Assembly: GCA_031287095.1 (NCBI GenBank)
Contig: JAITTG010000087.1
Coordinates: 26,023 to 90,022, forward strand
Direction of reading: 5' to 3'
DNA from: Candidatus Parendomicrobium reticulitermitis
GTDB lineage: Bacteria; Elusimicrobiota; Endomicrobiia; Endomicrobiales; Endomicrobiaceae
Length of the DNA stretch: 64,000 bases
This document shows, one piece after another, positions 1-64,000 of this stretch; positions within the stretch are counted from its first letter, which is position 1, and every line of letters starts with the position of its first letter. The notes beneath the pieces were generated by a model. The model did no database searches. It saw only the letters and a program-made list of their open reading frames with translations, and had not been told where the DNA came from. The position numbers and the translations under genes were made by a program.

Positions 1-470
1 GCTTGAAATAAAATGTTAGCGGCGATTACGGCTTTTTGACCCGACAAATCAATAATATCGTCTAATTTTACGCCCGGCTTAAAATGTCTCGGCTCGTAAA
101 ATTCATTATAAGCGGGCAGCGCGGTTTTAGGGATTACTCCTAAAATTTTTCCTTTTTGCAGCGCTATAGCGCAAGAATAAAGTTTGCTTTTAAATAAAAG
201 CGGAGCGCCTATAAAAATGAGAGTTTTTTTATTTATACTCGCTTTTCTGACGCTTTCTATCGCCGCAAGAGTTTCTTTAATTAGCGGCGAAGACAAAAAA
301 AGTTCTCCGCAAGTATATCCCGTTATAGACATTTCTGGAAAAACCAAAAGTTCTATGCCTAATAGGGACGCTTTGTTTATAAGTTTTATGATTTCTTTTG
401 CATTGTTTGCGGGATTTGCCAATGATATTTTTGGAGTTGCCGCCGCGGTTTTTATGAAGCCGTATTTCAT
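1..470 (-). CDS. nadE: NAD+ synthetase (glutamine-dependent), N-terminal CN-hydrolase domain; 3' part runs off the left edge
   Basis: Absent from the ORF track because it is edge-truncated. Minus-strand translation from the ATG at 470 gives MKYGFIKTAAATPKISLANPANNAKEIIKLINKASLLGIELLVFPEMSITGYTCGELF...IPKTALPAYNEFYEPRHF, a typical NadE nitrilase-like N-terminus. ATGA overlap with the stop of the upstream gene. Confidence 0.8.
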   Translation of the reverse strand, partial: MKYGFIKTAAATPKISLANPANNAKEIIKLINKASLLGIELLVFPEMSITGYTCGELFLSSPLIKETLAAIESVRKASINKKTLIFIGAPLLFKSKLYSCAIALQKGKILGVIPKTALPAYNEFYEPRHFKPGVKLDDIIDLSGQKAVIAANILFQ

Positions 471-1657
471 AGAGAGTCCTGTTTGAAATAATCAAAAATT
501 TGTTTGAAGTCTATGCCGCCTTTTTTCCTTTGAGCATAAGCGTCGTATATAGCTCGTTTTGATTTTATGAGCGTGTCCGATTTAATTCCGTATTCCAAAG
601 CCATAGCCGCTTCTATATAAGCGGACAATTTATCGCATATACTTATAAGTTTGCCGTCAAGGGTATTGTATTTGTCGTCGTTATAATTGCAGGCGTCGTC
701 TATAAATTTCACTTTTCCATTTTCCACAATTTTATCTTCAAATTCATTTTGAACAAAATATTTCATCTGAAAATGCCAATCGGAAGGAATGAGCGGCAAA
801 ATCCTTTCATTGACTTGTTTTTCTTCATAGAGTTTTATTATATCGCCAAGACCGTTAACGCTTGACTTTATAGGGCTGATGATATCTTTGGTTAATATCT
901 CAGGCAAATCGTGAAAAAGCGCGCAATAAAAATTATTGTAAATTCTTGTTTTAGAAACGCCCATCTGCATAGAAAAAATATAAGCAAAAATCGCCACTAT
1001 CAACATGTGTCCTAAAACCGTAGTCTTTGGAATTCTAAACGCTTGCGCCCATCTCTGTTGAAATCTGAGTTGTCCGCATAAATCCAAAAAACCGTAATAC
1101 TTTTTATTTATGACAAGTTTCCTTATGCCCGACAAATCGTCATAAGTTGCAAGACTTTCGTCTATTTCTTTTTTTGTGTTTTCAATCCCATAAATCATAG
1201 CGTTCCAAGGATATATGACGCCGAATTCCCATTTCGTCGACATACAATGCGCCGCCGCTAAAATTCTTTTTTCATGAGCGGCATAATTTTCGTCGCTAAA
1301 ATAAGTTGAAAGCCTGTTTTTAAAACCGCCGCCGAGTTTTGACATTTCAATATCTAAAATATCCAAAACCCAAGCGTTAATTTCTTTTTTCTTTTTAGAC
1401 ATCAATTCGTGAAACACTTCGGGCTTCAAATCGGTAAGCATTATTCTATGAAAAAACTCAAAAATTCCGCCTTCAATAAGTTGATTCCAATCAACTTCTT
1501 TGCCGTCCTCTTCTTCAAATTTAGCGACTATATAAGCGATAATCATTTTATGAGCCTGCTTATCAAGTTCAAAAAAATCAAAAGGGCGGACATGGTCGTT
1601 CCATCTCAATATATTTGCAGCCGAAAAAATCCTTAAAATCAATTCTTTTGTGAACAT
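467..1657 (-). CDS. HD-domain phosphohydrolase, family not recognised
   Basis: ORF 467..1717. Likely start is MFTKEL at 1657 behind a GGAGA SD. His/Asp motifs (GHMLIV, FHDLPE) fit the HD superfamily. Confidence 0.55.
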   Translation of the reverse strand: MFTKELILRIFSAANILRWNDHVRPFDFFELDKQAHKMIIAYIVAKFEEEDGKEVDWNQLIEGGIFEFFHRIMLTDLKPEVFHELMSKKKKEINAWVLDILDIEMSKLGGGFKNRLSTYFSDENYAAHEKRILAAAHCMSTKWEFGVIYPWNAMIYGIENTKKEIDESLATYDDLSGIRKLVINKKYYGFLDLCGQLRFQQRWAQAFRIPKTTVLGHMLIVAIFAYIFSMQMGVSKTRIYNNFYCALFHDLPEILTKDIISPIKSSVNGLGDIIKLYEEKQVNERILPLIPSDWHFQMKYFVQNEFEDKIVENGKVKFIDDACNYNDDKYNTLDGKLISICDKLSAYIEAAMALEYGIKSDTLIKSKRAIYDAYAQRKKGGIDFKQIFDYFKQDSL

Positions 1658-1784
1658 AACTATTCTCCGTTTTTTATATTTCCCCTCTCCCGCTTTCGCA
1701 TTATGCATTCCATGCATTCCGCCGCCTGCGGGCTTGACACGTAATTACAAACTCAAAACCCATAACGGCAACGAACAAATCCGC

Positions 1785-2486
1785 TTATTTTTTCATATAT
1801 TTTTTTCTTTCAGCGTCGGACATTTTTTCTATTGAATAGCGGAGCATTGTCCTCGGCATTATTTTGTGATATTTATCTAAAAAATCTCTCAAAACAAATA
1901 AATCTTTTTTGCCCACCTCTCTCAACATCCAACCCGCCGCTTTATGCATTAAATCATGTTTATGAGTTAAAAAATGTTTAGCGAGTTTTAGAATCTCCGT
2001 AAACTCGCCGCGCTTAATAAAGTAATAGGTTGCAACAACGCTGATTCTTTCTTTCCAAAGTTCGCCGGATTTAGCAAAATCAAGCATAAATTTTTTAGAA
2101 TTATTAAACCAAAAATCTCCCGCAATAGACGGCGCCGTCAAATCAACCAAATCCCAATTATTGATATATTTAGTATTGGCAAAATAAAATTTAGCGATTT
2201 TCTCTTTTGCGATTGTATCAGCCTTGCTATACTTATCAACCAAAATCAATAAAGCGGTAAGTCTAACTTCGTGAACTTTATTTTTCAAAAGAGCCGAAAT
2301 ATCGCTCAAAACCGCTTCTGCGCTATATTTTTTAGCAATTATCCTTTGCATAGGAACGGTCAATCCCCAAAACAAATCCCCTTCGCCATATTCCCCTTTG
2401 TCTGTCTTAAAAAAGCCGGAAAGATGTTTAGCGAGAGCCGAATTTTGCTTACCTTTCAGCTCTTTTAAAATTTTATCTTTAACCAT
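1785..2486 (-). CDS. DNA alkylation repair protein (AlkD-like HEAT-repeat glycosylase family)
   Basis: 233 aa. N-terminal ...LAKHLSGFFKTDKGEYGEGDLFWGLTVPMQR... and NNWDLVDL motifs are typical of the DNA alkylation repair enzyme family. Confidence 0.7.
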   Translation of the reverse strand: MVKDKILKELKGKQNSALAKHLSGFFKTDKGEYGEGDLFWGLTVPMQRIIAKKYSAEAVLSDISALLKNKVHEVRLTALLILVDKYSKADTIAKEKIAKFYFANTKYINNWDLVDLTAPSIAGDFWFNNSKKFMLDFAKSGELWKERISVVATYYFIKRGEFTEILKLAKHFLTHKHDLMHKAAGWMLREVGKKDLFVLRDFLDKYHKIMPRTMLRYSIEKMSDAERKKYMKK

Positions 2487-2842
2487 TGTTTCCCCCGCTC
2501 AATTTTTCTTCTATAAAATGGATTTTATGAAAAACGGGGGGTTTATGCAATTGAATAATTCACATTAAAGGCAGCGGCTTTTCTCGCAAGAGATACAAAA
2601 CAGCAACGACAAAAACGACAACGGCTTATCGCAAGTTGCGCAAATAGAATTTAACGGCAACGACCATGCAAGGAGCGCAAAACAATAAAAAACAAAAAAA
2701 TCCGAACCTTGCAGGGCGCAGGTTTCAAATCCGCCCGCTTGGACGAATGATGAAAATAAACGAAAAATGGGAAAAAAACGACGAACGACAAAAACGGACG
2801 AACGGTAAATAAAAAAGAAAAAAGACGACAAACCCAAACATT

Positions 2843-2876
2843 GTATGGGCGGGTTTCAAACCCGCCCGTCCGCACG
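2843..2876 (+). repeat. REP-like palindrome GTATGGGCGGGTTTCAAACCCGCCC, member of the GTAG-headed family
   Basis: Near-perfect palindrome GGGCGGGTTT/AAACCCGCCC. Related copies at 30630, 32442 and 29793, with degenerate ones at 2711 and 19615. Confidence 0.7.
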
Positions 2877-2952
2877 AAATTGCTCCTTTGCACAACCACA
2901 TAAAAATAGATGGGCATTGTCATTGTAACATCGTTGAATCTGCCGCATAATA

Positions 2953-2988
2953 AAAGCCCCCATCGCTTAATAGCGATGGAGGCTTTTA
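2953..2988. terminator. bidirectional stem-loop terminator downstream of the rubredoxin-fusion gene
   Basis: AAAAGCCCCCATCGC-TTAATA-GCGATGGAGGCTTTT; T-run on the minus strand after the stem. Confidence 0.6.
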
Positions 2989-3005
2989 TGTTTCGTTCTT
3001 TGATT

Positions 3006-3662
3006 TTACTTTTCCAATTTGAACATATCTTTTCCTACTGCGCAAATGGGACATTTCCAATCGGCTGGCAAGTCTTCAAATTTACCTTGCGAGCCGTCGT
3101 ATTTGTATCCGCAAACTGCGCATACCCAAACGCCTTCTGATTTTTCGTCCATAGTTGTATCCTCCTTTTGATATGTCGGCGCGGTTGATGGAGACTTGCC
3201 TTTGATTACTTTGTGATAATAGGCATAAGTCATCGCTTCACCGCCGATTTGTTGGGCGTCTGTCAATTCTGCAAAAAATAGAGTGTGCGTGCTTAACTCT
3301 TTTTTGTCTATCACTTTGCAAGACAGCCATCCGGTAATTCCATCTTTTAAAACAGGCATTTTATCTTTCGTCAATTCATAAGGAACCCCGTCAAATTTAT
3401 TGACATCTCTGCCTGATTTGAAGCCGAATTGTCCGATAATGCCGCCGTTTGCCTCCTGCGATAAAATGGAAATGCTAAACAGCCCGGCTTTCTTAATACA
3501 TTCATTAGTAAAATTCTTTTGATTGACGCAGACAGCAAGAATAGGCGGTTCTGAGACAACTTGCATAACGGAGTTCACCGCGCAGCCCGTCAATTTCTCT
3601 CCATTTTTGGCGCCTATGATATAGACCCCATAACTTAAATCTCTCAATGCTTTTGTATCCAT
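3006..3662 (-). CDS. flavin reductase-like domain fused to a C-terminal rubredoxin (high-molecular-weight rubredoxin type)
   Basis: N-terminal [12 protein letters not shown]...[10 protein letters not shown] flavin-reductase fold signature. C-terminal [12 protein letters not shown]...[10 protein letters not shown] with two CxxC pairs. Confidence 0.75.
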
Positions 3663-3709
3663 AATATCCTCCCGTTCCTCTTTATTTACATTTGGATTTT
3701 ATCAGTTTT

Positions 3710-5110
3710 TTACTTTATATCAAAATAATTTTTTATTCCGATTTTTTCTAAAAATTCCGGCTCGTGTGAGATTATTAGCATTGCGCCGGGGTATTGAGAT
3801 AGGATTTGCTCTATATGCGTTTTGGTTTCTAAATCTATATTGTTTGTTATTTCATCAAGCAATAATAATTTAGGAGTTTTGGCGGCTATTTTGGCAAGAC
3901 AAAGGCGGGCGCGTTCGCCGCCCGACAGCAAAAAAACTTTTTTATGAACTTCTTCATTTTTCTTAAATAAAAAATCATTTAAAAAATCTCTTATTTCTTC
4001 TTGTTTCCAATCCGTTATTTTAGAAATCGTCTCATAAACGGTATCCTCATTATTCAAATCGCTGTAATATTGGTCTAAATAGCCTATATCTTTTGCATCA
4101 GGCATTGACCAAAATCCTGTTTTTATAATTTGCGGATAGTTTAAAATGGCTTTAAACAGAGTGGTTTTTCCGCTGCCGTTGCCGCCTATAACCGCTAAAT
4201 GCTGATCGCCGTCTAAATTAAGATTTATATCTTTTAAAATAATTTTTTCATCATATCTTGCCGAGCCTCCGCTTATGGAAAGAATAGTTTTTGTCTCTAT
4301 TTTGGCATTGAGATGAAATTTGGGTTTTATTATATACGCTATATGCAAGTCCAACAGCGCTTCATTTAACGCTTGTCTTTTATCGGACAAATCCGCCTGT
4401 TTTGCACCTGCTGTTTTTCTGGCAGAACTCGCTTTTAAATCTCCCACCGCCGGCAGCCATCGTTTTTGCTCTACCAATTTTTCACCTCTTTGTTTGCTAT
4501 GCGCCGCTCTTTGCTGCTCTTTCATAAGCGATTTATGCGATTCTTTCTTCTCTCTTTTTATATCAGCAAGTTGATTTTGAAGGCTGAGCCTTTTTTGTTT
4601 TAAATCTCTAATATAATCGTCGTATTTGCCGTTGAAAATTTTTATGCGTCCCCCTTCTATATGCCAAATGGTATTGACGCAGTTCTTGAGCAATTCTTCA
4701 TCGTGAGAAACAATGAGCAAAGTTCCTCTATAGAATTCCAACATTTTCATAAGCGATCTGCGGTTTTTTAAATCCAAATGATTTGTAGGTTCGTCTAACA
4801 TCAAAATGTCCGGTTTTTGCACCAAAGCCGCGCTTAAACATTTATTAAATTTTTGCCCGCCGCTCAAATTTTCATAATCATAAATCAATTGTCCGACATA
4901 ACCAAAATTGAGATTTTTATTATTGAGAATTTCTCCTTCGGAAGGCTCAAAATCTCCTTTAATGATTTTTAAAAGCGTAGATTTTCCAGAGCCATTATTG
5001 CCTATGACGGCAATTCTGCAACCGTCCATAATCTGCGCGCTAAAATCTTCAAAACAAATTTTATTTGGAAAAGAAAGGCTGATATGATTTAAAAAAATTG
5101 GTTTTTGCAT
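3710..5110 (-). CDS. ABC-F type ATPase (two ABC cassettes with charged linker, no membrane domain)
   Basis: Two Walker A motifs (GNNGSGKST, GGNGSGKTT), two LSGG signatures and a K/E/R/Q-rich interdomain linker. Confidence 0.8.
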   Translation of the reverse strand: MQKPIFLNHISLSFPNKICFEDFSAQIMDGCRIAVIGNNGSGKSTLLKIIKGDFEPSEGEILNNKNLNFGYVGQLIYDYENLSGGQKFNKCLSAALVQKPDILMLDEPTNHLDLKNRRSLMKMLEFYRGTLLIVSHDEELLKNCVNTIWHIEGGRIKIFNGKYDDYIRDLKQKRLSLQNQLADIKREKKESHKSLMKEQQRAAHSKQRGEKLVEQKRWLPAVGDLKASSARKTAGAKQADLSDKRQALNEALLDLHIAYIIKPKFHLNAKIETKTILSISGGSARYDEKIILKDINLNLDGDQHLAVIGGNGSGKTTLFKAILNYPQIIKTGFWSMPDAKDIGYLDQYYSDLNNEDTVYETISKITDWKQEEIRDFLNDFLFKKNEEVHKKVFLLSGGERARLCLAKIAAKTPKLLLLDEITNNIDLETKTHIEQILSQYPGAMLIISHEPEFLEKIGIKNYFDIK

Positions 5111-5227
5111 TCGGCTATTATACTTTTTTTGATTTAATTAAGTTTTTTTGCTAATGTAGGCATCGTAACAAAACAATTCAATAAAGATTATTTGTTGGAA
5201 GCGTAGGGAAAGCCTATGCTGAGCTGG

Positions 5228-5389
5228 GCGGAGGAAACTCCGCAGGCACATTCCAATCCACGAATAATCGTCTTCGCCTATCTCATTTCGAGATGGGCTG
5301 ACGGCGATTACTATGGGTTATTGGAATGGCTCAAGGTCTTCGCCGTTTTTCTTATCATCGGCGCCCCCAGCGTAAATATATTTGGGGGC
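5228..5389 (+). promoter_or_regulatory. GC-rich three-hairpin leader candidate upstream of the UbiA-GT39 pair
   Basis: GCGGAG-GAAA-CTCCGC (5228-5243). Long imperfect hairpin closed by CATTCCAAT (5249-5257)/ATTGGAATG (5320-5328). GCCCCCA (5363-5369)/TGGGGGC (5383-5389) enclosing the putative TTG start. Confidence 0.3.
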
Positions 5390-6290
5390 ATTCTTGGAAA
5401 TATCGCCAAAATCAAAAATCAAATCCTATCTAAAACTATTTCGTATTCATCATTGGCTTAAAAACGCTCTTGTTTTTACGCCGCTTATTTTTGCCGTCAA
5501 ATTTTTTAATTTTGACTTGCTTATCAAAACCGCGTTTTGCTTTTTAGCCTTTTCTCTTCTTGCTTCCGCCATATATATAATCAATGACATTTTTGACGCT
5601 TCCAAAGACAAATTGCATAAAATCAAACATTTGCGTCCTATCGCAAGCGGTCAAATTTCTTGTCAAAATGCCGCATTCTGTTCAATAATCCTTATCGCAT
5701 TAGCTTTTATCGTCAATTTCTGCTTTGTCAAAGACCAATCTCTCGCATGGCTGTTTCTTGCCTTATATCTTTTTTCCAATATCGCTTATAGTTTAGGTTT
5801 AAAAAATATCCCGCTCATTGATTTGATTATTCTCGTCTGCGGCTTTTTATTGCGTATTTTATACGGCAGCCAAACCACAGGTATTCCGATTTCCAATTGG
5901 TTATATCTCGTGATTTTCGCATCCTCTTTCTTTATGGGATTAGGCAAACGCCGCAATGAGATTTTAACAAGCGGCGCTGATACAAGAGAAGTTTTAAAAC
6001 GATATGCCTTTGATTTCCTTGATAAAAGCCTTTATGTATGCCTCACTTTGACAGTGGTTTTTTATGCGATGTGGGCTATTGATGTTCAAGCCATGTCAAG
6101 ACATAGCATAAACCCAATTTGGACAGTCAGTTTAGTTCTCATTATTTGTCTGCGCTATTCAATGGTATTAGAAAACAAATCTTTTGGAGACCCCGTTGAT
6201 ATTTTGCTGCATGATGCAGTCTTAAAAACTCTCGTGTTTTTATACGCAATAATAATGTTTTTCGTCTTATACGGACAGACCGTAATATAA
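5382..6290 (+). CDS. UbiA-family prenyl-phosphate phosphoribosyltransferase (DPPR-synthase-like)
   Basis: HHWLKNALVFTPLIF and NDIFDASKDKLHKIKHLRPIASG motifs; polytopic membrane protein. No ATG near the 5' end, so the TTG start at 5382 (or 5394) is uncertain. Confidence 0.7.
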   Translation: MGAFLEISPKSKIKSYLKLFRIHHWLKNALVFTPLIFAVKFFNFDLLIKTAFCFLAFSLLASAIYIINDIFDASKDKLHKIKHLRPIASGQISCQNAAFCSIILIALAFIVNFCFVKDQSLAWLFLALYLFSNIAYSLGLKNIPLIDLIILVCGFLLRILYGSQTTGIPISNWLYLVIFASSFFMGLGKRRNEILTSGADTREVLKRYAFDFLDKSLYVCLTLTVVFYAMWAIDVQAMSRHSINPIWTVSLVLIICLRYSMVLENKSFGDPVDILLHDAVLKTLVFLYAIIMFFVLYGQTVI

Positions 6291-6304
6291 AAAAGGAGGA
6301 TTGT

Positions 6305-7855
6305 ATGGCAATAAGCAAATTGTGGAATTTTTTATTGATAAAGCAGGATAATAGTCAAGAAAGGATGATGGATATTTTTTGCGACATTTTTGTTCTCACT
6401 ATGGCAATTAAAATATTATTATCAATATCTGTGCCTATAACAAGCGATGAGGCGTATTTTGTTTTGTGGGGAAGATATCCCGCTTTGGGTTATTATGACC
6501 ATCCGCCTATGATAGGGTGGATTTTGTATCTTTTGCAATTGATATCTTCGTCAACGCTTATTATGCGCCTGCCCGCCATAGTTTTTAGTCAAATGATAAG
6601 TATCGGCATTTATATATTTTTAAAACAATTTGACGAATACAAAGCAGTCCTTGCGGCTCTTTTTTGGCTTGTTTCTCCAATAAATATATTAAATGTCCTT
6701 GTAACAACAGACGCTCCGCTGCTCTTGTTTTCTTTTCTGTCTGTGATTTCACTATATTATGCGGTCAATAAACAAAATTATTTGTTTTATATTCTTTCAG
6801 GTTTAAGTTTGGGGGCGGCTTTTCTTTCAAAGTATTTTGCCGTTCTATTGGGGCTTTCCTATCTTATATATTACATTGCCTCTGAAAAAACTTATCAAAA
6901 AACTATCGGCTTTATTATTATCTTTGCTATAGTTTTACCTTTTGGCGCTTTGAACTTCTATTATAACTATGAGAACGGCTGGACTAATATTATGTTTAAT
7001 CTAATAAACAGAAATCAAAATGAAAGTTTTAAAATCATCAAACCGATTGCTTTTATATTATGCCAATTGTATTTGCTTACTCCGCCGATAGTCTATTATG
7101 TTTTCAAAAAGCGCAAGAATTTAAGAGAACTTATTTTTGGAGACAGATATTTTAATTTTTTTGCTATTGCATTTATTGTCCCGCTTATGATATTTGCCGT
7201 AATATCATTAAAAAAAATGGTCGGTCTGCATTGGCTGCTTTCTTTTTATCCTATTGTCTATATATTGTCATTTATATTATTATCAAAGATAGAACTTTTA
7301 AAAAGCATTAGATTTATGGCGGTTTTTTCTTTCTTTCATATTCTGATTATTTTTATAGGACTTTCTTTACCTTTACCAATAATACAAAACAATAGAAATT
7401 ATCCTATAGTTATTGCGAGTATGTATCCAAAAATTATAATCAATTATTTCAAACAATATGAAAATGAGTTTTACTTTGCCGCTCCAAGTTATGCCGACTC
7501 TGCGATTTTTGAATTTTACTATCGCAAGCATGTTGCAGTTTTTGGGAGCGGCTCATACCATGCCCGCCAAGACGATATTTTGACAGACTGGATTGCTTTA
7601 AATGATAAAAATATTATGATTGTATGCCACTCGCGGCAAAACAAGGAAAAATATCAGCCCTTTTTTGAAAAAGTAGAAATAACGCAAGTTTCAATCAAAG
7701 GCGCGGCTTTTTATTTTGTATTTGGATATAACTTTGACTATGAGGCTTATAAGGATACAGTTCTGAGCGCTAATAAAAAGAATTTCTACAATATCCCAAA
7801 ATTCTTACCAATACCGCCAAGCAATAAGTATCAATTTGCCAAATACTTTAAATAA
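6305..7855 (+). CDS. GT-C fold glycosyltransferase, family 39 (ArnT/PMT-like)
   Basis: 516 aa polytopic protein with the N-terminal loop motif SDEAYFVLWGRYPALGYYDHPPMIGW typical of GT39/ArnT-like enzymes. Confidence 0.75.
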   Translation: MAISKLWNFLLIKQDNSQERMMDIFCDIFVLTMAIKILLSISVPITSDEAYFVLWGRYPALGYYDHPPMIGWILYLLQLISSSTLIMRLPAIVFSQMISIGIYIFLKQFDEYKAVLAALFWLVSPINILNVLVTTDAPLLLFSFLSVISLYYAVNKQNYLFYILSGLSLGAAFLSKYFAVLLGLSYLIYYIASEKTYQKTIGFIIIFAIVLPFGALNFYYNYENGWTNIMFNLINRNQNESFKIIKPIAFILCQLYLLTPPIVYYVFKKRKNLRELIFGDRYFNFFAIAFIVPLMIFAVISLKKMVGLHWLLSFYPIVYILSFILLSKIELLKSIRFMAVFSFFHILIIFIGLSLPLPIIQNNRNYPIVIASMYPKIIINYFKQYENEFYFAAPSYADSAIFEFYYRKHVAVFGSGSYHARQDDILTDWIALNDKNIMIVCHSRQNKEKYQPFFEKVEITQVSIKGAAFYFVFGYNFDYEAYKDTVLSANKKNFYNIPKFLPIPPSNKYQFAKYFK

Positions 7856-8201
7856 AAATCAATTTTAAAAACCTTTGATTTTTTTCAAGTTATTCTGTGT
7901 TTAAATTGAGAGTTTTGCGGACATCTAATATGAGGTAACTGATTGCATCTTTCATATCTATTGGTATGGCAAAAGACAAAGAAAAAAGCAATTCCTAACA
8001 ATACTGCGCCGTATTGCTGTTTTGCGCTCCTTGCGCGGTCGTTGTCTTCGTCGTTATCCCCTTTTGCGCTCCTTACGAGAAGTCATTGCCGTTATACTCC
8101 GTGCGATTGTTGTTGCCGTTTCAGAGATATTTTTTGCTATAATCTGTCTGTATTAAAAATATGGTTGGACTTTGAGTCCAATTCTAAAAAGGAGAAACAA
8201 A

Positions 8202-8831
8202 ATGAAAAAACTACTTGGTCTTACCGTTGTATTTGTTTTTGCTGTGATTTTGTCATCTTGCGGAGGAGGGGCGGCGCTTAAGAATGCCCCTAAGGTGACT
8301 ATTTTGGAAACTATGCCGTCTAATACCTCGACTCCTAAATGGGCGAATAAAACTGAAGATTTTTGGGAAGAAAAAGGCGCTTATTTTTATCGCGGTATAT
8401 CGGAAGGGATGACTAATGTTCAGGCTTCAAGAAGGGCGGCTCAAGCGGCGGCTTTTACCGCTTTGGCTGAACAAGTTAAAGTGACAGTGCGCAATGAATT
8501 CTCAAACGCTCTTGAAAGCACTTCCTATAATCCAAATTCAGGCGGATATCTTAAAGATGTTTTCTTTTCTGTCGTTGACAATCTCACTATAAGCGGGGCT
8601 GTTGTTGCAGAAAGTTATTCTCAACGGATATCTGAGGCGTCGGAAACTGAAAACAAACTCTATTGGCGCTCTTTTGTTTTATCAAGAATCAGCGCTGAAG
8701 ACTATAAAAAGTTAGTTCAAGCCGCTTTTGATAAGACAGAAAAACAAGTTGACGCTAATAAGAGCGCAAAAGAGTTGGCTAAAGAAGTGGAAAATAGATT
8801 TTTTGAAGTTCAAAACGCCAAACAACAGTAA
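8202..8831 (+). CDS. lipoprotein, LPP20-like
   Basis: ATG at 8202 behind AAGGAG. Signal peptide plus lipobox (VILSSC). GISEGMTNVQASRRAAQAAAFTALAEQV resembles the LPP20 lipoprotein core. Confidence 0.55.
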   Translation: MKKLLGLTVVFVFAVILSSCGGGAALKNAPKVTILETMPSNTSTPKWANKTEDFWEEKGAYFYRGISEGMTNVQASRRAAQAAAFTALAEQVKVTVRNEFSNALESTSYNPNSGGYLKDVFFSVVDNLTISGAVVAESYSQRISEASETENKLYWRSFVLSRISAEDYKKLVQAAFDKTEKQVDANKSAKELAKEVENRFFEVQNAKQQ

Positions 8832-8833
8832 AC

Positions 8834-9649
8834 ATGAAAGCGTTTAAAATTTTAACCATTTTAATAATCGCGGCTTTTTTGGGAGCATGCGCATCCGCTC
8901 CCAAAAAAGCCGTTTTAAATGACGACTCAAATCCGAGAAATCTTACTTGGCTTGGCAAAACTTGGGCTGAAGGCTCAACTCTATATGCCGGCGGCATATC
9001 GGGCGAAAGCGATAATTTGCAGCAAGCAAGACAGCAGGCTTATAGCGACGCTTTAAGAAAAATTGCCGAATATTCCGGCATAACAGTTTCCAATAACGCT
9101 TTTTTTGCCGTGTCTGCAAACAATGCAAGCTCAAGCGATTTATCCAATATGTCGGTAGAAGAAACTTCTCTATCAAAGGCGCAGATTAAAGAATTTGAAT
9201 ACGGCAAAACGCAAACTGGAAAATTTGTCGGATATGCCTTAGTTCAATATGATATGAGATTGCTTGAAGAAGAAAAGAAACGCAAAGAAGAATTAGAAAA
9301 ACAAAGAAAACAAGAAATGGAAAACCGCAAAAAATTAGGAAAACTCGCCATAATAGCTCCCCAAAAATTAAACTTGCTTGTCCCAGACTTAAAACAGTTT
9401 TTACAAAGCGAAGGATATTTAATTGCCGAAACAGGCGACTCTATAACAGTCAGCCTAATAAACGAAGAATACATAGAAAAAGGCAATTTATGGCTTGCGA
9501 CAATAAAGACTGAATTTAATCTAAAAGACAAAATTATAGTAAGTCAGGCGAGCGGCGTCGGAAAAACAAAATATGAGGCTTTAACAGAAGCTGTGAAAAG
9601 ATGGATAGATTATTTTAAAGACGATTACAAAGCGAAAGCAAAAGAATAG
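8834..9649 (+). CDS. lipoprotein, LPP20-like paralog with central charged coiled-coil
   Basis: Lipobox FLGAC. GISGESDNLQQARQQAYSDALRKIAEY parallels the upstream gene. EEEKKRKEELEKQRKQEMENRKK segment. Confidence 0.5.
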   Translation: MKAFKILTILIIAAFLGACASAPKKAVLNDDSNPRNLTWLGKTWAEGSTLYAGGISGESDNLQQARQQAYSDALRKIAEYSGITVSNNAFFAVSANNASSSDLSNMSVEETSLSKAQIKEFEYGKTQTGKFVGYALVQYDMRLLEEEKKRKEELEKQRKQEMENRKKLGKLAIIAPQKLNLLVPDLKQFLQSEGYLIAETGDSITVSLINEEYIEKGNLWLATIKTEFNLKDKIIVSQASGVGKTKYEALTEAVKRWIDYFKDDYKAKAKE

Positions 9650-9675
9650 TTTTATCATTAGTTCAATTTATAATG

Positions 9676-9713
9676 AAAACCCCATATCGCGGGATAGCGA
9701 TATGGGGTTTTTG
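9676..9713 (+). terminator. rho-independent terminator after the lipoprotein pair
   Basis: CCCCATATCGC-GGGATA-GCGATATGGGG followed by TTTTT. Confidence 0.8.
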
Positions 9714-9740
9714 TTTGGGTGGTTTTGAGAATCGGCAATT

Positions 9741-9793
9741 AGCCTTCTTGCGCAACCAACACATAAAAATGGACGGACATTGTCATTCTGCGC
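9741..9793 (-). repeat. solo right-end fragment of the TIR-MITE family (see 30777, 32641, 59917)
   Basis: AGCCTTCTTGCGCAACCAACACATAAAAATGGACGGACATTGTCATTCTGCGC is the reverse complement of the conserved MITE right end. Similar solo ends at 2881-2929 and 19279-19330. Confidence 0.65.
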
Positions 9794-9828
9794 CCGTCTT
9801 TTATTTAAGCAACAAGCGCCGCTTTTGT

Positions 9829-10773
9829 TTATGGCAATAGATTGCCGCCGGCTATATATATCTCATACCACTCTTTGTGGGTTAGGCGGATGTCCGTTGC
9901 TTGAAAACAATCTTTTAGCCTTTCGGTTTTTGTTGTGCCTGTTACCACCTGCATATTGGCAGGGTGGCGTAAAATCCACGCTACCGCTATTGCGTTTTTG
10001 CTTACCGAGTATTTTTTTGCAATTTCGCCTAATTTTTCATTTAACGCCGGGAATTTCTCATTGTCTATAAAACTGCCTTGGAATAATCCCGTTTGCGCTA
10101 TTTGAAACGGCGACCATGTCTGTATTGTAATGTCTTTTATACGGCAATACTCCACTATGCCGCCGTCGCGGTCTATCGCTCTGTCCGTATAGGATTGATT
10201 GACATGCAAATCTTGAGAAAGCATTGTGCAGTTTGTAATGCTGAGCTGCAATTGATTGATGACAATTGGTTGTTTGACGAATTTCCTTAACAATTCAATC
10301 TGCATAGGTTTTTGATTTGATACGCCAAACCAACGGACTTTCCCGCTCGAATGAAGTTTGTCAAAAGCCTCTGCGACTTGTTCAGGTTCTACTAAAATGT
10401 CGGGGCGGTGAAGCAATAGAGCGTCAATATAATCAGTTTTCAACCTTTTTAAACTTGCATCCACAGAATTTATAATCTCGTCTTTTGAGAAATCAAAAGC
10501 AACTGTTTTCCCATCGCCTTTAACTATACCGCACTTTGTTTGGAAAATTACAGATTCTCTTTTGATTTTTGTTTCGGCAAATGCTTGACCGAATAATTCT
10601 TCGCACTTTCCTAATTGATAAACATTGGCATGGTCAAAAAAATTGAAGCCGTTATCAACGCAAAAAGAGATGAAATCTCCTAATTCTTTTGGACTTAATG
10701 TGTGAATACGCATACAACCTACTGCAATCGACGGGACTTCCAATGTAGAAGTTCCGAGTTTGATTTTTTTCAT
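9829..10773 (-). CDS. aldo/keto reductase family oxidoreductase
   Basis: 314 aa; N-terminal KLGTSTLEVPSIAVGCMRI, FDHANVYQ and LLHRPD motifs are typical of AKRs. Confidence 0.8.
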   Translation of the reverse strand: MKKIKLGTSTLEVPSIAVGCMRIHTLSPKELGDFISFCVDNGFNFFDHANVYQLGKCEELFGQAFAETKIKRESVIFQTKCGIVKGDGKTVAFDFSKDEIINSVDASLKRLKTDYIDALLLHRPDILVEPEQVAEAFDKLHSSGKVRWFGVSNQKPMQIELLRKFVKQPIVINQLQLSITNCTMLSQDLHVNQSYTDRAIDRDGGIVEYCRIKDITIQTWSPFQIAQTGLFQGSFIDNEKFPALNEKLGEIAKKYSVSKNAIAVAWILRHPANMQVVTGTTKTERLKDCFQATDIRLTHKEWYEIYIAGGNLLP

Positions 10774-10903
10774 TTCTGCCCCCTTATTATTTAATGAGTC
10801 TGTTTAAAAAACAATTTCCTTCTCTTGCCGTTGCGGGTCAAGCCCGCAATTGACAAACCAAAAGTCCGCAGCCCGCGATAGAAACAGGTTTTTAAAAAAT
10901 TTC

Positions 10904-11617
10904 TTAATCTATTCCAAAAAATATCTCTATTATCAAAATGGCGCCTATTCCTGCAAAAAACATCAATGGAACTTTGCGGTTTTTTGATTTATGCGTTTGC
11001 GGGATTAAATCGGCGGCTGATAAAAATATGAAAGAACCGGCAGTTATAGCAAGCAAAATACCGAGTAGAGATTGAGTGATTGAGTCAAATAATAATATTC
11101 CGATAATAGCGCCTATTGGAGTAAAAGCGGCTGTGATGCCTGAAATCAATAAAACTTTCTTTTTTGAATGACGCAAGTGGACTAAAATAGCGGATATTGT
11201 AATGCCGTCGGGCAATTTGTGCAATAAAATAGCCAAAGTTGTAAGAATACCCAGTTGAGAATTTGCCGAAAATCCCACGGCTATTATAAGACCGTCTATA
11301 AAAGAATGAAGCGATAAGCCGACTGTTGAGAAAGCGTCCGTATGTTTTATACATTCTCCGTCATGGCAAGGGTGAAATAACAATATGAATTGCAAGAAGA
11401 ACATAATCATAAAGCCTACTAATACATAAAAAGGAGCATCTTGATTTATCGCCGCTCCCTCTGGAATTAAGTGAATAAAAGCAAGGGCAATCATCACTCC
11501 CGCCGCAAAATTGATTAGAAATAAAGAATTTTTTTCAGACCAAGTATGAAATTTTAAAACGAGCAAAGCCCCAAGCAGCGAAGACAAAGCCGCTATTATT
11601 GAATATATTATTGCCAT
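10904..11617 (-). CDS. ZIP family divalent-metal transporter (ZupT-like)
   Basis: Polytopic protein with the HSFIDGLIIAVGF and HKLPDGITISAIL signature helices. Confidence 0.8.
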   Translation of the reverse strand: MAIIYSIIAALSSLLGALLVLKFHTWSEKNSLFLINFAAGVMIALAFIHLIPEGAAINQDAPFYVLVGFMIMFFLQFILLFHPCHDGECIKHTDAFSTVGLSLHSFIDGLIIAVGFSANSQLGILTTLAILLHKLPDGITISAILVHLRHSKKKVLLISGITAAFTPIGAIIGILLFDSITQSLLGILLAITAGSFIFLSAADLIPQTHKSKNRKVPLMFFAGIGAILIIEIFFGID

Positions 11618-11710
11618 TTAGATTTTTCTCCTATTTACCGCTATTGCGCTTGCCTCGCAATTTGTTTTTAATCTGTCATTATGGGCATGACCCGCAACTC
11701 CATCTGTCGT

Positions 11711-12325
11711 TTAGTCTATATCATTGCCGTGAGATTTCGGGAATGTCCTGCAATGACTACGAGAATTGATTGTTTTTATTATTAAAAAGATTGTTTGAAT
11801 TAGAATTAGCGCCGCTATTGCAAATGATAAATATAAATCCCATACAAAATTTTGAGTTTTTTCAATTATTATAGAGCCTGCCGCAATCAATATAGCAAGT
11901 AAAATATAACACAAACATTTTTTAAAATCCGCCTTATAACCTTTTCTTAAAATCACAGCGCAAATTAAAAAGACTATCGCCGCCGCAATCGCAAATTTTG
12001 CCGCTAAAAGAGCATTGAAAGAATATGGAGCGCCCAATTTATTTAAGAGTTTTGCGATTATTATGATTGAAAAGAAAATTGCGGCGGCGCTGTTTAAAAT
12101 CACCGCTTTTAATTGAGCGCCTTTGAATTCCGACGATGCTGTTATTGAGATATTCAAATCAAATTCTTTTGAGAATTCAATTAAAATGTCTAATGCGCAG
12201 GTGAAAATAAAAAGAGAAAAACTCATCAAAGCAAAACTTCTTGAAAAATAATAGCCCGCCGCGCTTGCAAAAATCAAAATAAACAAAAGTGTTAAAACGG
12301 CGGGCAATTTATGCGGTTGTTTCAT
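11711..12325 (-). CDS. hypothetical polytopic membrane protein
   Basis: ORF 11711..12382. The internal ATG at 12325 (MKQPHKLPAVLTLLF...) avoids overlap with pyk. Several hydrophobic helices, no recognisable family. Confidence 0.45.
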   Translation of the reverse strand: MKQPHKLPAVLTLLFILIFASAAGYYFSRSFALMSFSLFIFTCALDILIEFSKEFDLNISITASSEFKGAQLKAVILNSAAAIFFSIIIIAKLLNKLGAPYSFNALLAAKFAIAAAIVFLICAVILRKGYKADFKKCLCYILLAILIAAGSIIIEKTQNFVWDLYLSFAIAALILIQTIFLIIKTINSRSHCRTFPKSHGNDID

Positions 12326-12332
12326 AAAATCC

Positions 12333-13367
12333 TTATCTGATAGAGGGCAATCTATATATATTTTGTTCTGTAAACTTCGCAATATTTCTCATAGTTTCAA
12401 CAGTCTTGACGGGGTATTTGCCGACGGCAGTCTCGGCTGACAGCATTACAAAATTTGAACCGTCTATGATAGCATTTGCCACATCGCTTACTTCCGCTCT
12501 TGTAGGAATAGGATTTTCCGTCATACTTTCAAGCATTTGAGTGGCGGTGATTACAAAGATATTTCTTGAACGACACTTTTTGATTATATATTTTTGGACG
12601 ACAGGCACAGTCCAAATGGGTATTGATATGCCCATATCGCCTCTTGCCACCATCACGCCGTCTGCGACATCAAGAATGCCGGGAAGATTGTCTATGCCGC
12701 TTCTGTCTTCTATTTTTGCCACAAGTTTGCATTTTGTATTGCCTTGCTCCCTTAAAATCTCTTGGAGAGGCAGCATATCTTGAGCGTTTCTGACAAAAGA
12801 ATTGGCTACAAAATCCACATTATGCTTTAAAGCAAAAAGCATATTGTCTCTGTCTTTTGTTTCCATAGGAGCAAAAACCAATTTTGCCTGCGGGATATTC
12901 ACGCCTTTATGGGATTTTAAAATATAGTCCATACCGACTTCCGCCGTCAATTCGTCTTTTTTAGACGAAAGGACTCTTAAATGCAAATTGCCGTCGTCTA
13001 TAAAAATGTCCATACCTTTTTTGATTGCTGTAAAAGAGTCGTTATAATCTATATAAATACGCTTATTATCGCTTGAAACTTTTTTATTTGTTAAGACTAT
13101 TTTTTGATGTTTTTTTAGGGGGATTTTATCGTTTTTAAATTTGCCCAATCTTATTCTGTGTCCTTCAAGGTCTGCAAGGACTTTGATTTTTTCTTTGCGT
13201 CCTTTGTTTAAAGCGTTTATGAGTTTGAAAGTATGCTCATATTCTTCATAAGTTCCATGCGAAAAATTTAGACGGACCACTGTCATTCCTGCTTCTGCCA
13301 TTTTCTTTAAAGTTTGCAAGGAATTGGTTGATGGACCTAAAGTGCAAACTATTCCTGTTTGTTGCAT
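12333..13367 (-). CDS. pyk: pyruvate kinase, short form lacking the C-terminal regulatory domain
   Basis: TGIVCTLGPST...MTVVRLNFSHGT...MVARGDMGISIP motifs. Only 344 aa, against roughly 470 aa for typical bacterial enzymes. Confidence 0.85.
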   Translation of the reverse strand: MQQTGIVCTLGPSTNSLQTLKKMAEAGMTVVRLNFSHGTYEEYEHTFKLINALNKGRKEKIKVLADLEGHRIRLGKFKNDKIPLKKHQKIVLTNKKVSSDNKRIYIDYNDSFTAIKKGMDIFIDDGNLHLRVLSSKKDELTAEVGMDYILKSHKGVNIPQAKLVFAPMETKDRDNMLFALKHNVDFVANSFVRNAQDMLPLQEILREQGNTKCKLVAKIEDRSGIDNLPGILDVADGVMVARGDMGISIPIWTVPVVQKYIIKKCRSRNIFVITATQMLESMTENPIPTRAEVSDVANAIIDGSNFVMLSAETAVGKYPVKTVETMRNIAKFTEQNIYRLPSIR

Positions 13368-13600
13368 GCGTATATATCTCCTTTTTTCATATTTTCCTTT
13401 CTCCCGCTTTGCGTCCCTCGCTCTCTTTTCAAGGCATACTTTTCAAAATTCCTCTCCCGTAGGAGAGAGTGTCGCGAAGCAACGGGCGAGCGCTCCCATA
13501 TCCCCTATAGTCTTGCAGGTAATAGGGGGCTATTAACAACATTAAACCATTAGGGTTTGAGTATAGCGACCGACTTTAGTATCCCTTCTCCCGTTTTTTA
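13368..13600 (-). promoter_or_regulatory. composite repeat-built leader of pyk (one 82-nt two-hairpin element at 13501-13580 plus a purine-rich proximal module)
   Basis: Collinear, module by module, with the proS leader at 21513-21802. The proximal 45 nt is nearly identical to those of proS and the HD gene. Confidence 0.6.
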
Positions 13601-13689
13601 GTATAAAAAAGAGAAAAGAATAGAGGGAGAAGACGGAAATGATTTTACAACTTTATATTCTTTTCTCTTTCCTTTTTTATCCGCTCTTT

Positions 13690-14379
13690 TTATTTAATGG
13701 GTTTTATCCAAAATTCGCCGGTTTCCGTTCTGTATAGTAGATATGAGGATTTCGGAGGTTTTATTGGGTCTTGGAAAATTTTTTTATCGGGAGCGTCTAT
13801 GTTTTCAATTTCAAAATCATCGAATTTTTTCTTTTTTATATCGTATTCAACTATTCCGATAGCGTTTTGTTTGTCGTTTTTTGCGCAAAAATAGAGTTTA
13901 TTATTGTCTTTATTGAAATAAATATAATTTTCAAACATTTGAACCATATAGTCTTTTGAAATAAGAGTTTGTTGGTCATTGTCAGATAGAATTAAAAAGT
14001 AGTCCATGCTTGAATACTTTTGATTTGTATTATTAAAAATATTGGGCTTTATGATTTCAATAAATATCCCTTTGTCTATATCAATTCTATTATTATTTCT
14101 ATCATTGCGCGGTATAACTTGATTCCAATATGAATCTAATTGCGCCTCATTTAAGACCAATCTTTTTAAAGCGTTGTTTTCATATTTATAAATTCTACGC
14201 GAAATCTGTTCATCGCCTTCATAAGTCCAAGAGGCTACAAAAAGAGCGTCATTGATAATAGCATAACCTTGAAATTGGAAATTTGGATCGGCTTCCAATA
14301 ATTGTTTAGCGCTATCTTTGCTAAAAACAAAGGCGGATATAAGGATCAGAATTAATAATGCAGATAATGTTTTTTTCAT
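13690..14379 (-). CDS. hypothetical secreted protein
   Basis: 229 aa with an N-terminal signal peptide (MKKTLSALLILILISAFVFS); no family recognised. Confidence 0.5.
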   Translation of the reverse strand: MKKTLSALLILILISAFVFSKDSAKQLLEADPNFQFQGYAIINDALFVASWTYEGDEQISRRIYKYENNALKRLVLNEAQLDSYWNQVIPRNDRNNNRIDIDKGIFIEIIKPNIFNNTNQKYSSMDYFLILSDNDQQTLISKDYMVQMFENYIYFNKDNNKLYFCAKNDKQNAIGIVEYDIKKKKFDDFEIENIDAPDKKIFQDPIKPPKSSYLLYRTETGEFWIKPIK

Positions 14380-14389
14380 TTCTTTGATT

Positions 14390-15691
14390 TTAAACTATTT
14401 TAGAGGCTTCGTCAAAAGAGAGATTTCTTGATAAAGCGGCTTTTGCTATGTCTTCATATTCGGCTTTTGATTTTTTGACGCCGTAGCCTTGCCCGGTTTT
14501 GACTTTGATTTTGCCCAGATCGCTATCTTTTTGGCTGATTTTGCGTTCCAATATATATCTTTGACATACAGTTTTACGAATTCCAAAACTCGTTGTGTGT
14601 TTTAACATAAGAGCTGCAAAAAAGTCCGCTTTATCTATGGGACATAAGCATTCAAGCAAGAAAGCAGGGCGGGTTTTCTTCATATATATAGGTATAGTGA
14701 AAACATCTAATGCGCCATTTTTTAGCAAAATCTCTGATGCAAAACCGACTGCCTCGCCTGTCATATCGTCAAGATTGCAAGATAGTTGCGCGATTTCATC
14801 ATTATCTCCATTTGCCATTTCTGAATGCTCTCCACCTTGCATCGTTCCTGAATGCCCCCCCCCTTGCGTCATTCCCGAATGTCTCTGTCGGGAATTGTTT
14901 CCCACACCATAAAAAGCTCTAATGCAATTGGCAATGTCAAAATCTTTTTTTCCCATACCATAACCGATTTTTTCTATTGTCATCTGGGGCAGAGGTTCAA
15001 AATATTGGACAAAATGTTTGAGAATCGCCGCGCCTGTCGGGGTGCAAAGTTCTCCTTTTATTTGACTGCTATAAATTGGAATGCCTTGCAAAATTAAAGC
15101 GGACGCCGGCGCAGGAACTGGCAAAATGCCGTGCGCGCAATGAACAAAACCGCTTCCAACATTTATAGGCGACGCTATTATTTCATTGCAATCCAATATT
15201 TCCATAAGCAAACATACCGCTGTAATATCTGCAATAGCGTCTTTTTGACCTATTTCGTGAAAATGTATTTGTTCAACCGGGCGGTTATGAACTTTGCTTT
15301 CTGCCTCTGCAATGATTTTGTATATGGACAAAGCATTATCTTTTGATTTTTGAGATATTGGAAATGATAATAGTATTTTTTCTATATCGGCAAATCCGCT
15401 GCCGTGATGCCCTTTATGCTTATGAGTTTCATCATGATGAGAATGATGATGTTCGGCTTCTATATCAAAATCTTTTGCTATTTCTTCTTGCCCATCTATG
15501 CTCACATTCATAAGAGTTCCGTTAATAGCGCATTTTTGAGTTTTTTGGGCTGTGATTTTTACTCCGTCAAGACCGAGAGAATTGATTTTTTGCAAAAAGC
15601 CGTCTTTATCATCTATCAATTCAAACAAAGCCGCCGTTAACATATCGCCCGCCGCGCCCATAGAGCATTGTAAATAAAGAATTTTTTTCAC
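14390..15691 (-). CDS. larC: nickel-pincer cofactor nickel insertase LarC
   Basis: N-terminal CSMGAAGDM motif, His-rich stretch EAEHHHSHHDETHKHKGHHG, LarC/DUF111 architecture, adjacent to larB. Confidence 0.85.
   Translation of the reverse strand: MKKILYLQCSMGAAGDMLTAALFELIDDKDGFLQKINSLGLDGVKITAQKTQKCAINGTLMNVSIDGQEEIAKDFDIEAEHHHSHHDETHKHKGHHGSGFADIEKILLSFPISQKSKDNALSIYKIIAEAESKVHNRPVEQIHFHEIGQKDAIADITAVCLLMEILDCNEIIASPINVGSGFVHCAHGILPVPAPASALILQGIPIYSSQIKGELCTPTGAAILKHFVQYFEPLPQMTIEKIGYGMGKKDFDIANCIRAFYGVGNNSRQRHSGMTQGGGHSGTMQGGEHSEMANGDNDEIAQLSCNLDDMTGEAVGFASEILLKNGALDVFTIPIYMKKTRPAFLLECLCPIDKADFFAALMLKHTTSFGIRKTVCQRYILERKISQKDSDLGKIKVKTGQGYGVKKSKAEYEDIAKAALSRNLSFDEASKIV
14808..14895 (+). 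repeat. hairpin-repeat insertion (GTCATTCCCGAATGTCTCTGTCGGGAAT) plus three 27-nt half-repeat units and a C9/G9 tract, all in frame inside larC
   Basis: 14868-14895 matches the intergenic copies at 30962 and 49797 almost perfectly. It is translated on the minus strand as NSRQRHSGMTQ-GGG-HSGTMQGGE-HSEMANG. Homopolymer at 14855-14863. Confidence 0.8.
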
Positions 15692-16458
15692 TTTGCGCTC
15701 TCCATTTTATTGATTAAACTCGCTATATATCCCGCGCCAAAACCATTGTCTATATTTACCACAGACACTCCATTAGCGCAAGAATTAAGCATAGAAAGCA
15801 AAGCGGAAATCCCGCCGAAATTAGCGCCATAACCTACGCTTGTAGGAACTGCTATCACAGGACAAGAAACAAGCCCGCCTATTACTGTTGCAAGAGCGCC
15901 TTCCATACCTGCAACTGCCACAATAGCGCGGGCTTTTACCAAAATATCTTGTTTTGATAAAAGTCTATGTAATCCTGCAACGCCCACATCATAAAGCCGT
16001 TCAACGCGATTCCCCAAAACTTCAGCCGTGATTGCCGCTTCTTCGCAAACTGACATATCGCTTGTGCCGCCTGAGGCTATTACTATCAACCCTTTTTGCT
16101 CTTTTTGCGCATATTTTGCAATACCGAGCGACGCTATCGGCGCGTATCTTAAATCTATATTTTGCGAGATTAAAAAATCCGCAGTTTTTTGAGAAATGCG
16201 CGTGATTAGAATATCCGTTAAACCCTTATCAAGCATATTTAAGACAATTTTTTTGATTTGTTCGTCGGTTTTATTTTTTCCATAAATCACCTCCCCTATG
16301 CCTTGCCGTAAGCCCCGATGATAATCAATATTGGCAAAACCCAAATCCTCAAAAGGCTGGACTTGGAGTTTAAGCAAAGCGTCATCGGCAGAAATTTTGC
16401 CGTCCGAGACGCTTTGTAATAATTTTAAGATTTCTTCTTTGTTATTTGATTTTGGCAT
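15688..16458 (-). CDS. larB: nickel-pincer cofactor biosynthesis protein LarB (PurE-like NaAD carboxylase/hydrolase)
   Basis: 256 aa with a C-terminal AIR-carboxylase-like fold (IVIASGGTSDMSV..., VAGMEGALATVIGG). 4-nt overlap with larC. Confidence 0.85.
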   Translation of the reverse strand: MPKSNNKEEILKLLQSVSDGKISADDALLKLQVQPFEDLGFANIDYHRGLRQGIGEVIYGKNKTDEQIKKIVLNMLDKGLTDILITRISQKTADFLISQNIDLRYAPIASLGIAKYAQKEQKGLIVIASGGTSDMSVCEEAAITAEVLGNRVERLYDVGVAGLHRLLSKQDILVKARAIVAVAGMEGALATVIGGLVSCPVIAVPTSVGYGANFGGISALLSMLNSCANGVSVVNIDNGFGAGYIASLINKMESAK

Positions 16459-16738
16459 TTGAATGTTTTGTTATGATTGCATTGATTATTTTGTATAAGA
16501 CGAAGAGTAATATTAAACCGACGATTCCTGCGCAGATATTGGACAAAGCGTTTTCTTTCATAAAAGGCATTGTATAATCGGTAAATATAGCGGTAGATTC
16601 TTCTACGCTTTGAGCAAAACCCATTTTAGCGGCTAAGAATTCTAGAGTGTCGGGCAAACCTGAAGCAAAAAGGCTTGCCAAAATAACTACCGCTATTGGA
16701 AAGGCATAAGCAAGCGCTTTTTTATTTATTTTCTTCAT
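16442..16738 (-). CDS. PDGLE-domain small membrane protein (CbiN/NikN-like partner of CbiM)
   Basis: 98 aa with two TM segments and an LPDTLE motif. Overlaps both cbiM and larB. Confidence 0.6.
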   Translation of the reverse strand: MKKINKKALAYAFPIAVVILASLFASGLPDTLEFLAAKMGFAQSVEESTAIFTDYTMPFMKENALSNICAGIVGLILLFVLYKIINAIITKHSNAKIK

Positions 16739-17414
16739 CCTGTCCTCCCATAATGTTATAAAAAACCTTTAATAAGACAATAGTGATTGCGCTTTCTAAA
16801 ACGGCAAAAACCAAATGAAGCCTCATCATATCGGAAAAAGCGCCCATAAAAGAGATTTTTCCCGACATTGACAACTCAAACAAACAAAATAAAGCCGCCA
16901 TCATCACAGAGAAAAAGCAAGCCGCGCAGACTGCCAAATAACAATTTTTTTCTTTCAACGCTTTGTATATATAATATGAGAGAAAAGAGCCTACAAAAGC
17001 CATATTCAATATATTTGCGCCAAGCGCAAGAATGCCGCCGTCTCCAAAAAAGAAAGATTGAACTATTAAGACTGAAGAAATTACTAAAACGCCCGCAAAA
17101 GGACCAACCAAAACCGCCGCAAAAACGCCGCCTATAAGATGAGCGGAAGTTGAAGATTGTATAGGTATATTAAACATCTGAAAAGCAAAAATCCAAATAG
17201 CGATAATGGCAAGTTTTTGAAAATACTGCTTTGCGCTTTTAGTAAAAGCCAAATGCCCGCCTGCAATTTTTTGACCATTGTTTCCTGCCAAAACGCCTAC
17301 CAAAACCGTTACTGCTTTTAAAACTTTACTAAAACAATATCCTAAAATACCCACTGCGCCCGCAAGCAACCCGCTTGCAAGATTACTGTTTAAAAATCCA
17401 TCTGGAATGTGCAT
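16722..17414 (-). CDS. cbiM: CbiM/NikM-type ECF substrate-capture subunit (Ni/Co uptake)
   Basis: Canonical MHIPDGFL N-terminus; polytopic membrane protein. Confidence 0.85.
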   Translation of the reverse strand: MHIPDGFLNSNLASGLLAGAVGILGYCFSKVLKAVTVLVGVLAGNNGQKIAGGHLAFTKSAKQYFQKLAIIAIWIFAFQMFNIPIQSSTSAHLIGGVFAAVLVGPFAGVLVISSVLIVQSFFFGDGGILALGANILNMAFVGSFLSYYIYKALKEKNCYLAVCAACFFSVMMAALFCLFELSMSGKISFMGAFSDMMRLHLVFAVLESAITIVLLKVFYNIMGGQDEENK

Positions 17415-17557
17415 GCTAAACCTCCATTTATTTTTTATTTACCGCTAATTCCCGCTTGTGCGTTTGACCCGCAACCTGCTTTTAAGCCGCCGCCTGCAGG
17501 TAAGACCTACAATCTCCTATATTATGCGGAGAGAGCAATGACGACAATACTTTTGCC

Positions 17558-18391
17558 TTATGCTTTATTGGCTTGTATTACATCTTTTGAAAGCGTTTCA
17601 TTCATACTTCCGCTACGATAACCCAAGATGTCCATAGTTATATAAGTAAAACCTATTTTTTTAAATTCATCATGTACTTTCTTGCGGTTTTGAAGAGCGC
17701 AAATCAGCGAAAAACCAGATTCGTCAGTCTCAATTCTTGCAAGATTATTGTGCATTCTCACTCTAACTTGTCTTATGCCCATATCCAAAAGAAATTGTTC
17801 GGCTTTGTCTATCATAGACAATTTTTCGGGCGTGATTTCTTCTCCATAGGGAAAACGAGAAGATAGGCATGCAAAAGATTGTTTATTCCAAGTGGAAAGC
17901 CCAAGTTCTTTTGAAAGAGTTCTGATTTCTTCTTTATTAAGTTGGGCAAAACGCAAAGGACTTTTGATTCCTTTTTCCGCAATAGCCTTTAAGCCGGGGC
18001 GAAAGTCGCCATTATCGTCCATATTGGAGCCTTCAAAAATATTGTCTATTTTATTTTGGACGGCTATGTCTTGGATTTTGGAAAACAATTCAGATTTGCA
18101 CAGATAACATCTATTGATAGGATTGCGGGAAAAGCCTTCTATATCTAATTCTTCGCTATCTACAATTATATGTTTGACGCCCTCTTTTTTGCAAAAAGCA
18201 ATAGTCTCATTTAATTCTCTTTGCGGAAAAGAGCAAGAACGGGCGGTGATTGCAATAGTCTTATCTCCCAAAATGTCATGGCTTACTTTTAATAAAAAAG
18301 TGGAATCCACTCCTCCGGAAAACGCCACAGCGGCATTCCCGCAAGATGATATATATTCCCGCAATTTTTGTTCTTTTTGGCTTATGTCCAT
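17558..18391 (-). CDS. larE: ATP-dependent sacrificial sulfur transferase LarE
   Basis: ORF 17558..18502. Likely start MDISQKEQKL at 18391. PP-loop AVAFSGGVDSTFLL and CYLCK motif; size (277 aa) fits LarE. Confidence 0.8.
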   Translation of the reverse strand: MDISQKEQKLREYISSCGNAAVAFSGGVDSTFLLKVSHDILGDKTIAITARSCSFPQRELNETIAFCKKEGVKHIIVDSEELDIEGFSRNPINRCYLCKSELFSKIQDIAVQNKIDNIFEGSNMDDNGDFRPGLKAIAEKGIKSPLRFAQLNKEEIRTLSKELGLSTWNKQSFACLSSRFPYGEEITPEKLSMIDKAEQFLLDMGIRQVRVRMHNNLARIETDESGFSLICALQNRKKVHDEFKKIGFTYITMDILGYRSGSMNETLSKDVIQANKA

Positions 18392-18932
18392 TTTTATTAC
18401 TTCCAATGTTTGTATATCATTAATTGACTGGCGGGATAATAGCAAAAAGCCTTGTAAAAGACAAACAAACTGCATTCTATAATTATGCCTACACAAACAC
18501 ACCTCTTGCCATCAGGCATGTTGAAGGGATTATTGCAGTGGAACGCAAAAATAGTAGAAAATTCAGCGTGATGAACGCAGTTTGCATATTAGATTCTGAC
18601 CCATAGGATGCGCAACAATTTACCCAAAAAATGAAAAAAATCCTATACTTATGTAAAAAAATAAATGATATGATATATAAATATACTATGGGCGTATAAA
18701 TATATAAATATGGGGGGTTTACGATATAATAGTTAAACATTAAATTGGACGATGTTGTAATGCAAAGGCTGGCAATATTGCCAAACTTACTGACAGGATA
18801 AAAACTTATTATGCCAAACAAGCAATTATACAGCATTTAGAAGATTTAAAAGATGGGGCAAGAGCGGAAGGAGAGATTGAAAGAATTGCCATAGGGTAAG
18901 AATAGGTTTATTCGTATGGATTATGAAAGAAA

Positions 18933-19157
18933 ATGGCTTATAGAGTTAAATTTTCGGCAATAGGACGAAAAGCATTTGCTAAATTAGACAATGCCATAAA
19001 AAGAGAAATCTCTCTTAAAAACCATGAGTCTTTTGGAAAATTGTTGCGATATGAATTTTTTGACTTATGTTGTTATCATATTGGAAGTTTTAGAGTTATC
19101 GCAAACATACAAAAAGTATTGGCAAATGCGACAAAATTTACAATTAAAACGAAATAA
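18933..19157 (+). CDS. RelE/ParE-like toxin, probably degenerate
   Basis: MAYRVKFSAIGRKAFAKLDNAIKREI... and ...YHIGSFRVIANI resemble the RelE/ParE N-terminus and the GdyRviy core, but the middle and C-terminus do not fit. The upstream antitoxin-like frame (18744-18899) has no start codon. Confidence 0.35.
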   Translation: MAYRVKFSAIGRKAFAKLDNAIKREISLKNHESFGKLLRYEFFDLCCYHIGSFRVIANIQKVLANATKFTIKTK

Positions 19158-19897
19158 CACCACATTGAATGAAACTTATGAAATTTATGAGGATGTTTTG
19201 AGAAAAACGCATTGATTATTGCGCGGGTTTCCATAAGTTTTTTGAAATTATTCTTAATAAATAAGATTTTTTCTCTTAGATCTCTTGCGCAACTAACACA
19301 TAAGAATAGATGGACACTGTGTGCCCTACAACTATGCGCAAGGTAAACTCAGTTGCAGAGCGCAGGCTCAGATCCGTCGCGGAATCCATTTAAAAGTTCG
19401 TCATTCTCGAATGTCCTTGTATGGAATCCACTTTTGCCTAAGGCTGCATGAAATGTCCCGCCCCAGCCTGCGGATATTCTAAATGCTGGTAAGTAGAACG
19501 GCAGATAGAAAAGATGGGAGAGAAAAGACAACAAAAATAAAAAACAAATCTATAGACGCGCTACGCGCGTAAAAACAGAAAAAGAGAAAAATTGAATCAA
19601 AATCCCCAAAAAACCGAACCTTGTATGGGCGAATTTCAAATCTGTCCACCGTTACAAAATGCAAAACCGAAAATTTGATGAAGTTGAAATTGAAAACACA
19701 TTGAAAAATAAATATGAAAATTGAAATCAAAAATATAAAAAATCTGAACCTTGTAGGGTGGTTTTAATACGCCGTTTTGTAAAAAGCCCAATCGTTTTGC
19801 AAAATCTTATATCACAAAAATTTGTAATCAAATTAAGAATATCTCCGACATTATCAAATTTCACAATTATTCATTTATTTGTTGCGATTTTTACAAA

Positions 19898-20251
19898 TTG
19901 ATAGAAAATGCTTCGGAGGACGATTTTATATATTGCGACCCGCCTTATATTGATAGATACAATGATTATTTTAACTCTTGGAATGAATATGATGAAAATA
20001 GGCTTTGCGTTGTTTTAAGCCAAACGAAAGCCAAATTTTTATTGTCCACTTGGCGCAGCAATAAATATAGGGAGAATGTTTACATAAAGAGTTTATGGAG
20101 CGGTTTCAATATAGACGCCAAAGAACATTTTTATCACTTGGGAGCGAGTGAAAAAAATAGAAATTCTATGACAGAGGCTCTCATTTCAAATTTTGTCAGC
20201 GATAATACTCAAAAAGATTTTTCTATTAAAAATATTCAATTGCCGTTATAA
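19898..20251 (+). pseudogene. 3' fragment of a Dam-type (D12 class) N6-adenine DNA methyltransferase
   Basis: The frame opens just before the DPPY motif ([16 protein letters not shown]). The whole N-terminal SAM-binding half is missing, and repeat debris lies upstream. Confidence 0.7.
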
Positions 20252-20340
20252 ATATAAACAACTTATGTAAAAGTTGAAATAAAATGAATAAAACATATTA
20301 TCTCCTGTTTGCATAATAGAATTTTAAATTAAAGGTATTT

Positions 20341-21426
20341 ATGAATACAAATTTATCTACTCAATCCCATTTAAATTATAGTCAAAGAGTTAATCTCGGC
20401 AGTTATTATACTAATCTTGAAATAGTTGATTTTATCTACGGGCTTTTAAAAAAGAATATCGCAAGTTTTAATGATTATTGTATTTTAGATACTTCTTGCG
20501 GGTATGGTTCTTTTTTTGGAACGGATTTGCCCAATAGAAGAATCGGCGCTGATATTGATTTGAACGCTTTAAAAGAAGCGCAAAAGAATTTTGACAGCAT
20601 TGAATTTTATCATCAAAATGGTTTGCAAAATATCAGCAGAACAAAATACGCCTTATCTCAAAAAGACAAACTTATAATAGTCGGCAACCCGCCTTATAAT
20701 GATAGAACTTCAATAATCAGGCATAGTATTAAACTTAATGATGCTGGCGCTATTGACGATGATGTAAATACAAGGGATTTAGGCATTTCCTTTATGCTTT
20801 CTTATAATAAACTTTGCGCTGATTTTGTATGCGTTTTGCACCCATTGTCATATCTAATTAAAAAATCAAATTTCTCGCTTTTAAAACCTTTTGCGAGCAA
20901 TTATCAACTTTTGGATTCCCTCATTATAAGTAGCGGAGTATTCTCGCAAACTTCAAAAACAATGTCATTTCCAATAATAATAGCGCTGTATAAAAGATGT
21001 CTTTTGGGTATGGATTATGAGTTCGTCAAACAATATGATTTCAAAACAAGTGAAAAGACAAAATTCAAATTGAAAGATTTTGATTCAATTGAACGCTATA
21101 TTGCAAAGTATCCAAACCAACAATCGGTGCGCGCGCAGGAAGCAGTTGCAAAATTTTGGACAATGAGAGATATAAATGCTTTAAAAAGAAATAGCACTTT
21201 TATTGATGAGATATGCTCAAATACTGTTTTTATTACAAAAGATAAATTTGATTATTATTGTTATGTTGACGTTTTTAAAGAATATGCCAAAAATATCCCG
21301 TATTATTTCGGCAATTGCGATGTGATGATAGACAATAAAAAATTTTTAGAATTAAGAGATTGTTTCAGATTTGAGAGCATTAAAAACAATCCTTGCTATC
21401 AAAAAAATTTGCTTTGCCATCGGTAA
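20341..21426 (+). CDS. N6-adenine DNA methyltransferase (gamma class, Eco57I/TaqI-like), no partner nuclease seen
   Basis: GSYYTNLEIVDFI, DTSCGYGSFF (motif I) and IIVGNPPYN (motif IV). Confidence 0.7.
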   Translation: MNTNLSTQSHLNYSQRVNLGSYYTNLEIVDFIYGLLKKNIASFNDYCILDTSCGYGSFFGTDLPNRRIGADIDLNALKEAQKNFDSIEFYHQNGLQNISRTKYALSQKDKLIIVGNPPYNDRTSIIRHSIKLNDAGAIDDDVNTRDLGISFMLSYNKLCADFVCVLHPLSYLIKKSNFSLLKPFASNYQLLDSLIISSGVFSQTSKTMSFPIIIALYKRCLLGMDYEFVKQYDFKTSEKTKFKLKDFDSIERYIAKYPNQQSVRAQEAVAKFWTMRDINALKRNSTFIDEICSNTVFITKDKFDYYCYVDVFKEYAKNIPYYFGNCDVMIDNKKFLELRDCFRFESIKNNPCYQKNLLCHR

Positions 21427-21512
21427 AACTACCTAAAGAAAAAATAGAGGGATATTTTAAAAATCTACTAGGAGAACATCGCGCCAATTAGAATAAAGAC
21501 ATTGCCTTGAAA

Positions 21513-21802
21513 AGGGGGTGAAGGACGCAATGCGGGAGAGGGGACGCTAAAGTCAATCGCTACCCCCAAACCCTGAAAGGATTTAATGTAGTTAATAACC
21601 CCATATTGCCTGCAAGGCTATGCGGGGACAACAGGAGCGCGTCGCGACCCTCACCCGTAGTTGCGCGACACCTTCTCCTTCTCAATAGTCCCTTTTCCTA
21701 TCATATCCTCTCATATGGGAGAGAGACTTTGAAAAGCATGCCTTGAAAAGAGGGAGAGGGTCGCGAAAGCAGGAGAGGAAAAATAAGGAAAAAGGAGATA
21801 TT
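21513..21802 (+). promoter_or_regulatory. composite repeat-built leader of proS (one 82-nt two-hairpin element at 21548-21628 plus a purine-rich proximal module at 21728-21802)
   Basis: Same module order as the pyk leader. Ends in AAAAAGGAGATATTATG. Confidence 0.6.
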
Positions 21803-23512
21803 ATGTATTTTTCAAAAATGTTTATTCCTACGCTTAAAGAGGCGCCGTCGGATGCGGATATTGTTTCGGCTAAACTTATGATTAGGGCGGGGATGATTAG
21901 GAAATTGGCGTCGGGATTATACGAGTATTTACCGCTTGGGCTTAAAAGTATTAGAAAAGTCGAACAAATAATAAGAGAAGAATTAAACGCTATCGGCGGA
22001 CAGGAAGTCAGTATGCCTTTGATTATGCCTAAGGAAATGTGGGAAGAGACTGGGCGCTGGAGCGTCTATGGCAAAGAGTTGTTTAGGCTTAAAGACAGAA
22101 AAAATGCCGAATTTTGTTTGGCGCCGACTCATGAAGAGGCTATTACAGATTTAGCCCGCAGAGAAATCCGCTCGTATAGACAATTGCCCGTGATGTTTCA
22201 TCAATTTACTGAAAAGTTTAGAGATGAAATCCGCCCGCGCTTTGGCATAATGCGCAGCCGCGAATTTCTTATGAGCGACGCTTATTCTTTTCATGCCGAC
22301 GAGGCTGATTTGGAAAGATATTATAGAGATATTTTTGCCGCCTATGAGAGAATTTGTAAAAGGTGCGGTTTTAAGTTTAGACCCGTAGAGGCGGCTTCAG
22401 GCGCAATCGGAGGCTCTTATTCTCATGAATTTATGGTTCTTGCAGATACGGGAGAAGAAGAAATTGCATGGTGTTCTTGCGGATATGGAGCAAATAGCGA
22501 GAAAGCCGAATGTTTAAAAAGAGAAATTGCAAAAGAAAATCCTCTGCCCAAAAAAGAAATAGAAACGCCCAATGCCGGGACTATTGAAGAAGTTTCAAAA
22601 TTACTAAATTCCAATGCTGAAAAATTCATTAAAACTTTAATCTATCTTGCCGATGGCAAAGCAATTGCCGTTTTAGTAAGAGGCGATGATGAAATAAATG
22701 AAATCAAACTTCAAAGCATTTTGTGCGCAAATGAAATTGTTTTAGCGGATGAGCAAACAGTTCAAAAAATCACAAATGCTCCTATAGGTTTTGCCGGTCC
22801 TATAGGTTTAAACAATATTCAAATCATCGCGGATTTAACCGTTCCGGAAATTCCCAATGCCATAACGGGCGCAAACAAAAAAGATTTTCATATAAAAAAT
22901 GTCAATTATGACAGAGATTATAAAGCCGATATAATAGCCGACATTAGAAAAGTCCGTCATGACGATATATGCCCCCGCTGCAAAAAAGAAAAATTGCAAT
23001 TTTCCCGAGGCATAGAAATCGGTCATACTTTTAAACTCGGCGTAAAATATTCAAAATCTATGAATGCCGTCTATCTTGATACAAACGGCAAAGAAAATCC
23101 CGTCGTTATGGGCTGTTACGGCATAGGCGTATCAAGAATTTTAGCCGCCACAATAGAGCAATCTCACGATGAAAACGGCATTATTTGGACTGACAATATC
23201 GCTCCTTTTGAAGTCTTAATAGTTCCGATAAATTTTGCCGACGCTAAAACAAAAGAAATAGTCAAACTGATATATAAAGAATTGACAGACAAAGGACTTG
23301 AAGTTTTGATAGACGATAGAGATGAAAGAGCGGGAGTAAAGTTTAAAGACGCGGATTTAATCGGCATTCCATACAGAATAACGATAGGCGAAAAAGCGCT
23401 CGTAAACGGCAATGTAGAATTTAAAGCCCGCCGCGATAGCAAAGAAGCCGTCAAACTTTTAAAACCTCAAGAAGCAATAGCGCAGATATTAAAAATCTAC
23501 GCTAAAAACTAA
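21803..23512 (+). CDS. proS: prolyl-tRNA synthetase (bacterial type with editing insertion)
   Basis: Start MYFSKMFIPTLKEAPSDA at 21803; the track ORF from 21743 reads through the leader. Class II motifs and the INS domain are present. Confidence 0.9.
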   Translation: MYFSKMFIPTLKEAPSDADIVSAKLMIRAGMIRKLASGLYEYLPLGLKSIRKVEQIIREELNAIGGQEVSMPLIMPKEMWEETGRWSVYGKELFRLKDRKNAEFCLAPTHEEAITDLARREIRSYRQLPVMFHQFTEKFRDEIRPRFGIMRSREFLMSDAYSFHADEADLERYYRDIFAAYERICKRCGFKFRPVEAASGAIGGSYSHEFMVLADTGEEEIAWCSCGYGANSEKAECLKREIAKENPLPKKEIETPNAGTIEEVSKLLNSNAEKFIKTLIYLADGKAIAVLVRGDDEINEIKLQSILCANEIVLADEQTVQKITNAPIGFAGPIGLNNIQIIADLTVPEIPNAITGANKKDFHIKNVNYDRDYKADIIADIRKVRHDDICPRCKKEKLQFSRGIEIGHTFKLGVKYSKSMNAVYLDTNGKENPVVMGCYGIGVSRILAATIEQSHDENGIIWTDNIAPFEVLIVPINFADAKTKEIVKLIYKELTDKGLEVLIDDRDERAGVKFKDADLIGIPYRITIGEKALVNGNVEFKARRDSKEAVKLLKPQEAIAQILKIYAKN

Positions 23513-23535
23513 AAAAATAGAAAGGAGAGTATCAC

Positions 23536-24924
23536 ATGAAGAAATTCTTTAAGTTAGAAGAAAACAAAACAACGGTAGGAATTGAAGTTTTAGCGGGGCT
23601 CACCACATTTTTTGCTATGGCTTACATCATTTTTGTAAATCCCTCAATTTTGTCTTTGACGGGTATGCCTTGGGGCGGAGTTTTTGCCGCTACTATTATA
23701 GGTTCGGCTTTGGGAACCTTGCTCGTCGCTCTTTACGCTAATGTTCCCTTCGCTTTCGCGCCGGGCATGGGTCTCAACGCTTTTTTCACATTCACTCTTT
23801 GCATGCAGATGGGATACACTTGGCAAGAAGCGCTTACAATAGACATCATCAGCGGAATAATTATCGTCATAATCACAGTGACAAAATTTAGAAAGACAAT
23901 AGTATTGTCAATTCCCGCTTTCTTAAAAGATTCTATCAGTTGCGGCATAGGCTTATTTATCGCCTATATCGGTTTAAAAAATGCGGGTTTTTTAAATTAT
24001 ATCGGCGATTCAGTCAATGGTTTAGTGAGCGGAAAAAGCATAGTGCCTACGCTTTCAAGTTTTGGCAACAATCATGCTTTGCTTGGTCTTATAGGTTTAG
24101 CGGTCATGGCTATTCTTATGGCAAGAAAAACGAAAGGCGCAATTTTTATCGGCATAATAATTACAACTATCATAGGCATACCTATGGGGATTGTAAATAT
24201 CTCAGAAGCAAAATTCTTTGATATAAGCTCGGCAGGCGCTATTAAAGATGTGGCTTTCGCAGCTTTTGGCGATAGCGGTTTTGCCTCGCTTTTTGCTCAA
24301 CCGGGCAGAGTGTTGATGACTATCACGGCAGTTCTTGCAGTTTTTCTATCGGCGACTTTTGACGCCATAGGAACATTTATAGGCACAGGCAAAATCAGCG
24401 GAATTTTTGACGATTCAGAAACTGCCGCAGTAAATAAAAAAGGCTTCAATACAAAATTTGAAAAAGCCTTATTTTGCGACGGCATAGCCTCGGCTACAGG
24501 CAGTTTGTTGGGAACGAGCACAGTCACCACTTATATAGAGAGCGCCGCAGGCATAGCGATAGGCGGCAAAACAGGTTTGACGAGCGCGGTAGTCGCCGTT
24601 CTTTTTCTTATATGTTTGCCTTTTGCCGGACTTTTCGGCATAGTTCCCGGCGAAGCGACAGCCCCCGCTTTAATCATAGTAGGCGTTTTGATGATGTCTG
24701 CCGTAGTAAGAATAAACTGGGCAGATATAGCCGAAGCCATCCCCGCCTTTTTAACAATCGCAATAATGGCTTTCTCATACAATATAAGTTATGGCATAGC
24801 GGCAGGTTTCATTTTTTACAGCCTAATCAAAATCTTTGGCGGCAAAATCAAAGAAGTCCATCCCATACTATTAACAGTAGCCGCCCTATTTCTAATAAAT
24901 TTCATAATAACAGCGCTGAAATAG
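23536..24924 (+). CDS. NCS2-family purine permease (AzgA/PbuG-like)
   Basis: 462 aa polytopic protein. N-terminal FKLEENKTTVGIEVLAGLTTFFAMAYIIFVNP is typical of guanine/hypoxanthine/adenine permeases. Confidence 0.8.
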   Translation: MKKFFKLEENKTTVGIEVLAGLTTFFAMAYIIFVNPSILSLTGMPWGGVFAATIIGSALGTLLVALYANVPFAFAPGMGLNAFFTFTLCMQMGYTWQEALTIDIISGIIIVIITVTKFRKTIVLSIPAFLKDSISCGIGLFIAYIGLKNAGFLNYIGDSVNGLVSGKSIVPTLSSFGNNHALLGLIGLAVMAILMARKTKGAIFIGIIITTIIGIPMGIVNISEAKFFDISSAGAIKDVAFAAFGDSGFASLFAQPGRVLMTITAVLAVFLSATFDAIGTFIGTGKISGIFDDSETAAVNKKGFNTKFEKALFCDGIASATGSLLGTSTVTTYIESAAGIAIGGKTGLTSAVVAVLFLICLPFAGLFGIVPGEATAPALIIVGVLMMSAVVRINWADIAEAIPAFLTIAIMAFSYNISYGIAAGFIFYSLIKIFGGKIKEVHPILLTVAALFLINFIITALK

Positions 24925-25003
24925 AAGCAAGGTAAAATAGCCCATAGTCTTATATATGTTTTCCCCTCTCCCTTGACGGGAGAGGAGGAATGCGGAGGTT
25001 AGT

Positions 25004-26467
25004 ATGACGGACATTAAAAAGATAAAACAAAATGGGAAAGTTTATACTCCGCAGTATATTGTTAACAATATGCTTGATTTTGTCGGATATACAGATGACA
25101 ATATTTTAAGCAAGCATATTGTTGACAATAGTTGCGGCGATGGCGCTTTTTTAACGCAAATAGTTGATAGATATTGCCGCGCTTTTTTAAGAAATAATTC
25201 CAATAAATTAAATTTGAAGAAAAATCTTGAAAAATACATTCATGGAATTGAGATTGAGCAAGAAGAAGCGCAAAACTGTAAAACCAATTTAAACAAAGTT
25301 GCCCAAAAATTTAAAATAAAAAATACCAATTGGAATATTATTTGCGGCGATTCATTAGAAATATCTGATTTTAACGGTAAAATGGATTTTGTCGTAGGCA
25401 ATCCGCCTTATGTCAGAGTTCATAATTTAATTGATAGTTATGACAAGGTAAAATCTTTTCAATTTGCAGGAGCGGGAATGACAGATTTATACATTGTGTT
25501 TTTTGAAATAGGATTTAATATGTTAAATCAAACGGGGAAAATGTGTTTAATTAGCCCAAGTTCATTTTTTAGAAGTAAATCAGGAAGCGTTTTAAGAAGT
25601 CATATAAAAAGAAAGCGCTGTTTATCAAAAGTCATAGATTTGGAACATTTTCAACCTTTTGAAGCGGCGGCATATACTGCGATTACAATGTTTGATAATA
25701 ATAAACATACGGATATTGATTATTATGTATATGATGGACTTAGTAAAAGTCCTCGTTATATTGAGCGGCTAAGTTATGATGATTTTTTTATAGACAATAA
25801 AATAGTTTTATCAAATAAAAAACAATTATCAATGCTGTTGAATATAGAAGATTATTATAAAAACTCATCTCCAAGAGAAATAGTAGTAAAAAATGGATTT
25901 GCCACATTAGCCGACGCCGCTTTTATCGGGGATATAGATATAAATGACGAATTTGTGATTGATATTATAAAAGCCTCAACTGGAAAATGGAAAAAATGTA
26001 TATTTCCTTACTTATGCAATGGAAAACCAATTTCTGAAATAGATTTACAAAAAAAACACAAAGCGGTGTATAACTATTTGTTAAATCAGAAAGAGCTATT
26101 GCTAAAACGGGACATTTTAAATAGAGGCGATTGGTTTTTGTTTGGAAGGACACAAGGCATAAATGATGTGTTCAGATATAAAATCGCAGTTAATTCAATA
26201 ATCAAAGATATTGCAAGCATAAAGATAAATGAAATTCCTTCCGGGAGCGCAGTATATAGCGGATTATATATTTTATCTCCTTACACATTTCATGACATAC
26301 AATCAGCTTTGTTATCTCAAGATTTTATTGATTATTTAAAACTGCTCAAAAATTATAAAAGCGGCGGATATTATACTATGTCGTCGCTTGAATTAGAAAA
26401 ATACCTGACTTACAAAATACAAGGTGCAATTTATGAACAACAAGAACTTTTTAGAAAAGTTAATTGA
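25004..26467 (+). CDS. type II N6-adenine DNA methyltransferase (Eco57I/TaqI-like, with C-terminal target-recognition domain)
   Basis: KVYTPQYIVNNML, DNSCGDGAFL (motif I) and FVVGNPPYVRVHN (motif IV). 487 aa. Confidence 0.8.
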   Translation: MTDIKKIKQNGKVYTPQYIVNNMLDFVGYTDDNILSKHIVDNSCGDGAFLTQIVDRYCRAFLRNNSNKLNLKKNLEKYIHGIEIEQEEAQNCKTNLNKVAQKFKIKNTNWNIICGDSLEISDFNGKMDFVVGNPPYVRVHNLIDSYDKVKSFQFAGAGMTDLYIVFFEIGFNMLNQTGKMCLISPSSFFRSKSGSVLRSHIKRKRCLSKVIDLEHFQPFEAAAYTAITMFDNNKHTDIDYYVYDGLSKSPRYIERLSYDDFFIDNKIVLSNKKQLSMLLNIEDYYKNSSPREIVVKNGFATLADAAFIGDIDINDEFVIDIIKASTGKWKKCIFPYLCNGKPISEIDLQKKHKAVYNYLLNQKELLLKRDILNRGDWFLFGRTQGINDVFRYKIAVNSIIKDIASIKINEIPSGSAVYSGLYILSPYTFHDIQSALLSQDFIDYLKLLKNYKSGGYYTMSSLELEKYLTYKIQGAIYEQQELFRKVN

Positions 26468-27134
26468 AGGATTTAAATCTTATCTTTCAACAGGCGCCAA
26501 TAGCAATGAAAAATTAAAAATTATCCATAGCGCGATATCGGAAGATATAAAGAATAGGCTCGGAAACAAATATCAAGTTTTTTCATTGGGGTTAGATAGC
26601 GGCAAAGAAAAACGAATTCAAGGAAGATATATTGATAAATGGGTTGATATAACTATTGCAATAGACGAAAAACCGATAGCGGGGATAGGATTTAAATTTG
26701 TTATGAGCAATTATCAACAGAATTCTAATAATTATTTTGAAACTATGTTGGGAGAAACAGTTAATCTTAGAGTTAATAAAATCCCATATTTTCAAATGCT
26801 TATTGTATTCGAAAAGACCCCGCGCTATAAAGATGGAGGAAAATTAAAGAATTTTGAAATTTTAAATAATGAAAATTTTAAAAAATACACAATTCTGTCA
26901 AAAGATAATATTGAAGTTTTTTTCCATACTCCAACAAAAATGTTAATTTATATCCTTAAACTTCCAGAAGCCGATAAGACCGTTGTTAGCAGAGAAAAGT
27001 ATGCAGAGTATTATAAAAATAAAAATTTTAAAGTATCTAATGCTTTTGATAATTTACAATTTGATTCAGGAGTGATATTAAACGATTTTGAGAAATTTAT
27101 TGAGAAAGCAGTTTCTTATATAAAAAGTATTTGA
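26433..27134 (+). CDS. putative cognate type II restriction endonuclease
   Basis: Overlaps the 3' end of the MTase gene (GTG 26424 or ATG 26433). About 234 aa and very AT-rich. Called from context only; I cannot place a clear PD-(D/E)xK motif. Confidence 0.35.
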   Translation: MNNKNFLEKLIEGFKSYLSTGANSNEKLKIIHSAISEDIKNRLGNKYQVFSLGLDSGKEKRIQGRYIDKWVDITIAIDEKPIAGIGFKFVMSNYQQNSNNYFETMLGETVNLRVNKIPYFQMLIVFEKTPRYKDGGKLKNFEILNNENFKKYTILSKDNIEVFFHTPTKMLIYILKLPEADKTVVSREKYAEYYKNKNFKVSNAFDNLQFDSGVILNDFEKFIEKAVSYIKSI

Positions 27135-27549
27135 GGCATAAATAATAGTTAGCCTACTCGTCGCGGCAAACGATGCCATCGACTACTCATGACAAATTTT
27201 ATCCGCATTCAGCAAAAACTTGCCATAAATAATGTATTTGATTGGAAAGATAAAGAAATTGCGGCGGCTAAAAGCCTTGTGAACGCTTGACTGAAAGTCA
27301 GTAAGATAAGGTTAAGAAGTTGATAACAGATTGAAAAATCAATTAAATTTTAGATAATGGAGATAAAAGCAAATGTCATCAACTACCCATGAAAATGAAA
27401 TAATTTTCTATCGGTCAAACAATACAATTCAACTATTTCAATTTTGGGAATAGTTCAAAGTGAAGGTAATATAAAACTTCCCAACTGCCTTATATAAATA
27501 TCCAACAGCGCCAAATGTTGCGGAAATAAAGCAAGAAAGGGGCATAAAA

Positions 27550-28392
27550 ATGGACAACAAAACAATGACAGTTTTTGAAAACTTTAAAATCAGAAAACAT
27601 TATGATGAGCAAAAAGAAAAGTGGTATTTTTCCGTGGTTGACATTATCGCCGCTTTAATTGGGCAGGATGATTATCAGAAAGCAAGAAATTATTGGAAGG
27701 TGTTAAAAAACAGATTGAAAAATGAAGGTGGAATTGAAACGGTTACAAATTGTAACCAGTTGAAAATGACAGCTTATGACGGCAAGGAGCGGCTTACCGA
27801 TGCCGCTGATGTAGAAACTTTGCTAAGGCTTGTTCAGTCTGTGCATTCTCCAAAAGCCGAGCCGATTAAATTATGGCTTGCAAAAACAGGATATGAGCGC
27901 ATAGAAGAAAGCGCAGACCCTGAAAAATCTATTGCCCGCGCCCGCAAAAACTGGGAAAAGCATGGTAGAAGCAAAACTTGGATACAAAGAAGAATGATGG
28001 GACAGGAAACCCGCAACAAATTGACGGATTATTGGAAAGAACATCAAGTAACTCAAGATGAGGAATTTGCGATTTTGACTAATATAATTCATCAAGAATG
28101 GTCAGATTTGACTGTCAAAGAGCATAAAAAATTAAAAGGCTTAAAGAGCCAAAATTTGCGAGACCACATGAGCGAAGCGGAACTTATTTTTACAGCATTG
28201 GCGGAGTTGTCAACAAGACAAATAGCCCAGACAGAACAAGCGATTGGAATGCCGCAAAATGCCAAAGCGGGTAAAAAAGGCGGCGCAATCGCCAAACAAG
28301 CAAGGCTTAAATTGGAACAAGAAACAGGCAAAAAAGTAATCACAGGGCAAAACTTTTTGCAGGCGAGCCGTCAAATTAAAAAATTACAATAG
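27550..28392 (+). CDS. Bro-N domain / DinD-like protein (phage antirepressor-like)
   Basis: N-terminal FENFKIRKHYDEQKEKWYFSVVDIIAAL (Bro-N-like). C-terminal half resembles DNA-damage-inducible protein D (FAILTNIIHQEW..., KGLKSQNLRDHMSEAEL). Confidence 0.6.
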   Translation: MDNKTMTVFENFKIRKHYDEQKEKWYFSVVDIIAALIGQDDYQKARNYWKVLKNRLKNEGGIETVTNCNQLKMTAYDGKERLTDAADVETLLRLVQSVHSPKAEPIKLWLAKTGYERIEESADPEKSIARARKNWEKHGRSKTWIQRRMMGQETRNKLTDYWKEHQVTQDEEFAILTNIIHQEWSDLTVKEHKKLKGLKSQNLRDHMSEAELIFTALAELSTRQIAQTEQAIGMPQNAKAGKKGGAIAKQARLKLEQETGKKVITGQNFLQASRQIKKLQ

Positions 28393-28400
28393 AGACAAAA

Positions 28401-29654
28401 ATGAACAAACCGCAACTTTTACTTCCTGCTGGAAATATGGACGCTTTTAAAACTGCCCTCTTATACGGCGCAGACGCCGTCTATGCCGGGTTGCCGTCTA
28501 TGAATTTGCGTTCAAGGGAAAATTTTCCTATTGAGGATTTACAGGAATGTATAAAAAAATCTCATAGTCTTGGCAAAAAAACATATCTTGCCTTAAATCT
28601 TTTTTCCCGCAATAAAGATATAGCGAAGTTAGACGCCGCTATTTCTACAATCAAATTTTTAAATCCCGACGGATTGATAATATCCGACCCGGGCATTTTT
28701 GCAAAAATCAAAAAAGAAATTCCAGACTTGCCTTTGAATGTCTCAACTCAGGCTAATGTTTGCTCTTGGCTTACTGTTGATTTTTGGCAAAAACAGGGGG
28801 CGGCTTTATGCGTTTTGGGACGAGAAGTTTCTTTTAAAGAGGCTGTAGAAATTAGAGAAAAATGTCCCGATACTAAACTTGAAATTTTTGTCCACGGCGC
28901 TATGTGCATCAGTTATTCAGGCAGATGTTTATTGTCCGCATTTATGGCTTCCCGCAGCGCTAATGCGGGGCTATGCGCCCACTCTTGCAGGTGGAAATAT
29001 AAAAGCAAATTGGTTTTGGAAGAAGAAATGCGCCCCAATGAATTTTTAGAACTTTATGAAGACGAGCAGGGCTCTTATATTTTAAATTCAAAAGATTTAT
29101 GCCTTATGCCAAAACTCAATCAAATTCTGTGCGCAGGTTTTGACTCTTTAAAAATAGAAGGCAGGAATAAAAGCGAATACTATATAGCCCAAACCGCCCG
29201 CGCTTATCGCAAAGCAATAGACGATTATTTTGAAAATCCAAAAGATTGGAAAGCAGACATTTATATGCAAGAACTTTTGACTTTGCAAAACAGAGGATAT
29301 ACTACGGCTTTTTTTGACGGCGTTCCAGACGGTTCTGATCAAAATTTTAACGATACGGCAAGCATTAGCGATTGGCAAAGTGCGGGAATAGTCAAAGGCT
29401 ATAAAGATTGCTTATTAGAAATTGAAGTGAAAAACAAAATTCAAAAAGGACAAGAAATAGAATTGTTATCCCCATATCAATTTGAACCGTTCAAAATTGT
29501 AATAGACAAAATGATTGATGGAAAAAACAATAAAGAAATAGATTTAATGTCTGCCGGCAAAACAGGACAAACAATAAAAATCCCAATCAAAGACGCCAAA
29601 TTGTTTCCAAAATATACTGTCGCTCGCAAGCGCTGTCCGTCATTGCAAGATTGA
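28401..29654 (+). CDS. peptidase U32 family protein
   Basis: MNKPQLLLPAGNMDAFKTALLYGADAVYAGL N-terminus and Cys-rich core (GAMCISYSGRCLLS...CAHSCRW). The last codons CPSLQD-stop lie in a GTCATTGC repeat. Confidence 0.8.
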   Translation: MNKPQLLLPAGNMDAFKTALLYGADAVYAGLPSMNLRSRENFPIEDLQECIKKSHSLGKKTYLALNLFSRNKDIAKLDAAISTIKFLNPDGLIISDPGIFAKIKKEIPDLPLNVSTQANVCSWLTVDFWQKQGAALCVLGREVSFKEAVEIREKCPDTKLEIFVHGAMCISYSGRCLLSAFMASRSANAGLCAHSCRWKYKSKLVLEEEMRPNEFLELYEDEQGSYILNSKDLCLMPKLNQILCAGFDSLKIEGRNKSEYYIAQTARAYRKAIDDYFENPKDWKADIYMQELLTLQNRGYTTAFFDGVPDGSDQNFNDTASISDWQSAGIVKGYKDCLLEIEVKNKIQKGQEIELLSPYQFEPFKIVIDKMIDGKNNKEIDLMSAGKTGQTIKIPIKDAKLFPKYTVARKRCPSLQD

Positions 29655-29904
29655 TTCGCAATCAGAATACAAACAATTTTAAAAGAGATTGGGCGGCATT
29701 TTCGTCATTGCGGGCTTGACCCGCAATCTCTGCTATCGCATTAGTTGTCAATTGCGCGCTTTGTCGTGTTTTCAGTCTGCGCATATCGCAGCGGCGGATT
29801 TCAAACCCGCCCAAAAAGTTGTCATTCTATACCGAGTCATTTTGTCTTGTCATTGCGCGTCCTGCGGCTTCACGCAGAATGACATATCAAAAAAGGAAAT
29901 TAAA

Positions 29905-30633
29905 ATGCCCCATTTTTATGTCTTACCTCAAAATACCGTCAATGGCAGTTTTTTTATGGAAGATGAACTCGCCCACTATGTTGCCGCCGTGCGTCGTTTT
30001 AAAGTCGGCGATGAAATAAATCTTTTTGACGGTCTTGGAAAATCTTTTAAGTGCGAAATTACAAGCATTGATAAAAACCGTATCAGCGGCAAAATTTTAT
30101 CTTCTTCGTATCAAAAGTCGTCTTTTGAAATCAATTTATATACCGCTATTCCCAAAGGCGAAAGATTTGAATGGCTTATAGAAAAATGCGCGGAACTCGG
30201 CATTTCAAAAATAATCCCTATAAATACTGCAAGAAGCGTTCTCACAGAAATTTCCGAAAACAAACTTGAAAGATTTAAAAGAATATCTATTTCGGCAAGT
30301 TCTCAATGCGGGCGCGCCGACATTATGGAAATTTGCCGTCCTTTGAATTTTCAAGACGCTTGCAAAAAAACCGTTTCAGACAAAACTATAAATATCTTGC
30401 CTTGGGAAAGTGAAAATAATCTGTCTATATTACAGGTTTTAAACGGAGAAACCTTAAAAGGCGGCAATGCCGCCGCTTTTATTGGACCCGAAGGCGGTTT
30501 TGAAAATTCTGAGATAGATTTTGCAAAAAGACTCGGCTTTCATACGGTAAGCCTTGGCAAAAACATTTTAAGGGTAGAAACCGCCGCCGTCGCTACAGCG
30601 GTATTAGTAATGTCGTCATTGCGCATATCGTAG
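29905..30633 (+). CDS. rsmE: 16S rRNA m3U1498 methyltransferase RsmE
   Basis: Start MPHFYV at 29905; the track ORF from 29689 reads through repeats. PUA-like N-terminus and a IGPEGGF SPOUT motif. The C-terminal SSLRIS is encoded by a repeat. Confidence 0.8.
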   Translation: MPHFYVLPQNTVNGSFFMEDELAHYVAAVRRFKVGDEINLFDGLGKSFKCEITSIDKNRISGKILSSSYQKSSFEINLYTAIPKGERFEWLIEKCAELGISKIIPINTARSVLTEISENKLERFKRISISASSQCGRADIMEICRPLNFQDACKKTVSDKTINILPWESENNLSILQVLNGETLKGGNAAAFIGPEGGFENSEIDFAKRLGFHTVSLGKNILRVETAAVATAVLVMSSLRIS

Positions 30634-30663
30634 GGGCGGGTTTCAAACCCGCCTATCCGCACG
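30630..30663 (+). repeat. GTAG-headed REP palindrome (GTAGGGGCGGGTTTCAAACCCGCC)
   Basis: Begins at the rsmE stop codon. Palindrome GGGCGGGTTT/AAACCCGCC preceded by GTAG. Confidence 0.75.
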
Positions 30664-30776
30664 ATTGACAAAAAACAAAAAGGCAAACGGCAGGCAAATA
30701 ATGATTTGCCGCTACAAACAACATAATATCGGTTGCGCAAGGGGACTAATCTACAACAATCAAGGACAATATCAAT

Positions 30777-31176
30777 AGACCTCTTGTATAATTGATATAC
30801 AAAAAATGTAAGAATATAAGGTTGTTATTGTGGACTTGCTATTCGTTGCGGGTTTGACCTGCGCGGTATAGAAAATATAAGCCATATTCAAATTAAGCGT
30901 CAATCTCGCAACCGCGGTAAAGCCGCGCCTATCGCATCATTCTCGAATGTTGCGCCAGCGCGTCATTCCCGAATGTCTCTGTCGGGAATCCATTTTTGCC
31001 ATTGCCTTTTTTAACTTGGATTCCCGATAACAAATTTCGGGAATGACGAATAAAAGGCTTGCCCTATTTTCAAGCGGGTTGATGACAACGGTAACTCGCT
31101 GTCATTGTGCGCCCCGCGATTTCGCGCAAAATGACAATGTCCGTCTATTTTTATATGTTGGTTGCGCAAGAGGTCT
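30777..31176 (+). mobile_element. non-autonomous TIR element (MITE), ~400 bp, carrying nested hairpin repeats
   Basis: Ends AGACCTCTTGT... and ...GCAAGAGGTCT are inverted repeats. Flanked by AAT (30774-30776) and AAT (31177-31179). Interior contains GTCATTCCCGA hairpins at 30962-30991 and 31018-31047. Confidence 0.7.
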
Positions 31177-31177
31177 A

Positions 31178-32329
31178 ATGAAAAAATTTTATATCTATTC
31201 TTTCGGCTGTAAAGTCAATCGTTATGAAACAGAACTCATATCGCAAAAATTAAAAAGCGGCGATTATGAAATAGCCGATACTCCCCAAGAGGCAGACGCA
31301 ATAATTTTTAATTCTTGTTCTGTCACAAACAATGCCGACAAAGAGTGTTTATATTTAATCAGGAAATCTTTAAAACTACCTCAAAAACCGCAAATCATTC
31401 TCACAGGGTGCCTTGCAATCAATAAATTTCAAGAGTTAAAAAAACTCTTTCCATCTATTGAAGTAATATCAGACAAAAAAACTTTATATTTACAGCCTGA
31501 CAATCAAAGCATAATCTCTTTTGAAAATCATCATCGCGCTTTTATCAAAATCCAAGACGGCTGCAATAGTTTCTGCTCATATTGCATAGTTCCTTATATA
31601 AGAAGCCAAATGTGGAGCAAGCAGCCGGAGGCTGTTCTTTCAGAAATAGAAAATCTCGTCAAAAACGGATACAGCGAAATAGTTTTGACAGGCATACACA
31701 TCGGCAAATACGAAGGCGGTATAGCCCCGCTGATAGAAAAAATAGTCAAAATCCCGTTGGATTTTAGAATCCGCATATCGTCCATAGAAATCAATGAAAT
31801 TAATGACTATCTATTGTCTTTGATGAAAGATTATGAAAACAAAATATGCTCTCACCTACACATACCATTACAATCAGGCAGCGGCGGTATTTTAAAATTG
31901 ATGAACAGACAATACGCAAGCGCCGTCTTTGAAAACAAAATCCAAAAAATTGCCGCTATGTTTAAAAACATAGCCATAACAACAGATATCATAGCTGGTT
32001 TTCCAAGCGAGACAAATGCTCAACACAAAGAAACTTGCGACTTTATAAAAAGAAATCCATTTTCAAGGCTGCACATTTTTAGATATTCAGACAGAAGCGG
32101 CGCAAAAGCCTCAAATTTCAAAAACAAAGTCCCGCCTCAAGAAATCAAAGCCCGTTCCAAAGAACTATTAGGAATAGACAAATCAAAAAGAAAAGACTTT
32201 TTAACGGCAAATACAGGCTCAACAAGAAAAGCAGTCAGCATATCTCCCAATGCATCTCTAACAGACAATTACATAACCATTTCAAACGCCGCATATCAAA
32301 AAGGCATTTTTGATATTAAAATAGAATAG
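31178..32329 (+). CDS. mtaB: radical-SAM methylthiotransferase, MtaB/MiaB-like
   Basis: Start MKKFYIYSFGCKVNRYE at 31178; the track ORF from 31043 reads through the MITE. UPF0004 domain and a CNSFCSYC rSAM cluster. Confidence 0.8.
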   Translation: MKKFYIYSFGCKVNRYETELISQKLKSGDYEIADTPQEADAIIFNSCSVTNNADKECLYLIRKSLKLPQKPQIILTGCLAINKFQELKKLFPSIEVISDKKTLYLQPDNQSIISFENHHRAFIKIQDGCNSFCSYCIVPYIRSQMWSKQPEAVLSEIENLVKNGYSEIVLTGIHIGKYEGGIAPLIEKIVKIPLDFRIRISSIEINEINDYLLSLMKDYENKICSHLHIPLQSGSGGILKLMNRQYASAVFENKIQKIAAMFKNIAITTDIIAGFPSETNAQHKETCDFIKRNPFSRLHIFRYSDRSGAKASNFKNKVPPQEIKARSKELLGIDKSKRKDFLTANTGSTRKAVSISPNASLTDNYITISNAAYQKGIFDIKIE

Positions 32330-32441
32330 ATATCTTGCAAAACACAAAAATTCATTGAAATCAAAAACGCATTGAAAAAACAATATGAAAGATGAAATCA
32401 AGAATATAAAAATATGAAAATCCCAAAAACCCATGAAACTT

Positions 32442-32476
32442 GTAGGGCGCGGGTTTTCAACTCGCCCACCCTTACG
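32442..32476 (+). repeat. GTAG-headed REP palindrome, degenerate
   Basis: GTAGGGCGCGGGTTTTCAACTCGCCCACCCTTACG. The upstream AT-rich module (32330-32440) recurs at 19650-19740. Confidence 0.6.
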
Positions 32477-32640
32477 AATTAGATGATTAAATGCGAGGTT
32501 TCTTAAAAGCGGACAGAAACAAAAACCGGACGAGAAATCGTCTTAAAATTAAATAAAACCATCCACAAATAAGGATAATTGCGGGTAGTTTTTATGTTTT
32601 ATAAGCAAATAGCAAGCAAACAATTGAATATAGATGCAAT

Positions 32641-32799
32641 GGACCTCTTGCATAACTGATATACAAAAAATGTAAGAATATAAGATTGCCGTTGTGCGCT
32701 AACAGAACTCATCAGTGCGAAAACAAGATTGTCATTCTGCGCGAAGCCGTAGAATGACACTATCCCTCTATTTTTATGTGTTGGTTGCGCAAGAGATCT
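32641..32799 (+). mobile_element. non-autonomous TIR element (MITE), minimal 159-bp copy
   Basis: GGACCTCTTGC...GCAAGAGATCT termini. AAT at 32638-32640 and at 32800-32802. Internal GTCATTCTGCG/CGTAGAATGAC hairpin. Confidence 0.7.
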
Positions 32800-32806
32800 A
32801 ATGGAT

Positions 32807-32858
32807 AAAAAACCGCGCAGGCTAAAAGCGTAATGCTTTTGGTTTGCGCGGTTTTTTT
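32807..32858 (+). terminator. compound stem-loop with flanking A/T runs
   Basis: AAAAACCGCGCA...TGCGCGGTTTTTTT with an inner AAAAGC-GTAAT-GCTTTT hairpin. Confidence 0.5.
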
Positions 32859-32890
32859 GTTTGGCGGGGGCAAGAGCAAAAGAGCAAGGT

Positions 32891-33028
32891 ATGGGAAACG
32901 CAAAGAAGGCGGTAATTGAGACTAAAAGGAGCGGCAAGACGGCGTTGATAATGCGGGAGATGGCGATAAGGGCGGCAAAAGAGGCAGACCATGTGATGTT
33001 TAGGGTTAAGATGGCGTATGTAAAGTAA
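32891..33028 (+). pseudogene. 45-aa remnant with a P-loop-like KRSGKT, possibly the tail of a phage packaging ATPase gene
   Basis: MGNAKKAVIETKRSGKTALIMREMAIRAAKEADHVMFRVKMAYVK. Not in the ORF track. Sits immediately 5' of the portal-like frame. Confidence 0.25.
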
Positions 33029-33029
33029 G

Positions 33030-34355
33030 TTGAAAGACTTCTTTCCAACGCCCGCGCCTTTAAGGTCTGTCAAAAGCAACAGAACGCTAATTCCAAAGCC
33101 TGAACTTGATTTATACAGAGGCGAAGCCGACGATATAGCGAATATATCTAACCGCATAAAAATACTTGTAAAAGCAATCAAGGCGAACGGGTTTTATCCC
33201 GCAAGGTTTAAAGATTCAATAACGAAACTTGAAAACACCGACGACACGGAGTTGATAGCCGTAGATTTTGCCGACGATATTAGAGATTTAGGCGGCATAG
33301 ACAAGATGTTTCATTACAAGCCGATAGCGCAGTTTGAGCAAGTGGCAAAAGGATTATACGCTCAACAACAAAACTTAATCCAAGAGATATACGAGATAAC
33401 AGGGATAAGCGACATAATGCGCAACATATCCAAAGAAGAGACAGCCACAGCAACAAGACAAAAAGGCAAGTTTGGAAGTTTAAGATTACAACAAAGACAA
33501 TCGGCGTTAAACAATTACATCAAATCAATCTATACCATAGCGACAGAGTTAGTTTGCGAGTTATTTGACATAGACGCGTTAAAAGAAATCACATCAATGG
33601 CATTGCCTACAAACCAAGAACTTGCAGACTTTCAAACAAAACAGCAAACCGTTCAATCGCAATTTCAATCGGCAATGCAAGCCTATCAACAACAAATGCA
33701 ACAAGCGCAAGCGCAAGGACGGCAGTTGCAAATACAGGCTCCGCAACAACCGCAGGTTGCGCCGGAAGTATTAAAGTATTTTTCAAATCCCACATGGGAG
33801 AAGTTAAAGGAATACATAGAAGACAGCCGTTTACGCTCTTATTTGCTTGATGTAGAGACAAATTACAGCGTATGGGAGACAGATTTAGAAACGCAAAAAT
33901 CGCGCACAGAGTTATTTACAACAATTACGGACACCATACAAAAAGCGTCGCCGATAATAGCGGCAACGCCTGAACTTGCGGACATTTATATGAAGTTGAT
34001 TAGTTTCACCATAGACGGCTTTAAAGTATCAAGAAGCCTAAAGAACGGCATAGAGGACGCGTTGTTAGAGATAGTAGAGAACATAAAAAAGAAACAAGCG
34101 CAGCCTCCGCAACAACAGCCTGACGCTCAAATGCTGCTTGCGCAAGCGGAGATGAAAAAAGCGGAAGCGGAAGGCATAGTAGCAAAAGCAAGAATGCAGG
34201 AAGCTCAAGTAAAAGCAATGCAAGCGCAGGCGGAACTGCAACTTGAGCAAGCCAAAGTAAATATAGACACGCAAGCCAAACAAGCCGACATTCAACTTAA
34301 AGCGCAAAAGAATCAGATAGAGGCGGCAAAGCCGCTTTTTCCACAAACGATATAG
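33030..34355 (+). CDS. phage portal-like protein, probably N-terminally truncated
   Basis: TTG-initiated frame. Has ITGISDIMRN, a YLLDVETNYSV core and a long Q/A/K-rich C-terminal coiled coil of the kind seen in portal barrels. Gene order (portal, post-portal protein, scaffold) supports the call. Confidence 0.5.
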   Translation: MKDFFPTPAPLRSVKSNRTLIPKPELDLYRGEADDIANISNRIKILVKAIKANGFYPARFKDSITKLENTDDTELIAVDFADDIRDLGGIDKMFHYKPIAQFEQVAKGLYAQQQNLIQEIYEITGISDIMRNISKEETATATRQKGKFGSLRLQQRQSALNNYIKSIYTIATELVCELFDIDALKEITSMALPTNQELADFQTKQQTVQSQFQSAMQAYQQQMQQAQAQGRQLQIQAPQQPQVAPEVLKYFSNPTWEKLKEYIEDSRLRSYLLDVETNYSVWETDLETQKSRTELFTTITDTIQKASPIIAATPELADIYMKLISFTIDGFKVSRSLKNGIEDALLEIVENIKKKQAQPPQQQPDAQMLLAQAEMKKAEAEGIVAKARMQEAQVKAMQAQAELQLEQAKVNIDTQAKQADIQLKAQKNQIEAAKPLFPQTI

Positions 34356-34366
34356 GGTTATAAAAG

Positions 34367-35419
34367 ATGGATTACAAAGACATCACCCAACCCATACAAG
34401 CGGGCTTTAACAATTCAGATATAGGCATAGCGTTTAACCGCTCAATGCCGCGACCTGAAGAATACGAAAGATTAAGTCCGTTTAAAAAAGCGATAGCGGC
34501 AGGGGCAAGCATGGTAAGCGACAGTCCCGTATATATGCTTGGCGGGTTATTGGGCGCAGTAGCGGGCGGAGCGGGCGCGCCGATAGGAGCATTAGGATTA
34601 CAAAGAGGATATAGGCAATACTTAAACGAATTATACGGCAATGATGAAAACAGAAATACTGATATTATTTCAAGAGGCGCAAGGGTAGGCAGGGAGAGTT
34701 TATACGGAGCGGGCGAGGGTTTAGCGACGCAAAAAGCGGCTCAACTTTTAGGCAGCTTTGCTCCGCTTGTTTTAAACAAAATCGTAAATAAAAGAGTTCC
34801 GACGGTGAATGTAACTGACGATATGCTTATAAAACTTGAAAACAATTTACCTAATGGAATAAATAATCCTTTTTATAAATTCGTGCAAGACAATAGAAAA
34901 TGGATAGAGATGAAGCCTCAAATGGAATCAAATGCAGAAAGATATATCAACAATAAATTTGGAGTGAACAATTTAGACACTGCGGTAAAGGTAAAGTCGC
35001 CGATAGAGGATATAAACATAACGCCTGAATATTTGCAAAAACTTGTAAATCACCCGAGGGATATTCACAGAAACGAATTTGTTCCAGAGGCTTTGGCAAC
35101 TTTGGAAAGACCAAATCAGATTGTCAAAGATGCGCAAGGAAGGAATAATTATTTTAAATTGTTTTATGATGGAAAGTTTAAGCCTCATTTAAGCGGCGTT
35201 TCGCAGAAAGCAGATGAAACATTTTTCAATACAAGTTTTCCATTACAAGGCAGAAATATCACAAAAAGAATAGCGGGCGATACTATTTACCAAAAAAAAG
35301 ACGCCCCGCGGTGGGTAACACCGCGTGCGTCGACCCAATATATAGTAAATAATTCAAAAAGAATCAACGAGACAATGCGGAAATTGCTGGGCAGTTTTTA
35401 CAAGAAATATAAAAAGTAA
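34367..35419 (+). CDS. post-portal virion protein: Gly-rich membrane-like segment plus AT-rich C-terminal domain resembling phage PBECR-type nuclease modules
   Basis: Occupies the MuF/gp7 position. GGLLGAVAGGAGAPIGALG segment. C-terminal ...ITPEYLQKLVNHPRDIHRNEFVPEALATLERPNQIVKD... Composition switches from GC-rich to AT-rich near 34790. Confidence 0.45.
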   Translation: MDYKDITQPIQAGFNNSDIGIAFNRSMPRPEEYERLSPFKKAIAAGASMVSDSPVYMLGGLLGAVAGGAGAPIGALGLQRGYRQYLNELYGNDENRNTDIISRGARVGRESLYGAGEGLATQKAAQLLGSFAPLVLNKIVNKRVPTVNVTDDMLIKLENNLPNGINNPFYKFVQDNRKWIEMKPQMESNAERYINNKFGVNNLDTAVKVKSPIEDINITPEYLQKLVNHPRDIHRNEFVPEALATLERPNQIVKDAQGRNNYFKLFYDGKFKPHLSGVSQKADETFFNTSFPLQGRNITKRIAGDTIYQKKDAPRWVTPRASTQYIVNNSKRINETMRKLLGSFYKKYKK

Positions 35420-35488
35420 TCTGTGAGGTTCCACTCCACAAAAGATTTACAGGCAGTCAAACAAACAAAAGGAAAACAGGAGGAAGCA

Positions 35489-36601
35489 ATGGAAAACGAA
35501 GAAATTAACCCGACGGTAGAAGACGGAGCAATCCCTCAGGAGACGCAATCGGAACAAACGCAAGTAGAGGGGGACGCAGGCAAACCGACTGAGGTCAACC
35601 CATCCAAGAACGCTTTACAACTTGCCCTTGAAAAAGCGCAGAAGGAAATTGACGATAAAGACGCAGAGGAACAAAAGGCAAAACAAAAAGGAGCAGACGG
35701 CAAACAAGGCAAGGCGCAACCCAAGAAAGACGGCGAAAACAAAGACGATGACAAAACAAAAACGGACGACGGCAAAACTCCAAAGGTTCAAGACAAAGGC
35801 GGCAAGCAAGAGTTTGCGCCGCAAGAGCATTGGACTGACGAGCAGAAGGAGTTTTTTAACGGATTAGAACCGCAAAATCAAAAGAAAGTTTTAGATATGT
35901 ATAAGGGCATTCAAAAGGTTTACGAGAAAAAGACGCTTGACTTATCCAAACAGCAAAAGAGTTATGAGCAATTCAACAAAGCGTTTGAACCTTACGAGGA
36001 CATTTTCAAAAAGCAAAACATAGACAAAGGCGCATATATCAAGCAGATGATAGATTTAGACAGGCAGGCGACTGCAAATCCTGTGGAGTTTGCGATAAAG
36101 TTTATGCAGTCAAGGGGATTAAATTTAGACCACATAATTGCGGGCATACAACAGATGTCAAGCCCCGAGTATCAGCACATAGCGCCGTTAAAACAGAAAT
36201 TAGAAAGTTTGCAAAAGCAAATAGAAAGCGAGACCTCAAACAAAGAGTCTGTCAAGTTTGAGGGATTGATAGAAGAGTTTAAAAACGAGACGGACGAGTC
36301 GGGAAATTTGGCGCATCCATATTTTGACGAAGTGCAGGAACAAATGGCGCAAATCTCTACTGCTACTGGGGAGACAGACCTTGCCAAGATATACGAGCAA
36401 GCGTTATGGACTACGCCGGAAGTAAGAGCAAAGTTGATAGAAGCGGAAAAGCAAAAAGTAGCGCAGGCAAAACAAAAGGAAGACCAAGCAAAAAAGACGC
36501 AAGCGGCGGCGGGCTTGCACATCAAGAATTCAGCGGCTCCAGCCAATCCTCCCAAAAAGCAAGGATTGAGGAGCATAATAGAAGAACTTGATGGAGAATA
36601 A
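35489..36601 (+). CDS. phage scaffolding-like protein
   Basis: ATG at 35489 behind AGGAGG. Highly charged K/E/D/Q-rich, helix-prone, 370 aa, located after the portal module. Confidence 0.45.
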   Translation: MENEEINPTVEDGAIPQETQSEQTQVEGDAGKPTEVNPSKNALQLALEKAQKEIDDKDAEEQKAKQKGADGKQGKAQPKKDGENKDDDKTKTDDGKTPKVQDKGGKQEFAPQEHWTDEQKEFFNGLEPQNQKKVLDMYKGIQKVYEKKTLDLSKQQKSYEQFNKAFEPYEDIFKKQNIDKGAYIKQMIDLDRQATANPVEFAIKFMQSRGLNLDHIIAGIQQMSSPEYQHIAPLKQKLESLQKQIESETSNKESVKFEGLIEEFKNETDESGNLAHPYFDEVQEQMAQISTATGETDLAKIYEQALWTTPEVRAKLIEAEKQKVAQAKQKEDQAKKTQAAAGLHIKNSAAPANPPKKQGLRSIIEELDGE

Positions 36602-36618
36602 ACCGTCGTAAAGAAAAC

Positions 36619-36948
36619 TAAAGTCAATCGCCACAATCAAACCCTGAAAGGGTTTAATGAAGTTAATAACCCCGTATTGCCTGCAAGGCTATGCGGGGGC
36701 GATAAAGTCAATCGCAACAATCAAACACTGAAAGGGTTTAATGCAGTTAATAACCCCGTATTGCCACAGGCTATGCGGGGACGATAAAGTCAATCGCCAC
36801 AACCAAACCCTGAAAGGGTTTAATGCAGTTAATAACCCCGTATTGCCGCAGGCTATGCGGGGACGATAAAGTCAATCGCCGCACCCAAACCCTGAAAGGG
36901 TTTAATGTAGTTAATAACCCCGTATTGCCTGCAAAGGCTATGCGGGGA
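36619..36948 (+). repeat. four tandem copies of the 82-nt two-hairpin leader element
   Basis: Copies at 36619-36702, 36703-36784, 36785-36866 and 36867-36948. Stems conserved, linker and loop variable. Ends 15 nt before the rSAM ATG. Confidence 0.9.
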
Positions 36949-36963
36949 CACAAGGAAACCAAA

Positions 36964-38031
36964 ATGCAAAACTTTTTAAGGAACAAAATCAAAACCATTT
37001 TTATAAGTCTTGGCGGCGGGTGTAATTTGTCATGCTCTTATTGCTCGCAAAAAAAAGAACACATAGAAAACATAGCCGTCGTCAACAAAGACATATATAG
37101 ATTTATCAAAGAGCATGCGTCTTATCACAGCAAATCCGACAAATTAAAAGTCTTATTTTACGGCGGCGAACCGCTTTTATATTTTGACAAAATCAAAACC
37201 ATTGCCAAAAAAATCAAAAGCAAAAAAATACATTTCACAATAATCACCAACGGCAAACTATTAAATCAGGAAATAGTAAAGTTTTTAAATAAATATAAAT
37301 TCGGCGTTCAAGTGTCTTGGGACGGGCGGGCAAGTTTAGAAAGCAGAGGCTTTGACGCCGTGAAAGAAAAAAAGGATTTATTGTTTAAACTAAACTCAAT
37401 GTCGTTCTCGTCTATTATCACGGACAAATTGAGATTAAAAGATTTAGTTGAGGATATTGAAACATTCAATACAGAGTATGCCAAACGCAATAACGGGCGT
37501 ATTGCTAATGCAATAGTTGACGCTGTTAGAGACAGAAATAATGCCGCAGGACGCATAGATTACAATGTATTAGAGCAAGACATGAGAGACTTGATTAAAA
37601 GCGTATTTGTAGAAGGTAAAAACGAGTCGTTTAAATATTGGTTTAATTTAGAGTTTAAAAATTTAAGAAACTTTATAACCGTTTATAAAGACAAACAAAG
37701 CGTCCTGTCTCCTTGCCCTGAAGGTTTGCAGCATATCAGCATAAATTTGAAAGGAGACATTTTGCATTGCCATAATGCAAGCGGCATAAACGGGACTATA
37801 TACAGCGATTATTATGAGTATTTAAGCAAGGTATTGAGTAAAACCAAGTCCTGTCAAGAAGGCGCTTTCTGCGAAGTATATTCATTATGTAAAGGCGGGT
37901 GCAAACTTGCCAATGCGCTCGGCGAAAATACGGACATATATTGCCAATCGCGCAAAGCGTTGTTAAAACCGATTTTAGAGTTTGTATCTTATTTACATTA
38001 TGCGCTAACAAAGGAGGTTGTAAATGTTTGA
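36964..38031 (+). CDS. radical SAM enzyme with C-terminal SPASM-like Cys cluster domain
   Basis: GCNLSCSYC (CX3CX2C), a GGEPLL motif, and C-terminal CPEGLQHISINLKGDILHC...CQEGAFCEVYSLCKGGC...C. Start at 36964; the track ORF from 36823 reads through the repeat array. Confidence 0.8.
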   Translation: MQNFLRNKIKTIFISLGGGCNLSCSYCSQKKEHIENIAVVNKDIYRFIKEHASYHSKSDKLKVLFYGGEPLLYFDKIKTIAKKIKSKKIHFTIITNGKLLNQEIVKFLNKYKFGVQVSWDGRASLESRGFDAVKEKKDLLFKLNSMSFSSIITDKLRLKDLVEDIETFNTEYAKRNNGRIANAIVDAVRDRNNAAGRIDYNVLEQDMRDLIKSVFVEGKNESFKYWFNLEFKNLRNFITVYKDKQSVLSPCPEGLQHISINLKGDILHCHNASGINGTIYSDYYEYLSKVLSKTKSCQEGAFCEVYSLCKGGCKLANALGENTDIYCQSRKALLKPILEFVSYLHYALTKEVVNV

Positions 38032-38827
38032 AATTAGAAATAATACGCAAACCCAAAATTCAAAAGATGAGACAAAATTAAGTTTAAATTTAAAAGGACA
38101 AAAACTCTTTATCAATGTAGAAAGAGAGGACGCTCAATTTAACGAAGTATTAAATTTAAAATCTTATTCTATGTATAAAGTATTTCAGACAGATAATGAA
38201 CCTATATACTTTGTAGATGTCAACAGAATAACTTCGCTATTTAGACTGCCCAGAAAAGATTATAAGCAATTGCCAAATGACTCGGGCTATATCTTTTCCA
38301 TTAAAACGGGAATGATTTCAGACAGCGTCCGCGATATTCTAATAGACAATAAAGACATAAAAAAAGAAAACATCAAAATAATATCGGATATGCCTTACAA
38401 TCAATCGGATTTAGACTTTAAACTAAAACTCGCCATGCAAGACAAAACGCTTCTTGATTACTTTTCTCTATCTGCAAACGGGCAGGAATACAAAGCCGAC
38501 AGCGCAGGCAATAATATAGACGGCGATTTTGACAAACCGATAATCCCGCTTTATACCGATGGCAAAAGCAATTTACCCTTTGCAGAGTTTGTCATTCAAA
38601 AATATCTGCGCCGTTTTGAAGCGCCTTTAAACAGAGACATAGACAATGACGAAGTAACCGTTGAAAGTTCGGCTGGTTTAGTAAATACGCGGCGCGCATA
38701 TATGCAAAACGGCATTACAAAATTCAGGCTTTATCCTTTCGGTTATGAGGGCAAAATCAAAATCAAAATCGGACGGCGTTGGTATGAAAACTTAAACGAA
38801 TACAATTTAATTTTAGGCGGCGCATAA
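38024..38827 (+). CDS. hypothetical protein, translationally coupled to the rSAM gene
   Basis: 8-nt overlap with the rSAM stop. 267 aa, no Cys, very AT-rich like the rSAM gene. No family recognised. Confidence 0.5.
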   Translation: MFEIRNNTQTQNSKDETKLSLNLKGQKLFINVEREDAQFNEVLNLKSYSMYKVFQTDNEPIYFVDVNRITSLFRLPRKDYKQLPNDSGYIFSIKTGMISDSVRDILIDNKDIKKENIKIISDMPYNQSDLDFKLKLAMQDKTLLDYFSLSANGQEYKADSAGNNIDGDFDKPIIPLYTDGKSNLPFAEFVIQKYLRRFEAPLNRDIDNDEVTVESSAGLVNTRRAYMQNGITKFRLYPFGYEGKIKIKIGRRWYENLNEYNLILGGA

Positions 38828-38834
38828 AATAATG

Positions 38835-38862
38835 GCAGGGGCGAACCTATATGTTCGCCCGC
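38835..38862 (+). repeat. REP palindrome GCAGGGGCGAAC-CTATAT-GTTCGCCC
   Basis: Stem variant of the GGGGCAGAC...GTCTGCCCC family; both arms changed together. Confidence 0.7.
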
Positions 38863-38886
38863 AAAACAAACAACAGGAGGCAACAA

Positions 38887-39678
38887 ATGAACGGACAATT
38901 TACCAATCCCGCGCCGCAAATATACGGCGACGGAATTTTTGCAAACTATGTTAGGAACTCAAAAAACGCAAGCGGCAACGCTTTAGCCGCCGCATTACAA
39001 GCGGACGCCGACAAAAAGAAATCAATGCAAAATCCCGGCGGTAAAAGTTATGCGACAAGCAAACTTGAAGAAGCGGGCAAAATGGGCGCGGGCTATGTAA
39101 GCGGTTTAGCAAATGTATTAGCGGGCGTTTCGCAAGGGCATGACGCAAACAAACAAAAAGAATACGACGCGTATAAAAACGAGAAATTAGCAAACGCCAT
39201 GGCTACAGGCGACGCTTCAAGCGCGGTAGAGTTTGACGCGGACTTGGCAAAAACTTTAGCCGAAAACAATCTCAAAAAACAACAAGCCGCCGAGAAAATG
39301 GCTTTTGATAAAGAAATGAATCAAAGCAATCAAGATTATGATTATCAAAAAGTATTAGGCAGTTACGGACAGCAAAGCAAAGAAAACGCCGCTCAAAGAA
39401 AACTCCAATGGGACATAGCAAACCTAAAAGACGCAAGCGCAGGCGGCGGCGATGACAAGACAATAGCGGGAATGCCCGAGAAAGCCTTTTATGAGTTATA
39501 CAACAAATTAAGTCCGAAAGACCAAGCGCAAGTATTGCAAAAACCCGACCTTATACACGCAAGCAAAAACAGAGGCTTTTTTGGTTCAAAACTCGGCGCA
39601 GGCAAACATAGCGCGGTATTGGGCAAAGGCGCGCCTCAAACAGCGCAAAATCCCTACGCGTCAAAATATGGCTTTTAA
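38887..39678 (+). CDS. low-complexity A/K/Q/G-rich phage protein (internal virion protein-like)
   Basis: ATG at 38887 behind AGGAGG. GC-rich like the phage backbone. The last 11 codons are duplicated downstream of the REP at 39680. Confidence 0.45.
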   Translation: MNGQFTNPAPQIYGDGIFANYVRNSKNASGNALAAALQADADKKKSMQNPGGKSYATSKLEEAGKMGAGYVSGLANVLAGVSQGHDANKQKEYDAYKNEKLANAMATGDASSAVEFDADLAKTLAENNLKKQQAAEKMAFDKEMNQSNQDYDYQKVLGSYGQQSKENAAQRKLQWDIANLKDASAGGGDDKTIAGMPEKAFYELYNKLSPKDQAQVLQKPDLIHASKNRGFFGSKLGAGKHSAVLGKGAPQTAQNPYASKYGF

Positions 39679-39679
39679 T

Positions 39680-39706
39680 GTAGGGGCGAACCCATGTGTT
39701 CACCCG
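39680..39706 (+). repeat. GTAG-headed REP palindrome inserted at a gene junction
   Basis: GTAGGGGCGAAC-CCATGT-GTTCACCCG, flanked by diverged ~33-nt direct repeats (39646-39678 and 39710-39741). Confidence 0.75.
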
Positions 39707-39753
39707 TCTCAAAATCCCTATGCGGGAAATATAGTTTTTAACAAGAGGATTAT

Positions 39754-42207
39754 ATGAATAAAAATTTAGCGCAGATTAGAAACAATGTAGGCATAATGCT
39801 ATCCAAAGGCGCGCCGGAAGAGGATATAGACGGCTATTTAGCCAGCGTAGGCTCAAACGCCGACGAAATCAAAAACTATAAAGACCCGGGCATAGTATCT
39901 GCCGGCTTGTTTGCAAATGCCGCCGAAGGCGCGACAGTAGGTCTTGCCGATGTGTTATACGGCGCAGGCGGCGCGTCATTAAAGAAGTTCAAAGACGCCG
40001 TCAGCGGCAACGATAACAGTCCCAAAATAACAAGGGGGCTTTCAGGTTTTACTCTTATAAACGACGGCGACAATAAATTGAGGCAAGCCACAAAAGAGGA
40101 AGACGACGCAAACAAAGCGTCATGGAGCAACCTATTTAACGAATACAGAAAAGACTTTAACGATACCAAAAATCAATACAATGATTATCACGGCGCAATC
40201 GGCACGGTGGCAGATGTGGCGGGCAGTTTTGCTCCTATCATATTAACAGGCGGCGCGGGAGCATTAGTCAAAGGCGGCGCAACGGCTGGCAAAGCGGGTT
40301 TAGGTCAATTAGCAAAACAAGGATTTAAAACAGGCGGCAAATGGGGCGGCGCTTACGGCGCGGGCAATGGTTTAACAGAAGGGGACGAATTGTCAATCGG
40401 CAACGCTTTATTAGGCGGCGCAACAGGTTTAGGTATGGGAGCGGCAGGCGGGGCATTATTGCCTGTATTGGGTTCTTTTGCGGGCAAAGCGATAAAACCT
40501 TTTACAAAGCAAGGCAAGTTTGACAGATTCGCAAAAAAAATCGGGATGGATAAAATTGACGAGTCAATAGAAAACAATAGACCGCTTATAGAGAATGCCG
40601 ATGAGAATATAATGTCAATGGCGGAAGGAGCAGGTCTTAATAATGTCGGCGCCCGTCAAATACTGCATGACTATGCCAATATAAGAAAAGGACAGCAAGT
40701 AGGCATAATTGACGACCAAATAAATAATACTTTTGGCGCAAAAGGCGCAGACGCAGTGACAAGAGAGATTGAGGAAGCGGGTAAAAGAGAGTATCAAATG
40801 CTTTATGATAAGGCACTAAACCAGCCTCACGGCGTTATACCTAATTTAGAACCAACCTTAAAAAACCCGCGCATTGCCAAAGCGTTAAAAGTAGTCCGCA
40901 AAGAATATCCCGAATACGACCAATTTCCAGACACGCATATACAAGTGCTTGACTTAGTTAAACAACAATTAGACGACGATATAGCCAAAGCGGTGAATTT
41001 TAATGAAAAGTTAAAAGCAGGCTTTTTACTTGAAGCAAAAGATAATTTAGTAGCGAAACTTGATAAAGCGTCGCCAATATACAAAGAGGCAAGAGGTTCA
41101 TTTGCCGGCATGAAAGATTTGCAATCTTTTGTTGATAAAGGCAGAAACTACAACAAAATGACAAGAGAAGAGATAGAGGAATTATCTAAAACTTTAACGC
41201 CGGAAAACAAAAAAGCCTTTAATGCCGGCATAAGAGAAACGCTTATAAAGAACCTTGACGACGGGGCAAAGAGCGAGGGTGTAAATGTTGCAAGGCGGGT
41301 ATTTGACGACAGCACTTTACGCAAACTTGAAGGATTGGGCATAGACGATTTTCAACAATTAAAAGACATCATGCTTAAAGAAAGGCAAACAATGCAAAAC
41401 ATCAATCGCTTTGCAAGCGGCAGTCAAACAGCGGAACGAGAAGCCGATAAACAATTTAGGCAAGCCTTGCCTGTAAAAATGATTTTTAACCCAATCCGCA
41501 CAGCTAAGAAACTTACAGAAAAAGCATATTTAAAAGCATTAGGTTTAGGCGATGAAGAGATTGCAAGATATTTGACAAATACAGGCGCGCTTGCGAAAGC
41601 AAGGAGCGGAGGAACATCAAGCCGTGTAAATATCAATCCAGTATTTACAAAAGGCTATTCTGCCACGCAACTCAAAGATAAGGCAATAAAAAATGAAATA
41701 CGAGATAAATATGCCGATTGGTATAAGAATAATTTACAAGGTGAGAAATATCAAAAAGAAGGGTTAGAAAGCGATATAGATTTTAATAGATTTGGTAAGA
41801 ACGAACCTCAAAGCAATAGCGCTTATATAAATAAGTTGGACTTTGGAAAGTATGCAAAAGAATTGATTGATACAGGTAAATTAAGTGGTCAAAAGAAACT
41901 GAAACACCCAAGTGAGCGATATAAGTATTTTAAGAATATTTATACTCCCGTAGAATATAACGGAAAGAAAATGAAATCAAGCATATTTTTAGGTAAAAAT
42001 AAATTTGATTCAGGCTATACCTATCACGATTTTTCGCCTATGGATTATAGTGTCATTGGGGATTATCTTTATAACAGACCAGCAGATAATAAACTCAATG
42101 ATATAACAAAGTTACTTGGAAGTTTTGCAGGAATAAAACAAGATTTAGTAAGTAATCCTATCAGAAAACTGCTTGGAAGTTATGAATATTTATTAAGGAA
42201 AAAATAA
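39754..42207 (+). CDS. large multi-domain virion protein (polyvalent/ejection-protein-like) with an AT-rich C-terminal module
   Basis: 817 aa. Gly-rich segment at aa 150-245. Composition switches to AT-rich near 41640. LGSFA-type motif recurs four times. Confidence 0.45.
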   Translation: MNKNLAQIRNNVGIMLSKGAPEEDIDGYLASVGSNADEIKNYKDPGIVSAGLFANAAEGATVGLADVLYGAGGASLKKFKDAVSGNDNSPKITRGLSGFTLINDGDNKLRQATKEEDDANKASWSNLFNEYRKDFNDTKNQYNDYHGAIGTVADVAGSFAPIILTGGAGALVKGGATAGKAGLGQLAKQGFKTGGKWGGAYGAGNGLTEGDELSIGNALLGGATGLGMGAAGGALLPVLGSFAGKAIKPFTKQGKFDRFAKKIGMDKIDESIENNRPLIENADENIMSMAEGAGLNNVGARQILHDYANIRKGQQVGIIDDQINNTFGAKGADAVTREIEEAGKREYQMLYDKALNQPHGVIPNLEPTLKNPRIAKALKVVRKEYPEYDQFPDTHIQVLDLVKQQLDDDIAKAVNFNEKLKAGFLLEAKDNLVAKLDKASPIYKEARGSFAGMKDLQSFVDKGRNYNKMTREEIEELSKTLTPENKKAFNAGIRETLIKNLDDGAKSEGVNVARRVFDDSTLRKLEGLGIDDFQQLKDIMLKERQTMQNINRFASGSQTAEREADKQFRQALPVKMIFNPIRTAKKLTEKAYLKALGLGDEEIARYLTNTGALAKARSGGTSSRVNINPVFTKGYSATQLKDKAIKNEIRDKYADWYKNNLQGEKYQKEGLESDIDFNRFGKNEPQSNSAYINKLDFGKYAKELIDTGKLSGQKKLKHPSERYKYFKNIYTPVEYNGKKMKSSIFLGKNKFDSGYTYHDFSPMDYSVIGDYLYNRPADNKLNDITKLLGSFAGIKQDLVSNPIRKLLGSYEYLLRKK

Positions 42208-42355
42208 AAAAAGAGTCGTTCAACGGCTTGCACTCAAAGGCAAGATATTAAAGCGACTCTTTTCTTACACGCGTGCTGGCGAGTGAATTCCCTCACCAAC
42301 GATAAGTGAATATATAAAAAATCTTTTTTAATGTCAACAAATAGGAGGTCACAAA

Positions 42356-42661
42356 ATGCAACAAATACCAATCCACACAGACGGCAAACCTGAAGGCGAG
42401 ATGTCGGCGTTTTGCCTATGCAAAGAGGGCAACGGCGCAGTTCTTGAAACCATAGGTTTAACAGAAGGACAAATCCAAATTGAAATGACGACATTTCAAG
42501 ACAATTACAAGTCTTGCGCAGACGACGACGGCAACCCCTTAATAATCACGCCGACAGACAATTTGATAGTTGAATTAGAAAACGCGCCATACTACATAAG
42601 GGCGATGTATGACGGCGCCCAAGACGCAAGCGAAATAACAATAGTATTAAGGAGGCAATAA
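42356..42661 (+). CDS. hypothetical small acidic phage protein
   Basis: 101 aa, strong AGGAGG SD. Its stop overlaps the next start (TAATG). Confidence 0.45.
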   Translation: MQQIPIHTDGKPEGEMSAFCLCKEGNGAVLETIGLTEGQIQIEMTTFQDNYKSCADDDGNPLIITPTDNLIVELENAPYYIRAMYDGAQDASEITIVLRRQ

Positions 42662-42963
42662 TGGGATTTTGGAAAAAACATTTCGGCAAAACCAGCGGCG
42701 CAGTAAAAGCCGCATGGGGCAAAATAACAGGCGACATAGATGCTCAAACGGACTTGAAAGATAAACTTGACGGCAAAGCAGACATTGCCAACACTTACAC
42801 AAAAGCCGAGACAGACGAAGAAATAACAAACGCTCAATTAGCAACACAGCAATGGCTTCCTGCGGTTGATACAAAAGCATTTGTCATATTTATCAAGGAG
42901 CGTATATTCTATAAGTTTGATTGCTATGTTTACATCGGATTCTTTTTCCTCGTGTCTTTGTAA
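42661..42963 (+). pseudogene. N-terminal fragment of a phage tail-fibre-like protein
   Basis: DIDAQTDLKDKLDGKADIANTYTKAETDEEITNAQ is a common tail-fibre N-terminal pattern. After about aa 72 the frame turns into AT-rich nonsense, which marks a deletion junction. Confidence 0.45.
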
Positions 42964-42989
42964 ACAGCCGGTAGTGGGCGTTGAACAAT

Positions 42990-43304
42990 TTAGATATTTT
43001 CTTTGTTATTACATTTTGTTATTGATTTATATTTAAAGTTTCCGAGAATGATTTCAATGTTTAAAAAATTTAATGCAAATAGATATGTTTTATGTCTTTG
43101 AACAGAAGCAATCCCTATATATTTTGCTAATGCAGAAAAGTGTATGATTTCTGCATTTGTTTTATCATCAGTATCATTTAAAAAAGATTCAATAAGCGTT
43201 CTATAATTAATCCATTTTATAGGACTCTTAAACTTGCGCTGATAAATGTTTATTTTATGATAGTAATTAAATCCATCTATTAACGCTAAAATTCTGTTTT
43301 TCAT
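42990..43304 (-). pseudogene. NYN-domain (LabA-like) protein fragment
   Basis: MKNRILALIDGFNYYH... N-terminus is typical of NYN nucleases. Only about 104 aa, ending before the usual C-terminal part. Confidence 0.4.
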
Positions 43305-43553
43305 ATTATTACCCTTTATGCAAAAAAAGAGGGGCAACTCTAATGAGTTTCCCCGACCGCTTAATAAAATGGAGTGTAAGGAAAAGGCGCTCGCATCTCA
43401 CGCCTGCCGCCAGATATGCGCCCTTTATTCATTGCGCGGCGGCTGCAACTTGCGAGAAGCCTTTGTTGTTGTATAACGCATCATAACCAACTCCTGTCCA
43501 AAAATAGTAAAATACTCCCTTTGAAAAAATCACATACAAGGAGTTAAACTCAA

Positions 43554-46385
43554 ATGGACATCATCAAAATTCGCGGCGCGCGCCAGCACAATCTTAAAAA
43601 TATTGACTTGGATATTCCAAGAAATAAATTGGTTGTAATCACGGGACTTTCAGGTTCGGGTAAATCTTCTCTTGCTTTTAATACTATTTATGCCGAAGGG
43701 CAGAGGAGATATGTAGAGTCTCTTTCCGCTTATGCCCGCCAATTTTTAGAATTGCTTGAAAAACCCGATGTTGATATTATAGAAGGTCTTTCTCCCGCCA
43801 TATCTATAGAGCAAAGAAATCCGTCGCATAATCCTCGTTCCACTGTAGGCACTGTCACAGAAATTTATGATTATTTGAGGCTTTTATTTGCAAGAGTAGG
43901 CGTTCCTCATTGCCCTAAATGCGGTAAGGAAATTCACCCGCAATCAGCGCAGCAAATCATTGATGAAGTGATGAAAATTGCGGAAGGTTCTCTGATACAT
44001 ATATTGTCGCCTCTCATCAAAGGGCATACCGGAACTTACGAAGAACTTTTTGCCCGTCTTGCTAAAAGCGGATATACGAGAGTGAGAGTAGACGGTAAAG
44101 TTTATAATCTGGAAGATAAAATAGCGTTGGACAGATACAAAAAACACAGCATAGACATAGTTGTGGACAGAATAAAAATGAATGATACGGCAAGAGCAAG
44201 AGTTGCAAGTTCTATTGAGACGGCATTAAAAGAATCAAAAGGTCTTGCGGCGGCGGCTATTGTCTCAAAGGATGGAAAAGTTTTGTCCGAACAGATTTTT
44301 AGCGAAAAATATTCTTGTATAGATTGCGGTATAAGCATTTTAGAAATTGAGCCGCGCTTATTTTCTTTCAATACCCCTTTTGGCGCTTGCCCTGAATGCT
44401 CAGGTCTTGGCAATAAAATTGAAATTGATGAAAATTTAGTAGTGCCGGACAAAAAAAGAGCGATAAAATACGGAGCAATCGCCGCTTGGTCTGAGCCTAT
44501 TACCACAAGAACAAATAGATGGAAAAATTCTTGGGGCGGCTATTATTGGGATTTATTAAGCGAGGCGGCAAAACGCAACAAAATCCCGCTTGAAAAACCT
44601 TGGGAAGAATTGTCAAGAAAGCAGCAAGAGATTATGTTATACGGCGACGGCGGTTTTGAAGGCGTGATTACCAATATGAAGCGCCGTTACGACGAGACAG
44701 AATCCGATTTTGTCCGCGAAGAAATTTTTAATAAGTATATGAGTTCAAAAATTTGCCCGTCTTGCAAAGGCAAAAGGTTAAAAAAAGAGGCTCTGTCTGT
44801 TCTTATAGACAATAAGTCCATAGCCGATATTACAAAAATGTCAGTAGAGCAAAGTTTAAAATTTTTTGGCGAGATTGAATTCAGCGCAAAAAACAAAATC
44901 ATCAGCAAAGCCGTATTAAAAGAAATCAAAGACAGGCTGTTTTTTCTAAACAATGTCGGGCTTGGCTATTTGAGTTTGGCAAGGGAAAGCGGCACGCTTT
45001 CAGGCGGGGAGGGGCAAAGGATACATCTTGCCACGCAAATCGGCTCTGGTCTTACGGGAGTTTTATATGTTTTAGACGAGCCTTCTATCGGTCTTCATCA
45101 AAGAGACAATGATAAATTGCTTGAAACTTTAAGAAAACTCAGAGATTTAGGAAATTCGTTGATAGTGGTAGAGCATGACGAGGACACAATAAGAGCGGCG
45201 GATTTTGTTATTGATTTAGGTCCCGGCGCGGGAACGCATGGCGGGCAAATCACCGGGATAGGAACGCCGTCAGATATAATCAAATCTAAAAAATCTATCA
45301 CGGGACAATATCTAAACGGCAAACTCAGCATCCCTCTTCCCAAAAAGAGAAAACAGCCGTCTGGCAAATGCTTGAGCGTCAAAGGCGCGTCTCATTTCAA
45401 TTTAAAAAATATAAATATTGATATACCGCTCGGTTTATTTGTCTGCATAAGCGGAGTGTCGGGCAGCGGAAAATCCACTTTGGTTCATGAAATCATATAT
45501 AAAAATCTTGCTCAGTCCATTTATGGCTCAAAGGCTCAGCCCGGAAAATTCAAAGAGATGAATGGTATGGAAAATATAGACAAAGTTGTAATTGTCGACC
45601 AATCTCCCATAGGCAGAACGCCGCGTTCAAATCCCGTCACCTATACGGGCGCATTTACTATCGTCAGAGATTTGTTTGCTCAAATGCCTGAGTCCAAAGC
45701 GAGAGGTTATACTTCCGGCAGATTTTCTTTTAATGTTAAAGGCGGCAGATGCGAAAATTGTCAAGGCGACGGAACTTTAAAAATAGCGATGCAATTTCTG
45801 CCCGACCTTTATGTCAATTGCGACATTTGCAACGGTAAAAGGTTTAATGACGAGACTTTGCAAATAAAATATAAAGGTAAAAACATATACGAAATTTTGG
45901 ATATGACTATAGAAGAAGGCGTTAAATTCTTTGAAAACATTCCAACGCTAAAAAGAATTTTAGAAACAATAAACGATGTGGGATTAGGCTATATAAAACT
46001 CGGACAACCCGCCACAACTCTTTCCGGCGGCGAAGCCCAAAGGGTAAAACTTGCATCAGAACTTTCCAAAAGAGCCACAGGCAGAACAATTTACATTCTT
46101 GACGAGCCGACAACTGGCTTACATTTTGCCGATGTAGGAAAACTTTTAGAAGTTTTGCAGCGGCTAACTTATGCGGGCAACACAGTTTTGGTAATAGAGC
46201 ATAATTTAGATGTGTTAAAAACCGCAGATTGGATAATAGATTTAGGTCCTGAAGGCGGCGAAGCCGGGGGCAAAATAATCGCTGCGGGATCTCCCGAACA
46301 AATAATAAAAAACCAAAAATCATGGACAGGGCAGTATTTGAAAGCGCATATAGGACAAAAGAAATTGTCGTCATTGCGGACTTGA
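43554..46385 (+). CDS. uvrA: excinuclease ABC subunit A
   Basis: 943 aa. [42 protein letters not shown], two ABC modules and Zn-finger Cys pairs. The last codons SSLRT-stop lie in a repeat. Confidence 0.95.
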
Positions 46386-46449
46386 CTTGAAAAAGTCCAC
46401 AAAGCATTTTGAGGCAAACGACGGAGATTGCGGCTCAAGCCTGCAATGA
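46369..46449 (+). repeat. 81-bp double-hairpin element with GTCATTGCGG...CCTGCAATGAC inverted termini
   Basis: Overlaps the uvrA stop. Homologous element at 48207-48285 overlapping the tgt stop. Single hairpins at 29639, 29704, 30615, 58120, 10830 and 11675. Confidence 0.75.
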
Positions 46450-46554
46450 CAAAACTGATTGTAAGATGACGCTATAAATTATTTATAAATTTTTAGTTTT
46501 CTCGTTCAATATGATATAATTGCCGCGGTTTTGAAGCATTGTCGGCAGTTCTTT

Positions 46555-46646
46555 GGAGGGGTCGCATAGTTGGCCTAGTGCGCTGGTTTGCTAAACCGGT
46601 ATACGGATGAAAGTCCGTATCGAGGGTTCAAATCCCTCCCCCTCCG
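46555..46646 (+). tRNA. tRNA-Ser (anticodon GCU), class II with long variable arm
   Basis: GGAGGGG acceptor pairing with CCCCTCC. Anticodon loop TT-GCT-AA on a CTGGT/ACCGG stem. Variable arm hairpin ATACGGA/TCCGTAT. T-arm GAGGGTTCAAATCCCTC. CCA not encoded. Confidence 0.9.
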
Positions 46647-46722
46647 TCCGTTTTTGACGAGATATGATGCGGTAAAGTCCGCCTTAAAAAAGATATTCAA
46701 AATCAGGAAATACTATAAATCA

Positions 46723-46757
46723 AACACCTTTCGGTATTTTGCCGAAGGTGTTTTTTG
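46723..46757 (+). terminator. rho-independent terminator after tRNA-Ser
   Basis: AACACCTTTCGG-TATTTT-GCCGAAGGTGTT followed by a T-run. Confidence 0.75.
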
Positions 46758-47081
46758 TTCAAAAAAATAGCAAAAGTTAATCAGCGTTTCCTTGCGATTG
46801 CAATGAATGCAATTGTGCGCCATGCGGTAATGCGCAGGATAAATTCCGTCGCAGAATTCATTTTATGCAGATATTCAAGTCTTTGTTGTTAGCAGTAAAA
46901 ACAAAGTTGAAAAAGATTTAATTATATAGATTCTGCGATTTTGCGCAGAATGACATGGTTTGTTTAGCATGGAATGACAGGCTCTGTGTTTTGCGTCGTA
47001 ATTGCAGGTCAAGCCTGCAACTGATAGATTAAGAGTATTCAATGAGTTAATCATGTTTTCTCGAAAGAATAAGGGTAAAAA

Positions 47082-48221
47082 ATGCAAATAGGAGATTGGC
47101 AGTTTTTAAAAAAATCTTCCGAGTGCCGCGCAAGATTGGGGAAAGTTTTTACTTTGCGCGGTATTATTGATACGCCCGCTTTTATGCCTGTGGGAACGCA
47201 AGGCAGCGTTAAGGGCGTGCCTATGGAATTTTTAAAGAATTCTAAAGCGCAGATTATTCTTGCTAATTCTTATCACTTATATTTGCGTCCGGGAACTGAA
47301 ATTGTCAAAAATGCCGGCGGCATACAAAAATTTAATTCTTGGGATAAACCTATGCTTACCGATTCCGGCGGGTTTCAAATTTTTAGTTTAAACGATATTA
47401 GGAAAATCAAAGACGACGGAGTAGAATTCAAATCCCATATAGACGGCTCAACTCACTTTTTTTCTCCCGAAAAATCTATGCAAATTCAAAAAGATATAGG
47501 CGCGGATATTATCATGGCTTTTGACGATTGCACTCCTTATCCCGCCGATTATGACTATGCAAAAAAGTCTATGGAATTAAGCCTCAAATGGGCGGCAAGA
47601 TGTAAAGAAGAATTTTATAAAGACGATTCTTGCGATAGGCAGGCGCTTTTTGGAATTGTGCAAGGCTCTGTTTATGATGATTTACGCAAAATCAGCGCTG
47701 AATCTATGCAGGAAATTGATTTTGTAGGCTATGCCATAGGCGGTCTTTCCGTAGGCGAGCCGAAAGAGGATATGCGCAGAATTTTAGATAATATATGTCC
47801 AATTTTGCCTGATAATAAAGCGCGCTATCTTATGGGCGTTGGTATGCCTGAGGATTTATGGGAATGCGTTGAGCGGGGAATAGATATGTTTGATTGCGTA
47901 ATCCCGACGAGAAATGGGCGCAATGGACAGGTTTTTACAAGTCAAGGCAAAATCAATATAAGAAATGCCCAATATAGACAAGACTTTACCGCTCTTGACC
48001 CAGACTGCGATTGTCCCGCCTGCAAAGGATATACAAAAGCATATCTCAATCATTTAGTCCGCGCCCAAGAAACTTTATATCTCGCTCTTTTATCCGTCCA
48101 CAATATATATTTTATGCTAAATCTAATGGAAAAAATAAGGCAATCCCTTGCTAACGACGCATTCTTTGAAGCCAAAACAAATTTTTTCAAAAATTATTAT
48201 AAGTCGTCATTACAAGTTTGA
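47082..48221 (+). CDS. tgt: queuine tRNA-ribosyltransferase
   Basis: TPAFMPVGTQGSVKG, LTDSGGFQ and a CDCPAC zinc motif. The C-terminal SSLQV-stop is encoded by a repeat. Confidence 0.95.
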   Translation: MQIGDWQFLKKSSECRARLGKVFTLRGIIDTPAFMPVGTQGSVKGVPMEFLKNSKAQIILANSYHLYLRPGTEIVKNAGGIQKFNSWDKPMLTDSGGFQIFSLNDIRKIKDDGVEFKSHIDGSTHFFSPEKSMQIQKDIGADIIMAFDDCTPYPADYDYAKKSMELSLKWAARCKEEFYKDDSCDRQALFGIVQGSVYDDLRKISAESMQEIDFVGYAIGGLSVGEPKEDMRRILDNICPILPDNKARYLMGVGMPEDLWECVERGIDMFDCVIPTRNGRNGQVFTSQGKINIRNAQYRQDFTALDPDCDCPACKGYTKAYLNHLVRAQETLYLALLSVHNIYFMLNLMEKIRQSLANDAFFEAKTNFFKNYYKSSLQV

Positions 48222-48342
48222 CCCGCAATATTCCCGCGAAGCGTTTTGAGGCAAACAATAACGGAGATTGCGGGGCAAGACAGCAGGCGGCGGAAGGTAA
48301 AAACGGATTTTTAGGCAGCCTCGTTTATCACAAGGAATTATT

Positions 48343-49716
48343 ATGCAAAATACAAACAAAGCGGGAAATTATCGTTGGTTTATATGCAGTCTATTGTTTA
48401 TTTTAGCAATGCTAAATTATCTTGATAGGCAGACTTTAAGCCTTTTGCATCCTTTTTTGGCGGATAAATATAATTGGACAAATAATGACTATGCAAATAT
48501 CACGGGAACATTTCAACTGACTTATGCCGTAATGTATTTATTTGCAGGCAGATTTGCGGATTGGTTCGGCGCAAGAAAAACTTTGGTTTTATCCGCTGTA
48601 TTATGCTCAGCCGCGACAATAATGCACATTTTTTCAATTTATATAGGAAATGGTCTATCTCTTATGTTCGAAGCCGCAGGGATAACAATTTCTTTTTCAG
48701 TAATCGGTTTTATGTTTTCAAGATTTTTGCTCGCGGCAGGTTCCGCCCCGATTTTTCCAACTGAGTTAAAAGTTGTGTCTTTGTGGTTTCCCGACAAAGA
48801 GCGCTCGTCGGCAACAGGCGTATATATATCGGGCGCAAGCGCGGGAGCGATTATTGCGCCGCTGATAATTCCTCCAATAGCGCAAAAATTCGGCTGGGAA
48901 AGCGCTTTTATTGTTGCGGGCGCAAGCGGTCTTTTATGGTTATTTTTTTGGATTGCTTATTATCATAGTCCCGATATTCTTTTAAAGAAAAATAAAATCA
49001 AACAAAACGAATATGATTATATAAATGAAAATAAAAACGAGACGCAATACAATGCGAAATCCAATGAGAAAAAAATAGGCTGGACAGCCCTTCTGCAATG
49101 CCGCCAAACTTGGGCTTTGATTATCGGCAGATTTATGACGGACGGTATATGGTGGTTTTTTATTTTTTGGCTGCCGGGATATTTAAAATCCACATATGGT
49201 ATGCAGGGCAAAGAGGTAATGTTTCCTTTGGCGGTACTATTTACCATGACCACAATAGGAGCGCTGATAGGAGGGTATATACCTTCAATTTTTATCAAAA
49301 GAGGAATGGATGTTTATGCCAGCAGAATGCGGAGTTTATTTATTTTTGCTTTCATTCCCGCAATTGCTTTTCTTGCTCAACCGTTAAGTCCGATAAGTTA
49401 TTGGCTGCCTATACTGACAATAGGAACGGCTCTCGCAGGACAGCAAGCATGGTCTGCAAATCTTGTTGTGTCAACGACGGATATGTTTCCCAAAAAAAAT
49501 GTCGCTTCTCTTGCGGGTCTTGGCGGTCTTGCCGCAGGGGTGGGAGGAATCACTTTAGCCAAAACCGCAGGCTATTTGCTTGACTATTACGGCGCGCTCG
49601 GTAAAACCGCAGACGCTTACACAATAATTTTTTCTTTCTGCGCAAGTTCCTGCATAGTCTCATGGTTTATAATGAAAGCATTGGTTCCCAAATTTCAATT
49701 CGCCTTTGAAAACTGA
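48343..49716 (+). CDS. MFS transporter (ExuT/ACS-family-like sugar-acid transporter)
   Basis: 457 aa, 12-TM pattern, NYLDRQTLSLL N-terminal motif. Confidence 0.7.
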   Translation: MQNTNKAGNYRWFICSLLFILAMLNYLDRQTLSLLHPFLADKYNWTNNDYANITGTFQLTYAVMYLFAGRFADWFGARKTLVLSAVLCSAATIMHIFSIYIGNGLSLMFEAAGITISFSVIGFMFSRFLLAAGSAPIFPTELKVVSLWFPDKERSSATGVYISGASAGAIIAPLIIPPIAQKFGWESAFIVAGASGLLWLFFWIAYYHSPDILLKKNKIKQNEYDYINENKNETQYNAKSNEKKIGWTALLQCRQTWALIIGRFMTDGIWWFFIFWLPGYLKSTYGMQGKEVMFPLAVLFTMTTIGALIGGYIPSIFIKRGMDVYASRMRSLFIFAFIPAIAFLAQPLSPISYWLPILTIGTALAGQQAWSANLVVSTTDMFPKKNVASLAGLGGLAAGVGGITLAKTAGYLLDYYGALGKTADAYTIIFSFCASSCIVSWFIMKALVPKFQFAFEN

Positions 49717-49796
49717 CACATAAAGAATTGCCGTAAAATATAGCGAGCGCTTCATGACAAACCTGAATTCACATTCCCAAATGCCGCGCCTGCTGC

Positions 49797-49826
49797 GTCA
49801 TTCCCGAATGTCTCTGTCGGGAATCC
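49797..49826 (+). repeat. hairpin repeat GTCATTCCCGA-ATGTCTCTG-TCGGGAATCC
   Basis: Identical to 30962-30991 and nearly identical to 14868-14895 inside larC. Degenerate copies at 19399 and 59990-60060. Confidence 0.8.
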
Positions 49827-49926
49827 ATTTTCAAATAAAAAAGAAGTTTGGAGTTAATCAGTGTTTCCTTAAATCTCCGAAACTGCTAAAATCAATAAAA
49901 CAATCGCATCATAGGTAGTAAAAACA

Positions 49927-50130
49927 ATGATTAAAATCAAAGTCAATGGTAAAGAAAAAGAAATCGCGGATAATGTCCCGATTTTTAATTTTTTGTCTGA
50001 AAACAAAATTGTTTTGGACGGCGTTTTTGTCGGCTATAACGGCGCTGTGATTGCCAAAAATAAACTTGGCGGGATTATTCTAAAAAATGGCGATATTTTG
50101 GAAATTATCAGAATTGCTGCGGGCGGATAA
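49927..50130 (+). CDS. thiS: ThiS/MoaD-like sulfur-carrier protein
   Basis: 67 aa ending in GG (…IIRIAAGG), beta-grasp size. No thiF/G/H neighbours in the window. Confidence 0.6.
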   Translation: MIKIKVNGKEKEIADNVPIFNFLSENKIVLDGVFVGYNGAVIAKNKLGGIILKNGDILEIIRIAAGG

Positions 50131-50234
50131 AAAGGAAAACAGACATATGATAGACCCCTCGCCCGTCTGACTTTGCAGACGCCCTCTCCCCCAAGGGGCG
50201 AGGGGAAAGAGGAAATAAGGAAATAAAGGAAAAA

Positions 50235-51428
50235 ATGAAAAAGATTATTTTAAAGGCTGGAGAAGGTAAAAGAGTTAAGAGCGGGCATAAGTGGGTGTTT
50301 TCTAATGAAATTAAAATGCTGCAAAATTCTGAAAGCGAAATTGAAAAAGATGGACAAAAAGATTCTGTTTTTGCTTTGCTCTATGACAATAATGAGGCTT
50401 TTATAGCGAAAGGTTTTTATAATCCGCATTCTTTGATTGCGTTTAGGTTATTGTCTCTTCAAGATGAAAAAATAGACATTGAGTTTTGGAAAAAGAAAAT
50501 ATCCGCCGCTAATGATTTGAGAAAACAAATATATCCAAAATCAAAATCTTATAGAGCGGTTTTTAGCGAGTCGGACAATATGCCGTCTGTGATTATTGAC
50601 AAATTCGGCGATTATCTCAGCGTTCAATTTAATTGCGCGGGAGCAGACGCTTGCAAGGAAGATATACTTTCCGCCGCAAAAGAGATTTTCAAATCAAAAG
50701 GCATTTATATAAGAAATGATTCCTCTCTTAGAAAATTTGAAAACCTGCCAAACGAAAACGCCGTTTATTTCGGAAACATTCCAAAAGAGATAGAGATAGA
50801 AGAAAATGGATTGAAATTTTATATCGATTTGCTTGAAGGGCAAAAGACGGGATTTTTCTTTGACCAAAGAGACAACAGAACAAAACTTGCCTCTTATGCA
50901 AAGGATAAAAAAGTTTTAGATTGTTTCTGCCATACTGGCGCTTTTGGAATTTATGCAAAAGCCGCCGGCGCAAAAGATATTGTTTTTGTTGATTCGTCAA
51001 GACCCGCGCTTGAACTTGCAGAAAAGAATTTTAACGCTAATAATTTCAAGGATTTCAACGGCATAGAAGCGGACGCTTTGGCTTATTTAGAATCTGCCCA
51101 AGCCCAAAAAGAAAAGTTTGACATAATAAATATAGACCCGCCAAGCCTCATAAAAAACAAAAAAGATTTCAACGCAGGTTATAAACTCTATGCAAAAATC
51201 AATGCGGCGGCAATAGCTTTGTTAAACAACGGCGGAATTTTGGCTTCTTCTTCTTGCTCACATCATTTATCCTATAAAGATTTTAACGCTATGCTTGGAG
51301 AGGCGGCGTCAAAAGCAAAAAGGACAGTTCAAATTTTAGAATATGGATTTCAAGCCAAAGACCATCCAATCCTTCCTTTGATGCCCGAAACGCAATATCT
51401 CAATTTTGCTATTGCTATTGCGAGGTAA
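50235..51428 (+). CDS. class I SAM-dependent rRNA methyltransferase, RlmI-like (PUA + MTase)
   Basis: 397 aa. KAGEGKRVKSGHKWVFSNEI N-terminus, GQKTGFFFDQRDNR, DPPS motif. Confidence 0.75.
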   Translation: MKKIILKAGEGKRVKSGHKWVFSNEIKMLQNSESEIEKDGQKDSVFALLYDNNEAFIAKGFYNPHSLIAFRLLSLQDEKIDIEFWKKKISAANDLRKQIYPKSKSYRAVFSESDNMPSVIIDKFGDYLSVQFNCAGADACKEDILSAAKEIFKSKGIYIRNDSSLRKFENLPNENAVYFGNIPKEIEIEENGLKFYIDLLEGQKTGFFFDQRDNRTKLASYAKDKKVLDCFCHTGAFGIYAKAAGAKDIVFVDSSRPALELAEKNFNANNFKDFNGIEADALAYLESAQAQKEKFDIINIDPPSLIKNKKDFNAGYKLYAKINAAAIALLNNGGILASSSCSHHLSYKDFNAMLGEAASKAKRTVQILEYGFQAKDHPILPLMPETQYLNFAIAIAR

Positions 51429-51429
51429 T

Positions 51430-52161
51430 ATGGAATTGTCCGCTTATTCAATTATTTTACTTGCTATAGCCGCTTTTCTTACGGGAGTAAATAAGACGGG
51501 ATTTCCCGGGCTTGGAATAATAGTTGTGATAATTCTGCCTATGATAATGCCTGCAAAAGCGTCGACTGGATATTTGCTTCCTCTTTTGATTTTTGGAGAT
51601 ATCGCCGCCGTGTGTTATTGGCGTAATCAAGCGTTATGGAAAGTAATAGGCAGGCTTATGCCTTGGGTTGTCATAGGTATAATAATCGGATTTTTTCTAA
51701 TGAATATGATCCCCGACGAATCCTATTCTCATATTTTCGGAGCAATCATAGTAATTTTATTTTCTTTGGATATGGCGCGCAGATATTTTAATATACCTAT
51801 TCCTATGGGCAAATCTGGTGTTACGGCTTTTCTTGGAACTCTTGCCGGCATTATGACTATGATGATAAATGCGGCGGGACCGGTTATGATATTGTATCTT
51901 TTGGCTATGGACATATCAAAAGAACATTTTGTGGCGACTTGCGCTTGGACTTATTTTATTTTTAATTTAGTAAAACTGCCGCTGAGTTATAGCCAAGGTT
52001 TGATTACGGCTGAATCTCTTATGCTAAATTTTAAAGCCGCCCCCTTTGTTTTGCTCGGCGGTATAGTTGGTATTATTTTTATGAACAAAATTCCTACGAA
52101 GTATTTTAATACGGCTATACGGGTTTTTACTTTTTTGGGCGCAATAAAACTGTTTTTTTAA
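51430..52161 (+). CDS. TauE/SafE-family anion exporter
   Basis: ATG at 51430, just after the rlmI-like stop. Polytopic, FLTGVNKTGFPGLG motif. Confidence 0.65.
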   Translation: MELSAYSIILLAIAAFLTGVNKTGFPGLGIIVVIILPMIMPAKASTGYLLPLLIFGDIAAVCYWRNQALWKVIGRLMPWVVIGIIIGFFLMNMIPDESYSHIFGAIIVILFSLDMARRYFNIPIPMGKSGVTAFLGTLAGIMTMMINAAGPVMILYLLAMDISKEHFVATCAWTYFIFNLVKLPLSYSQGLITAESLMLNFKAAPFVLLGGIVGIIFMNKIPTKYFNTAIRVFTFLGAIKLFF

Positions 52162-52183
52162 TTTTTTTATAAGAGGGGTATTT

Positions 52184-52927
52184 ATGGACAATATGATAGA
52201 AATGCAAAATGTATCTATGAGTTTTGGCGCTTTAGAAGTTCTTAAAGGTATTTCTCTCAGCATAAAAAGAGCGTCAAAAACCGTAATCATAGGACCTTCA
52301 GGCTCAGGCAAAAGCACTCTATTGCGCTGCATAAATTTATTTGAAAGACCTCAAAAAGGCGGCATAATAATAGACAATGAAGAGATTACTCATTTAAGAC
52401 ATAAAGATTTGTGCAGAATTCGTCAATCCATAGGCATGGTATTTCAAGATTTTAATCTTTACGCTCATAAAACAGTTCTTGAAAATCTTTGTTTAGCGCC
52501 CGTCTTGTTAAAAAAGGAAAAATATAAAGATGCAAAAGAGCGCGCTTTAATGCATCTTGAACAAGTTGATTTGATTGATAAAGTTAATTCTTATCCTTCT
52601 CAACTTTCAGGCGGGCAGCAGCAAAGGGTTGCAATAGCGAGGGCTTTAAACATGGAGCCAAAAATTCTTTTGTTTGACGAGCCGACTTCCGCTCTTGACC
52701 CAGAAATGATTAGCGAAGTTTTAAATATCATGACTAAGGTCGCTCAAGAAGATATCACTATGATTTTTGTAACTCACGAAATGGGTTTTGCGTCAAATAT
52801 AGCCGACAGAGTGCTTTTTTTAAACGAAGGAATTATTGCCGAAGATGGAGCGCCGAGCGAAGTGTTTAATAATCCAAAAAACGAGAGGACAAAACAGTTT
52901 TTCAGCAAAATTTTAAAGCACACATAA
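52184..52927 (+). CDS. polar amino-acid ABC transporter ATP-binding protein (GlnQ-like)
   Basis: [41 protein letters not shown]. Confidence 0.9.
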   Translation: MDNMIEMQNVSMSFGALEVLKGISLSIKRASKTVIIGPSGSGKSTLLRCINLFERPQKGGIIIDNEEITHLRHKDLCRIRQSIGMVFQDFNLYAHKTVLENLCLAPVLLKKEKYKDAKERALMHLEQVDLIDKVNSYPSQLSGGQQQRVAIARALNMEPKILLFDEPTSALDPEMISEVLNIMTKVAQEDITMIFVTHEMGFASNIADRVLFLNEGIIAEDGAPSEVFNNPKNERTKQFFSKILKHT

Positions 52928-53377
52928 TAGGTGCGGCGAAGCCGCGATTACACACGACTGGCTCTAAGTTAAGTGCGACTAGAAGGTCGCTTTGCCTTTT
53001 GGCGTCTTTTGACACAATTTGTCTGCTTGGATAGCGCCGCTATACGCGCGCAGACAAATTCTGCCAAAATACGCTCAAAATGCTTCGCGGAGCGCGGCTC
53101 ATACACAAAGAGAAAAGGCGACAAAAACCAAAAACAAAACCACAGAAACCCAGAAACTTGTAGGGGTGTGGTTCTTTTATTTTCGCCGTTTTGCATCACT
53201 TGCGAGAAGCAGTTAGTCGTTGCAGTTGATTCCCCTTCACGAGTGAAGGGGTGGACGCGTAGCGGACGGGGTAGTAACGCCGTTTGACGCAAAGCGGCAT
53301 TTGCCGTTTCTTGCGAAAGGGCGGCGGGCTTGCCCGACGGGGTAGCGTCGGTATTATTAAATAAAAAGGAGGCAGTA

Positions 53378-54151
53378 ATGAAGAAAATTCTAAGTTTGTT
53401 GTGCGTATGCGTTGTAGCATTGTTTGTTGCGGCTTGTTCATCGTCTAATTCTGTGGACAAAATCAAAAAGGCGGGAGTTTTAAAAGCGGGAGTAAAAGAA
53501 GATGTGCCGAAATTTGGTTTTTTAAATCCTTCCACAAATAAACACGAAGGTTTTGAAATAGAACTTGCCGAAAAGATTGCCCAAAAACTTCTCGGCGATT
53601 CTTCAAAAATTACATTTACAGGCGTGACTGCTAAAACAAGAGGGCCTCTTTTAGACACAGGCGAACTTGATATAGTGGCGGCGACTTTTACTATTACAGA
53701 AGAGCGCAAAAAGAGTTATGAATTTTCCGACGCGTATTTTACGGACGGCGTAGGCATAATGGTTAAGAAAAACGCGAACATAAACGCGTTTAAAGATTTG
53801 AACGGAAAAGAAATAGGCGTCGCTCAAAGCGCGACTACTAAAAAAGCCCTTCAAACCGCGGCTGATGCCGTTGGTATAAAAGTGAAATTTTCAGAATACG
53901 CCACTTATCCGGATTTAAAAGCCGCTCTTGATTCAGGGAGAGTCAGCGCTTTTTCAGTGGACAAAGCCATTTTGATGGGTTATATGGAAGACAGCGTCAA
54001 ACTTCTTGACGAAACTTTTGACGCTCAAGAATACGGAGTAACCATAAAGAAAGGCAATACCGATTTATTGGCGGTAGTAAATGAAGTAATCCGCGATTTA
54101 GTAAAAAGCGGCGAGATGGACAAATTGTTGAAAAAACATCAGTTGAAATAA
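53378..54151 (+). CDS. amino-acid ABC transporter substrate-binding lipoprotein
   Basis: ATG at 53378 behind AAGGAGG. Lipobox VAACSS. Family 3 SBP pattern (KAGVLKAGVKEDVPKFGF...). Confidence 0.85.
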   Translation: MKKILSLLCVCVVALFVAACSSSNSVDKIKKAGVLKAGVKEDVPKFGFLNPSTNKHEGFEIELAEKIAQKLLGDSSKITFTGVTAKTRGPLLDTGELDIVAATFTITEERKKSYEFSDAYFTDGVGIMVKKNANINAFKDLNGKEIGVAQSATTKKALQTAADAVGIKVKFSEYATYPDLKAALDSGRVSAFSVDKAILMGYMEDSVKLLDETFDAQEYGVTIKKGNTDLLAVVNEVIRDLVKSGEMDKLLKKHQLK

Positions 54152-54165
54152 ATAGTAATAACACG

Positions 54166-54195
54166 GTAGGGGCAGACCCATGTGTCTGCCCCTAG
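54166..54195 (+). repeat. GTAG-headed REP palindrome GTAGGGGCAGAC-CCATGT-GTCTGCCCCTAG
   Basis: Perfect 9-bp arms. Inverted copy at 62748-62775; stem variants at 38835, 39680 and 55516. Confidence 0.8.
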
Positions 54196-54208
54196 TAAAG
54201 GAAAAAGC

Positions 54209-54868
54209 ATGTTTGCACTATTCAAATGGAAAGCGTTGTTTTCAAGTTGGGATATATTTGCAGTGGGATTTGCGATAACTGTTTTGGTATCGCTTATTTC
54301 CTTGATTGCTACGCTTTCTATTAGTTTAATCGTCGGCATAATTCGTTGTTCCAATCTTAAAAAAACTAAGAAATTCGCAAATTGGTATATATCTTTTTTT
54401 CAAAACACTCCTTTAGTAGTTCAAATAATTTTTCTTTATAATGTTTTGCCTCACCTTGGCATAGTTTTCAGCCCGTTTATCTGCGGCTGTATAGGTCTTT
54501 CTTTATATACGGGCGCTTTTGGCGCGACTGTTATAGAAGCCGCGATTTTAGCCGTTCCCAAAGGACAATTTGAAGCGTCATATTCGCAAGGCATGTCTTA
54601 TTTGCAGAGCATGTATCATATTATTTTGCCTCAAGCGGCAAAAATTGCTCTGCCTCCTATGACTAATCAAACAGTCAATTTGATAAAAAATTCTTCAGTT
54701 TTGGCTATGATAGCGGGCGGGGATTTGATGTATAGAGCGGATTCTTGGGCGGGAGAAAATCTTTTTTATGGACCGAGTTTTATAATCACAGGACTATTAT
54801 ATTTGTCTCTTTGTCTGCCTTTGTCAAAATTCGCGCAAAATCTTGAAAAGAAGGTGAAAGCAAAATGA
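54209..54868 (+). CDS. amino-acid ABC transporter permease
   Basis: HisM/GlnP-type permease with an EAA-like loop (EASYSQGMSYLQSMYHIILPQA). Confidence 0.85.
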   Translation: MFALFKWKALFSSWDIFAVGFAITVLVSLISLIATLSISLIVGIIRCSNLKKTKKFANWYISFFQNTPLVVQIIFLYNVLPHLGIVFSPFICGCIGLSLYTGAFGATVIEAAILAVPKGQFEASYSQGMSYLQSMYHIILPQAAKIALPPMTNQTVNLIKNSSVLAMIAGGDLMYRADSWAGENLFYGPSFIITGLLYLSLCLPLSKFAQNLEKKVKAK

Positions 54869-55491
54869 AAATGGTTTTTACCTATGAAAACATAATTTTT
54901 TTATTCAGAGGCTTGCAGATTACTTTGACAATCGCCTTCTCAACCATTGCTTTGAGTTTTGTTTTCGGCTCAATATTAGGCATAGCGAGGTTTTCAGGCA
55001 AAGGCATTCTTGCAAAACTTGCCGCTATTTATATTGATACTGTTAGAAATATCCCTTTGCTCCTTTTTATAATAGGGTTTAGATTTACTCTGCCGCTTCC
55101 TCCCGTAGCGTCGGCAATAGCGTCTATGACGGTTTTTACTTCCGCTATGGTCGCAGAAATTGTCCGCGGCGGGCTTCATTCTGTGGCGCATGGGCAATGG
55201 GAAGCGGCGTATTCGCAAGGTTTTTCTTATATAGGAACGATGCTTCATATCATTTTGCCTCAAGCAGTAAAGAAAATTTTAAAACCGCTTATGTCTCAAT
55301 TTGTCACAGCGATTAAAGACACTTCTTTTTGCGCAATAATTGCCGTTCACGAATTGATGTATAGCGGGATGATAATAATGGGAAAATTCGTCACTTCAAC
55401 GCAAGCAATCGTCTTATACGCTTTAATAGCGCTTATATATTTCACATTAAACACAGCGTTGTTAAAACTCTCAAATAAAATAAAATTCTAA
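54865..55491 (+). CDS. amino-acid ABC transporter permease, second subunit
   Basis: 4-nt overlap with the previous gene. EAAYSQGFSYIGTMLHIILPQA loop. Confidence 0.85.
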   Translation: MKMVFTYENIIFLFRGLQITLTIAFSTIALSFVFGSILGIARFSGKGILAKLAAIYIDTVRNIPLLLFIIGFRFTLPLPPVASAIASMTVFTSAMVAEIVRGGLHSVAHGQWEAAYSQGFSYIGTMLHIILPQAVKKILKPLMSQFVTAIKDTSFCAIIAVHELMYSGMIIMGKFVTSTQAIVLYALIALIYFTLNTALLKLSNKIKF

Positions 55492-55595
55492 ATTTTATTT
55501 CTGTCAGAAAAGAATGTAGAGACGCGCTATATGCGCGTCCCAAGACGGCAAAGAGACAAACCCTCAATAATTAACGCCAAAGGGTAAAGGTAATC

Positions 55596-58055
55596 GTGAA
55601 AAAAGAAATATCTCAATTTTTAAATCTTGTCAGCAGACCTTCAAGATATATCAACAATGAATTAAATTCGCATCCTGCCGATATGGAAGCAAACTTTTCT
55701 ATTTGTTTGTGTTTTCCCGATGTTTATGAAGTCGGCGCGTCAAATCTCGGCGTTGAAATCCTCTATCATTTAATCAATGAAAAAAAACTTGCAAGGTGCG
55801 AAAGATGTTTTGCTCCCGATACCGACATGGAAGAGATTTTAAGAGAGCGCAATCTTGATTTGTTTTCTTTAGAATCAAATAGCGGTTTAAAAACCTTTGA
55901 TATAGTGGGGTTTTCAATTCAATGCGAACTGACCGCGACTAATATAGTCAATATGCTGGATTTATCTAAAATCACTTGTTTTGCAAAAGTTCGAAAAGAA
56001 AAAGAGCCTTTAATAATCGGCGGCGGACCGGCTCTAACAAATCCAGAACCTTTCTGCGATTTCTTTGACCTTTTTGTTTTGGGAGACGGCGAAGAGGCTA
56101 TAGAAGACATTATAAATCTATGCAAAGAGTTCAAAGGAAAAATTTCCAGAAAAGAATTGTTAAGAAAACTTTCAGATATAGAAGGCGTTTATGTCCCGTC
56201 TCTATATGATGTTTTATACAATGACGATAATACAATCAAATCAGTCCGTCCCATAGACGAAAGCGTAAAATCAGTAATCAATAAAAGGGTTTTAGACCTT
56301 TCAAAATCTTATTTTCCAAGCAAAAAAATCGTCCCTTTTGCAGAGACAGTCCACAATAGATTAAATATAGAGGTGGCAAGAGGCTGTCCCGGACTTTGCC
56401 GTTTTTGCCAAGCGTCAAAATATTACCGTCCATGGAGGCAAAGACCTATTGAAACTTTGCTCCAACTTGTCAAAAGCGGCATAGAGGCGACGGGATATGA
56501 AGAAATCGCTTTCTCGTCTTTATCTTGCAGCGATTATCAAAATTTAGACAAATTGCTTATAGAAACAAATAAACTCTACGGCGATTCAAAACTCAATATC
56601 TCTTTGCCGTCTTTAAGATGTAATGAGCGTTCAATCCATATAGCCCAATATATCAATAGAAGCAAAAGACCGACTCTTACTTTTGCTCCCGAGGCGGGAA
56701 CAGACAGATTGAGAAATGTTATAGGCAAATATATAAGCGAAAAACAGATAGTCAATACTTTGCTGTCTGCAAATAAAATGGGATGGGAGACGGTAAAACT
56801 TTATTTTATGATAAGTCTTCCGACAGAAACTCAAGAGGATATAGAGGCTATAGATAAATTGCTGCGATTAGTAAAGGAAAACGCGAAATCTTTAAATTTT
56901 ACAATCACAGTTTCGCCTTTCGTGCCGAAATCTCAGACGGCATTTCAATGGCATTCTATGCTTGACAGCGAGAAAATCAAAGAGAAAATAGATTGGCTAA
57001 AATCTAATGTGAATGCAGATATCAAGGCTCATAATCACGCGGCGAGCGTTTTTGAGGCTTTTATAGCCAAAGGCGACAGAAGAATTTCCGCAACTATTTA
57101 TAAAGCATGGCAAAAAGGCGCGAAATTTGACCAATGGGCTGACAAATTCAACGCAGACATTTGGAATGAAGCGCTAAAAGAAAGCGGTATAGACTTAAAT
57201 TTTTATGTGTATAGAGAAAGAAAAGCCGATGAAATTTTCGCTTGGGATCATCTAAATTTCGGCGCAAGCAAAAAAGATTTATACGAACAGTTTATAAAAG
57301 GAATAAATGAGAAAGCGGACGCAGATACAAGCGCATTTTCTCAAAAAGAAAGCGCCTTGCCGTCCTTGCCTCAAGATTACACGGAGCCAAAACTTGAATA
57401 TATAGAGCCGCAAATGCGTATAAGAATGCGTTTTTCCAAAAAAGGTTCGGCTCGTTTTATATCCCATTTAGAGCATATAGAAGTTTTAAGAAGGGCGGTC
57501 AGAAGGGCGGGTTTGCCATTAGCATTTTCAGGCGGTTTTAGTCCGCAAGTCAAAGCGTCATATACTCAGCCGGTATCCACAGGACAAGAGAGTTTAAGCG
57601 AATATATGGAATTGTTTTTACTTAAAAAAGTTGAAATCAATACTATACGAGAAACAGTATCAAAAGCCTTACCCAATGGTTATGAACTTTTAGCCGTCAA
57701 AAGAGTTCCTCTATTATTTCCGTCATTGGACTCATTGATTAGCGCTATGGAATTTAGAATCCTTAACACAGGTTTGACTAAAGTTGAACTCAGAACTTTC
57801 CTTGCGCAAGACAAAATCATATATCTCAAAGAAAAGAAAGGACAAATAAAAGAGATAGACTTAAAAGCATTTATAAAATCCATGAGATTTGAAACAAACG
57901 CTCTAATTTTGTTGCTTAAATTTGACCGCGGCGTCTTTGTAAAGCCTGAGATGGTTTTAGGCGCTATATTCAAAAATTCAAAATGGCGCGATCTAATCAT
58001 AGAAAGAAGCAATATATACATAGAAACCACAGACGGCGCGCTGCACACGCCGTAA
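55596..58055 (+). CDS. radical SAM protein with B12-binding-like N-domain fused to a DUF2344-like C-terminal domain
   Basis: GTG start. 819 aa. SRPSRYINNELNS N-terminus and CPGLCRFCQ cluster. C-terminal RIRMRFSKKGSARFISHLE region resembles DUF2344. Confidence 0.7.
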   Translation: MKKEISQFLNLVSRPSRYINNELNSHPADMEANFSICLCFPDVYEVGASNLGVEILYHLINEKKLARCERCFAPDTDMEEILRERNLDLFSLESNSGLKTFDIVGFSIQCELTATNIVNMLDLSKITCFAKVRKEKEPLIIGGGPALTNPEPFCDFFDLFVLGDGEEAIEDIINLCKEFKGKISRKELLRKLSDIEGVYVPSLYDVLYNDDNTIKSVRPIDESVKSVINKRVLDLSKSYFPSKKIVPFAETVHNRLNIEVARGCPGLCRFCQASKYYRPWRQRPIETLLQLVKSGIEATGYEEIAFSSLSCSDYQNLDKLLIETNKLYGDSKLNISLPSLRCNERSIHIAQYINRSKRPTLTFAPEAGTDRLRNVIGKYISEKQIVNTLLSANKMGWETVKLYFMISLPTETQEDIEAIDKLLRLVKENAKSLNFTITVSPFVPKSQTAFQWHSMLDSEKIKEKIDWLKSNVNADIKAHNHAASVFEAFIAKGDRRISATIYKAWQKGAKFDQWADKFNADIWNEALKESGIDLNFYVYRERKADEIFAWDHLNFGASKKDLYEQFIKGINEKADADTSAFSQKESALPSLPQDYTEPKLEYIEPQMRIRMRFSKKGSARFISHLEHIEVLRRAVRRAGLPLAFSGGFSPQVKASYTQPVSTGQESLSEYMELFLLKKVEINTIRETVSKALPNGYELLAVKRVPLLFPSLDSLISAMEFRILNTGLTKVELRTFLAQDKIIYLKEKKGQIKEIDLKAFIKSMRFETNALILLLKFDRGVFVKPEMVLGAIFKNSKWRDLIIERSNIYIETTDGALHTP

Positions 58056-58340
58056 GCAAGCGATAGTTACTCTTTGAATGTTTTTAATCTGTAATTGCGG
58101 ATTTTGGTTCTGTCAATTGCGGGCTTGAACTCGCAATCTCTGCCGTGTTTTTGCCGTATAAATGATATTCGCCTTTTATTTCATCGTCATTTTAGATGAT
58201 TAAGTGCGGTTTCTTTATTTTATAGTTATTTTGTGGTATGCTTATTTAAAATCTGTTGTTTTTATCGTTTTGCGCGCTTTGCGCAGTCTTTGTCGTTAAA
58301 TTTTCTCGCATTCCTTGCGAGAAACTATTAGGAGTTTTTT

Positions 58341-58961
58341 ATGTTAAAAATCAAAACAATAGTTTCAGGTCAAATTCAAGTAAATTGCTATATTGTATAT
58401 GACGCCGATACAAAAGCCGCCGTCATCATAGACCCGGGCGAAGAAGGAGATAAAATCACATCAGAAATAGAAAAAGACGGCTTAAAACCTGAAATGTTAA
58501 TCAATACGCATGGACATTTTGACCATATTCTTTCCGATGACCAAATAAGAAAGCATTTTAATATACCGCTTGCCGCTCATACAGAGTCCGTCCCAATACT
58601 TTTAGACCCTCAAAAAAACGCATCAGTCTTTTTCGGCTTTCCTGTATCAATCAAAAAGCCCGATATTCTTTTAGCAGATAATCAAGTTGTGGAACTTCCT
58701 TGGACAAAATTCAAAGTAATACACACGCCGGGACATACAAAAGATAGTATTTGCTTATTATTTGACGATTTTTTAATCACAGGCGATACGCTTTTTGCGG
58801 GCGATATAGGACGCACAGATTTAGCCGACGGAAGTTATGGACAAATTATCCAATCTTTGCAAAAAATCAAACAACTCTCTCCAAGTCTTACAATTTATCC
58901 CGGACATGAAGAAAGTTCCACCCTTGATTTTGAATTAAAAAATAACAAATATCTGAGATAA
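58341..58961 (+). CDS. MBL-fold metallo-hydrolase (glyoxalase II-like)
   Basis: THGHFDH metal motif; 206 aa. Confidence 0.8.
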   Translation: MLKIKTIVSGQIQVNCYIVYDADTKAAVIIDPGEEGDKITSEIEKDGLKPEMLINTHGHFDHILSDDQIRKHFNIPLAAHTESVPILLDPQKNASVFFGFPVSIKKPDILLADNQVVELPWTKFKVIHTPGHTKDSICLLFDDFLITGDTLFAGDIGRTDLADGSYGQIIQSLQKIKQLSPSLTIYPGHEESSTLDFELKNNKYLR

Positions 58962-58963
58962 AA

Positions 58964-59848
58964 ATGCTCGACATTTCAAAATCATTAGATAATTTCATTT
59001 CCTATATAATAGTAGAAAAAGGCTTGTCAAAAAATACCGCGCTTGCTTACAAATCAGATTTATTAAAATTTATTGATTTTTCAACTAAAAAAGGCGTCCA
59101 AATTGAGAGTCTTTCTCATCAAGACATAACAGACTTTTTGTGGGATATGAAAGTCAAAAAATTTAAGCCGCGCTCGATTTATAGAATGACTGAATCCATC
59201 AGACAATTTTATAAATTCCTGCACATAGAAGATTTTATAGATAATAATCCAACCGAATTTCTCGCCATACCAAAAATTCCCGAAGATTTGCCAAAACTTT
59301 TGACATTAGAAGAAATGAAACTTTTATTAAATTCTGTCAATAAAAGCGATATCAGAAGCGTCAGAAACCGCGCTATGCTTGAACTGCTTTATGCCTGCGG
59401 AATAAGAGTGTCTGAACTCGTCAATTTAAAATTCTCAAATATAAATCTTGACGATAATTTTATACAAGTAATCGGCAAGGGATCAAAAGAGAGGATAGTT
59501 CCTTTTGGAGAGACGGCTAAAAAATATCTAAATTTATATTTAAAAATGAGAAGACCTTATTCAACTGTGAGCGAATTTATATTTATTTCGCGGCTTGGCA
59601 AAAAAATGTCAAGAATTGCATTTTGGCAGCAATTAAAACAAATAGCGCTGCAAGCGGGCATTTATAAGAATATCACTCCTCACACTTTTAGGCATTCTTT
59701 TGCGAGTCATTTTTTATCGGAAGGGGCTGATATAAGATTTGTTCAAGAGATGTTAGGACACAGCTCCATAGCCACAACGCAAATTTACACACACATAAGC
59801 AATAGCGAAATCCGACAAAAACACAAACAATATCACCCGAGAGGGTAA
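58964..59848 (+). CDS. xerD: site-specific tyrosine recombinase XerD-like
   Basis: SAM-like N-domain. Catalytic region RNRAMLELLYACGIRVSEL...HTFRHSFASHFL...LGHSSIATTQIYTH. Confidence 0.85.
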   Translation: MLDISKSLDNFISYIIVEKGLSKNTALAYKSDLLKFIDFSTKKGVQIESLSHQDITDFLWDMKVKKFKPRSIYRMTESIRQFYKFLHIEDFIDNNPTEFLAIPKIPEDLPKLLTLEEMKLLLNSVNKSDIRSVRNRAMLELLYACGIRVSELVNLKFSNINLDDNFIQVIGKGSKERIVPFGETAKKYLNLYLKMRRPYSTVSEFIFISRLGKKMSRIAFWQQLKQIALQAGIYKNITPHTFRHSFASHFLSEGADIRFVQEMLGHSSIATTQIYTHISNSEIRQKHKQYHPRG

Positions 59849-59916
59849 GGAAACGCGAATTAATTTATTGAATGCCTTTAGCCATGCGCAATGACGAGTT
59901 AACTATATTTGATAAT

Positions 59917-60128
59917 AGCCCTCTTGCATAACTGGTATACAAAGAATGTAAGAATATATCTATTGTCATTGCCAAAAATCGCCCACAATGCGTCATTTCC
60001 GAAAGTTGTTATCGGAAATCCAAGTTAAAAACAACGGCAAGTGGATTCCCGACAAAGACGCTCGGGAACGGCGGAGGCGCACAATGACAATGTCCGTTTA
60101 TTTTATATGTCGGTTGCGCAAGAAGTCT
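59917..60128 (+). mobile_element. non-autonomous TIR element (MITE), 212-bp copy with nested hairpin repeats
   Basis: AGCCCTCTTGC...GCAAGAAGTCT termini. AAT at 59914-59916 and at 60129-60131. Confidence 0.7.
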
Positions 60129-60153
60129 AATTAGCGTTTCCATAAGTTTTGCG

Positions 60154-60198
60154 AAAAAAATCCTCTGCAATTTCAATTCGTTTGCAGAGGATTTTTTT
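60154..60198. terminator. bidirectional rho-independent terminator
   Basis: AAAAAAATCCTCTGCAA-loop-TGCAGAGGATTTTTTT. Lies downstream of tRNA-Gln on the minus strand. Confidence 0.8.
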
Positions 60199-60234
60199 AT
60201 ATTTCATATAAAAATTTAAGAAAATGCCGCCAAA

Positions 60235-60306
60235 CTGCCCGACCAGGACTCGAACCTGGACTATCTTGCTCCAGAGGCAAGCGTGTTACCATTACACTAT
60301 CGGGCA
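60235..60306 (-). tRNA. tRNA-Gln (anticodon CUG)
   Basis: Minus-strand sequence TGCCCGATAGTGTAATGGTAACACGCTTGCCTCTGGAGCAAGATAGTCCAGGTTCGAGTCCTGGTCGGGCAG. U1-A72 pair and G73 discriminator as in bacterial tRNA-Gln. Anticodon loop CT-CTG-GA. Confidence 0.85.
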
Positions 60307-60316
60307 ATTATTTCTC

Positions 60317-60649
60317 TCATTTCTCTTCTATTTTCTCTTGATGTTTTGACTCTTCTATATCCTCAGCCTCTTTGGGTTTTTCCGCTTGCGGTTTTGCCGC
60401 TTCGTCGGCGTAATTTATTTGCAGATTTGAGATTGTCGAAGATAATGTCTCTTCTTCTTTTTTTGTTAGATTGCCTTTTGTTTTTTCTTTTAACATCAAC
60501 AGAGTATCTATTGTGAATTTTGCGCCGTCTAAGTCTCTGCTAATTTTACCGTCAACTGGACTTGGAACTTTGCCGAGTTGATACCAACAAGTTGAGGCAA
60601 ACATTGTGATTAAATTAAATAAATTTAGATTAAAATCTTTTTCTTCCAT
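60317..60649 (-). CDS. DUF1844-like small protein
   Basis: Start MEEKDFNLN at 60649; the MRGHKEIQ extension in the track comes from the repeat. LGKVPSPVDGKISRDLDGAKFTIDTLLMLKEKTKGNLT fits the DUF1844 pattern. Confidence 0.6.
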   Translation of the reverse strand: MEEKDFNLNLFNLITMFASTCWYQLGKVPSPVDGKISRDLDGAKFTIDTLLMLKEKTKGNLTKKEEETLSSTISNLQINYADEAAKPQAEKPKEAEDIEESKHQEKIEEK

Positions 60650-60665
60650 TTGTATCTCCTTGTGT

Positions 60666-60907
60666 CCCCGCATAGCCTTGCGGGCAATATCGGGTTATTA
60701 ACGACATTAAACCCTTTCAGGGTTTGGGTGGCGATCGGTCTATCATCCCCGCATAGCCTGCGGCAATACGGGGTTATTAACAACATTGAACCCTTTCAGT
60801 GTTTATGGGTGGTAAATTGGTCTATCATCCCCGCATAGCCTGCGGCAATGCGGGGTTATCAACGACATTAAACCCTTTCAGTGTTTGGTTGTGACGATTG
60901 ATTTTAG
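60666..60907 (-). repeat. three tandem copies of the 82-nt two-hairpin leader element
   Basis: Copies at 60666-60746, 60747-60828 and 60829-60907. Co-oriented with DUF1844. The last copy ends 16 nt before the ATG. Confidence 0.9.
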
Positions 60908-61118
60908 CACTGATGCTATGTGATGCTATGTGTTACGCTGTCAACTGCAGGCTTGACCCATGTCTTGTGCCGTCGTCGTGCGCAATCCCCGCAATGACAA
61001 ACCTAATCTTGCGACAACAAACCTAAACCCGCACAAAATCCAAAGATTGCGATGACAAACCTAATCCCGTAATTGACGGCGTTGCAAGTCTGTAATTGAC
61101 GATAAAAACATATCTTTC

Positions 61119-62600
61119 TTATTTAAAAAATCTGTCTTTCGCTATTTTTATGCGGCGGTTTGTTTCATTTTTGCCGAGCAATTCCATTAAATGAAATAGG
61201 CTTGGTCCTTGCGTCCTGCCGCTCACCGCCACTCTTATGGGATGAAAAACTTGTCCTGTTTTTAAACCTTTTTGCTCGGCTAAATCTCTTGCAAATTGTT
61301 CAAGCGCAGACGCTGAAAAATCGTTTTGATTTTCAAGTTTTTGGGAGCATTCATTTATAACTATTTTTGCGCTGTCTTTGCTTTTGTCTGACAAAAATAC
61401 TTTCTGAACCGCCTCTTCTTTATAATCCACTTCTTTAACAAAGAAAAAATCCACAAGATTTGGAATTTCGCTAAGCGTTTTGATTTTATCGTGTTCTAAT
61501 TCCATCGCTTTCTTTAAGACTTCTTTATCCCAACCGTCTATTATCTTTTCATTATTCGTATATTTGATCCAATCCATAAAAAGAGAATATGCTTCATCTA
61601 TGGATTTTGAACGGATTTTTTCGCCGTTTAGCCACAATAGTTTTGCGGGGTCAAAAGTTGAAGAACTTCCGCCGCAGCCTTCAAGAGAAAACTTCTCTTC
61701 CAACTCTTTCATAGTAAAAATCTGCTGACTATCGCTTGTTGACCAACCCAAAAGAGCGAGATAATTTAGCAAAGCCTCCGCCAAATACCCCTCTTTTTGA
61801 TAATCTAAAACGGAAGTATGCCCGTGTCTTTTAGAAAGTCTTGCGCCGTCTGAACCCATAATCATAGCCGTGTGCGCAAATTTTGGCAAATCCCAACCAA
61901 ATGCTTGATATAAATGCAATTGGCGGGGCGTATTTGAAACATGGTCGTCGCCTCTTATTATATGAGTCATATCCATAAGATGGTCGTCTATGACGCAGGC
62001 AAAATTATAAGTTGGAACGCCGTTTGCTTTTGCTATTACAAAATCGTCAAGCAAAGCATTGTCAAATTCAACTTTGCCCCTTATAATATCGTCCAAAACC
62101 ATTTTGCCGTCTTTGGGCATTCTAAAACGAATTACAGGCTTCCTGCCTTGTTTTTCCAACTCTTGTCTTTGACCAATGGCGAGATTTGAGCAATGACCGT
62201 CATATTTTGGGGGCTTCTTTTGCAATTGAGCGAGTTTTCTCATCTGCTCAACTTCTTCGGGAGCGCAATAGCAAGGATAAGCCAAATTCTTGTCCAATAA
62301 TTCGTCAATATATTTTTGATATATTCCGAGATTTTTTCTTTTCATCTGATAATATGGAGCGTATTTTTCAGGCTCATTGCCGGGACCTTCGCCCCAATCA
62401 AGTTTTAACCATTTTAAAGCGTCAATAATCACTTGCGTGGAAGCATCCGTTGAGCGCGCTTCGTCGGTATCTTCTATTCTCAAAACAAAAGTTCCGCCTT
62501 GATTCTTTGCAAAAAGATAATTAAACAGCGCGGTGCGAACCCCGCCTATATGCAAATCCCCGGTAGGAGACGGCGCAAATCGAACTCTGACATTATTCAT
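61119..62600 (-). CDS. gltX: glutamyl-tRNA synthetase
   Basis: [16 protein letters not shown] (HIGH) and RLSKRHG (KMSKS-like). 493 aa. Confidence 0.95.
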
Positions 62601-62613
62601 AACGGCTCCTTGT

Positions 62614-62745
62614 TCCCCGCGTATAGTCTTGCAGACAATACGGAGTTATTAACGACATTAACCTCTTTCGGAATTTAATTGCAGCGATTGATTTTAGTAT
62701 CCCCGCAGCCTTATTAACAGCCCTAAACTCTTTTAGGATTTAGCG
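62614..62745 (-). repeat. one full and one internally deleted copy of the leader element upstream of gltX
   Basis: Full copy at about 62614-62697 and a degenerate copy at 62699-62745, followed by a REP palindrome at 62748-62775. Confidence 0.75.
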
Positions 62746-62792
62746 TTGCGGGCAGACACATGGGTCTGCCCCTACAAATCAATCAGCGTCTT

Positions 62793-64000
62793 TTATAGTA
62801 AAAATGTGTTGATTTTTGGGAATATTACAGCCAAAAAATATACTAATAGGAAACCTATAAAAAATGGCAATTGCCCTTTTACTATCTGTCCTATGGACAT
62901 TTTTGTAAAACTCGCCGCGGCAAATAAACTTACCGCAACAGGAGGCGTCATTGTGCCTACCACTCCGCCCATTGAGACTATTATTCCAAAATGTATTCCA
63001 GATAATCCCAAACTTTGGGCTACCGGCCATAATATAGGAACTAATAATACGCATATCGCTATGCCGTCCATAAAAGTCCCAAATATCACTACTATAACGG
63101 CTATTATAATAGCAAACAACATCGGCGAAAGAGACATAGATTGTATAGCCTCAACCAAAGAATTGGAAATCCCCGATATTGTAAATACCCAAGAAAAAGC
63201 CGTTGAAGCTCCTATTATAAAAAGAAGCATAGCGCTTGATTTGGCGGAATTTAACATTATAGAAACGACATTTTTTTTATTGAGAGTTTTATAGACAAAA
63301 AGCCCTACAAATAAAGCAAACACTGCCGCTATCGCTCCGGATTCCGTAGGAGTTAAAAGTCCAGAATATATGCCTCCCAAAATAATAATAGGCATAAGCA
63401 AGGCTGGAATTGAGCCGAAGAAACTTTTAAATAAATCCGAAAGTGAAAATTTTTCCGTATTTTTGGGCCACTTTTCCTTATAAGCAAAGAAAATGCAAAG
63501 CCCTATAAGCATAACTGCCACCATAGTTCCCACTCCAATACCCGCTTTAAACATATCTCCAACGGAATTATTTGTGATTGTGCAATAGACTATCATTATT
63601 ATGCTTGGCGGTATTATTGGACCTAAACCGCCCGATACGACAAATAAGCCCGCCGCTCTTTCCTTATTATATCCCAGCGCTATCATTTCGGGATAAAGCA
63701 TAGAGCCTATGGCTATAACAGTAGCTGGAGCAGACCCTGACAATGCCGCAAAAAAAACGCAAGCCAAAACTGCGGCATAAGCAAGACCGCCTCTGACATT
63801 GCCTATTATATGGTTGGCAAAAGTTACAAGTTTCTTCGATATGCCGCCTTCTGTCATAATATTTCCTACCAAAACAAAGAAAGGTATAGCCATAATAGAA
63901 CTCACATCAAGAGAAGTAAAAATCCTTTGAGGCATTGCTGAAAGCGGAATATCTAAAGAAAACATAGTAAGCATTGTGGAAGCGCCAAGCGAAATAGCGA
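62793..64000 (-). CDS. dctM: TRAP transporter large permease (DctM-like); 5' end beyond the right edge
   Basis: The frame stays open upstream of the track's Met at 63974 (…AISLGASTMLTMFSL…). AIPFFVLVGNIMTEGGIS motif. Polytopic. Confidence 0.8.
   Translation of the reverse strand, partial: AISLGASTMLTMFSLDIPLSAMPQRIFTSLDVSSIMAIPFFVLVGNIMTEGGISKKLVTFANHIIGNVRGGLAYAAVLACVFFAALSGSAPATVIAIGSMLYPEMIALGYNKERAAGLFVVSGGLGPIIPPSIIMIVYCTITNNSVGDMFKAGIGVGTMVAVMLIGLCIFFAYKEKWPKNTEKFSLSDLFKSFFGSIPALLMPIIILGGIYSGLLTPTESGAIAAVFALFVGLFVYKTLNKKNVVSIMLNSAKSSAMLLFIIGASTAFSWVFTISGISNSLVEAIQSMSLSPMLFAIIIAVIVVIFGTFMDGIAICVLLVPILWPVAQSLGLSGIHFGIIVSMGGVVGTMTPPVAVSLFAAASFTKMSIGQIVKGQLPFFIGFLLVYFLAVIFPKINTFLL

Follow-up and report, generated by a model that had tools for sequence, protein, structure and literature searches.

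A radical-SAM gene of putative SPASM type and its overlapping partner in Candidatus Parendomicrobium reticulitermitis: probable orphans of a recurrent phage-borne cassette

The window analyzed here, a 64,000-nt stretch of contig JAITTG010000087.1 of Candidatus Parendomicrobium reticulitermitis, contains a radical-SAM gene of putative SPASM type (rSAM-A) whose 355-aa ORF does overlap a 267-aa ORF by 8 nt (ATGTTTGA), as stated in the original prediction made for this DNA. The gene pair, whose second product is referred to as p267, lies in a prophage fragment of ~9.8 kb that is truncated at its left and right ends and in which no terminase, capsid or tail gene was found (Table 1).

Table 1. Features of the prophage fragment carrying the rSAM-A and p267 genes (window positions).
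Feature	Position	Strand	Basis
5'-truncated portal gene, C-terminal ~440 aa left of ~750-790 aa	33030..34355	+	phrog_12082
350-aa protein, weak PBECR2 nuclease-domain match	34367..35419	+	Pfam
Scaffold-like gene, 392 aa, acidic and Lys-rich N-terminus	35423..36601	+	homology, position
Four tandem 82-bp host intergenic repeats	36617..36960	+	TRF, nhmmer
rSAM-A radical-SAM gene with SPASM-type Cys tail, 355 aa	36964..38031	+	ATG 36964, TGA 38031
p267, 267-aa Cys-free protein	38024..38827	+	8-nt overlap with rSAM-A gene
275-aa Cys-free protein, Ala/Gln/Lys-rich	38851..39678	+	composition, position
817-aa protein with LPD3 (large polyvalent-protein-associated) domain	39754..42207	+	Pfam, PHROG
Two small ORFs, 101 aa and 100 aa, right end of phage block	42356..42963	+	phrog_25379
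Truncated NYN-domain gene, 115 aa (234 aa in L068), right border of block	42990..43337	-	homology

The portal fragment matches phrog_12082 (2.7e-84) over profile positions 280-696 of 715 and shares 47% identity with the complete, 747-aa portal of L069, which together with L068 is the closest relative of this locus. When compared with the portals of eight related contigs (771-819 aa), the match begins at window positions 33027-33030, corresponding to their residues ~245-325. The PBECR2 match of the 350-aa protein falls under the Pfam cut-off (7.9e-05; 23.3 bits, cut-off 27.1), no PHROG match was found for this protein, and L069 has no such gene between its portal and scaffold genes; to judge by where its gene lies in the window, the 350-aa product may be a minor head or polyvalent-type protein. 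The scaffold-like protein is homologous to a 382-aa protein encoded between the portal and the major head protein of two podophage contigs, L007 and L008 (25% identity, 1e-25), and to a 348-aa protein encoded 3' of the portal in L069 (38% identity, 1e-61). Since it has no family match, the label "scaffold" rests on position and composition. The gene order of L007 and L008 (TerL, portal, a 116-aa protein, the scaffold homologue, and a major head protein belonging to phrog_9953, 1.9e-108) leads one to expect a capsid gene where the cassette sits, so that the pair does occupy the capsid slot, as originally proposed.

On the right side of the pair, the 275-aa protein has no family match and no homologue in any fetched locus; from composition and position, its probable role in the remnant is that of an internal virion protein. 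The 817-aa protein matches Pfam LPD3 above the cut-off (8.3e-10) and phrog_5880 (4.9e-26), and no relatives were found in GenBank phages or in a word-indexed protein search. The 100-aa ORF resembles the N-terminal part of a tail protein (phrog_25379, 7.2e-05, profile positions 123-180 of 384), and its 3' end enters the NYN remnant. The latter shares 67% identity with the N-terminal half of the NYN protein of L068, which is intact there, and DNA similarity (72%) extends beyond the end of the ORF to window position 42874, from which point the DNA matches the L068 NYN gene on the opposite strand. No ORF of the remnant is disrupted, not even the 817-aa one, and the proteins neighboring the pair are almost Cys-free.

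The array ahead of rSAM-A consists of an 82-bp unit in 4.0 copies (TRF; 36619-36949, 92% matches), with four nhmmer matches in the array and 10 copies at five loci window-wide. Each of these loci sits 5' of a gene and is co-oriented with it, and the genes in question encode pyruvate kinase (pyk), ProRS (proS), GluRS (gltX), a DUF1844 protein, and the radical-SAM enzyme. The predicted four-copy host-type leader is thus a real feature. The RNA of the repeat is predicted to fold into two hairpins (z = -3.7), and it belongs to no Rfam family. The repeat may merely spread through intergenic DNA, another tandem array being present at 60653-60908, and a scan for promoter-like sites found no excess over chance. 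Through this leader, the host may now control expression of the orphaned pair.

As to the enzyme, the CX3CX2C motif (Cys20-X3-Cys24-X2-Cys27), the GGEPLL motif (residues 67-72), and the seven-Cys SPASM-type tail (C251-X12-G264-X4-C269, C297-X5-C303-X5-C309-X3-C313, C327) that had been read from the DNA are all present in the 355-aa sequence. The cluster motif and a match to Pfam Radical_SAM above the gathering threshold (PF04055; 55.8 bits, cut-off 29.5) identify the protein as a member of the radical SAM superfamily, and Fer4_12 is matched as well (30.3 bits, cut-off 22). The SPASM domain is a C-terminal region with around seven Cys residues that holds two auxiliary 4Fe-4S clusters. For rSAM-A, membership of the SPASM subgroup is putative: the tail Cys motifs are present and the alignment with the SPASM enzyme CteB reaches residue 325, but the Pfam SPASM model gave no match at E <= 0.01, and the spacing C297-X5-C303 (CX5C) differs from the CX2C of the SPASM pattern CX9-15GX4C...CX2CX5CX3C...C. 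In an alignment of six sequences of the enzyme family, six of the seven tail Cys are invariant, C297 being invariant among the three closest sequences only. The best phage-family match is phrog_1802 (3.8e-38); identity is 39-40% to P0072 and P0073, and to the enzymes of L068 and L069, and 30-34% over the full length to phage rSAM-A genes (E 1e-40 to 1e-54). The deposited annotation gives a 402-aa protein starting at 36823, within the repeat array. The alignment of homologues starts at Met 36964, which corrects the public gene model. A Shine-Dalgarno-like AAGGA, contributed by the last 82-bp unit, lies 8 nt 5' of this codon.

The p267 protein has no Cys and gave zero matches in Pfam, PHROGs and NCBIfam. 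When 1.84 billion representatives were scanned in full with HMMER, the family comprised 65 clusters; it has an invariant Asp, an invariant Lys and no conserved Cys. The AlphaFold2 model (pLDDT 91.4, pTM 0.86) consists of beta-sandwich domains, for which Foldseek matched intimin-type Ig-like domains in the PDB and uncharacterised phage proteins in BFVD (TM 0.5-0.59). According to this confident model, p267 consists of several Ig-like domains and is all-beta; it shows no signature recognisable as that of a RiPP recognition element (RRE), a chaperone or an adhesin. The possibility that p267 is itself a bona fide capsid protein, which the original prediction had listed as refuting it, was rejected: the model is a beta-sandwich without the HK97 fold (spine helix, P and A domains), capsids are absent from the Foldseek matches in both the PDB and BFVD, and no capsid family is matched. 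The only feature that the pair has in common with an HK97-fold capsid gene is its position after the scaffold homologue, as in L007 and L008. Unlike HK97 capsids, p267 is modelled as all-beta and Ig-like, and in other phages it is encoded in the tail-fibre region. Both the rSAM-A and p267 ORFs retain every family-invariant residue.

Together, the rSAM-A and p267 genes form the core pair of a cassette carried by phages, which was found at >100 phage and prophage loci. Both gene families are confined almost wholly to phage and prophage tail modules, and the two genes travel together, a point on which the original prediction had asked for comparison with related genomes: a radical-SAM ORF lies <=200 nt away in all 47 loci that were found via the p267 family and have enough flank (47/47), while among 40 loci found via rSAM-A, p267 is on the same strand in 36 and an ORF with a Cys-rich tail lies within 4.5 kb in 36. 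Without exception, the cassette is part of a late or tail operon and is encoded on its strand, and no conserved protease, transporter or immunity gene was found in its loci.

In its full form, the cassette is carried by siphophage-type prophages of Acidaminococcus, Megasphaera, Selenomonadaceae and Ruminococcus and by many gut viral contigs, where it is preceded by tape-measure, Dit and tail-fibre genes and followed by lysis genes. It comprises one or more fibre-like Cys-tail proteins, often two hyper-Cys "CQx" proteins, rSAM-A, a 124-aa protein (p124), p267, a second enzyme (rSAM-B), and a 223-aa protein (p223). On the Megasphaera sueciensis chromosome (L066), for example, the order is tape measure, Dit, tail fibre (phrog_2631, 4.7e-31), and then the cassette; two other loci (L002 and L005) have PhageMin_Tail, Phage-tail_3, the cassette, and a diversity-generating retroelement (DGR), and in L022 the end of the cassette adjoins an integrase and a repressor. 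A minimal form consists of a Cys-tail protein, rSAM-A, and p267 overlapping rSAM-A; in L092 this core is followed by rSAM-B and further genes. L068, L069 and L092 are arranged like the window, with p267 next to the enzyme gene on the same strand. The window has no second phage-type radical-SAM gene, and its 275-aa and 817-aa genes show no similarity to the rSAM-B, p223 and p124 families; these were not found either in the short contigs L068 and L069, of which L068 ends within the p267 gene.

The gene order of L069 is that of the window (portal, scaffold, rSAM, p267), with 47, 38, 39, and 40% identity, respectively. In the slot that the repeat array occupies in the window, L069 has a 49-aa Cys-tail ORF (MSAGTNALTDILNSLIAAAHTHSFLTTQCTSEVTYTNCRNCNCGCCEGL), its only Cys-tail content, and L068, a short contig of another Elusimicrobiota genome that carries the minimal cassette to the contig end, has a 229-aa Cys-tail protein ending in ...SNASHKHQQTILNCNCDCNCGCCADS directly 5' of the enzyme. 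Both relatives have kept this phage ORF with the pair, and both lack the 82-bp host leader. The Cys tail encoded directly 5' of the enzyme in the closest relatives is missing in the window.

This tail is a conserved element of the cassette. In the fibre-like proteins, which are 200-670 aa long and encoded in structural modules, the C-terminus consists of an amphipathic helix (GTYxLxxIIQxLIN), SHTH, a spacer of ~8-12 residues, (N/D)C(N/D)C(N/D)C, and (G/S)DD(G/S)G. The same tail is often found on the CQx repeat proteins (100-150 aa, often two per cassette), whose ORFs lie directly 3' of rSAM-A. The C[GSA]DD motif is located <=5 residues from the C-terminus in 191/199 occurrences. We consider the Cys-rich C-terminal tail of a fibre-like protein the likely substrate of the enzyme, although such a Cys/His tail could just bind metal. 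Six-frame motif scans of the whole 64-kb window found no Cys-tail or precursor-like small ORF, in agreement with the original reading that no small precursor ORF is obvious; that reading had named the 267-aa partner or a neighboring virion protein as a possible substrate, which is less likely than the Cys tail.

The pair was originally described as strongly AT-rich. The GC content of the rSAM-A gene (0.355) and of the p267 gene (0.351) is indeed below that of the flanking phage-like genes (0.40-0.45), but "strongly" is an overstatement, since both values are just slightly under the host average (0.38 for the whole window). The same dip relative to neighboring phage genes is seen in L069, L068 and L092 and therefore belongs to the cassette itself, not to any adaptation to the host. 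Together with the phage-borne nature of both families and the synteny in L069 in the absence of the host repeat, this speaks against the earlier view that the pair was inserted and adopted by the host and did not start out as phage DNA.

Among named systems, the best NCBIfam matches of the enzyme are PapB, the anaerobic sulfatase maturase (anSME), and the SCIFF maturase. Every match is far under its cut-off, the enzyme falls in none of the characterised families, and the pair, as predicted, cannot be assigned to a named system. PapB and CteB are SPASM maturases that join the sulfur of Cys to a carbon atom of a second residue, such as Asp or Asn; SPASM enzymes also form C-C and C-O links, epimerise residues, and oxidise Cys to formylglycine. 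PapB (NF047865) is the best-scoring curated family (3e-28, residues 9-319; 99 bits, cut-off 340) and, like rSAM-A, is compact and without a long N-terminal extension, the chain of rSAM-A beginning ~10 residues ahead of CX3CX2C with no N-terminal recognition domain. PapB forms Cys-Asp and Cys-Glu thioethers and can act leader-free at C-termini (PMC10739248, PMC9413430, PMC12373016, PMC12715619). The candidate substrate tail is also C-terminal and rich in Cys, Asp and Asn, matching the C-terminal, leader-independent substrates that PapB accepts (PMC10739248, PMC12715619). In contrast to the short PapA-like peptides used by PapB, the presumed substrates here are 200-670-aa structural-type and 100-150-aa CQx proteins, the relatives carrying (N/D)CxCxC..DD tails on larger proteins than PapB precursors; moreover, unlike PapB, rSAM-A is partnered with the p267 family in phage tail modules. 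The window has no Cys-containing small ORF that could be a PapB-type short precursor with CX3D/E or a SCIFF peptide.

Among solved structures, CteB, a SCIFF maturase (PDB 5wgg), comes closest in sequence (1.5e-11), and the alignment covers residues 7-325 of rSAM-A, SPASM Cys included. CteB forms thioethers in a Cys-rich peptide. It has a ~90-residue N-terminal RRE domain that rSAM-A lacks, the alignment beginning at CteB residue 94, and rSAM-A scores 65.8 bits against a cut-off of 425 for the SCIFF maturase model (TIGR03974). CcpM (TIGR04068) and the "Cys-every-fifth" maturase CefB (NF038107) are rSAM/SPASM enzymes encoded beside precursors with regularly spaced Cys, to which the "Cys-every-third" CQx ORFs of the phage cassettes are a parallel; the differences are scores far under cut-off, another repeat period and sequence, the virion-module setting, and no such ORF in the window. 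The phrog_1802 proteins of Achromobacter phages JWF and 2-1 (~26% identity to rSAM-A) are phage-encoded as well, in phage 2-1 between baseplate hub/Tal and lysis genes, but their neighbors include no Cys tail and no p267 homologue.

Because rSAM-A resembles PapB and CteB and the Cys tail is its sole conserved Cys-rich neighbor, the enzyme would most likely install thioether cross-links in the C-terminal Cys/Asn/Asp tail; with scores far below every curated cut-off, this activity is therefore proposed by analogy only. Such thioethers would act as a redox-insensitive staple for the fibre tips of phages of strict anaerobes, and p267 would most likely work with the enzyme as a fibre-associated virion component or assembly partner. 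Neither the window nor L069 has the pair at the distal end of a tail module; in both it comes after portal and scaffold genes, so a lineage-specific, head-associated role (head fibre or decoration protein) is possible. As a whole, the model in which rSAM/SPASM enzymes staple virion proteins through thioethers in the fibre and CQx tails, with p267 as tip or assembly partner, conceivably covalently attached, and with the pair of the window captured behind a housekeeping-type leader, is tentative, and we hold it to be somewhat doubtful in its entirety.

For the pair itself, we favor the explanation that it is the orphaned remnant of a phage cassette in a broken prophage, probably having lost its likely substrate gene. 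It could be a relic that has not yet decayed, or it may have been kept and expressed from the host leader, acting on a substrate encoded elsewhere; the intact ORFs and the well-placed leader and ribosome-binding site fit a retained function as well as recent decay. A domesticated pair, maintained by the host under the housekeeping-type leader and directed at a host or other-prophage protein outside the window, would account for the co-oriented repeat shared with the pyruvate kinase, ProRS, GluRS and DUF1844 genes, the Shine-Dalgarno-like site at the 3' end of the leader just 5' of the ATG, the two intact ORFs with their preserved invariant residues, and the retention of the pair in another Elusimicrobiota genome (L068). 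We regard it as unlikely: the remnant neighbors are equally intact, which makes intactness not specific to the pair, the repeat occurs in tandem elsewhere and may simply spread, promoter-like sites are no better than chance, no substrate was found in 64 kb, and the L068 and L069 pairs retain the phage substrate ORF without the leader. Less probable still is the earlier idea of a host-derived cassette that replaced the capsid gene, with p267 or a neighboring virion protein as substrate. The lower GC of the pair behind a host leader, the missing capsid gene, and the invariant Asp and Lys of p267, in principle modifiable, would suit it, but the synteny census contradicts it by placing both families overwhelmingly in phage settings, L069 has the synteny without the repeat, the GC dip recurs in phage loci, and p267 has neither conserved Cys nor a capsid fold, next to almost Cys-free neighbors; we give it very little credence.

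Two further explanations concern the chemistry. A phage-carried, bacteriocin-like RiPP, in which the enzyme matures a short Cys-rich peptide for release, p267 is an accessory or immunity protein, and the fibre C-terminus was recruited as precursor, is suggested by the RiPP-typical layout of a short Cys-rich ORF (49 aa in L069, CQx elsewhere) beside a SPASM maturase and by nearest enzyme families that are all RiPP maturases. It appears improbable given that protease, transporter and immunity genes are not conserved in the cassette, that the same tail ends 200-670-aa fibre-like proteins in structural modules, and that the cassette is invariably co-oriented with the late or tail operon containing it. 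That the enzyme is an anaerobic sulfatase-maturase-like or cofactor-maturing SPASM protein unrelated to peptide cross-linking is the least credible explanation: anSME structures (4k36-4k39) match the N-terminal core (E ~6e-9), TIGR03942 is matched at 8.3e-18, and one Achromobacter phage homologue is so annotated, yet the TIGR03942 score is 64.6 bits (cut-off 349), neither a sulfatase nor a protein with C/S-x-P/A-x-R appears among the genes and Pfam domains tabulated for the inspected cassette loci, and the conserved neighbors are Cys-tail proteins.

The window copy is probably a substrate-less relic and of little interest alone, and the locus also documents a structured 82-bp leader repeat 5' of housekeeping genes in an Elusimicrobiota genome. 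The wider find is a recurrent, apparently undescribed phage cassette, with two radical-SAM/SPASM enzymes, two beta-rich partners, and fibre-like and hyper-Cys proteins that share one tail. If the proposed activity is true, it would be, as far as our literature search shows, the first case of a phage structural protein modified by a radical-SAM enzyme, and RiPP-type chemistry would extend to full-size virion proteins. The cassette is present in cultured hosts (Megasphaera sueciensis TMW 2.2488 and Acidaminococcus fermentans WCA-389-WT-5B), which would provide testable material, and its enzymes would be new protein-stapling enzymes with a defined C-terminal tag. The cross-links would then explain how fibre tips are stable without disulfides in gut phages of strict anaerobes, as a redox-proof substitute for the disulfide.

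The observation made in the original prediction, including its gene coordinates, is confirmed. The 355 amino acid radical-SAM protein harbors a cluster-binding motif (C20-X3-C24-X2-C27), a GGEPLL motif and seven C-terminal cysteines (C251-X12-G-X4-C269, C297-X5-C303-X5-C309-X3-C313, and C327), and its Radical_SAM and Fer4_12 matches exceed the Pfam cut-offs, consistent with the SPASM-type enzyme proposed in the original prediction. The deposited model (P0071, 402 amino acids) starts at an ATG (36823) inside the repeat array and extends 47 codons into the repeat; homologue alignment and a ribosome-binding site support the Met codon listed in the table as the likely true start. The top-scoring families for this enzyme were peptide-cross-linking SPASM maturases, and all scores were far under the curated cut-offs: PapB (E = 3e-28, 99 bits; cut-off 340 bits), CcpM (E = 1.8e-21, 76.6 bits; cut-off 500 bits), SCIFF maturase (E = 3.2e-18, 65.8 bits; cut-off 425 bits), anSME (E = 8.3e-18, 64.6 bits; cut-off 349 bits), and CefB (E = 2.4e-13, 49.7 bits; cut-off 600 bits). 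The enzyme therefore belongs to no named family. Among solved structures, CteB (5wgg; 1.5e-11, residues 7-325) is the nearest in sequence.

Coordinates of window features discussed in the text
Feature	Position	Strand	Remark
82-bp repeat	13486-13580	-	before pyruvate kinase
82-bp repeat	21545-21641	+	before prolyl-tRNA synthetase (ProRS)
Left border of phage block	32330-33030		filled by second repeat family
Portal-like ORF	33030-34355
Slot ahead of radical-SAM ORF	36602-36963
82-bp repeat, four copies	36617-36960	+	before radical-SAM gene
Radical-SAM ORF	36964 (ATG) to 38031	+	355 aa
267-aa ORF	38024-38827	+	Cys-free; 8-nt overlap with radical-SAM ORF
101-aa ORF (p101)	42356-42661
NYN-domain gene	42874-43337	-	truncated; first 115 codons intact
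82-bp repeat	60653-60908	-	before DUF1844 protein
82-bp repeat	62602-62698	-	before glutamyl-tRNA synthetase (GluRS)

Judged by its full-length sequence similarity (28-34% identity, E = 1e-24 to 1e-54), the window enzyme is an orthologue of rSAM-A, the longer of the two radical-SAM enzymes of a phage cassette; its match to the shorter one, rSAM-B, is confined to the N-terminal core. The closest relatives are found in loci L068 and L069 (39-40% identity), and a search of IMG/VR with an alignment of Elusimicrobia-type enzymes found no relatives. Two cultured siphophages, Achromobacter phage 2-1 (31782-33140) and phage JWF, encode a phrog_1802 radical-SAM protein (26% identical) between hypothetical genes on the baseplate hub/Tal side and the endolysin, with neighbors that have no Cys tail; in one Achromobacter phage record it carries the name anaerobic sulfatase maturase, probably wrongly.

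The 267 amino acid partner has no match in Pfam, PHROG, NCBIfam or GenBank phages, and scanning the full set of 1.84 billion protein representatives with HMMER identified 65 related clusters (the p267 family). An AF2 model from 43 family members (pLDDT 91.4, pTM 0.86), which replaced a 6-sequence model (pLDDT 70), consists of beta-sandwich domains and a few short helices. Foldseek searches with this model returned only Ig-like and intimin-type domains in the PDB (overall TM < 0.3) and uncharacterised phage proteins of 250-305 amino acids in BFVD (TM 0.5-0.59, E = 1e-10 to 1e-12). The fold does not bear out a bona fide capsid protein, which we ruled out since the confident all-beta model has no HK97 fold and no capsid matches in either database; the location of the family in the tail-fibre region of other phages also opposes this assignment. 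No RRE-like fold (RiPP recognition element) was seen in the model, and the invariant residues of the family are K193, D207, G230 and G243, with no conserved cysteine. The N-terminal part of p267 aligns weakly with p223, the cassette protein encoded after rSAM-B (hhalign probability 60%, E = 8e-5, about 105 columns), a hint that the two may be distantly related and that each enzyme has its own beta-rich partner. A fibre-associated structural or assembly role is most likely for p267, this being the weakest part of our model.

Loci were retrieved with a 6-sequence p267 alignment, the 43-sequence alignment being too divergent as a locus query. All recovered p267 contexts were phage or prophage, among them 38 IMG/VR loci and five bacterial genomes (Acidaminococcus fermentans, an Acidaminococcaceae MAG, Ruminococcus sp., Megasphaera sueciensis, and a Selenomonadaceae MAG). 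A radical-SAM ORF lies no more than 200 nt downstream in 47/47 loci found via p267 that had enough flank. An independent metagenome scan via rSAM-A gave 40 loci with flanks of 6 kb or more on each side; of these, 36 carried a p267 gene on the same strand and 36 a Cys-tail ORF within 4.5 kb. The original prediction was right on the tight pairing of the two genes. In L002 and L005, a PhageMin_Tail tape measure and a Phage-tail_3 protein are followed, in this order, by a p267 homologue, a 308-aa radical-SAM protein, a 223-aa protein, a 362-aa radical-SAM protein and a diversity-generating retroelement (DGR). The DGR, with an Mtd_N- and DUF6273-type target protein and a reverse transcriptase, is directly downstream of the cassette (L002, 14585-18881; L005, 14613-18896), so that two different fibre-acting systems lie side by side. 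In the M. sueciensis prophage (L066), the cassette follows a tape measure, Dit, proteins of 414, 207 and 112 amino acids and a tail-fibre protein (phrog_2631, 4.7e-31), and precedes small ORFs ahead of the downstream genes; in L022, the cassette end adjoins an integrase and an S24-type repressor.

Two further arrangements were observed. The genes of a family of about 124 amino acids (p124; L066 7397-7792 and homologues) separate the Cys-rich ORFs from p267, and the protein shows a weak N-terminal match to Hint_2 (intein-like autoprocessing; 2.8e-4, under cut-off). Furthermore, L070 (6923-12657) and L071 carry four radical-SAM genes in a row and no p267 gene; in L070, a more distant locus, Cys-rich ORFs of 117 and 119 amino acids follow the window-type enzyme (37% identity), and the locus represents another variation on the cassette theme.

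The cassette loci also encode fibre-like proteins of about 200-670 amino acids with a conserved C-terminal tail, which comprises, in order, (P)AGTYxLxxIIQxLIN, SHTH, about 8-12 residues, (N/D)C(N/D)C(N/D)C and (G/S)DD(G/S)G. In 191/199 occurrences among cassette ORFs, no more than five residues separate the C[GSA]DD motif from the C-terminus. In trimeric phage fibres, metal is bound at the tip by HxH motifs, and the SHTH element therefore fits a fibre-tip context. In many loci (L025-L067 and L073-L148; e.g., L066 6687-7400), rSAM-A is directly followed by two ORFs of 100-150 amino acids composed almost entirely of CQxCQx repeats, with 13-22 cysteines and the same tail, ending in CNCDCGDDGG. 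These Cys-every-third ORFs have no Pfam match and seem to constitute a novel class of hyper-Cys proteins or precursors in phages. PapB installs Cys-Asp and Cys-Glu thioethers, accepts varied substrates, and can act at C-termini even when no leader is present (PMC10739248, PMC9413430, PMC12373016, PMC12715619). By analogy with PapB, and because the tail is the sole conserved Cys-rich sequence beside rSAM-A, we infer that rSAM-A may be a thioether-installing enzyme that would act on the Cys/Asn/Asp tail. Full-text literature searches for radical SAM/SPASM enzymes or ranthipeptides in phages, prophages, tail fibres or virions returned nothing relevant. The cassette appears to be undescribed in the searchable literature and, with the enzyme outside all named families, the pair indeed matches no described system.

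The block around the pair is a prophage fragment, broken at both ends. Of the 715 positions of a portal profile, the portal-like ORF matches 280-696 only, and matches to the 771-819-aa portals of eight related contigs begin at window 33027-33030 (their residues ~245-325); therefore, the gene has lost its 5' third. At the right end, the similarity of a 100-aa ORF to a tail protein is limited to an N-terminal piece, and the ORF runs into DNA 72% identical to an opposite-strand NYN-domain gene of L068, another Elusimicrobiota MAG. This gene is intact in L068 (234 aa); the window copy retains its first 115 codons, and the rest is recognisable against the L068 gene only as DNA. The L068 gene is divergently oriented and adjoins genes for a 246-aa protein, a fibre, the radical-SAM enzyme and p267, and because of this neighborhood it may itself be phage-borne. 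Terminase, capsid and tail genes are absent from the block, and a tblastn search of the window with proteins of the eight related contigs turned up no remnants of these or of the N-terminal part of the portal. Direct repeats resembling att sites at the block borders were limited to chance matches of 9-11 nt. An 817-aa protein had no GenBank phage match and retrieved only itself in a word-indexed protein search. The second repeat family at the left border is intergenic (about 45-60 bp, 79-91% identity), recurs near 2888, 9738, 19267, 30773, 31130, 59914 and 60071, and makes spurious ORF extensions on neighboring genes (e.g., ...GFAQNDN...).

The original prediction located the pair in the capsid position, and this is correct, since two related podophage contigs (L007 and L008) have the order TerL, portal, 116-aa protein, homologue of the window's scaffold-like gene and major head protein (phrog_9953, 1.9e-108). 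In L069, a full-length portal (47% identical to that of the window) is followed by a scaffold-like protein (38%), a 49-aa Cys-tail ORF (MSAGTNALTDILNSLIAAAHTHSFLTTQCTSEVTYTNCRNCNCGCCEGL), the radical-SAM enzyme (39%) and p267 (40%). Therefore, L069 is syntenic with the window and carries a Cys-tail ORF in the slot, which in the window is occupied, in all but about 30 nt, by four 82-bp repeats. In L068, a 229-aa protein ending in ...LENLLTLLSNASHKHQQTILNCNCDCNCGCCADS is encoded directly upstream of the radical-SAM gene, whose 3' end is overlapped by the p267 homologue. The 49-aa ORF aligns only with the last ~50-60 residues of fibre-like proteins, with similarity extending upstream of its Met, which fits an old deletion from the capsid gene through most of the fibre gene; it is also possible that this ORF is a native small gene. 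No Cys-tail or SHTH-type ORF turned up when all 64 kb were scanned for motifs in six frames. The 101-aa ORF p101, considered as a hidden substrate, contains three of the very few cysteines of the phage block, one of them in a KSCADDDGN segment resembling C[GS]DD[GS]G tail ends; this motif is internal and the cassette loci encode no homologue of p101, which we rejected as a substrate and keep only as a weak lead.

Altogether, we judge it reasonably probable that the pair is a substrate-less remnant of a phage Cys-tail/radical-SAM cassette, lying in a piece of prophage that has lost both ends. The main rival, domestication of the pair by the host, seems rather unlikely to us. The chief reason to think that host control may still drive expression of the orphaned pair is the host-type leader, which is real: the 82-bp repeat occurs in ten copies at five loci of the window, each directly ahead of a gene (housekeeping genes included) and in the same orientation, with tandem arrays at two loci. 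The repeat folds into two hairpins (z = -3.7) with compensatory changes at some stem positions between copies, and at three loci its 3' end supplies a Shine-Dalgarno site of the AGGAG or AAGGA type just ahead of the start codon, at a distance of a few nt. It may be a lineage-specific structured 5' leader or promoter-bearing intergenic repeat. Just as well, the element could be an intergenic repeat that is spreading and has overwritten the substrate ORF. It had no Rfam match at gathering thresholds (chance-level only, E ~0.7), and a promoter/terminator scan of 36.3-39.9 kb gave counts not above shuffled expectation. The repeat-derived in-frame MRGHKExxM extension of the deposited radical-SAM model recurs on the DUF1844 ORF at 60673.

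The host origin that the original prediction read from this leader does not hold for the genes themselves: the phage and prophage contexts, the synteny with L069 and a recurring dip in GC content point to a phage module. In the window, GC is 0.355 for the radical-SAM gene and 0.351 for the 267-aa gene, against 0.40-0.45 in flanking phage-like genes and 0.38 overall. The same dip is present in L069 (0.35 against 0.44-0.45 in neighboring phage genes), L068 (0.34-0.35 against 0.44) and L092 (0.27 against 0.42-0.49), and low GC is thus a property of the module and not a sign of host adaptation. The window copy of the pair is modestly interesting; the cassette from which it probably derives could be a case of virion proteins modified by radical-SAM enzymes, and cultured hosts from the Negativicutes make it open to direct test.

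Follow-up and report, generated by a model that had tools for sequence, protein, structure and literature searches.

Four otherwise unrelated genes, uvrA, tgt, rsmE and a gene for a U32 peptidase, end inside the head of what appears to be a single hairpin repeat in the 64,000-nt window studied here (the whole stretch that was analyzed, from Candidatus Parendomicrobium reticulitermitis, an Endomicrobium relative of the termite gut), which raises the question of how a repeat comes to supply the last codons and the stop codon of several genes. A first-pass annotation offered two answers, namely that the element targets the extreme 3′ ends of genes and replaces their native termini, or that a short S-L-R/Q tail is tolerated or even used, and added that the hairpin directly after the stop may serve as a terminator or mRNA stabilizer. 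We find that the observation is real but is essentially an ordinary by-product of repeat spread, and that the gene-end copies alone open no new mechanism.

The repeat is a CGTC-tagged REP, a class to which Neisseria dRS3/NTS and the “Ssn-related motifs” also belong. One REP unit is built from a (C/T)GTC tag, an 8-bp stem (ATTGCGGG/CCCGCAAT), a 5-nt loop that reads CTTGA or CAAGA, and a conserved tail, CTCC. Across 133 heads the tag logo has C (64%) or T (32%) at position -1, followed by G (89%), T (97%) and C (94%), and among 160 heads that lie away from gene ends, 121 keep at least seven of the eight stem pairs. In this genome the unit mostly takes the form of an 82-bp inverted dimer with tags facing outward and a conserved spacer of 26 nt; because both REP units of the dimer are inverted, the element has terminal inverted repeats, and the consensus dimer folds at -60.6 kcal/mol (z -11.8). 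Frame 2 of the consensus head reads G TCA TTG CGG GCT TGA, or S-L-R-A-stop, and a six-frame reading of the consensus finds frame 3 open through the entire element on either strand, where it encodes HCGLDPQSP...EIAGQARND. An Rfam scan of the window returned two tRNAs only, with no known RNA family at the elements.

Matches to GTCATTGCGG with at most one mismatch number 13 in the window against 3.1 expected, a count that none of 100 shuffles reached, and 115 in the genome against 1.8 expected. This genome holds 154 element loci, 111 of them in spacers, and the full dimer model is spanned by 67 nhmmer alignments, counted on both strands such that one locus can score twice. Among the relatives compared, only this genus carries the family in abundance: this genome (G000, a 125-contig metagenome assembly that is 90% complete) has 125 heads and a sister genome of the same genus (G001, 63% complete) has 64, one other genus has 13, and 26 further relatives have about none. 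The most abundant family in the genome is a dRS3-like sister family, GTCATTCCCG, with 190 copies; its head has no stop in any forward frame and ends no gene.

All four gene ends are present in the sequence exactly as they were first described, and Pfam confirms the identities of the genes (Table 1). The claim that one repeat supplies all four stops stands for uvrA, tgt and the U32 peptidase gene, in each of which the TGA comes from the hairpin loop, and fails for rsmE, which shares the head but takes its TAG from a GTAG-tagged hairpin. The uvrA gene ends tcg tca ttg cgg act TGA, with its last five codons (SSLRT) and the TGA inside the repeat head (GTCATTGCGG, at 46370). The relatives' UvrA proteins end 5-15 residues past a conserved YLK, in unrelated tails. 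Of the roughly 80-bp double hairpins described after uvrA and tgt, the one at uvrA is an inverted dimer of 82 bp that has the conserved center; the 3′ arm of its left hairpin has decayed (dimer fold -27 kcal/mol, z -2.6). At tgt the right arm is variant or truncated.

Table 1. Genes ending in the repeat and the associated repeat features, in window coordinates
Feature	Position	Strand	Basis or detail
U32 peptidase CDS	28401..29654	+	Pfam Peptidase_U32, U32_C; sequence; genome-wide list
Repeat block of ~260 nt inserted in last U32 codons	29631..29891	.	comparison with G001
rsmE CDS	29905..30633	+	Pfam PUA_4, Methyltrans_RNA; start conserved with G001
Composite rsmE end	30614..30653	+	CGTCATTGCGC head fragment 30614-30624, then GTAG-GGGCGGGTTTCAAACCCGCC hairpin 30630-30653
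uvrA CDS	43554..46385	+	ORF list; Pfam UvrA_inter, UvrA_DNA-bind; sequence
82-bp inverted dimer of CGTC-tagged REP	46369..46450	.	nhmmer match C52:72392-72472, 58.8 bits
uvrA stop, TGA of loop CTTGA, head offset 14-16	46383..46385	+	sequence
tgt CDS	47082..48221	+	Pfam TGT residues 15-373 of 379; alignment with 11 relatives
129-nt insertion relative to G001, REP dimer variant	48201..48329	.	G000/G001 pairwise alignment

Comparison with the sister genome establishes what the repeat replaced at two of these sites. In G001 tgt ends ...YY-SRI-stop, whereas here it ends tcg tca tta caa gtt TGA, with KSSLQV-stop in place of the native SRI-stop and the native tail displaced 129 nt downstream, to about 48328-48340. 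The pairwise alignment shows a clean 129-column gap between flanks that are ~90% identical, and the insert comprises the head GTCATTAC at 48206, the spacer AAGCGTTTTGAGGCAAAC and a right arm replaced by GCAGGCGGCGG.... The U32 peptidase gene ends ccg tca ttg caa gat TGA, its tail (R)CPSLQD-stop deriving from a decayed solo REP head, a hairpin whose fold is no longer significant (-3.6 kcal/mol, z -0.3). The block inserted there contains this decayed head (29638-29664), an intact solo head (29703-29731), a GTAG-like hairpin at about 29778-29812 and a GTCATTGCGCG...CGCAGAATGAC dimer (29849-29886). Immediately beyond it, the native end ...AR(Q/K)-KGN-stop survives at 29892-29903 as the relic AAA GGA AAT TAA, with a single nucleotide between it and the rsmE ATG; in G001 the U32 and rsmE genes are spaced 1 nt apart. 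Neither empty-site comparison reveals a clear direct duplication, with at most a possible TTAT at tgt.

The rsmE gene ends tcg tca ttg cgc ata tcg TAG, and its stop is the TAG at 30631-30633 of the hairpin GTAG-GGGCGGGTTTCAAACCCGCC, which folds at -18.3 kcal/mol and belongs to a family with 69 pattern matches in the genome that supplies the stop to three genes in the same manner. An rsmE start called at 29689 proved to be an artefact, the longer ORF reading through the repeats; the relatives' proteins have 241-251 aa.

A genome-wide count of SL[RQ]x ends places these genes in a wider set. Eight of 1744 genes, in an ORF-based set without curated annotation, end in SL[RQ]x where 0.78 would be expected from tripeptide frequency, and every one of the eight does so on a repeat head, with the stop codon ending at head offset 16 in every copy of the class. 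For uvrA, rel and rsmE the alignment with relatives fails only over the final 4-9 residues, and at tgt and U32 the native tails persist downstream of the inserts in the comparison with G001; therefore 2-9 native residues have been displaced, as the suggestion of replaced termini had anticipated. Truncation of rel by the element was considered and rejected because the relatives' Rel proteins are equally short (482-506 aa). Hairpins at gene ends are weaker than the others (mean -4.4 vs -7.7 kcal/mol, one-sided p = 0.03, n = 6).

The family also inserts within genes. Mid-gene copies read in the HCG...ARND frame occur in 16 genes, mostly between Pfam domains, and their hosts include RecG, MetH, NadB, MiaB, AroB and an ABC ATPase. 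The NadB insert is missing in G001 and in four other relatives, and in the RecG orthologue alignment across the insert the relatives align only downstream of it.

Anatomy, copy numbers, empty sites and frame pattern are direct observations, as is the flanking of ssn-like genes discussed below, and we consider it very probable that the terminal copies are a by-product of CGTC REP spread in which reading frame filters survival, with no targeting and no adaptive tail. The CGTC REP family has expanded recently in this Endomicrobium-related genus, perhaps mobilized by a GIY-YIG nuclease, and probably inserts more or less anywhere, while survival in or near genes would be set by reading frame through a survivorship mechanism. 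Frame-3 copies would persist as in-frame inserts of ~13-30 residues in linkers, and a frame-2 copy in the last few codons would be tolerated, with SL(R/Q)x-stop taking the place of 2-9 dispensable residues of the native protein. Copies in other positions or frames would be purged, and the translated hairpin arm of the gene-end copies would decay afterwards. Given such a frame filter on surviving copies, the gene-terminal copies would be neutral or slightly deleterious scars.

Placement bears most directly on the alternative that the element is a site-specific inserter which recognizes the stop-codon region and so targets extreme 3′ ends. The element loci fill the spacer classes in proportion to length (83 tandem, 21 convergent and 7 divergent vs 80.5, 17.3 and 13.2 expected), and within tandem spacers they show no bias to upstream stops, 47 lying nearer the upstream stop vs 36 nearer the downstream start (p = 0.27). 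In other bacteria most REPs are found no farther than 20 bp from the end of the upstream ORF (PMC3733652), a distribution that would favor targeting. The shared offset at which the element ends eight genes would suit targeting, but the element's own frame-2 stop fixes it whatever the insertion point; at tgt and U32 the insertion points lie three codons upstream of the native stop and not at the stop itself. Clustering of four of the nine repeat-terminated genes within 19 kb of one another in the window would suit a targeted element, but many copies lie mid-gene, including the in-frame ones, or before starts, and insertion flanks share only a weak K-Y-Y plus T-rich preference. A rough neutral estimate, 0.475 heads/nt just 3′ of stops multiplied by about 5-10 tolerated codon positions, predicts 2.4-4.8 offset-16 ends; the observed six strict heads, or eight genes with looser matching, are somewhat above this, and therefore a mild gene-end preference is possible. 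On the whole we regard 3′-end targeting as unlikely, and this part of the first-pass annotation is not borne out.

Decidedly unlikely, in our view, is a selected function for the hairpin at the stop or for the SL(R/Q)x tail, be it as an mRNA stabilizer or terminator, a translation-termination brake or a C-terminal signal. Liang, Rudd and Deutscher reportedly found in 2015 that in E. coli a REP lying no more than ~15 nt from the stop codon lowers translation via ribosome stalling. The consensus dimer is a very stable hairpin, yet the gene-end copies are the most decayed, those at U32 and tgt folding no better than shuffled sequence. Enterobacterial REPs are known as mRNA stabilizers and transcription attenuators (PMC3733652), but here the hairpin lacks the U-tract that directly follows the G+C-rich hairpin of an intrinsic (Rho-independent) terminator. 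Neither the uvrA element nor the tgt element coincides with a terminator-like site, and the first such site on that strand after uvrA lies at 46728-46748, behind a tRNA. Neisseria SsnA, moreover, binds its motif as DNA, not RNA (PMC11893778). The residue after SL varies (R or Q, then T, V, D, A, S or N), as expected from decay, and the sister genome has the same genes without tails and elements. Tolerance of the short tail is supported by the swapped native ends at the sites that are empty in G001, while the idea that the tail is used conflicts with its absence from the sister species and with the decay of the translated hairpin arm in most gene-end copies. Finally, it is extremely unlikely that the overlaps are artefacts of contigs mis-joined at repeats or of ORF calls that run past true stops. 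Repeats are classic break and mis-join points, the assembly is an incomplete one in 125 contigs, and one ORF-based call, the rsmE start, was indeed wrong, but the flanks of the tgt and U32 inserts are collinear with G001 on a single contig with the displaced tail retained, none of the four genes has an earlier in-frame stop, and conserved protein cores reach within 4-9 residues of the repeat-encoded stops.

The spread of CGTC REPs to which we attribute the gene ends has precedents. The CGTC-tagged REP superfamily, which includes Neisseria dRS3 and Rickettsia RPE-4 and RPE-6, was described together with its dimers, its copies inside genes and the stop codons that REP termini can supply (Di Nocera, De Gregorio and Rocco 2013, BMC Genomics 14:522, PMC3733652). 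Its units have a CGTC tag, for which TGTC or CCTC may stand in, a stem of 8-9 bp and a loop of 4-5 nt. The present unit has in common with those REPs an unpaired CGTC/TGTC tag, an 8-bp stem opening A-T, T-A, a 5-nt loop, a short unpaired tail, inverted dimers and a conserved spacer; it also shares their hundreds of copies, mostly intergenic with some intragenic ones encoding 20-30 residues, the location of about a tenth of intragenic copies at ORF ends, and the lack of a flanked tyrosine transposase. It differs in its host phylum, Elusimicrobiota being outside the five phyla listed for the superfamily, in its tail (CTCC vs the CCA consensus) and in the source of the stop, which here is the TGA that frame 2 meets within the loop CTTGA and not the tag. 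The GTAG hairpin at rsmE, by comparison, is an exact parallel of the known REP-terminus stop codons (PMC3733652). The element also behaves like Rickettsia palindromic elements (RPEs) and further MITEs found within genes (reviewed in PMC10969869), as a palindromic repeat in frame within housekeeping genes that adds a short peptide, mostly between domains; it is much shorter, however, at 82 bp against ~100-150 bp, and this family also donates stop codons. In REPINs, which are associated with RAYT tyrosine transposases (Bertels and Rainey 2011, as cited in PMC3733652), the unit that is repeated is likewise an inverted REP doublet, which folds into a single long hairpin; unlike in the GTAG-tagged REPIN/RAYT system, the tag here is CGTC and no RAYT gene is flanked by this REP.

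Ssn-related motifs (NTS/SRM) flank the Ssn GIY-YIG single-strand DNA nucleases (Chenal et al. 2025, Nat Commun 16:2388, PMC11893778), and a similar arrangement exists in this genome. A small GIY-YIG gene at C5:56915-57259 (115 aa, Pfam GIY-YIG 57 bits) sits between a REP dimer and an inverted REP in a module at C5:56876-57361, and a second module with its own CGTC family lies at C101:2082-2378. Common to the Ssn system are the small single-domain GIY-YIG gene between two inverted hairpin motifs, the hundreds of gene-less copies in the genome and a tag, CGTCAT, that orients the hairpin; the C5 protein, for which a PDB search gave no match, is a candidate member of the Ssn clade (cd10448). The published SRM pattern, HGTCWYN(0-2)YYVSBRHN(0-5)WNVSBRGN(0-2)RNCYNB, applied as a regular expression, matches the Neisseria NTS that served as control and none of the three CGTC family consensuses of this genome. 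The 82-bp dimer is the MITE-like version, lacking the gene, of a REP-GIY-YIG(ssn-like)-REP module. G001, 63% complete and with 64 heads, yielded no ssn-like gene, and none was found for the abundant GTCATTCCCG family in this genome. Because ssn-like genes are widespread among 30 relatives (46-57% identity) and the sister genome is so incomplete, co-occurrence of the repeat with ssn-like or Y1_Tnp genes across these relatives is uninformative.

An identical 26-nt core occurs in Bacteroidota, Campylobacterota, Betaproteobacteria, Firmicutes, Actinobacteria and Elusimicrobiota. When 116 stretches of other phyla were selected solely for carrying this core, seven proved to encode a homologue with 47-62% identity, and four of these seven (L107, L118, L148 and L164) have the gene between inverted units, arranged as at C5 and no more than ~60 nt away. 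The REP-ssn-like-REP module is thus present in at least five genomes, this one and four from other phyla. Of 127 heads in other phyla, no more than one (L083) plausibly ends a gene with its loop TGA, and the remaining long frames at those heads looked non-coding or themselves repeat-built.

The identical cross-phylum core, the module geometry in at least five genomes and the recent insertions with empty sites invite a joint reading that we advance tentatively and think somewhat doubtful: the ATTGCGGG-type unit might represent an uncatalogued REP-ssn-REP specificity class, mobile across phyla, with nuclease-driven copying of module and dimers and a sequence shaped to be harmless in coding DNA. 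If true, such shaping (the same peptides on both strands, one open frame and one instant stop) would explain how the unit can colonize even the interiors and last codons of essential genes. A literature search by sequence strings returned no matches.

Whichever mechanism moves the repeat, its gene-end and in-frame copies have consequences for annotation. In this lineage the SSLRT and SSLQV tails and the HCGLDPQSP...EIAGQARND peptides should be read as scars left by repeats and not as conserved features of the proteins, and the false rsmE start illustrates why an ORF with either end in such a repeat calls for caution. The system offers a clean, dated example of reading frame filtering where a selfish hairpin repeat persists, and it adds Elusimicrobiota to the hosts of the CGTC-REP/Ssn-motif class, through a unit that escapes the published search pattern. 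A RAYT was also considered as the mover of the CGTC REP and rejected: the hairpins on either side of the single Y1_Tnp gene (C95:5227-5571) are TCAACCCCGAAGGGGTTGA hairpins and not this REP, and the Y1 transposase gene is flanked by other hairpins in another genome, G003, as well as in G000.

The first-pass annotation held that uvrA, tgt, rsmE and a U32 peptidase gene all end inside the head, or 5' part, of one hairpin repeat, and each of the four quoted gene endings is found in the sequence exactly as given. The gene identities were confirmed, with the conserved domains (Pfam) stopping 6-12 residues short of the repeat stops. The common repeat indeed ends uvrA, tgt and the U32 gene, but not rsmE, whose end consists of a shared head fragment, CGTCATTGCGC, followed by GTAG-GGGCGGGTTTCAAACCCGCC. 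Its TAG belongs to this second, GTAG-tagged hairpin family (69 pattern matches), which coexists in the genome with CGTC-tagged families and whose TAG ends three genes: rsmE, the CCA-adding/poly(A) polymerase gene and probably one more. An rsmE start at 29689 was rejected, the ORF there being an artefact that runs through repeats. The window corresponds to C52:26023-90022. Across the assembly (2.16 Mb, 125 contigs, 37.7% G+C), GTCATTGCGG with at most one mismatch occurs 115 times vs 1.8 expected, and in the window 13 times vs 3.1 expected. A genome-wide count over an ORF-based set of 1744 genes returned eight ending in SL[RQ]x, vs 0.78 expected, all eight on the repeat head: uvrA, tgt, the U32 gene, a RelA/SpoT homologue, rsmD, xseA, the gene for the transketolase C-terminal subunit and a gene on contig C48.

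Coordinates of the features discussed (plain numbers, window positions; C-numbers, contigs of the genome under study)
Feature	Position	Remark
uvrA	43554-46385	ends tcg tca ttg cgg act TGA
tgt	47082-48221	ends tcg tca tta caa gtt TGA
U32 peptidase gene	28401-29654	ends ccg tca ttg caa gat TGA
Native U32 end	29892-29903	AAA GGA AAT TAA
rsmE	29905-30633	conserved start ATG; ends tcg tca ttg cgc ata tcg TAG
SL[RQ]x-ending gene	C48:1660-3528
GTAG-tagged hairpin	30630-30653; C26:4602-4630
tRNA	46555-46646
Terminator-like site	46728-46748	first past uvrA
C5 module	C5:56876-57361	L203/L205; REP dimer, Ssn-like gene, inverted REP
C5 GIY-YIG gene	C5:56915-57259	115 aa
C101 module	C101:1990-2440	L202; perfect inverted ~40-nt units, GTCATTCTGCGCGAAGCCGCAGAATCCGTAAAATGCCGTT
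C101 GIY-YIG gene	C101:2082-2378	99 aa
Y1 transposase gene	C95:5227-5571	within L021, C95:4700-6100
GGTTATTAAC...CATTGAATGCTTTCAG repeat	36602-36931; 60655-60907
GTCATTCCCGAATGTCTCTGTCGGGAATCC family	14845-14895; 30939-30989; 49774-49824	window examples
RecG insert	C64:1399-1481
MetH insert	C76:22278-22342
NadB insert	C52:100331-100395	outside window
MiaB insert	C24:16125-16160
AroB insert	C83:18674-18744
ABC ATPase insert	C54:3636-3718
Further in-frame inserts	C26:3322-3386; C19:768-850 and 2139-2221; C77:4360-4440; C1:1550-1611	and others

The full element, present at 154 loci in the genome (nhmmer profile), is 82 bp long, GTCATTGCGGGCTTGACCCGCAATCTCC - CCGCGAAGCGTTTTTGAGGCAAACGAC - GGAGATTGCGGGTCAAGCCCGCAATGAC, and comprises one unit twice, inverted; a sequence logo resolves the unit into a (C/T)GTC tag, an 8-bp stem (ATTGCGGG/CCCGCAAT), a 5-nt loop and a CTCC tail. 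Because the ends are palindromic, either strand gives the same reading: VIAGLTRNL... in frame 1, SLRA-stop in frame 2, with the TGA taken from the loop CTTGA, and HCGLDPQSP...EIAGQARND, with no stop anywhere, in frame 3. A single strand of the consensus folds into one long hairpin (-60.6 kcal/mol, z = -11.8). In the uvrA copy the left hairpin is missing its 3' arm (-27 kcal/mol, z -2.6), in the tgt copy the 5' arm is mutated and the right end is a variant one (-22 kcal/mol, z -1.0), and the copy at the U32 gene is a single unit, now decayed (-3.6 kcal/mol, z -0.3).

Judged by its sequence, the unit is a CGTC-tagged REP, sharing with that class the tag with its TGTC variant, the 8-bp stem starting A-T and T-A, the 5-nt loop, a short tail, CTCC here where the class consensus is CCA, and the inverted dimers with a conserved spacer (PMC3733652). 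REPs lie near or overlap ORF ends, and many reside in repair genes, uvrA included (Di Nocera et al. 2013, PMC3733652, where REP ends that supply stop codons are also described). In the element studied here the loop, not the tag, donates the stop. What is new is a CGTC-tagged REP, or Ssn-type motif, in another host phylum. CGTC REPs are without a flanked tyrosine transposase (PMC3733652), and, consistent with this, the hairpins flanking the sole Y1 transposase gene of the genome differ from the REP described here. This IS200/RAYT-like gene is flanked by TCAACCCCGAAGGGGTTGA hairpins and also by units resembling the other 82-nt two-hairpin repeat, GGTTATTAAC...CATTGAATGCTTTCAG, a family that may be a substrate mobilised by the transposase.

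Hairpin motifs of the NTS/SRM kind border the genes of "Ssn" nucleases, small GIY-YIG enzymes whose cut in single-stranded DNA falls next to the motif (Chenal et al. 2025, PMC11893778). The genome under study has three small GIY-YIG genes. One, on contig C5, has a REP dimer immediately on one side and an inverted REP immediately on the other, both of the same family as the gene-end element; another, on contig C101, encodes a protein 46% identical to the C5 protein, and the inverted units bracketing this gene belong to a third CGTC family, GTCATTCTGCG, whose head occurs 64 times. These two Ssn-like genes are thus paired with different CGTC families, one hairpin family per putative nuclease within a single genome. 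For the most abundant CGTC family, the dRS3-like GTCATTCCCGAATGTCTCTGTCGGGAATCC (head GTCATTCCCG, 190 copies), no flanked Ssn-like gene was found in the assembly (90% complete), and although the Neisseria NTS fits the published degenerate SRM pattern, all three CGTC families of the genome under study fall outside it. A contig search for the 26-nt core CATTGCGGGCTTGACCCGCAATCTCC gave at least 116 stretches of other genomes with an exact match (L081-L196), with hosts including Bacteroidota, Sulfurovum, Hydromonas/Formosimonas, Desulfuromonadales, Lachnospiraceae and Coriobacteriales. The core is identical across at least six phyla sampled from termite gut, rumen, cave and lake; the dimer partner and spacer vary by lineage, an example being partner GGAGATGGCGGATGTTCCTCCGCCATGAC in rumen Bacteroidales. 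Homologues of the C5 protein (47-62% identical) are encoded in seven of the 116 stretches, and in four (L107, L118, L148 and L164) the gene is bracketed within ~60 nt by two inverted units with their tags outward, an arrangement that the 82-bp dimer shares although it holds no gene. Given the flanking on C5 and the same geometry in other phyla, the 82-bp element is best read as a gene-less form of the REP-ssn-REP module. After the C5 module comes an array of ~22-nt tandem units, GCATTGATTGTCCGCAATGACG; C14 and C112 carry related tandem arrays built of head fragments.

Among relatives, high copy numbers of the family are confined to this genome (125 heads) and a same-genus sister (64 heads; assembly 63% complete); one other genus has 13 heads, and 26 other relatives have essentially none. 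The sister tgt reads ...TAT TAT, then TCA AGG ATA TAA; here a clean 129-nt insert follows TAT TAT, the old tail is recognisable downstream, and the C-terminus changes from SRI-stop to KSSLQV-stop. The sister U32 gene ends ...ARQ KGN-stop, with the rsmE ATG 1 nt further; here a ~260-nt block of several repeats follows ...ARK, and the native end is kept just ahead of that ATG. For uvrA, relatives carry variable tails of 5-15 residues after a conserved YLK, the sister without the element; relatives of rel are just as short and differ only in the last 4-5 residues; and the final 7 residues of rsmE stand in place of a 9-residue tail in the sister. These empty sites and tails indicate that a few dispensable residues were displaced at each gene, bearing out the earlier suggestion of a tolerated tail that replaced native termini.

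Neither alternative, that the element targets 3' ends or that its tail is put to use, is supported. Loci in tandem, convergent and divergent spacers number 83/21/7, close to the 80.5/17.3/13.2 expected from spacer length, and within tandem spacers there is no significant bias to the upstream stop over the downstream start (47 vs 36, p = 0.27), which argues against targeting. In profile-defined heads, 100% of repeat-supplied stops end at offset 16, the last base of the loop TGA; looser matching added only three real cases, with stops deeper inside decayed copies. Such a fixed offset would pool all frame-2 insertions into the final few codons, and the GTCATTCCCG head, stop-free in all forward frames, ends no genes. 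From a density of 0.475 same-strand heads per nt immediately past stop codons and 5-10 tolerated codon positions, we infer under neutrality ~2-5 repeat-ended genes vs six to eight observed, a mild excess at most. A used tail finds no support: the hairpins of gene-end heads are weaker than those of other heads (-4.4 vs -7.7 kcal/mol, one-sided p = 0.03, n = 6), unlike a maintained structure and fitting decay or structure relief. Nor does anything favour the proposed terminator role, as no U-tract was found after the hairpins. A gene-end hairpin may block exonucleases or slow termination. In Neisseria the motif is recognised in single-stranded DNA rather than in RNA (PMC11893778). Within 46386-46750 the stretch from uvrA to the downstream tRNA is free of terminator-like sites, the first coming only after the tRNA, so the two may be co-transcribed through the repeat.

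Copies also lie mid-ORF in 16 conserved genes, almost always in the HCG...ARND frame. By Pfam, the inserts are mostly interdomain (RecG wedge/helicase, NadB FAD/C-terminal, FAD-oxidase N/C, a PIF1-like helicase, MiaB UPF0004/radical-SAM) or fall within tolerant domains (MetH B12 cap, ABC ATPase, poly(A) polymerase head, DHQ synthase C-terminal). The NadB insert adds a net 13-15 residues to an unconserved linker and is not present in the sister or four other relatives. These in-frame intragenic copies, in an Elusimicrobiota genome, behave like the RPE (PMC10969869).

Follow-up and report, generated by a model that had tools for sequence, protein, structure and literature searches.

In the window analysed here, by which we mean the whole 64-kb stretch of DNA (38% G+C), the gene for glutamate-tRNA ligase (gltX, 61119-62600) is followed on the same reverse strand by a DUF1844 gene (60317-60649) and, 10 nt past the stop codon of the latter, by a tRNA-Gln (CUG) gene (60234-60307; ARAGORN; Rfam RF00005, 68.7 bits). 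The gltX gene is identified by synteny and by its product, which is 100% identical to MDR3049576.1, and the DUF1844 gene encodes 110 amino acids from its true start (Pfam PF08899, E 2.5e-23; alignment of orthologues). By synteny, gltX and DUF1844 form a pair that is conserved across Endomicrobia. Their spacer in the window is 467 nt long and includes three 82-nt units together with 10-nt and 20-nt tandem repeats. Copy 1, the distal unit, lies at 60827-60906 and has a short hairpin-2 loop, GCC-GCA-GGC (covariance model R1, 95.3 bits; nhmmer; alignment); copy 2, which is internal, also short-looped and degenerate in its 5′ module, lies at 60745-60824 (R1, 83.1 bits; alignment); and copy 3, the terminal unit with the long loop GCCCGCAAGGC, lies at 60664-60743 (R1, 81.2 bits). 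All three are on the reverse strand, as is the rest of the spacer (60907-61118), in which Tandem Repeats Finder places the 10-nt tandem at 60911-60932 and the 20-nt tandem at 60997-61066. The same program detects tandem repetition with a period of 82 at 60665-60886 (2.7 copies, 88% matches), and nhmmer and the covariance model each recover three full units; the three tandem copies that the initial annotation had seen before the DUF1844-tRNA-Gln pair are therefore real. Neither a sigma-70-like promoter nor an intrinsic terminator is predicted between gltX and DUF1844, so that the simplest assumption is that the array is co-transcribed with them. GC skew in the window tracks gene orientation only and is uninformative on the direction of replication.

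The unit is not confined to this spacer. With an nhmmer profile built from a second array, and later with a covariance model, we mapped 10 full copies and one partial copy at five loci of the window: three units before DUF1844, four before a radical-SAM/SPASM-type (rSAM) gene, one plus a fragment before gltX, and one each before proS and the pyruvate kinase gene (pyk). The rSAM array, on the forward strand at 36619-36949, comprises units at 36619-36700, 36703-36782, 36785-36864, and 36867-36949 (97-108 bits; Tandem Repeats Finder, period 82, 4.0 copies, 92% matches). The gltX unit (62615-62696, reverse strand, 86.1 bits) is a divergent copy with compensatory changes in both hairpins according to the pair counts, and directly upstream of it on the same strand lies a truncated, degenerate copy at about 62711-62748 (nhmmer E 0.005; 12.6 bits over 62699-62760). 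Upstream of proS, a solo unit occupies 21548-21629 on the forward strand (101.3 bits; alignment), and the most divergent solo unit precedes the pyruvate kinase gene (Pfam PK) at 13499-13578 on the reverse strand (77.3 bits; alignment). Full units score 77-108 bits with the covariance model, against no more than 20 bits anywhere else in the window; one weak match, at 9616-9709, was set aside as an ordinary intrinsic terminator. The material examined comprises about 64 kb of the host genome and one further copy from a second genome, on a contig that we call L001. At all five window loci and in L001 the units are sense-oriented and lie between co-directional genes. By Pfam, the genes downstream of the units (pyruvate kinase, proS, rSAM, DUF1844, and gltX) share no common function. 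Aminoacyl-tRNA synthetase genes account for two of the five loci, possibly by chance. These two genes prompted the idea of a T-box or riboswitch, which we rejected since there is no Rfam match and the orthologous gltX and DUF1844 leaders do not carry the element. The window is also rich in further small intergenic repeats.

Each unit consists of a single-stranded 5′ part, a first hairpin, an invariant AAUG..GUUAAUAA linker, and a second hairpin, in that order, and its sequence can be written as TAAAGTCAATCGCCACAACC / AAACCCT-GAA-AGGGTTT / AATGnnGTTAATAA / CCCCGTAT-T-GCC(T)-GCA-(A)GGC-T-ATGCGGGG / AC(GA). In 11 copies (10 from the window and that of L001), standard pairs fill 90% of the pair cells. 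Three pairs show compensatory double changes, and these fall in the most divergent copies, those of gltX and pyk; the observed covariation score was reached by none of 500 shuffles. In 8 of the 11 copies, one pair takes the form of a U-G wobble. Conservation in the alignment is highest in the AT-rich columns of the single-stranded linker. The conserved linker and the compensatory hairpin changes in old copies hint at some selected function or recognition site. The two strands fold with nearly equal energies (sense -23.5, antisense -23.1 kcal/mol), so energy does not separate a role at the RNA level from one at the DNA level, and it is only the orientation of the units and the wobble pair that argue for RNA over DNA.

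One can accordingly ask whether the repeat is an array of sites for a DNA-binding protein, be it a nucleoid protein, a recombinase, or a transposase, that would recognize the invariant TTTAATGnnGTTAATAAC, the hairpins being cruciform or single-stranded DNA features as in REP/RAYT systems or the ends of IS200/IS605. The AT-rich linker, as the most conserved part of the unit, and the equal folding of both strands are in keeping with such an element. So is spread by a single-strand or site-specific mechanism, which would require neither terminal inverted repeats nor target duplications: we found no terminal inverted repeats (scores of 4-6, null mean 5) and no target-site duplications (flank direct-repeat scores inside the null range). 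However, Pfam reveals no RAYT, IS200-type, or other transposase gene in the window that could mobilize the unit, the sole recombinase being a XerD-like integrase at 58964-59848, and the strict sense orientation and the U-G wobbles favor constraint on RNA. We therefore consider a DNA-level element quite improbable.

The units fall into two forms by the loop of hairpin 2. Internal units have the short loop, and a longer one (GCCUGCAAGGC) is found in terminal and solo units; the opening units of the two arrays differ, that of the rSAM array being long-looped and that of the DUF1844 array short-looped. The third unit of the rSAM array is 90% identical to the first unit of the DUF1844 array, whereas the neighboring first and second units of the latter are only 80% identical. 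Since internal units are thus closer between arrays than between neighbors in an array, the sequences suggest that multi-unit blocks may have been copied or converted between loci.

The relationship of the unit to the genes behind it is closest at its 3′ end. In terminal copies hairpin 2 stops 2-3 nt before AAGGAG or AAGGAA, after which comes the start codon. At the rSAM gene, the junction GGGGACACAAGGAAACCAAAATG (36944-36966, forward strand) holds AAGGAA at 36952-36957 and the true ATG, placed by alignment of homologues, at 36964. The DUF1844 junction GGGGACACAAGGAGATACAAATG (60669-60647, reverse strand) comprises, within 60647-60663, the bases AC, AAGGAG at 60661-60656, the spacer ATACAA, and the true ATG at 60649-60647, which agrees with the N-termini of orthologues. 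At gltX, the junction GGGGAACAAGGAGCCGTTATG (62618-62598, reverse strand) holds AAGGAG at 62611-62606 and ATG at 62600-62598. These three junctions had been noted beforehand as nearly identical, and all are present exactly as quoted; the pattern GGGGAMNNNRGGAR occurs three times against 0.06 expected. More generally, all six unit 3′ ends have (A/G)GGAG or AAGGAA within the next 2-4 nt. The bases that follow AAGGAG differ by locus (ATA, ACC, CCG, AAA). At proS and pyk, the unit runs into GGAGCGC... with no start codon after GGAG, and the real Shine-Dalgarno of these genes is carried by another repeated element (E2, 130-170 nt), which a search for E2 places at 21631-21802 (forward strand) downstream of the proS unit and at 13368-13498 (reverse strand) after the pyk unit. 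The two genes share one composite of unit and E2, so the GGAG tail there counts as a single event.

The initial annotation had concluded from these junctions that the repeat delivers the ribosome-binding site, and indeed the unit abuts that site at three genes; where the site comes from is better judged against a genome that is free of the element. In the closest available genome, an Endomicrobium sp. MAG (L004), GltX is 92% identical at the amino acid level, and gltX and DUF1844 are 88.9% and 82% identical at the nucleotide level. No unit lies upstream of either gene in L004, and the spacer between them is 105 nt. The L004 leaders read ...TTTAAAAAGGAGAAATTATATG (gltX) and ...AAAAAAGGAGATATTATATG (DUF1844). 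They become alignable with the window again precisely at AAGGAG in the case of gltX and at AAGGAGATA in that of DUF1844, the latter string being conserved in the element-free L004 orthologue. Since homology resumes exactly at AAGGAG, the Shine-Dalgarno need not stem from the repeat: the compared sequences would permit delivery by the unit and do not require it. Given that all six ends carry a Shine-Dalgarno-like string, including those of the proS/pyk composite, such a tail could be integral to the element. Furthermore, the spacers between Shine-Dalgarno and ATG differ between the window and L004 (CCGTT against AAATTAT at gltX, ATACAA against ATATTAT at DUF1844), and the whole initiation region could have been replaced.

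These last observations are among those that would be expected of an expression cassette like Neisseria REP2, for which a precedent is on record (PMC3184786). Its 3′ module would bring a Shine-Dalgarno and perhaps a promoter at unit junctions, native initiation regions would have been replaced, so that the bearer genes would have initiation signals in common, and copy number would modulate output. This amounts to the idea of the initial annotation with CsrA left out. Such a cassette would account for the rSAM and DUF1844 junctions, which are near-identical up to the ATG, for the GGGGA(C)(A)ACA(A)GGAG/A shared by five of the six termini, and for the GGAG tail at proS and pyk, where no start codon needs it. 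A marginal promoter-like sequence, TTGCCA-N18-TAAAGT, also spans a unit junction at 36761-36790. However, this match fits 9 of 12 positions against a consensus that may not be that of this phylum, it occurs at one junction only (one found, 1.1 expected), and the DUF1844 array has no promoter-like match. In addition to the AAGGAG that element-free orthologues already possess at the same position, a cassette has to contend with the locus-specific bases after AAGGAG, with the E2 element of 130-170 nt that stands between unit and real Shine-Dalgarno at two of the five loci, and with the lack of functional coherence among the bearer genes. We regard this explanation as a minority possibility.

If the unit were a conserved regulatory signal, it should be found in the leaders of related organisms. 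Relatives at about 70-75% GltX identity, including the cultured Endomicrobium proavitum, have gltX and DUF1844 1-153 nt apart, except that L005-L007 place a Zn-ribbon gene in the gap, which there measures about 750 nt. In about 140 kb of non-redundant sequence from more distant Endomicrobia, the covariance model detected no unit. By parsimony, the operon spacer thus appears to have been short ancestrally and to have reached its 467 nt in the window only recently. Comparison is less direct for the rSAM gene, whose best match is only 40% identical, and the loci of its distant homologues do not carry the element. In L015, a Cys-rich ORF of 49 amino acids precedes an rSAM homologue. Because the orthologous leaders of every relative examined are without the element, a young, spreading repeat fits better than a conserved regulatory signal.

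Wider searches agree with a narrow distribution. A pattern scan of 185,579 species genomes (GTDB) returned one other match, the Endomicrobium MAG contig L001, in which the copy follows a ThiF/MoeB-rhodanese gene and ends in GGGGAACAAGGAGAAATA where the contig stops. The contig ends 40 nt past the match and thus breaks inside the repeat, as is expected of a multicopy sequence. JGI metagenomes yielded no true matches, only two chance matches in GC-rich coding sequence, and there was no match among viral contigs, plasmids, and phages. Rfam 15, at gathering as well as permissive thresholds, yielded only tRNAs and chance matches; for the element no family reached its gathering score, the best hits (E 0.7) being to unrelated miRNA and snoRNA models, and full-text literature searches on Endomicrobium repeats found no description of the element. 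As far as these searches show, the repeat family is undescribed and has two carrier genomes, both of uncultured termite-gut Endomicrobium relatives.

The core of the CsrA consensus obtained by SELEX is ACARGGA, which the string ACAAGGA beside hairpin 2 fits, and this string overlaps the Shine-Dalgarno at three genes. From this resemblance arose the suggestion that the repeat marks a regulon of CsrA or another global RNA-binding protein, with ACAAGGA as the binding site and copy number tuning repression. The string is not enriched in the window (9 found, 5.6 expected), and two genes without the element, at 43554 and 48343, have it as their Shine-Dalgarno context as well. Its GGA is single-stranded, located 3′ of hairpin 2 and outside both hairpins, so that no loop presents it. 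Alignment shows that internal units have no A(N)GGA, and extra copies therefore add no CsrA sites. Orthologous leaders in the relatives examined, moreover, do without the element. As for the protein itself, tblastn with E. coli and B. subtilis CsrA queries gave no match better than E 0.18 in the window and about 200 kb of related loci; no gene for CsrA, FliW, or Hfq was found in the window (Pfam on 49 ORFs) or in the related loci that were fetched; and we found no literature that links Elusimicrobia with CsrA. The CsrA idea is not supported, and we hold a regulon of this kind to be highly improbable.

A broader version would not depend on CsrA. Here the unit would be a mobile leader cassette, a two-hairpin RNA with a conserved, single-stranded UUUAAUGnnGUUAAUAAC platform and its own Shine-Dalgarno tail, that overwrote the initiation regions of housekeeping genes in one Endomicrobium lineage, namely two aminoacyl-tRNA synthetases, the DUF1844-tRNA-Gln unit, and pyruvate kinase. 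An RNA-binding factor would act on it, and the result would be a young post-transcriptional regulon set by copy number. Predicted leader folds do not sequester the Shine-Dalgarno consistently; its predicted accessibility varies between loci, and thus a consistent sequestration switch is not indicated. We judge this version distinctly unlikely.

One consequence of the repeat is practical, in that it leads to mis-annotated start codons. The ATG at 60673-60671 in hairpin 2 of the terminal DUF1844 unit opens an ORF (60317-60673) that begins MRGHKEIQ-MEEKD, and aligned DUF1844 orthologues begin at MEEKD or the equivalent position. In the rSAM array, the ORF at 36823-38031 opens with the linker ATG of unit 3 and so acquires 47 extra residues, MRGHKE among them, and rSAM homologues align from residue 48 of the annotated 402-amino-acid protein. 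The window rSAM protein is identical to the deposited record MDR3049555.1 (402 aa), which includes the repeat-encoded extension. Both MRGHKE extensions had been traced to an ATG in hairpin 2; they are spurious, as had been proposed, and that origin is correct for 60673, but the ORF at 36823 starts at the linker ATG. Wrong start codons have in this way entered public records (402 aa for rSAM in place of 355) and the ORF track, where DUF1844 gains 8 amino acids.

The same reading frames raise the question of whether the repeat is itself translated, given that AAAGGG precedes each linker ATG and that a 42-codon frame runs across the next unit. One would then be dealing with leader peptides, coupling ORFs in the manner of MIRUs, or a precursor peptide for the rSAM enzyme next to it. 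ORFs of the form MQLITPYC(H/R)RLCGDD... are present at 36741-36869, from 36823 onward, and at 60625-60786, the Cys-rich ORF in L015 could be read in the same sense, and MIRUs do carry small ORFs that overlap flanking genes (PMC3184786). However, a period of 82 nt is not divisible by 3, and the frame changes between the long- and short-loop forms. The ORF is not maintained in solo copies, the unit also precedes unrelated housekeeping genes, the repeat-encoded peptides are unmatched among 5.8 billion proteins, and homologues of both downstream proteins are without the extensions. We give translation of the repeat almost no credence.

Based on these comparisons, we favor, with a probability of roughly 0.6, the explanation that the unit is a non-coding, lineage-restricted intergenic repeat of the REP2/MIRU/BOX-like kind that has spread recently, and that it does not constitute evidence for a CsrA regulon. 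We propose that the repeat spread recently within one sublineage of termite-gut Endomicrobium relatives, as a young, selfish or near-neutral structured element entering spacers between co-directional genes. Because they are sense-oriented in such spacers, the units are most likely co-transcribed with the flanking genes. At DUF1844, the repeat would have enlarged the operon spacer behind gltX, which had been short at first. The arrays, of 1-4 units, would grow and shrink; their probable origin is copying or gene conversion of multi-unit blocks between loci, together with unequal recombination or slippage. The AAGGAG after the last unit would be either the native Shine-Dalgarno or a recombination junction at the Shine-Dalgarno. 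Either way, a stable hairpin stands just 5′ of the ribosome-binding site. Stabilization or processing of the mRNA, insulation of the downstream cistron, or discoordinate expression of the two cistrons would be plausible by-products, judging from what is described for REP, BOX, and MIRU (PMC3184786; PMC4213456).

We see the interest of the repeat in several places. It illustrates cleanly how a young repeat enters a conserved operon spacer directly at a ribosome-binding site. It probably breaks assemblies, as the sister MAG contig that ends inside a copy illustrates, and strain typing could make use of it as a marker. Should effects on expression come to light, the loci would amount to a natural experiment on the part that leader structure and copy number play in translation in a host-adapting lineage. 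The repeat does not on its own open a long-standing question.

Several known systems resemble the element in part. REP2 repeats, reportedly the subject of work by Parkhill in 2000 and Morelle in 2003, offer, in Neisseria, the nearest functional precedent for the idea of a delivered ribosome-binding site. They have no terminal inverted repeats, contain two stem-loops and a promoter, ribosome-binding site, and ATG, lie next to ORFs, and inflate annotated ORFs; they are 120-150 bp long, are restricted to one genus, and mark genes that are co-induced on host-cell contact (PMC3184786). Like REP2, the present element has two internal stem-loops without terminal inverted repeats, lies directly 5′ of ORFs and next to their ribosome-binding site, inflates annotated ORFs, and is confined to a narrow host range. 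Judged by described features, the differences are that REP2 has a demonstrated promoter and ATG and no reported tandem arrays, whereas the 82-nt unit is often tandem, has no convincing promoter, and may be followed by a native Shine-Dalgarno.

The nearest structural and positional precedent is the mycobacterial MIRU, which Supply is said to have described in 1997. MIRUs are 40-100 bp long and often tandem, lie in operon spacers in the direction of the genes, have filled and empty sites, and are transcribed with the operon (PMC3184786; PMC4213456). The 82-nt units likewise occur in 1-4 copies in co-directional spacers, in the same orientation, with filled and empty sites between relatives, and the senX3-regX3 spacer parallels that between gltX and DUF1844. 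MIRUs differ from the element in their small ORFs, which overlap the stop and start codons of the flanking genes, and in the tetranucleotide direct repeats of their filled sites; neither trait is seen here. A continuous ORF chain from an upstream stop codon, as in MIRUs, is absent from the arrays, in which the 82-nt period and the loop variants shift the frames. The two are also unrelated in sequence and host phylum, and promoter activity has been measured for MIRU spacers.

Pneumococcal BOX elements are modular, with a tandem middle module and distinct end modules, have a predicted stable RNA, and are transcribed with their neighbors (PMC3184786). The short-loop internal units, distinct from the long-loop terminal and solo units, recall this arrangement; however, BOX is made of modules A, B, and C with a proposed mobilizing IS, whereas the present element repeats as a whole unit and has no known IS partner. 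REP/BIME sequences and MITEs (Correia, RUP, ERIC) are likewise short structured sequences, present in many copies between genes and able to influence expression or the stability of mRNA. Whereas REPs are single palindromes of about 35 nt linked to RAYT, the present unit has 82 nt, two different hairpins, and a conserved linker, and the window holds no Y1/RAYT transposase; it is unlike MITEs in that terminal inverted repeats and target duplications were not found. With CsrA/RsmA leaders it shares a GGA motif that overlaps the Shine-Dalgarno beside a hairpin, but those leaders have at least two A(N)GGA, typically in loops, and here there is one site per leader whatever the copy number, with its GGA outside a loop. 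The element overlaps with REP2 and MIRU in some features and lacks others that define them; we file it under the small structured intergenic repeats and under no named family.

The gltX and DUF1844 genes form a conserved pair, and we find them adjacent throughout the Endomicrobia (loci L004-L017 in relatives). In the window (60234-62600, minus strand, with the tRNA included) the pair is followed directly by tRNA-Gln(CUG), and tRNA-Gln serves as a substrate in the non-discriminating GluRS pathway. On the upstream side, hisG, the neighbour of the pair in relatives, is replaced in the window by a TRAP DctM gene. The spacer that separates gltX from DUF1844 is pieced together from repeats of several types. 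Besides the 82-nt units it holds a perfect 10-nt tandem repeat (TGATGCTATG, 2.2 copies) at 60911-60932 and, at 60997-61066, a 20-nt tandem repeat that is degenerate (ACAAACCTAATCTTGCGACA, 3.6 copies).

The repeat content of this genome is unusually high for its apparent size class. GC-rich, REP-like palindromes of two types, GGGCGGGTTTCAAACCCGCCC and GGGGCAGACCCATGTGTCTGCCC, are dispersed across intergenic regions, and the second type is common to the window and its closest available relative (L004). One such palindrome family, D3, is intergenic and occurs at 2840-2877, 30627-30664 and six more sites, and further palindromes lie at 62752-62775 and about 54200 in the window and at 1664-1690 in L004. 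Other dispersed families consist of repeats of 30-60 nt, some of them present in both orientations, namely D2 (14845-14895, 30939-30989 and 49774-49824), D6 (30773-30832, 32637-32696 and 59913-59972) and D9/D10/I10 (9738-9793, 19267-19320, 31124-31186, 32748-32809 and 60101-60140).

Within the window, a second repeated leader element, E2, is confined to the proS leader (21631-21802, plus strand), the pyruvate kinase leader (13368-13498, minus strand) and a partial copy at 21502-21542 (plus strand). It spans 130-170 nt and contains a long inverted repeat (GTCGCGAC..CTCTCC / GGGAGAG..GTCGCGA); a comparison with Rfam returned nothing at gathering score. At both genes the 82-nt unit comes first, followed by E2 and then by the gene's own Shine-Dalgarno. 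The pyruvate kinase gene (region 11711-13367, minus strand) may itself be split or frameshifted, because its ORF (344 aa) comprises the barrel domain only and overlaps another ORF, of 223 aa, that matches no Pfam family.

The block at about 33030-42207, across which AT skew is elevated, is possibly an integrated mobile element. It holds a run of genes without Pfam matches, an orphan radical-SAM (rSAM) gene, a protein of 817 aa that carries the "large polyvalent protein" domain LPD3, and the array of four 82-nt units. The rSAM ORF (36823-38031) is the public protein MDR3049555.1, deposited as 402 aa, of which 47 residues are translated 82-nt repeat; alignment with homologues begins at residue 48. 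One homologue, an rSAM/SPASM-type gene 40% identical to that of the window, is directly preceded at its own locus (L015) by a small Cys-rich ORF of 49 aa (MSAGTNALTDILNSLIAAAHTHSFLTTQCTSEVTYTNCRNCNCGCCEGL, 4130-4279). The matching site in the window is filled by the four-unit array, and no comparable Cys-rich peptide gene was seen. The small ORF at L015 looks like a RiPP precursor.
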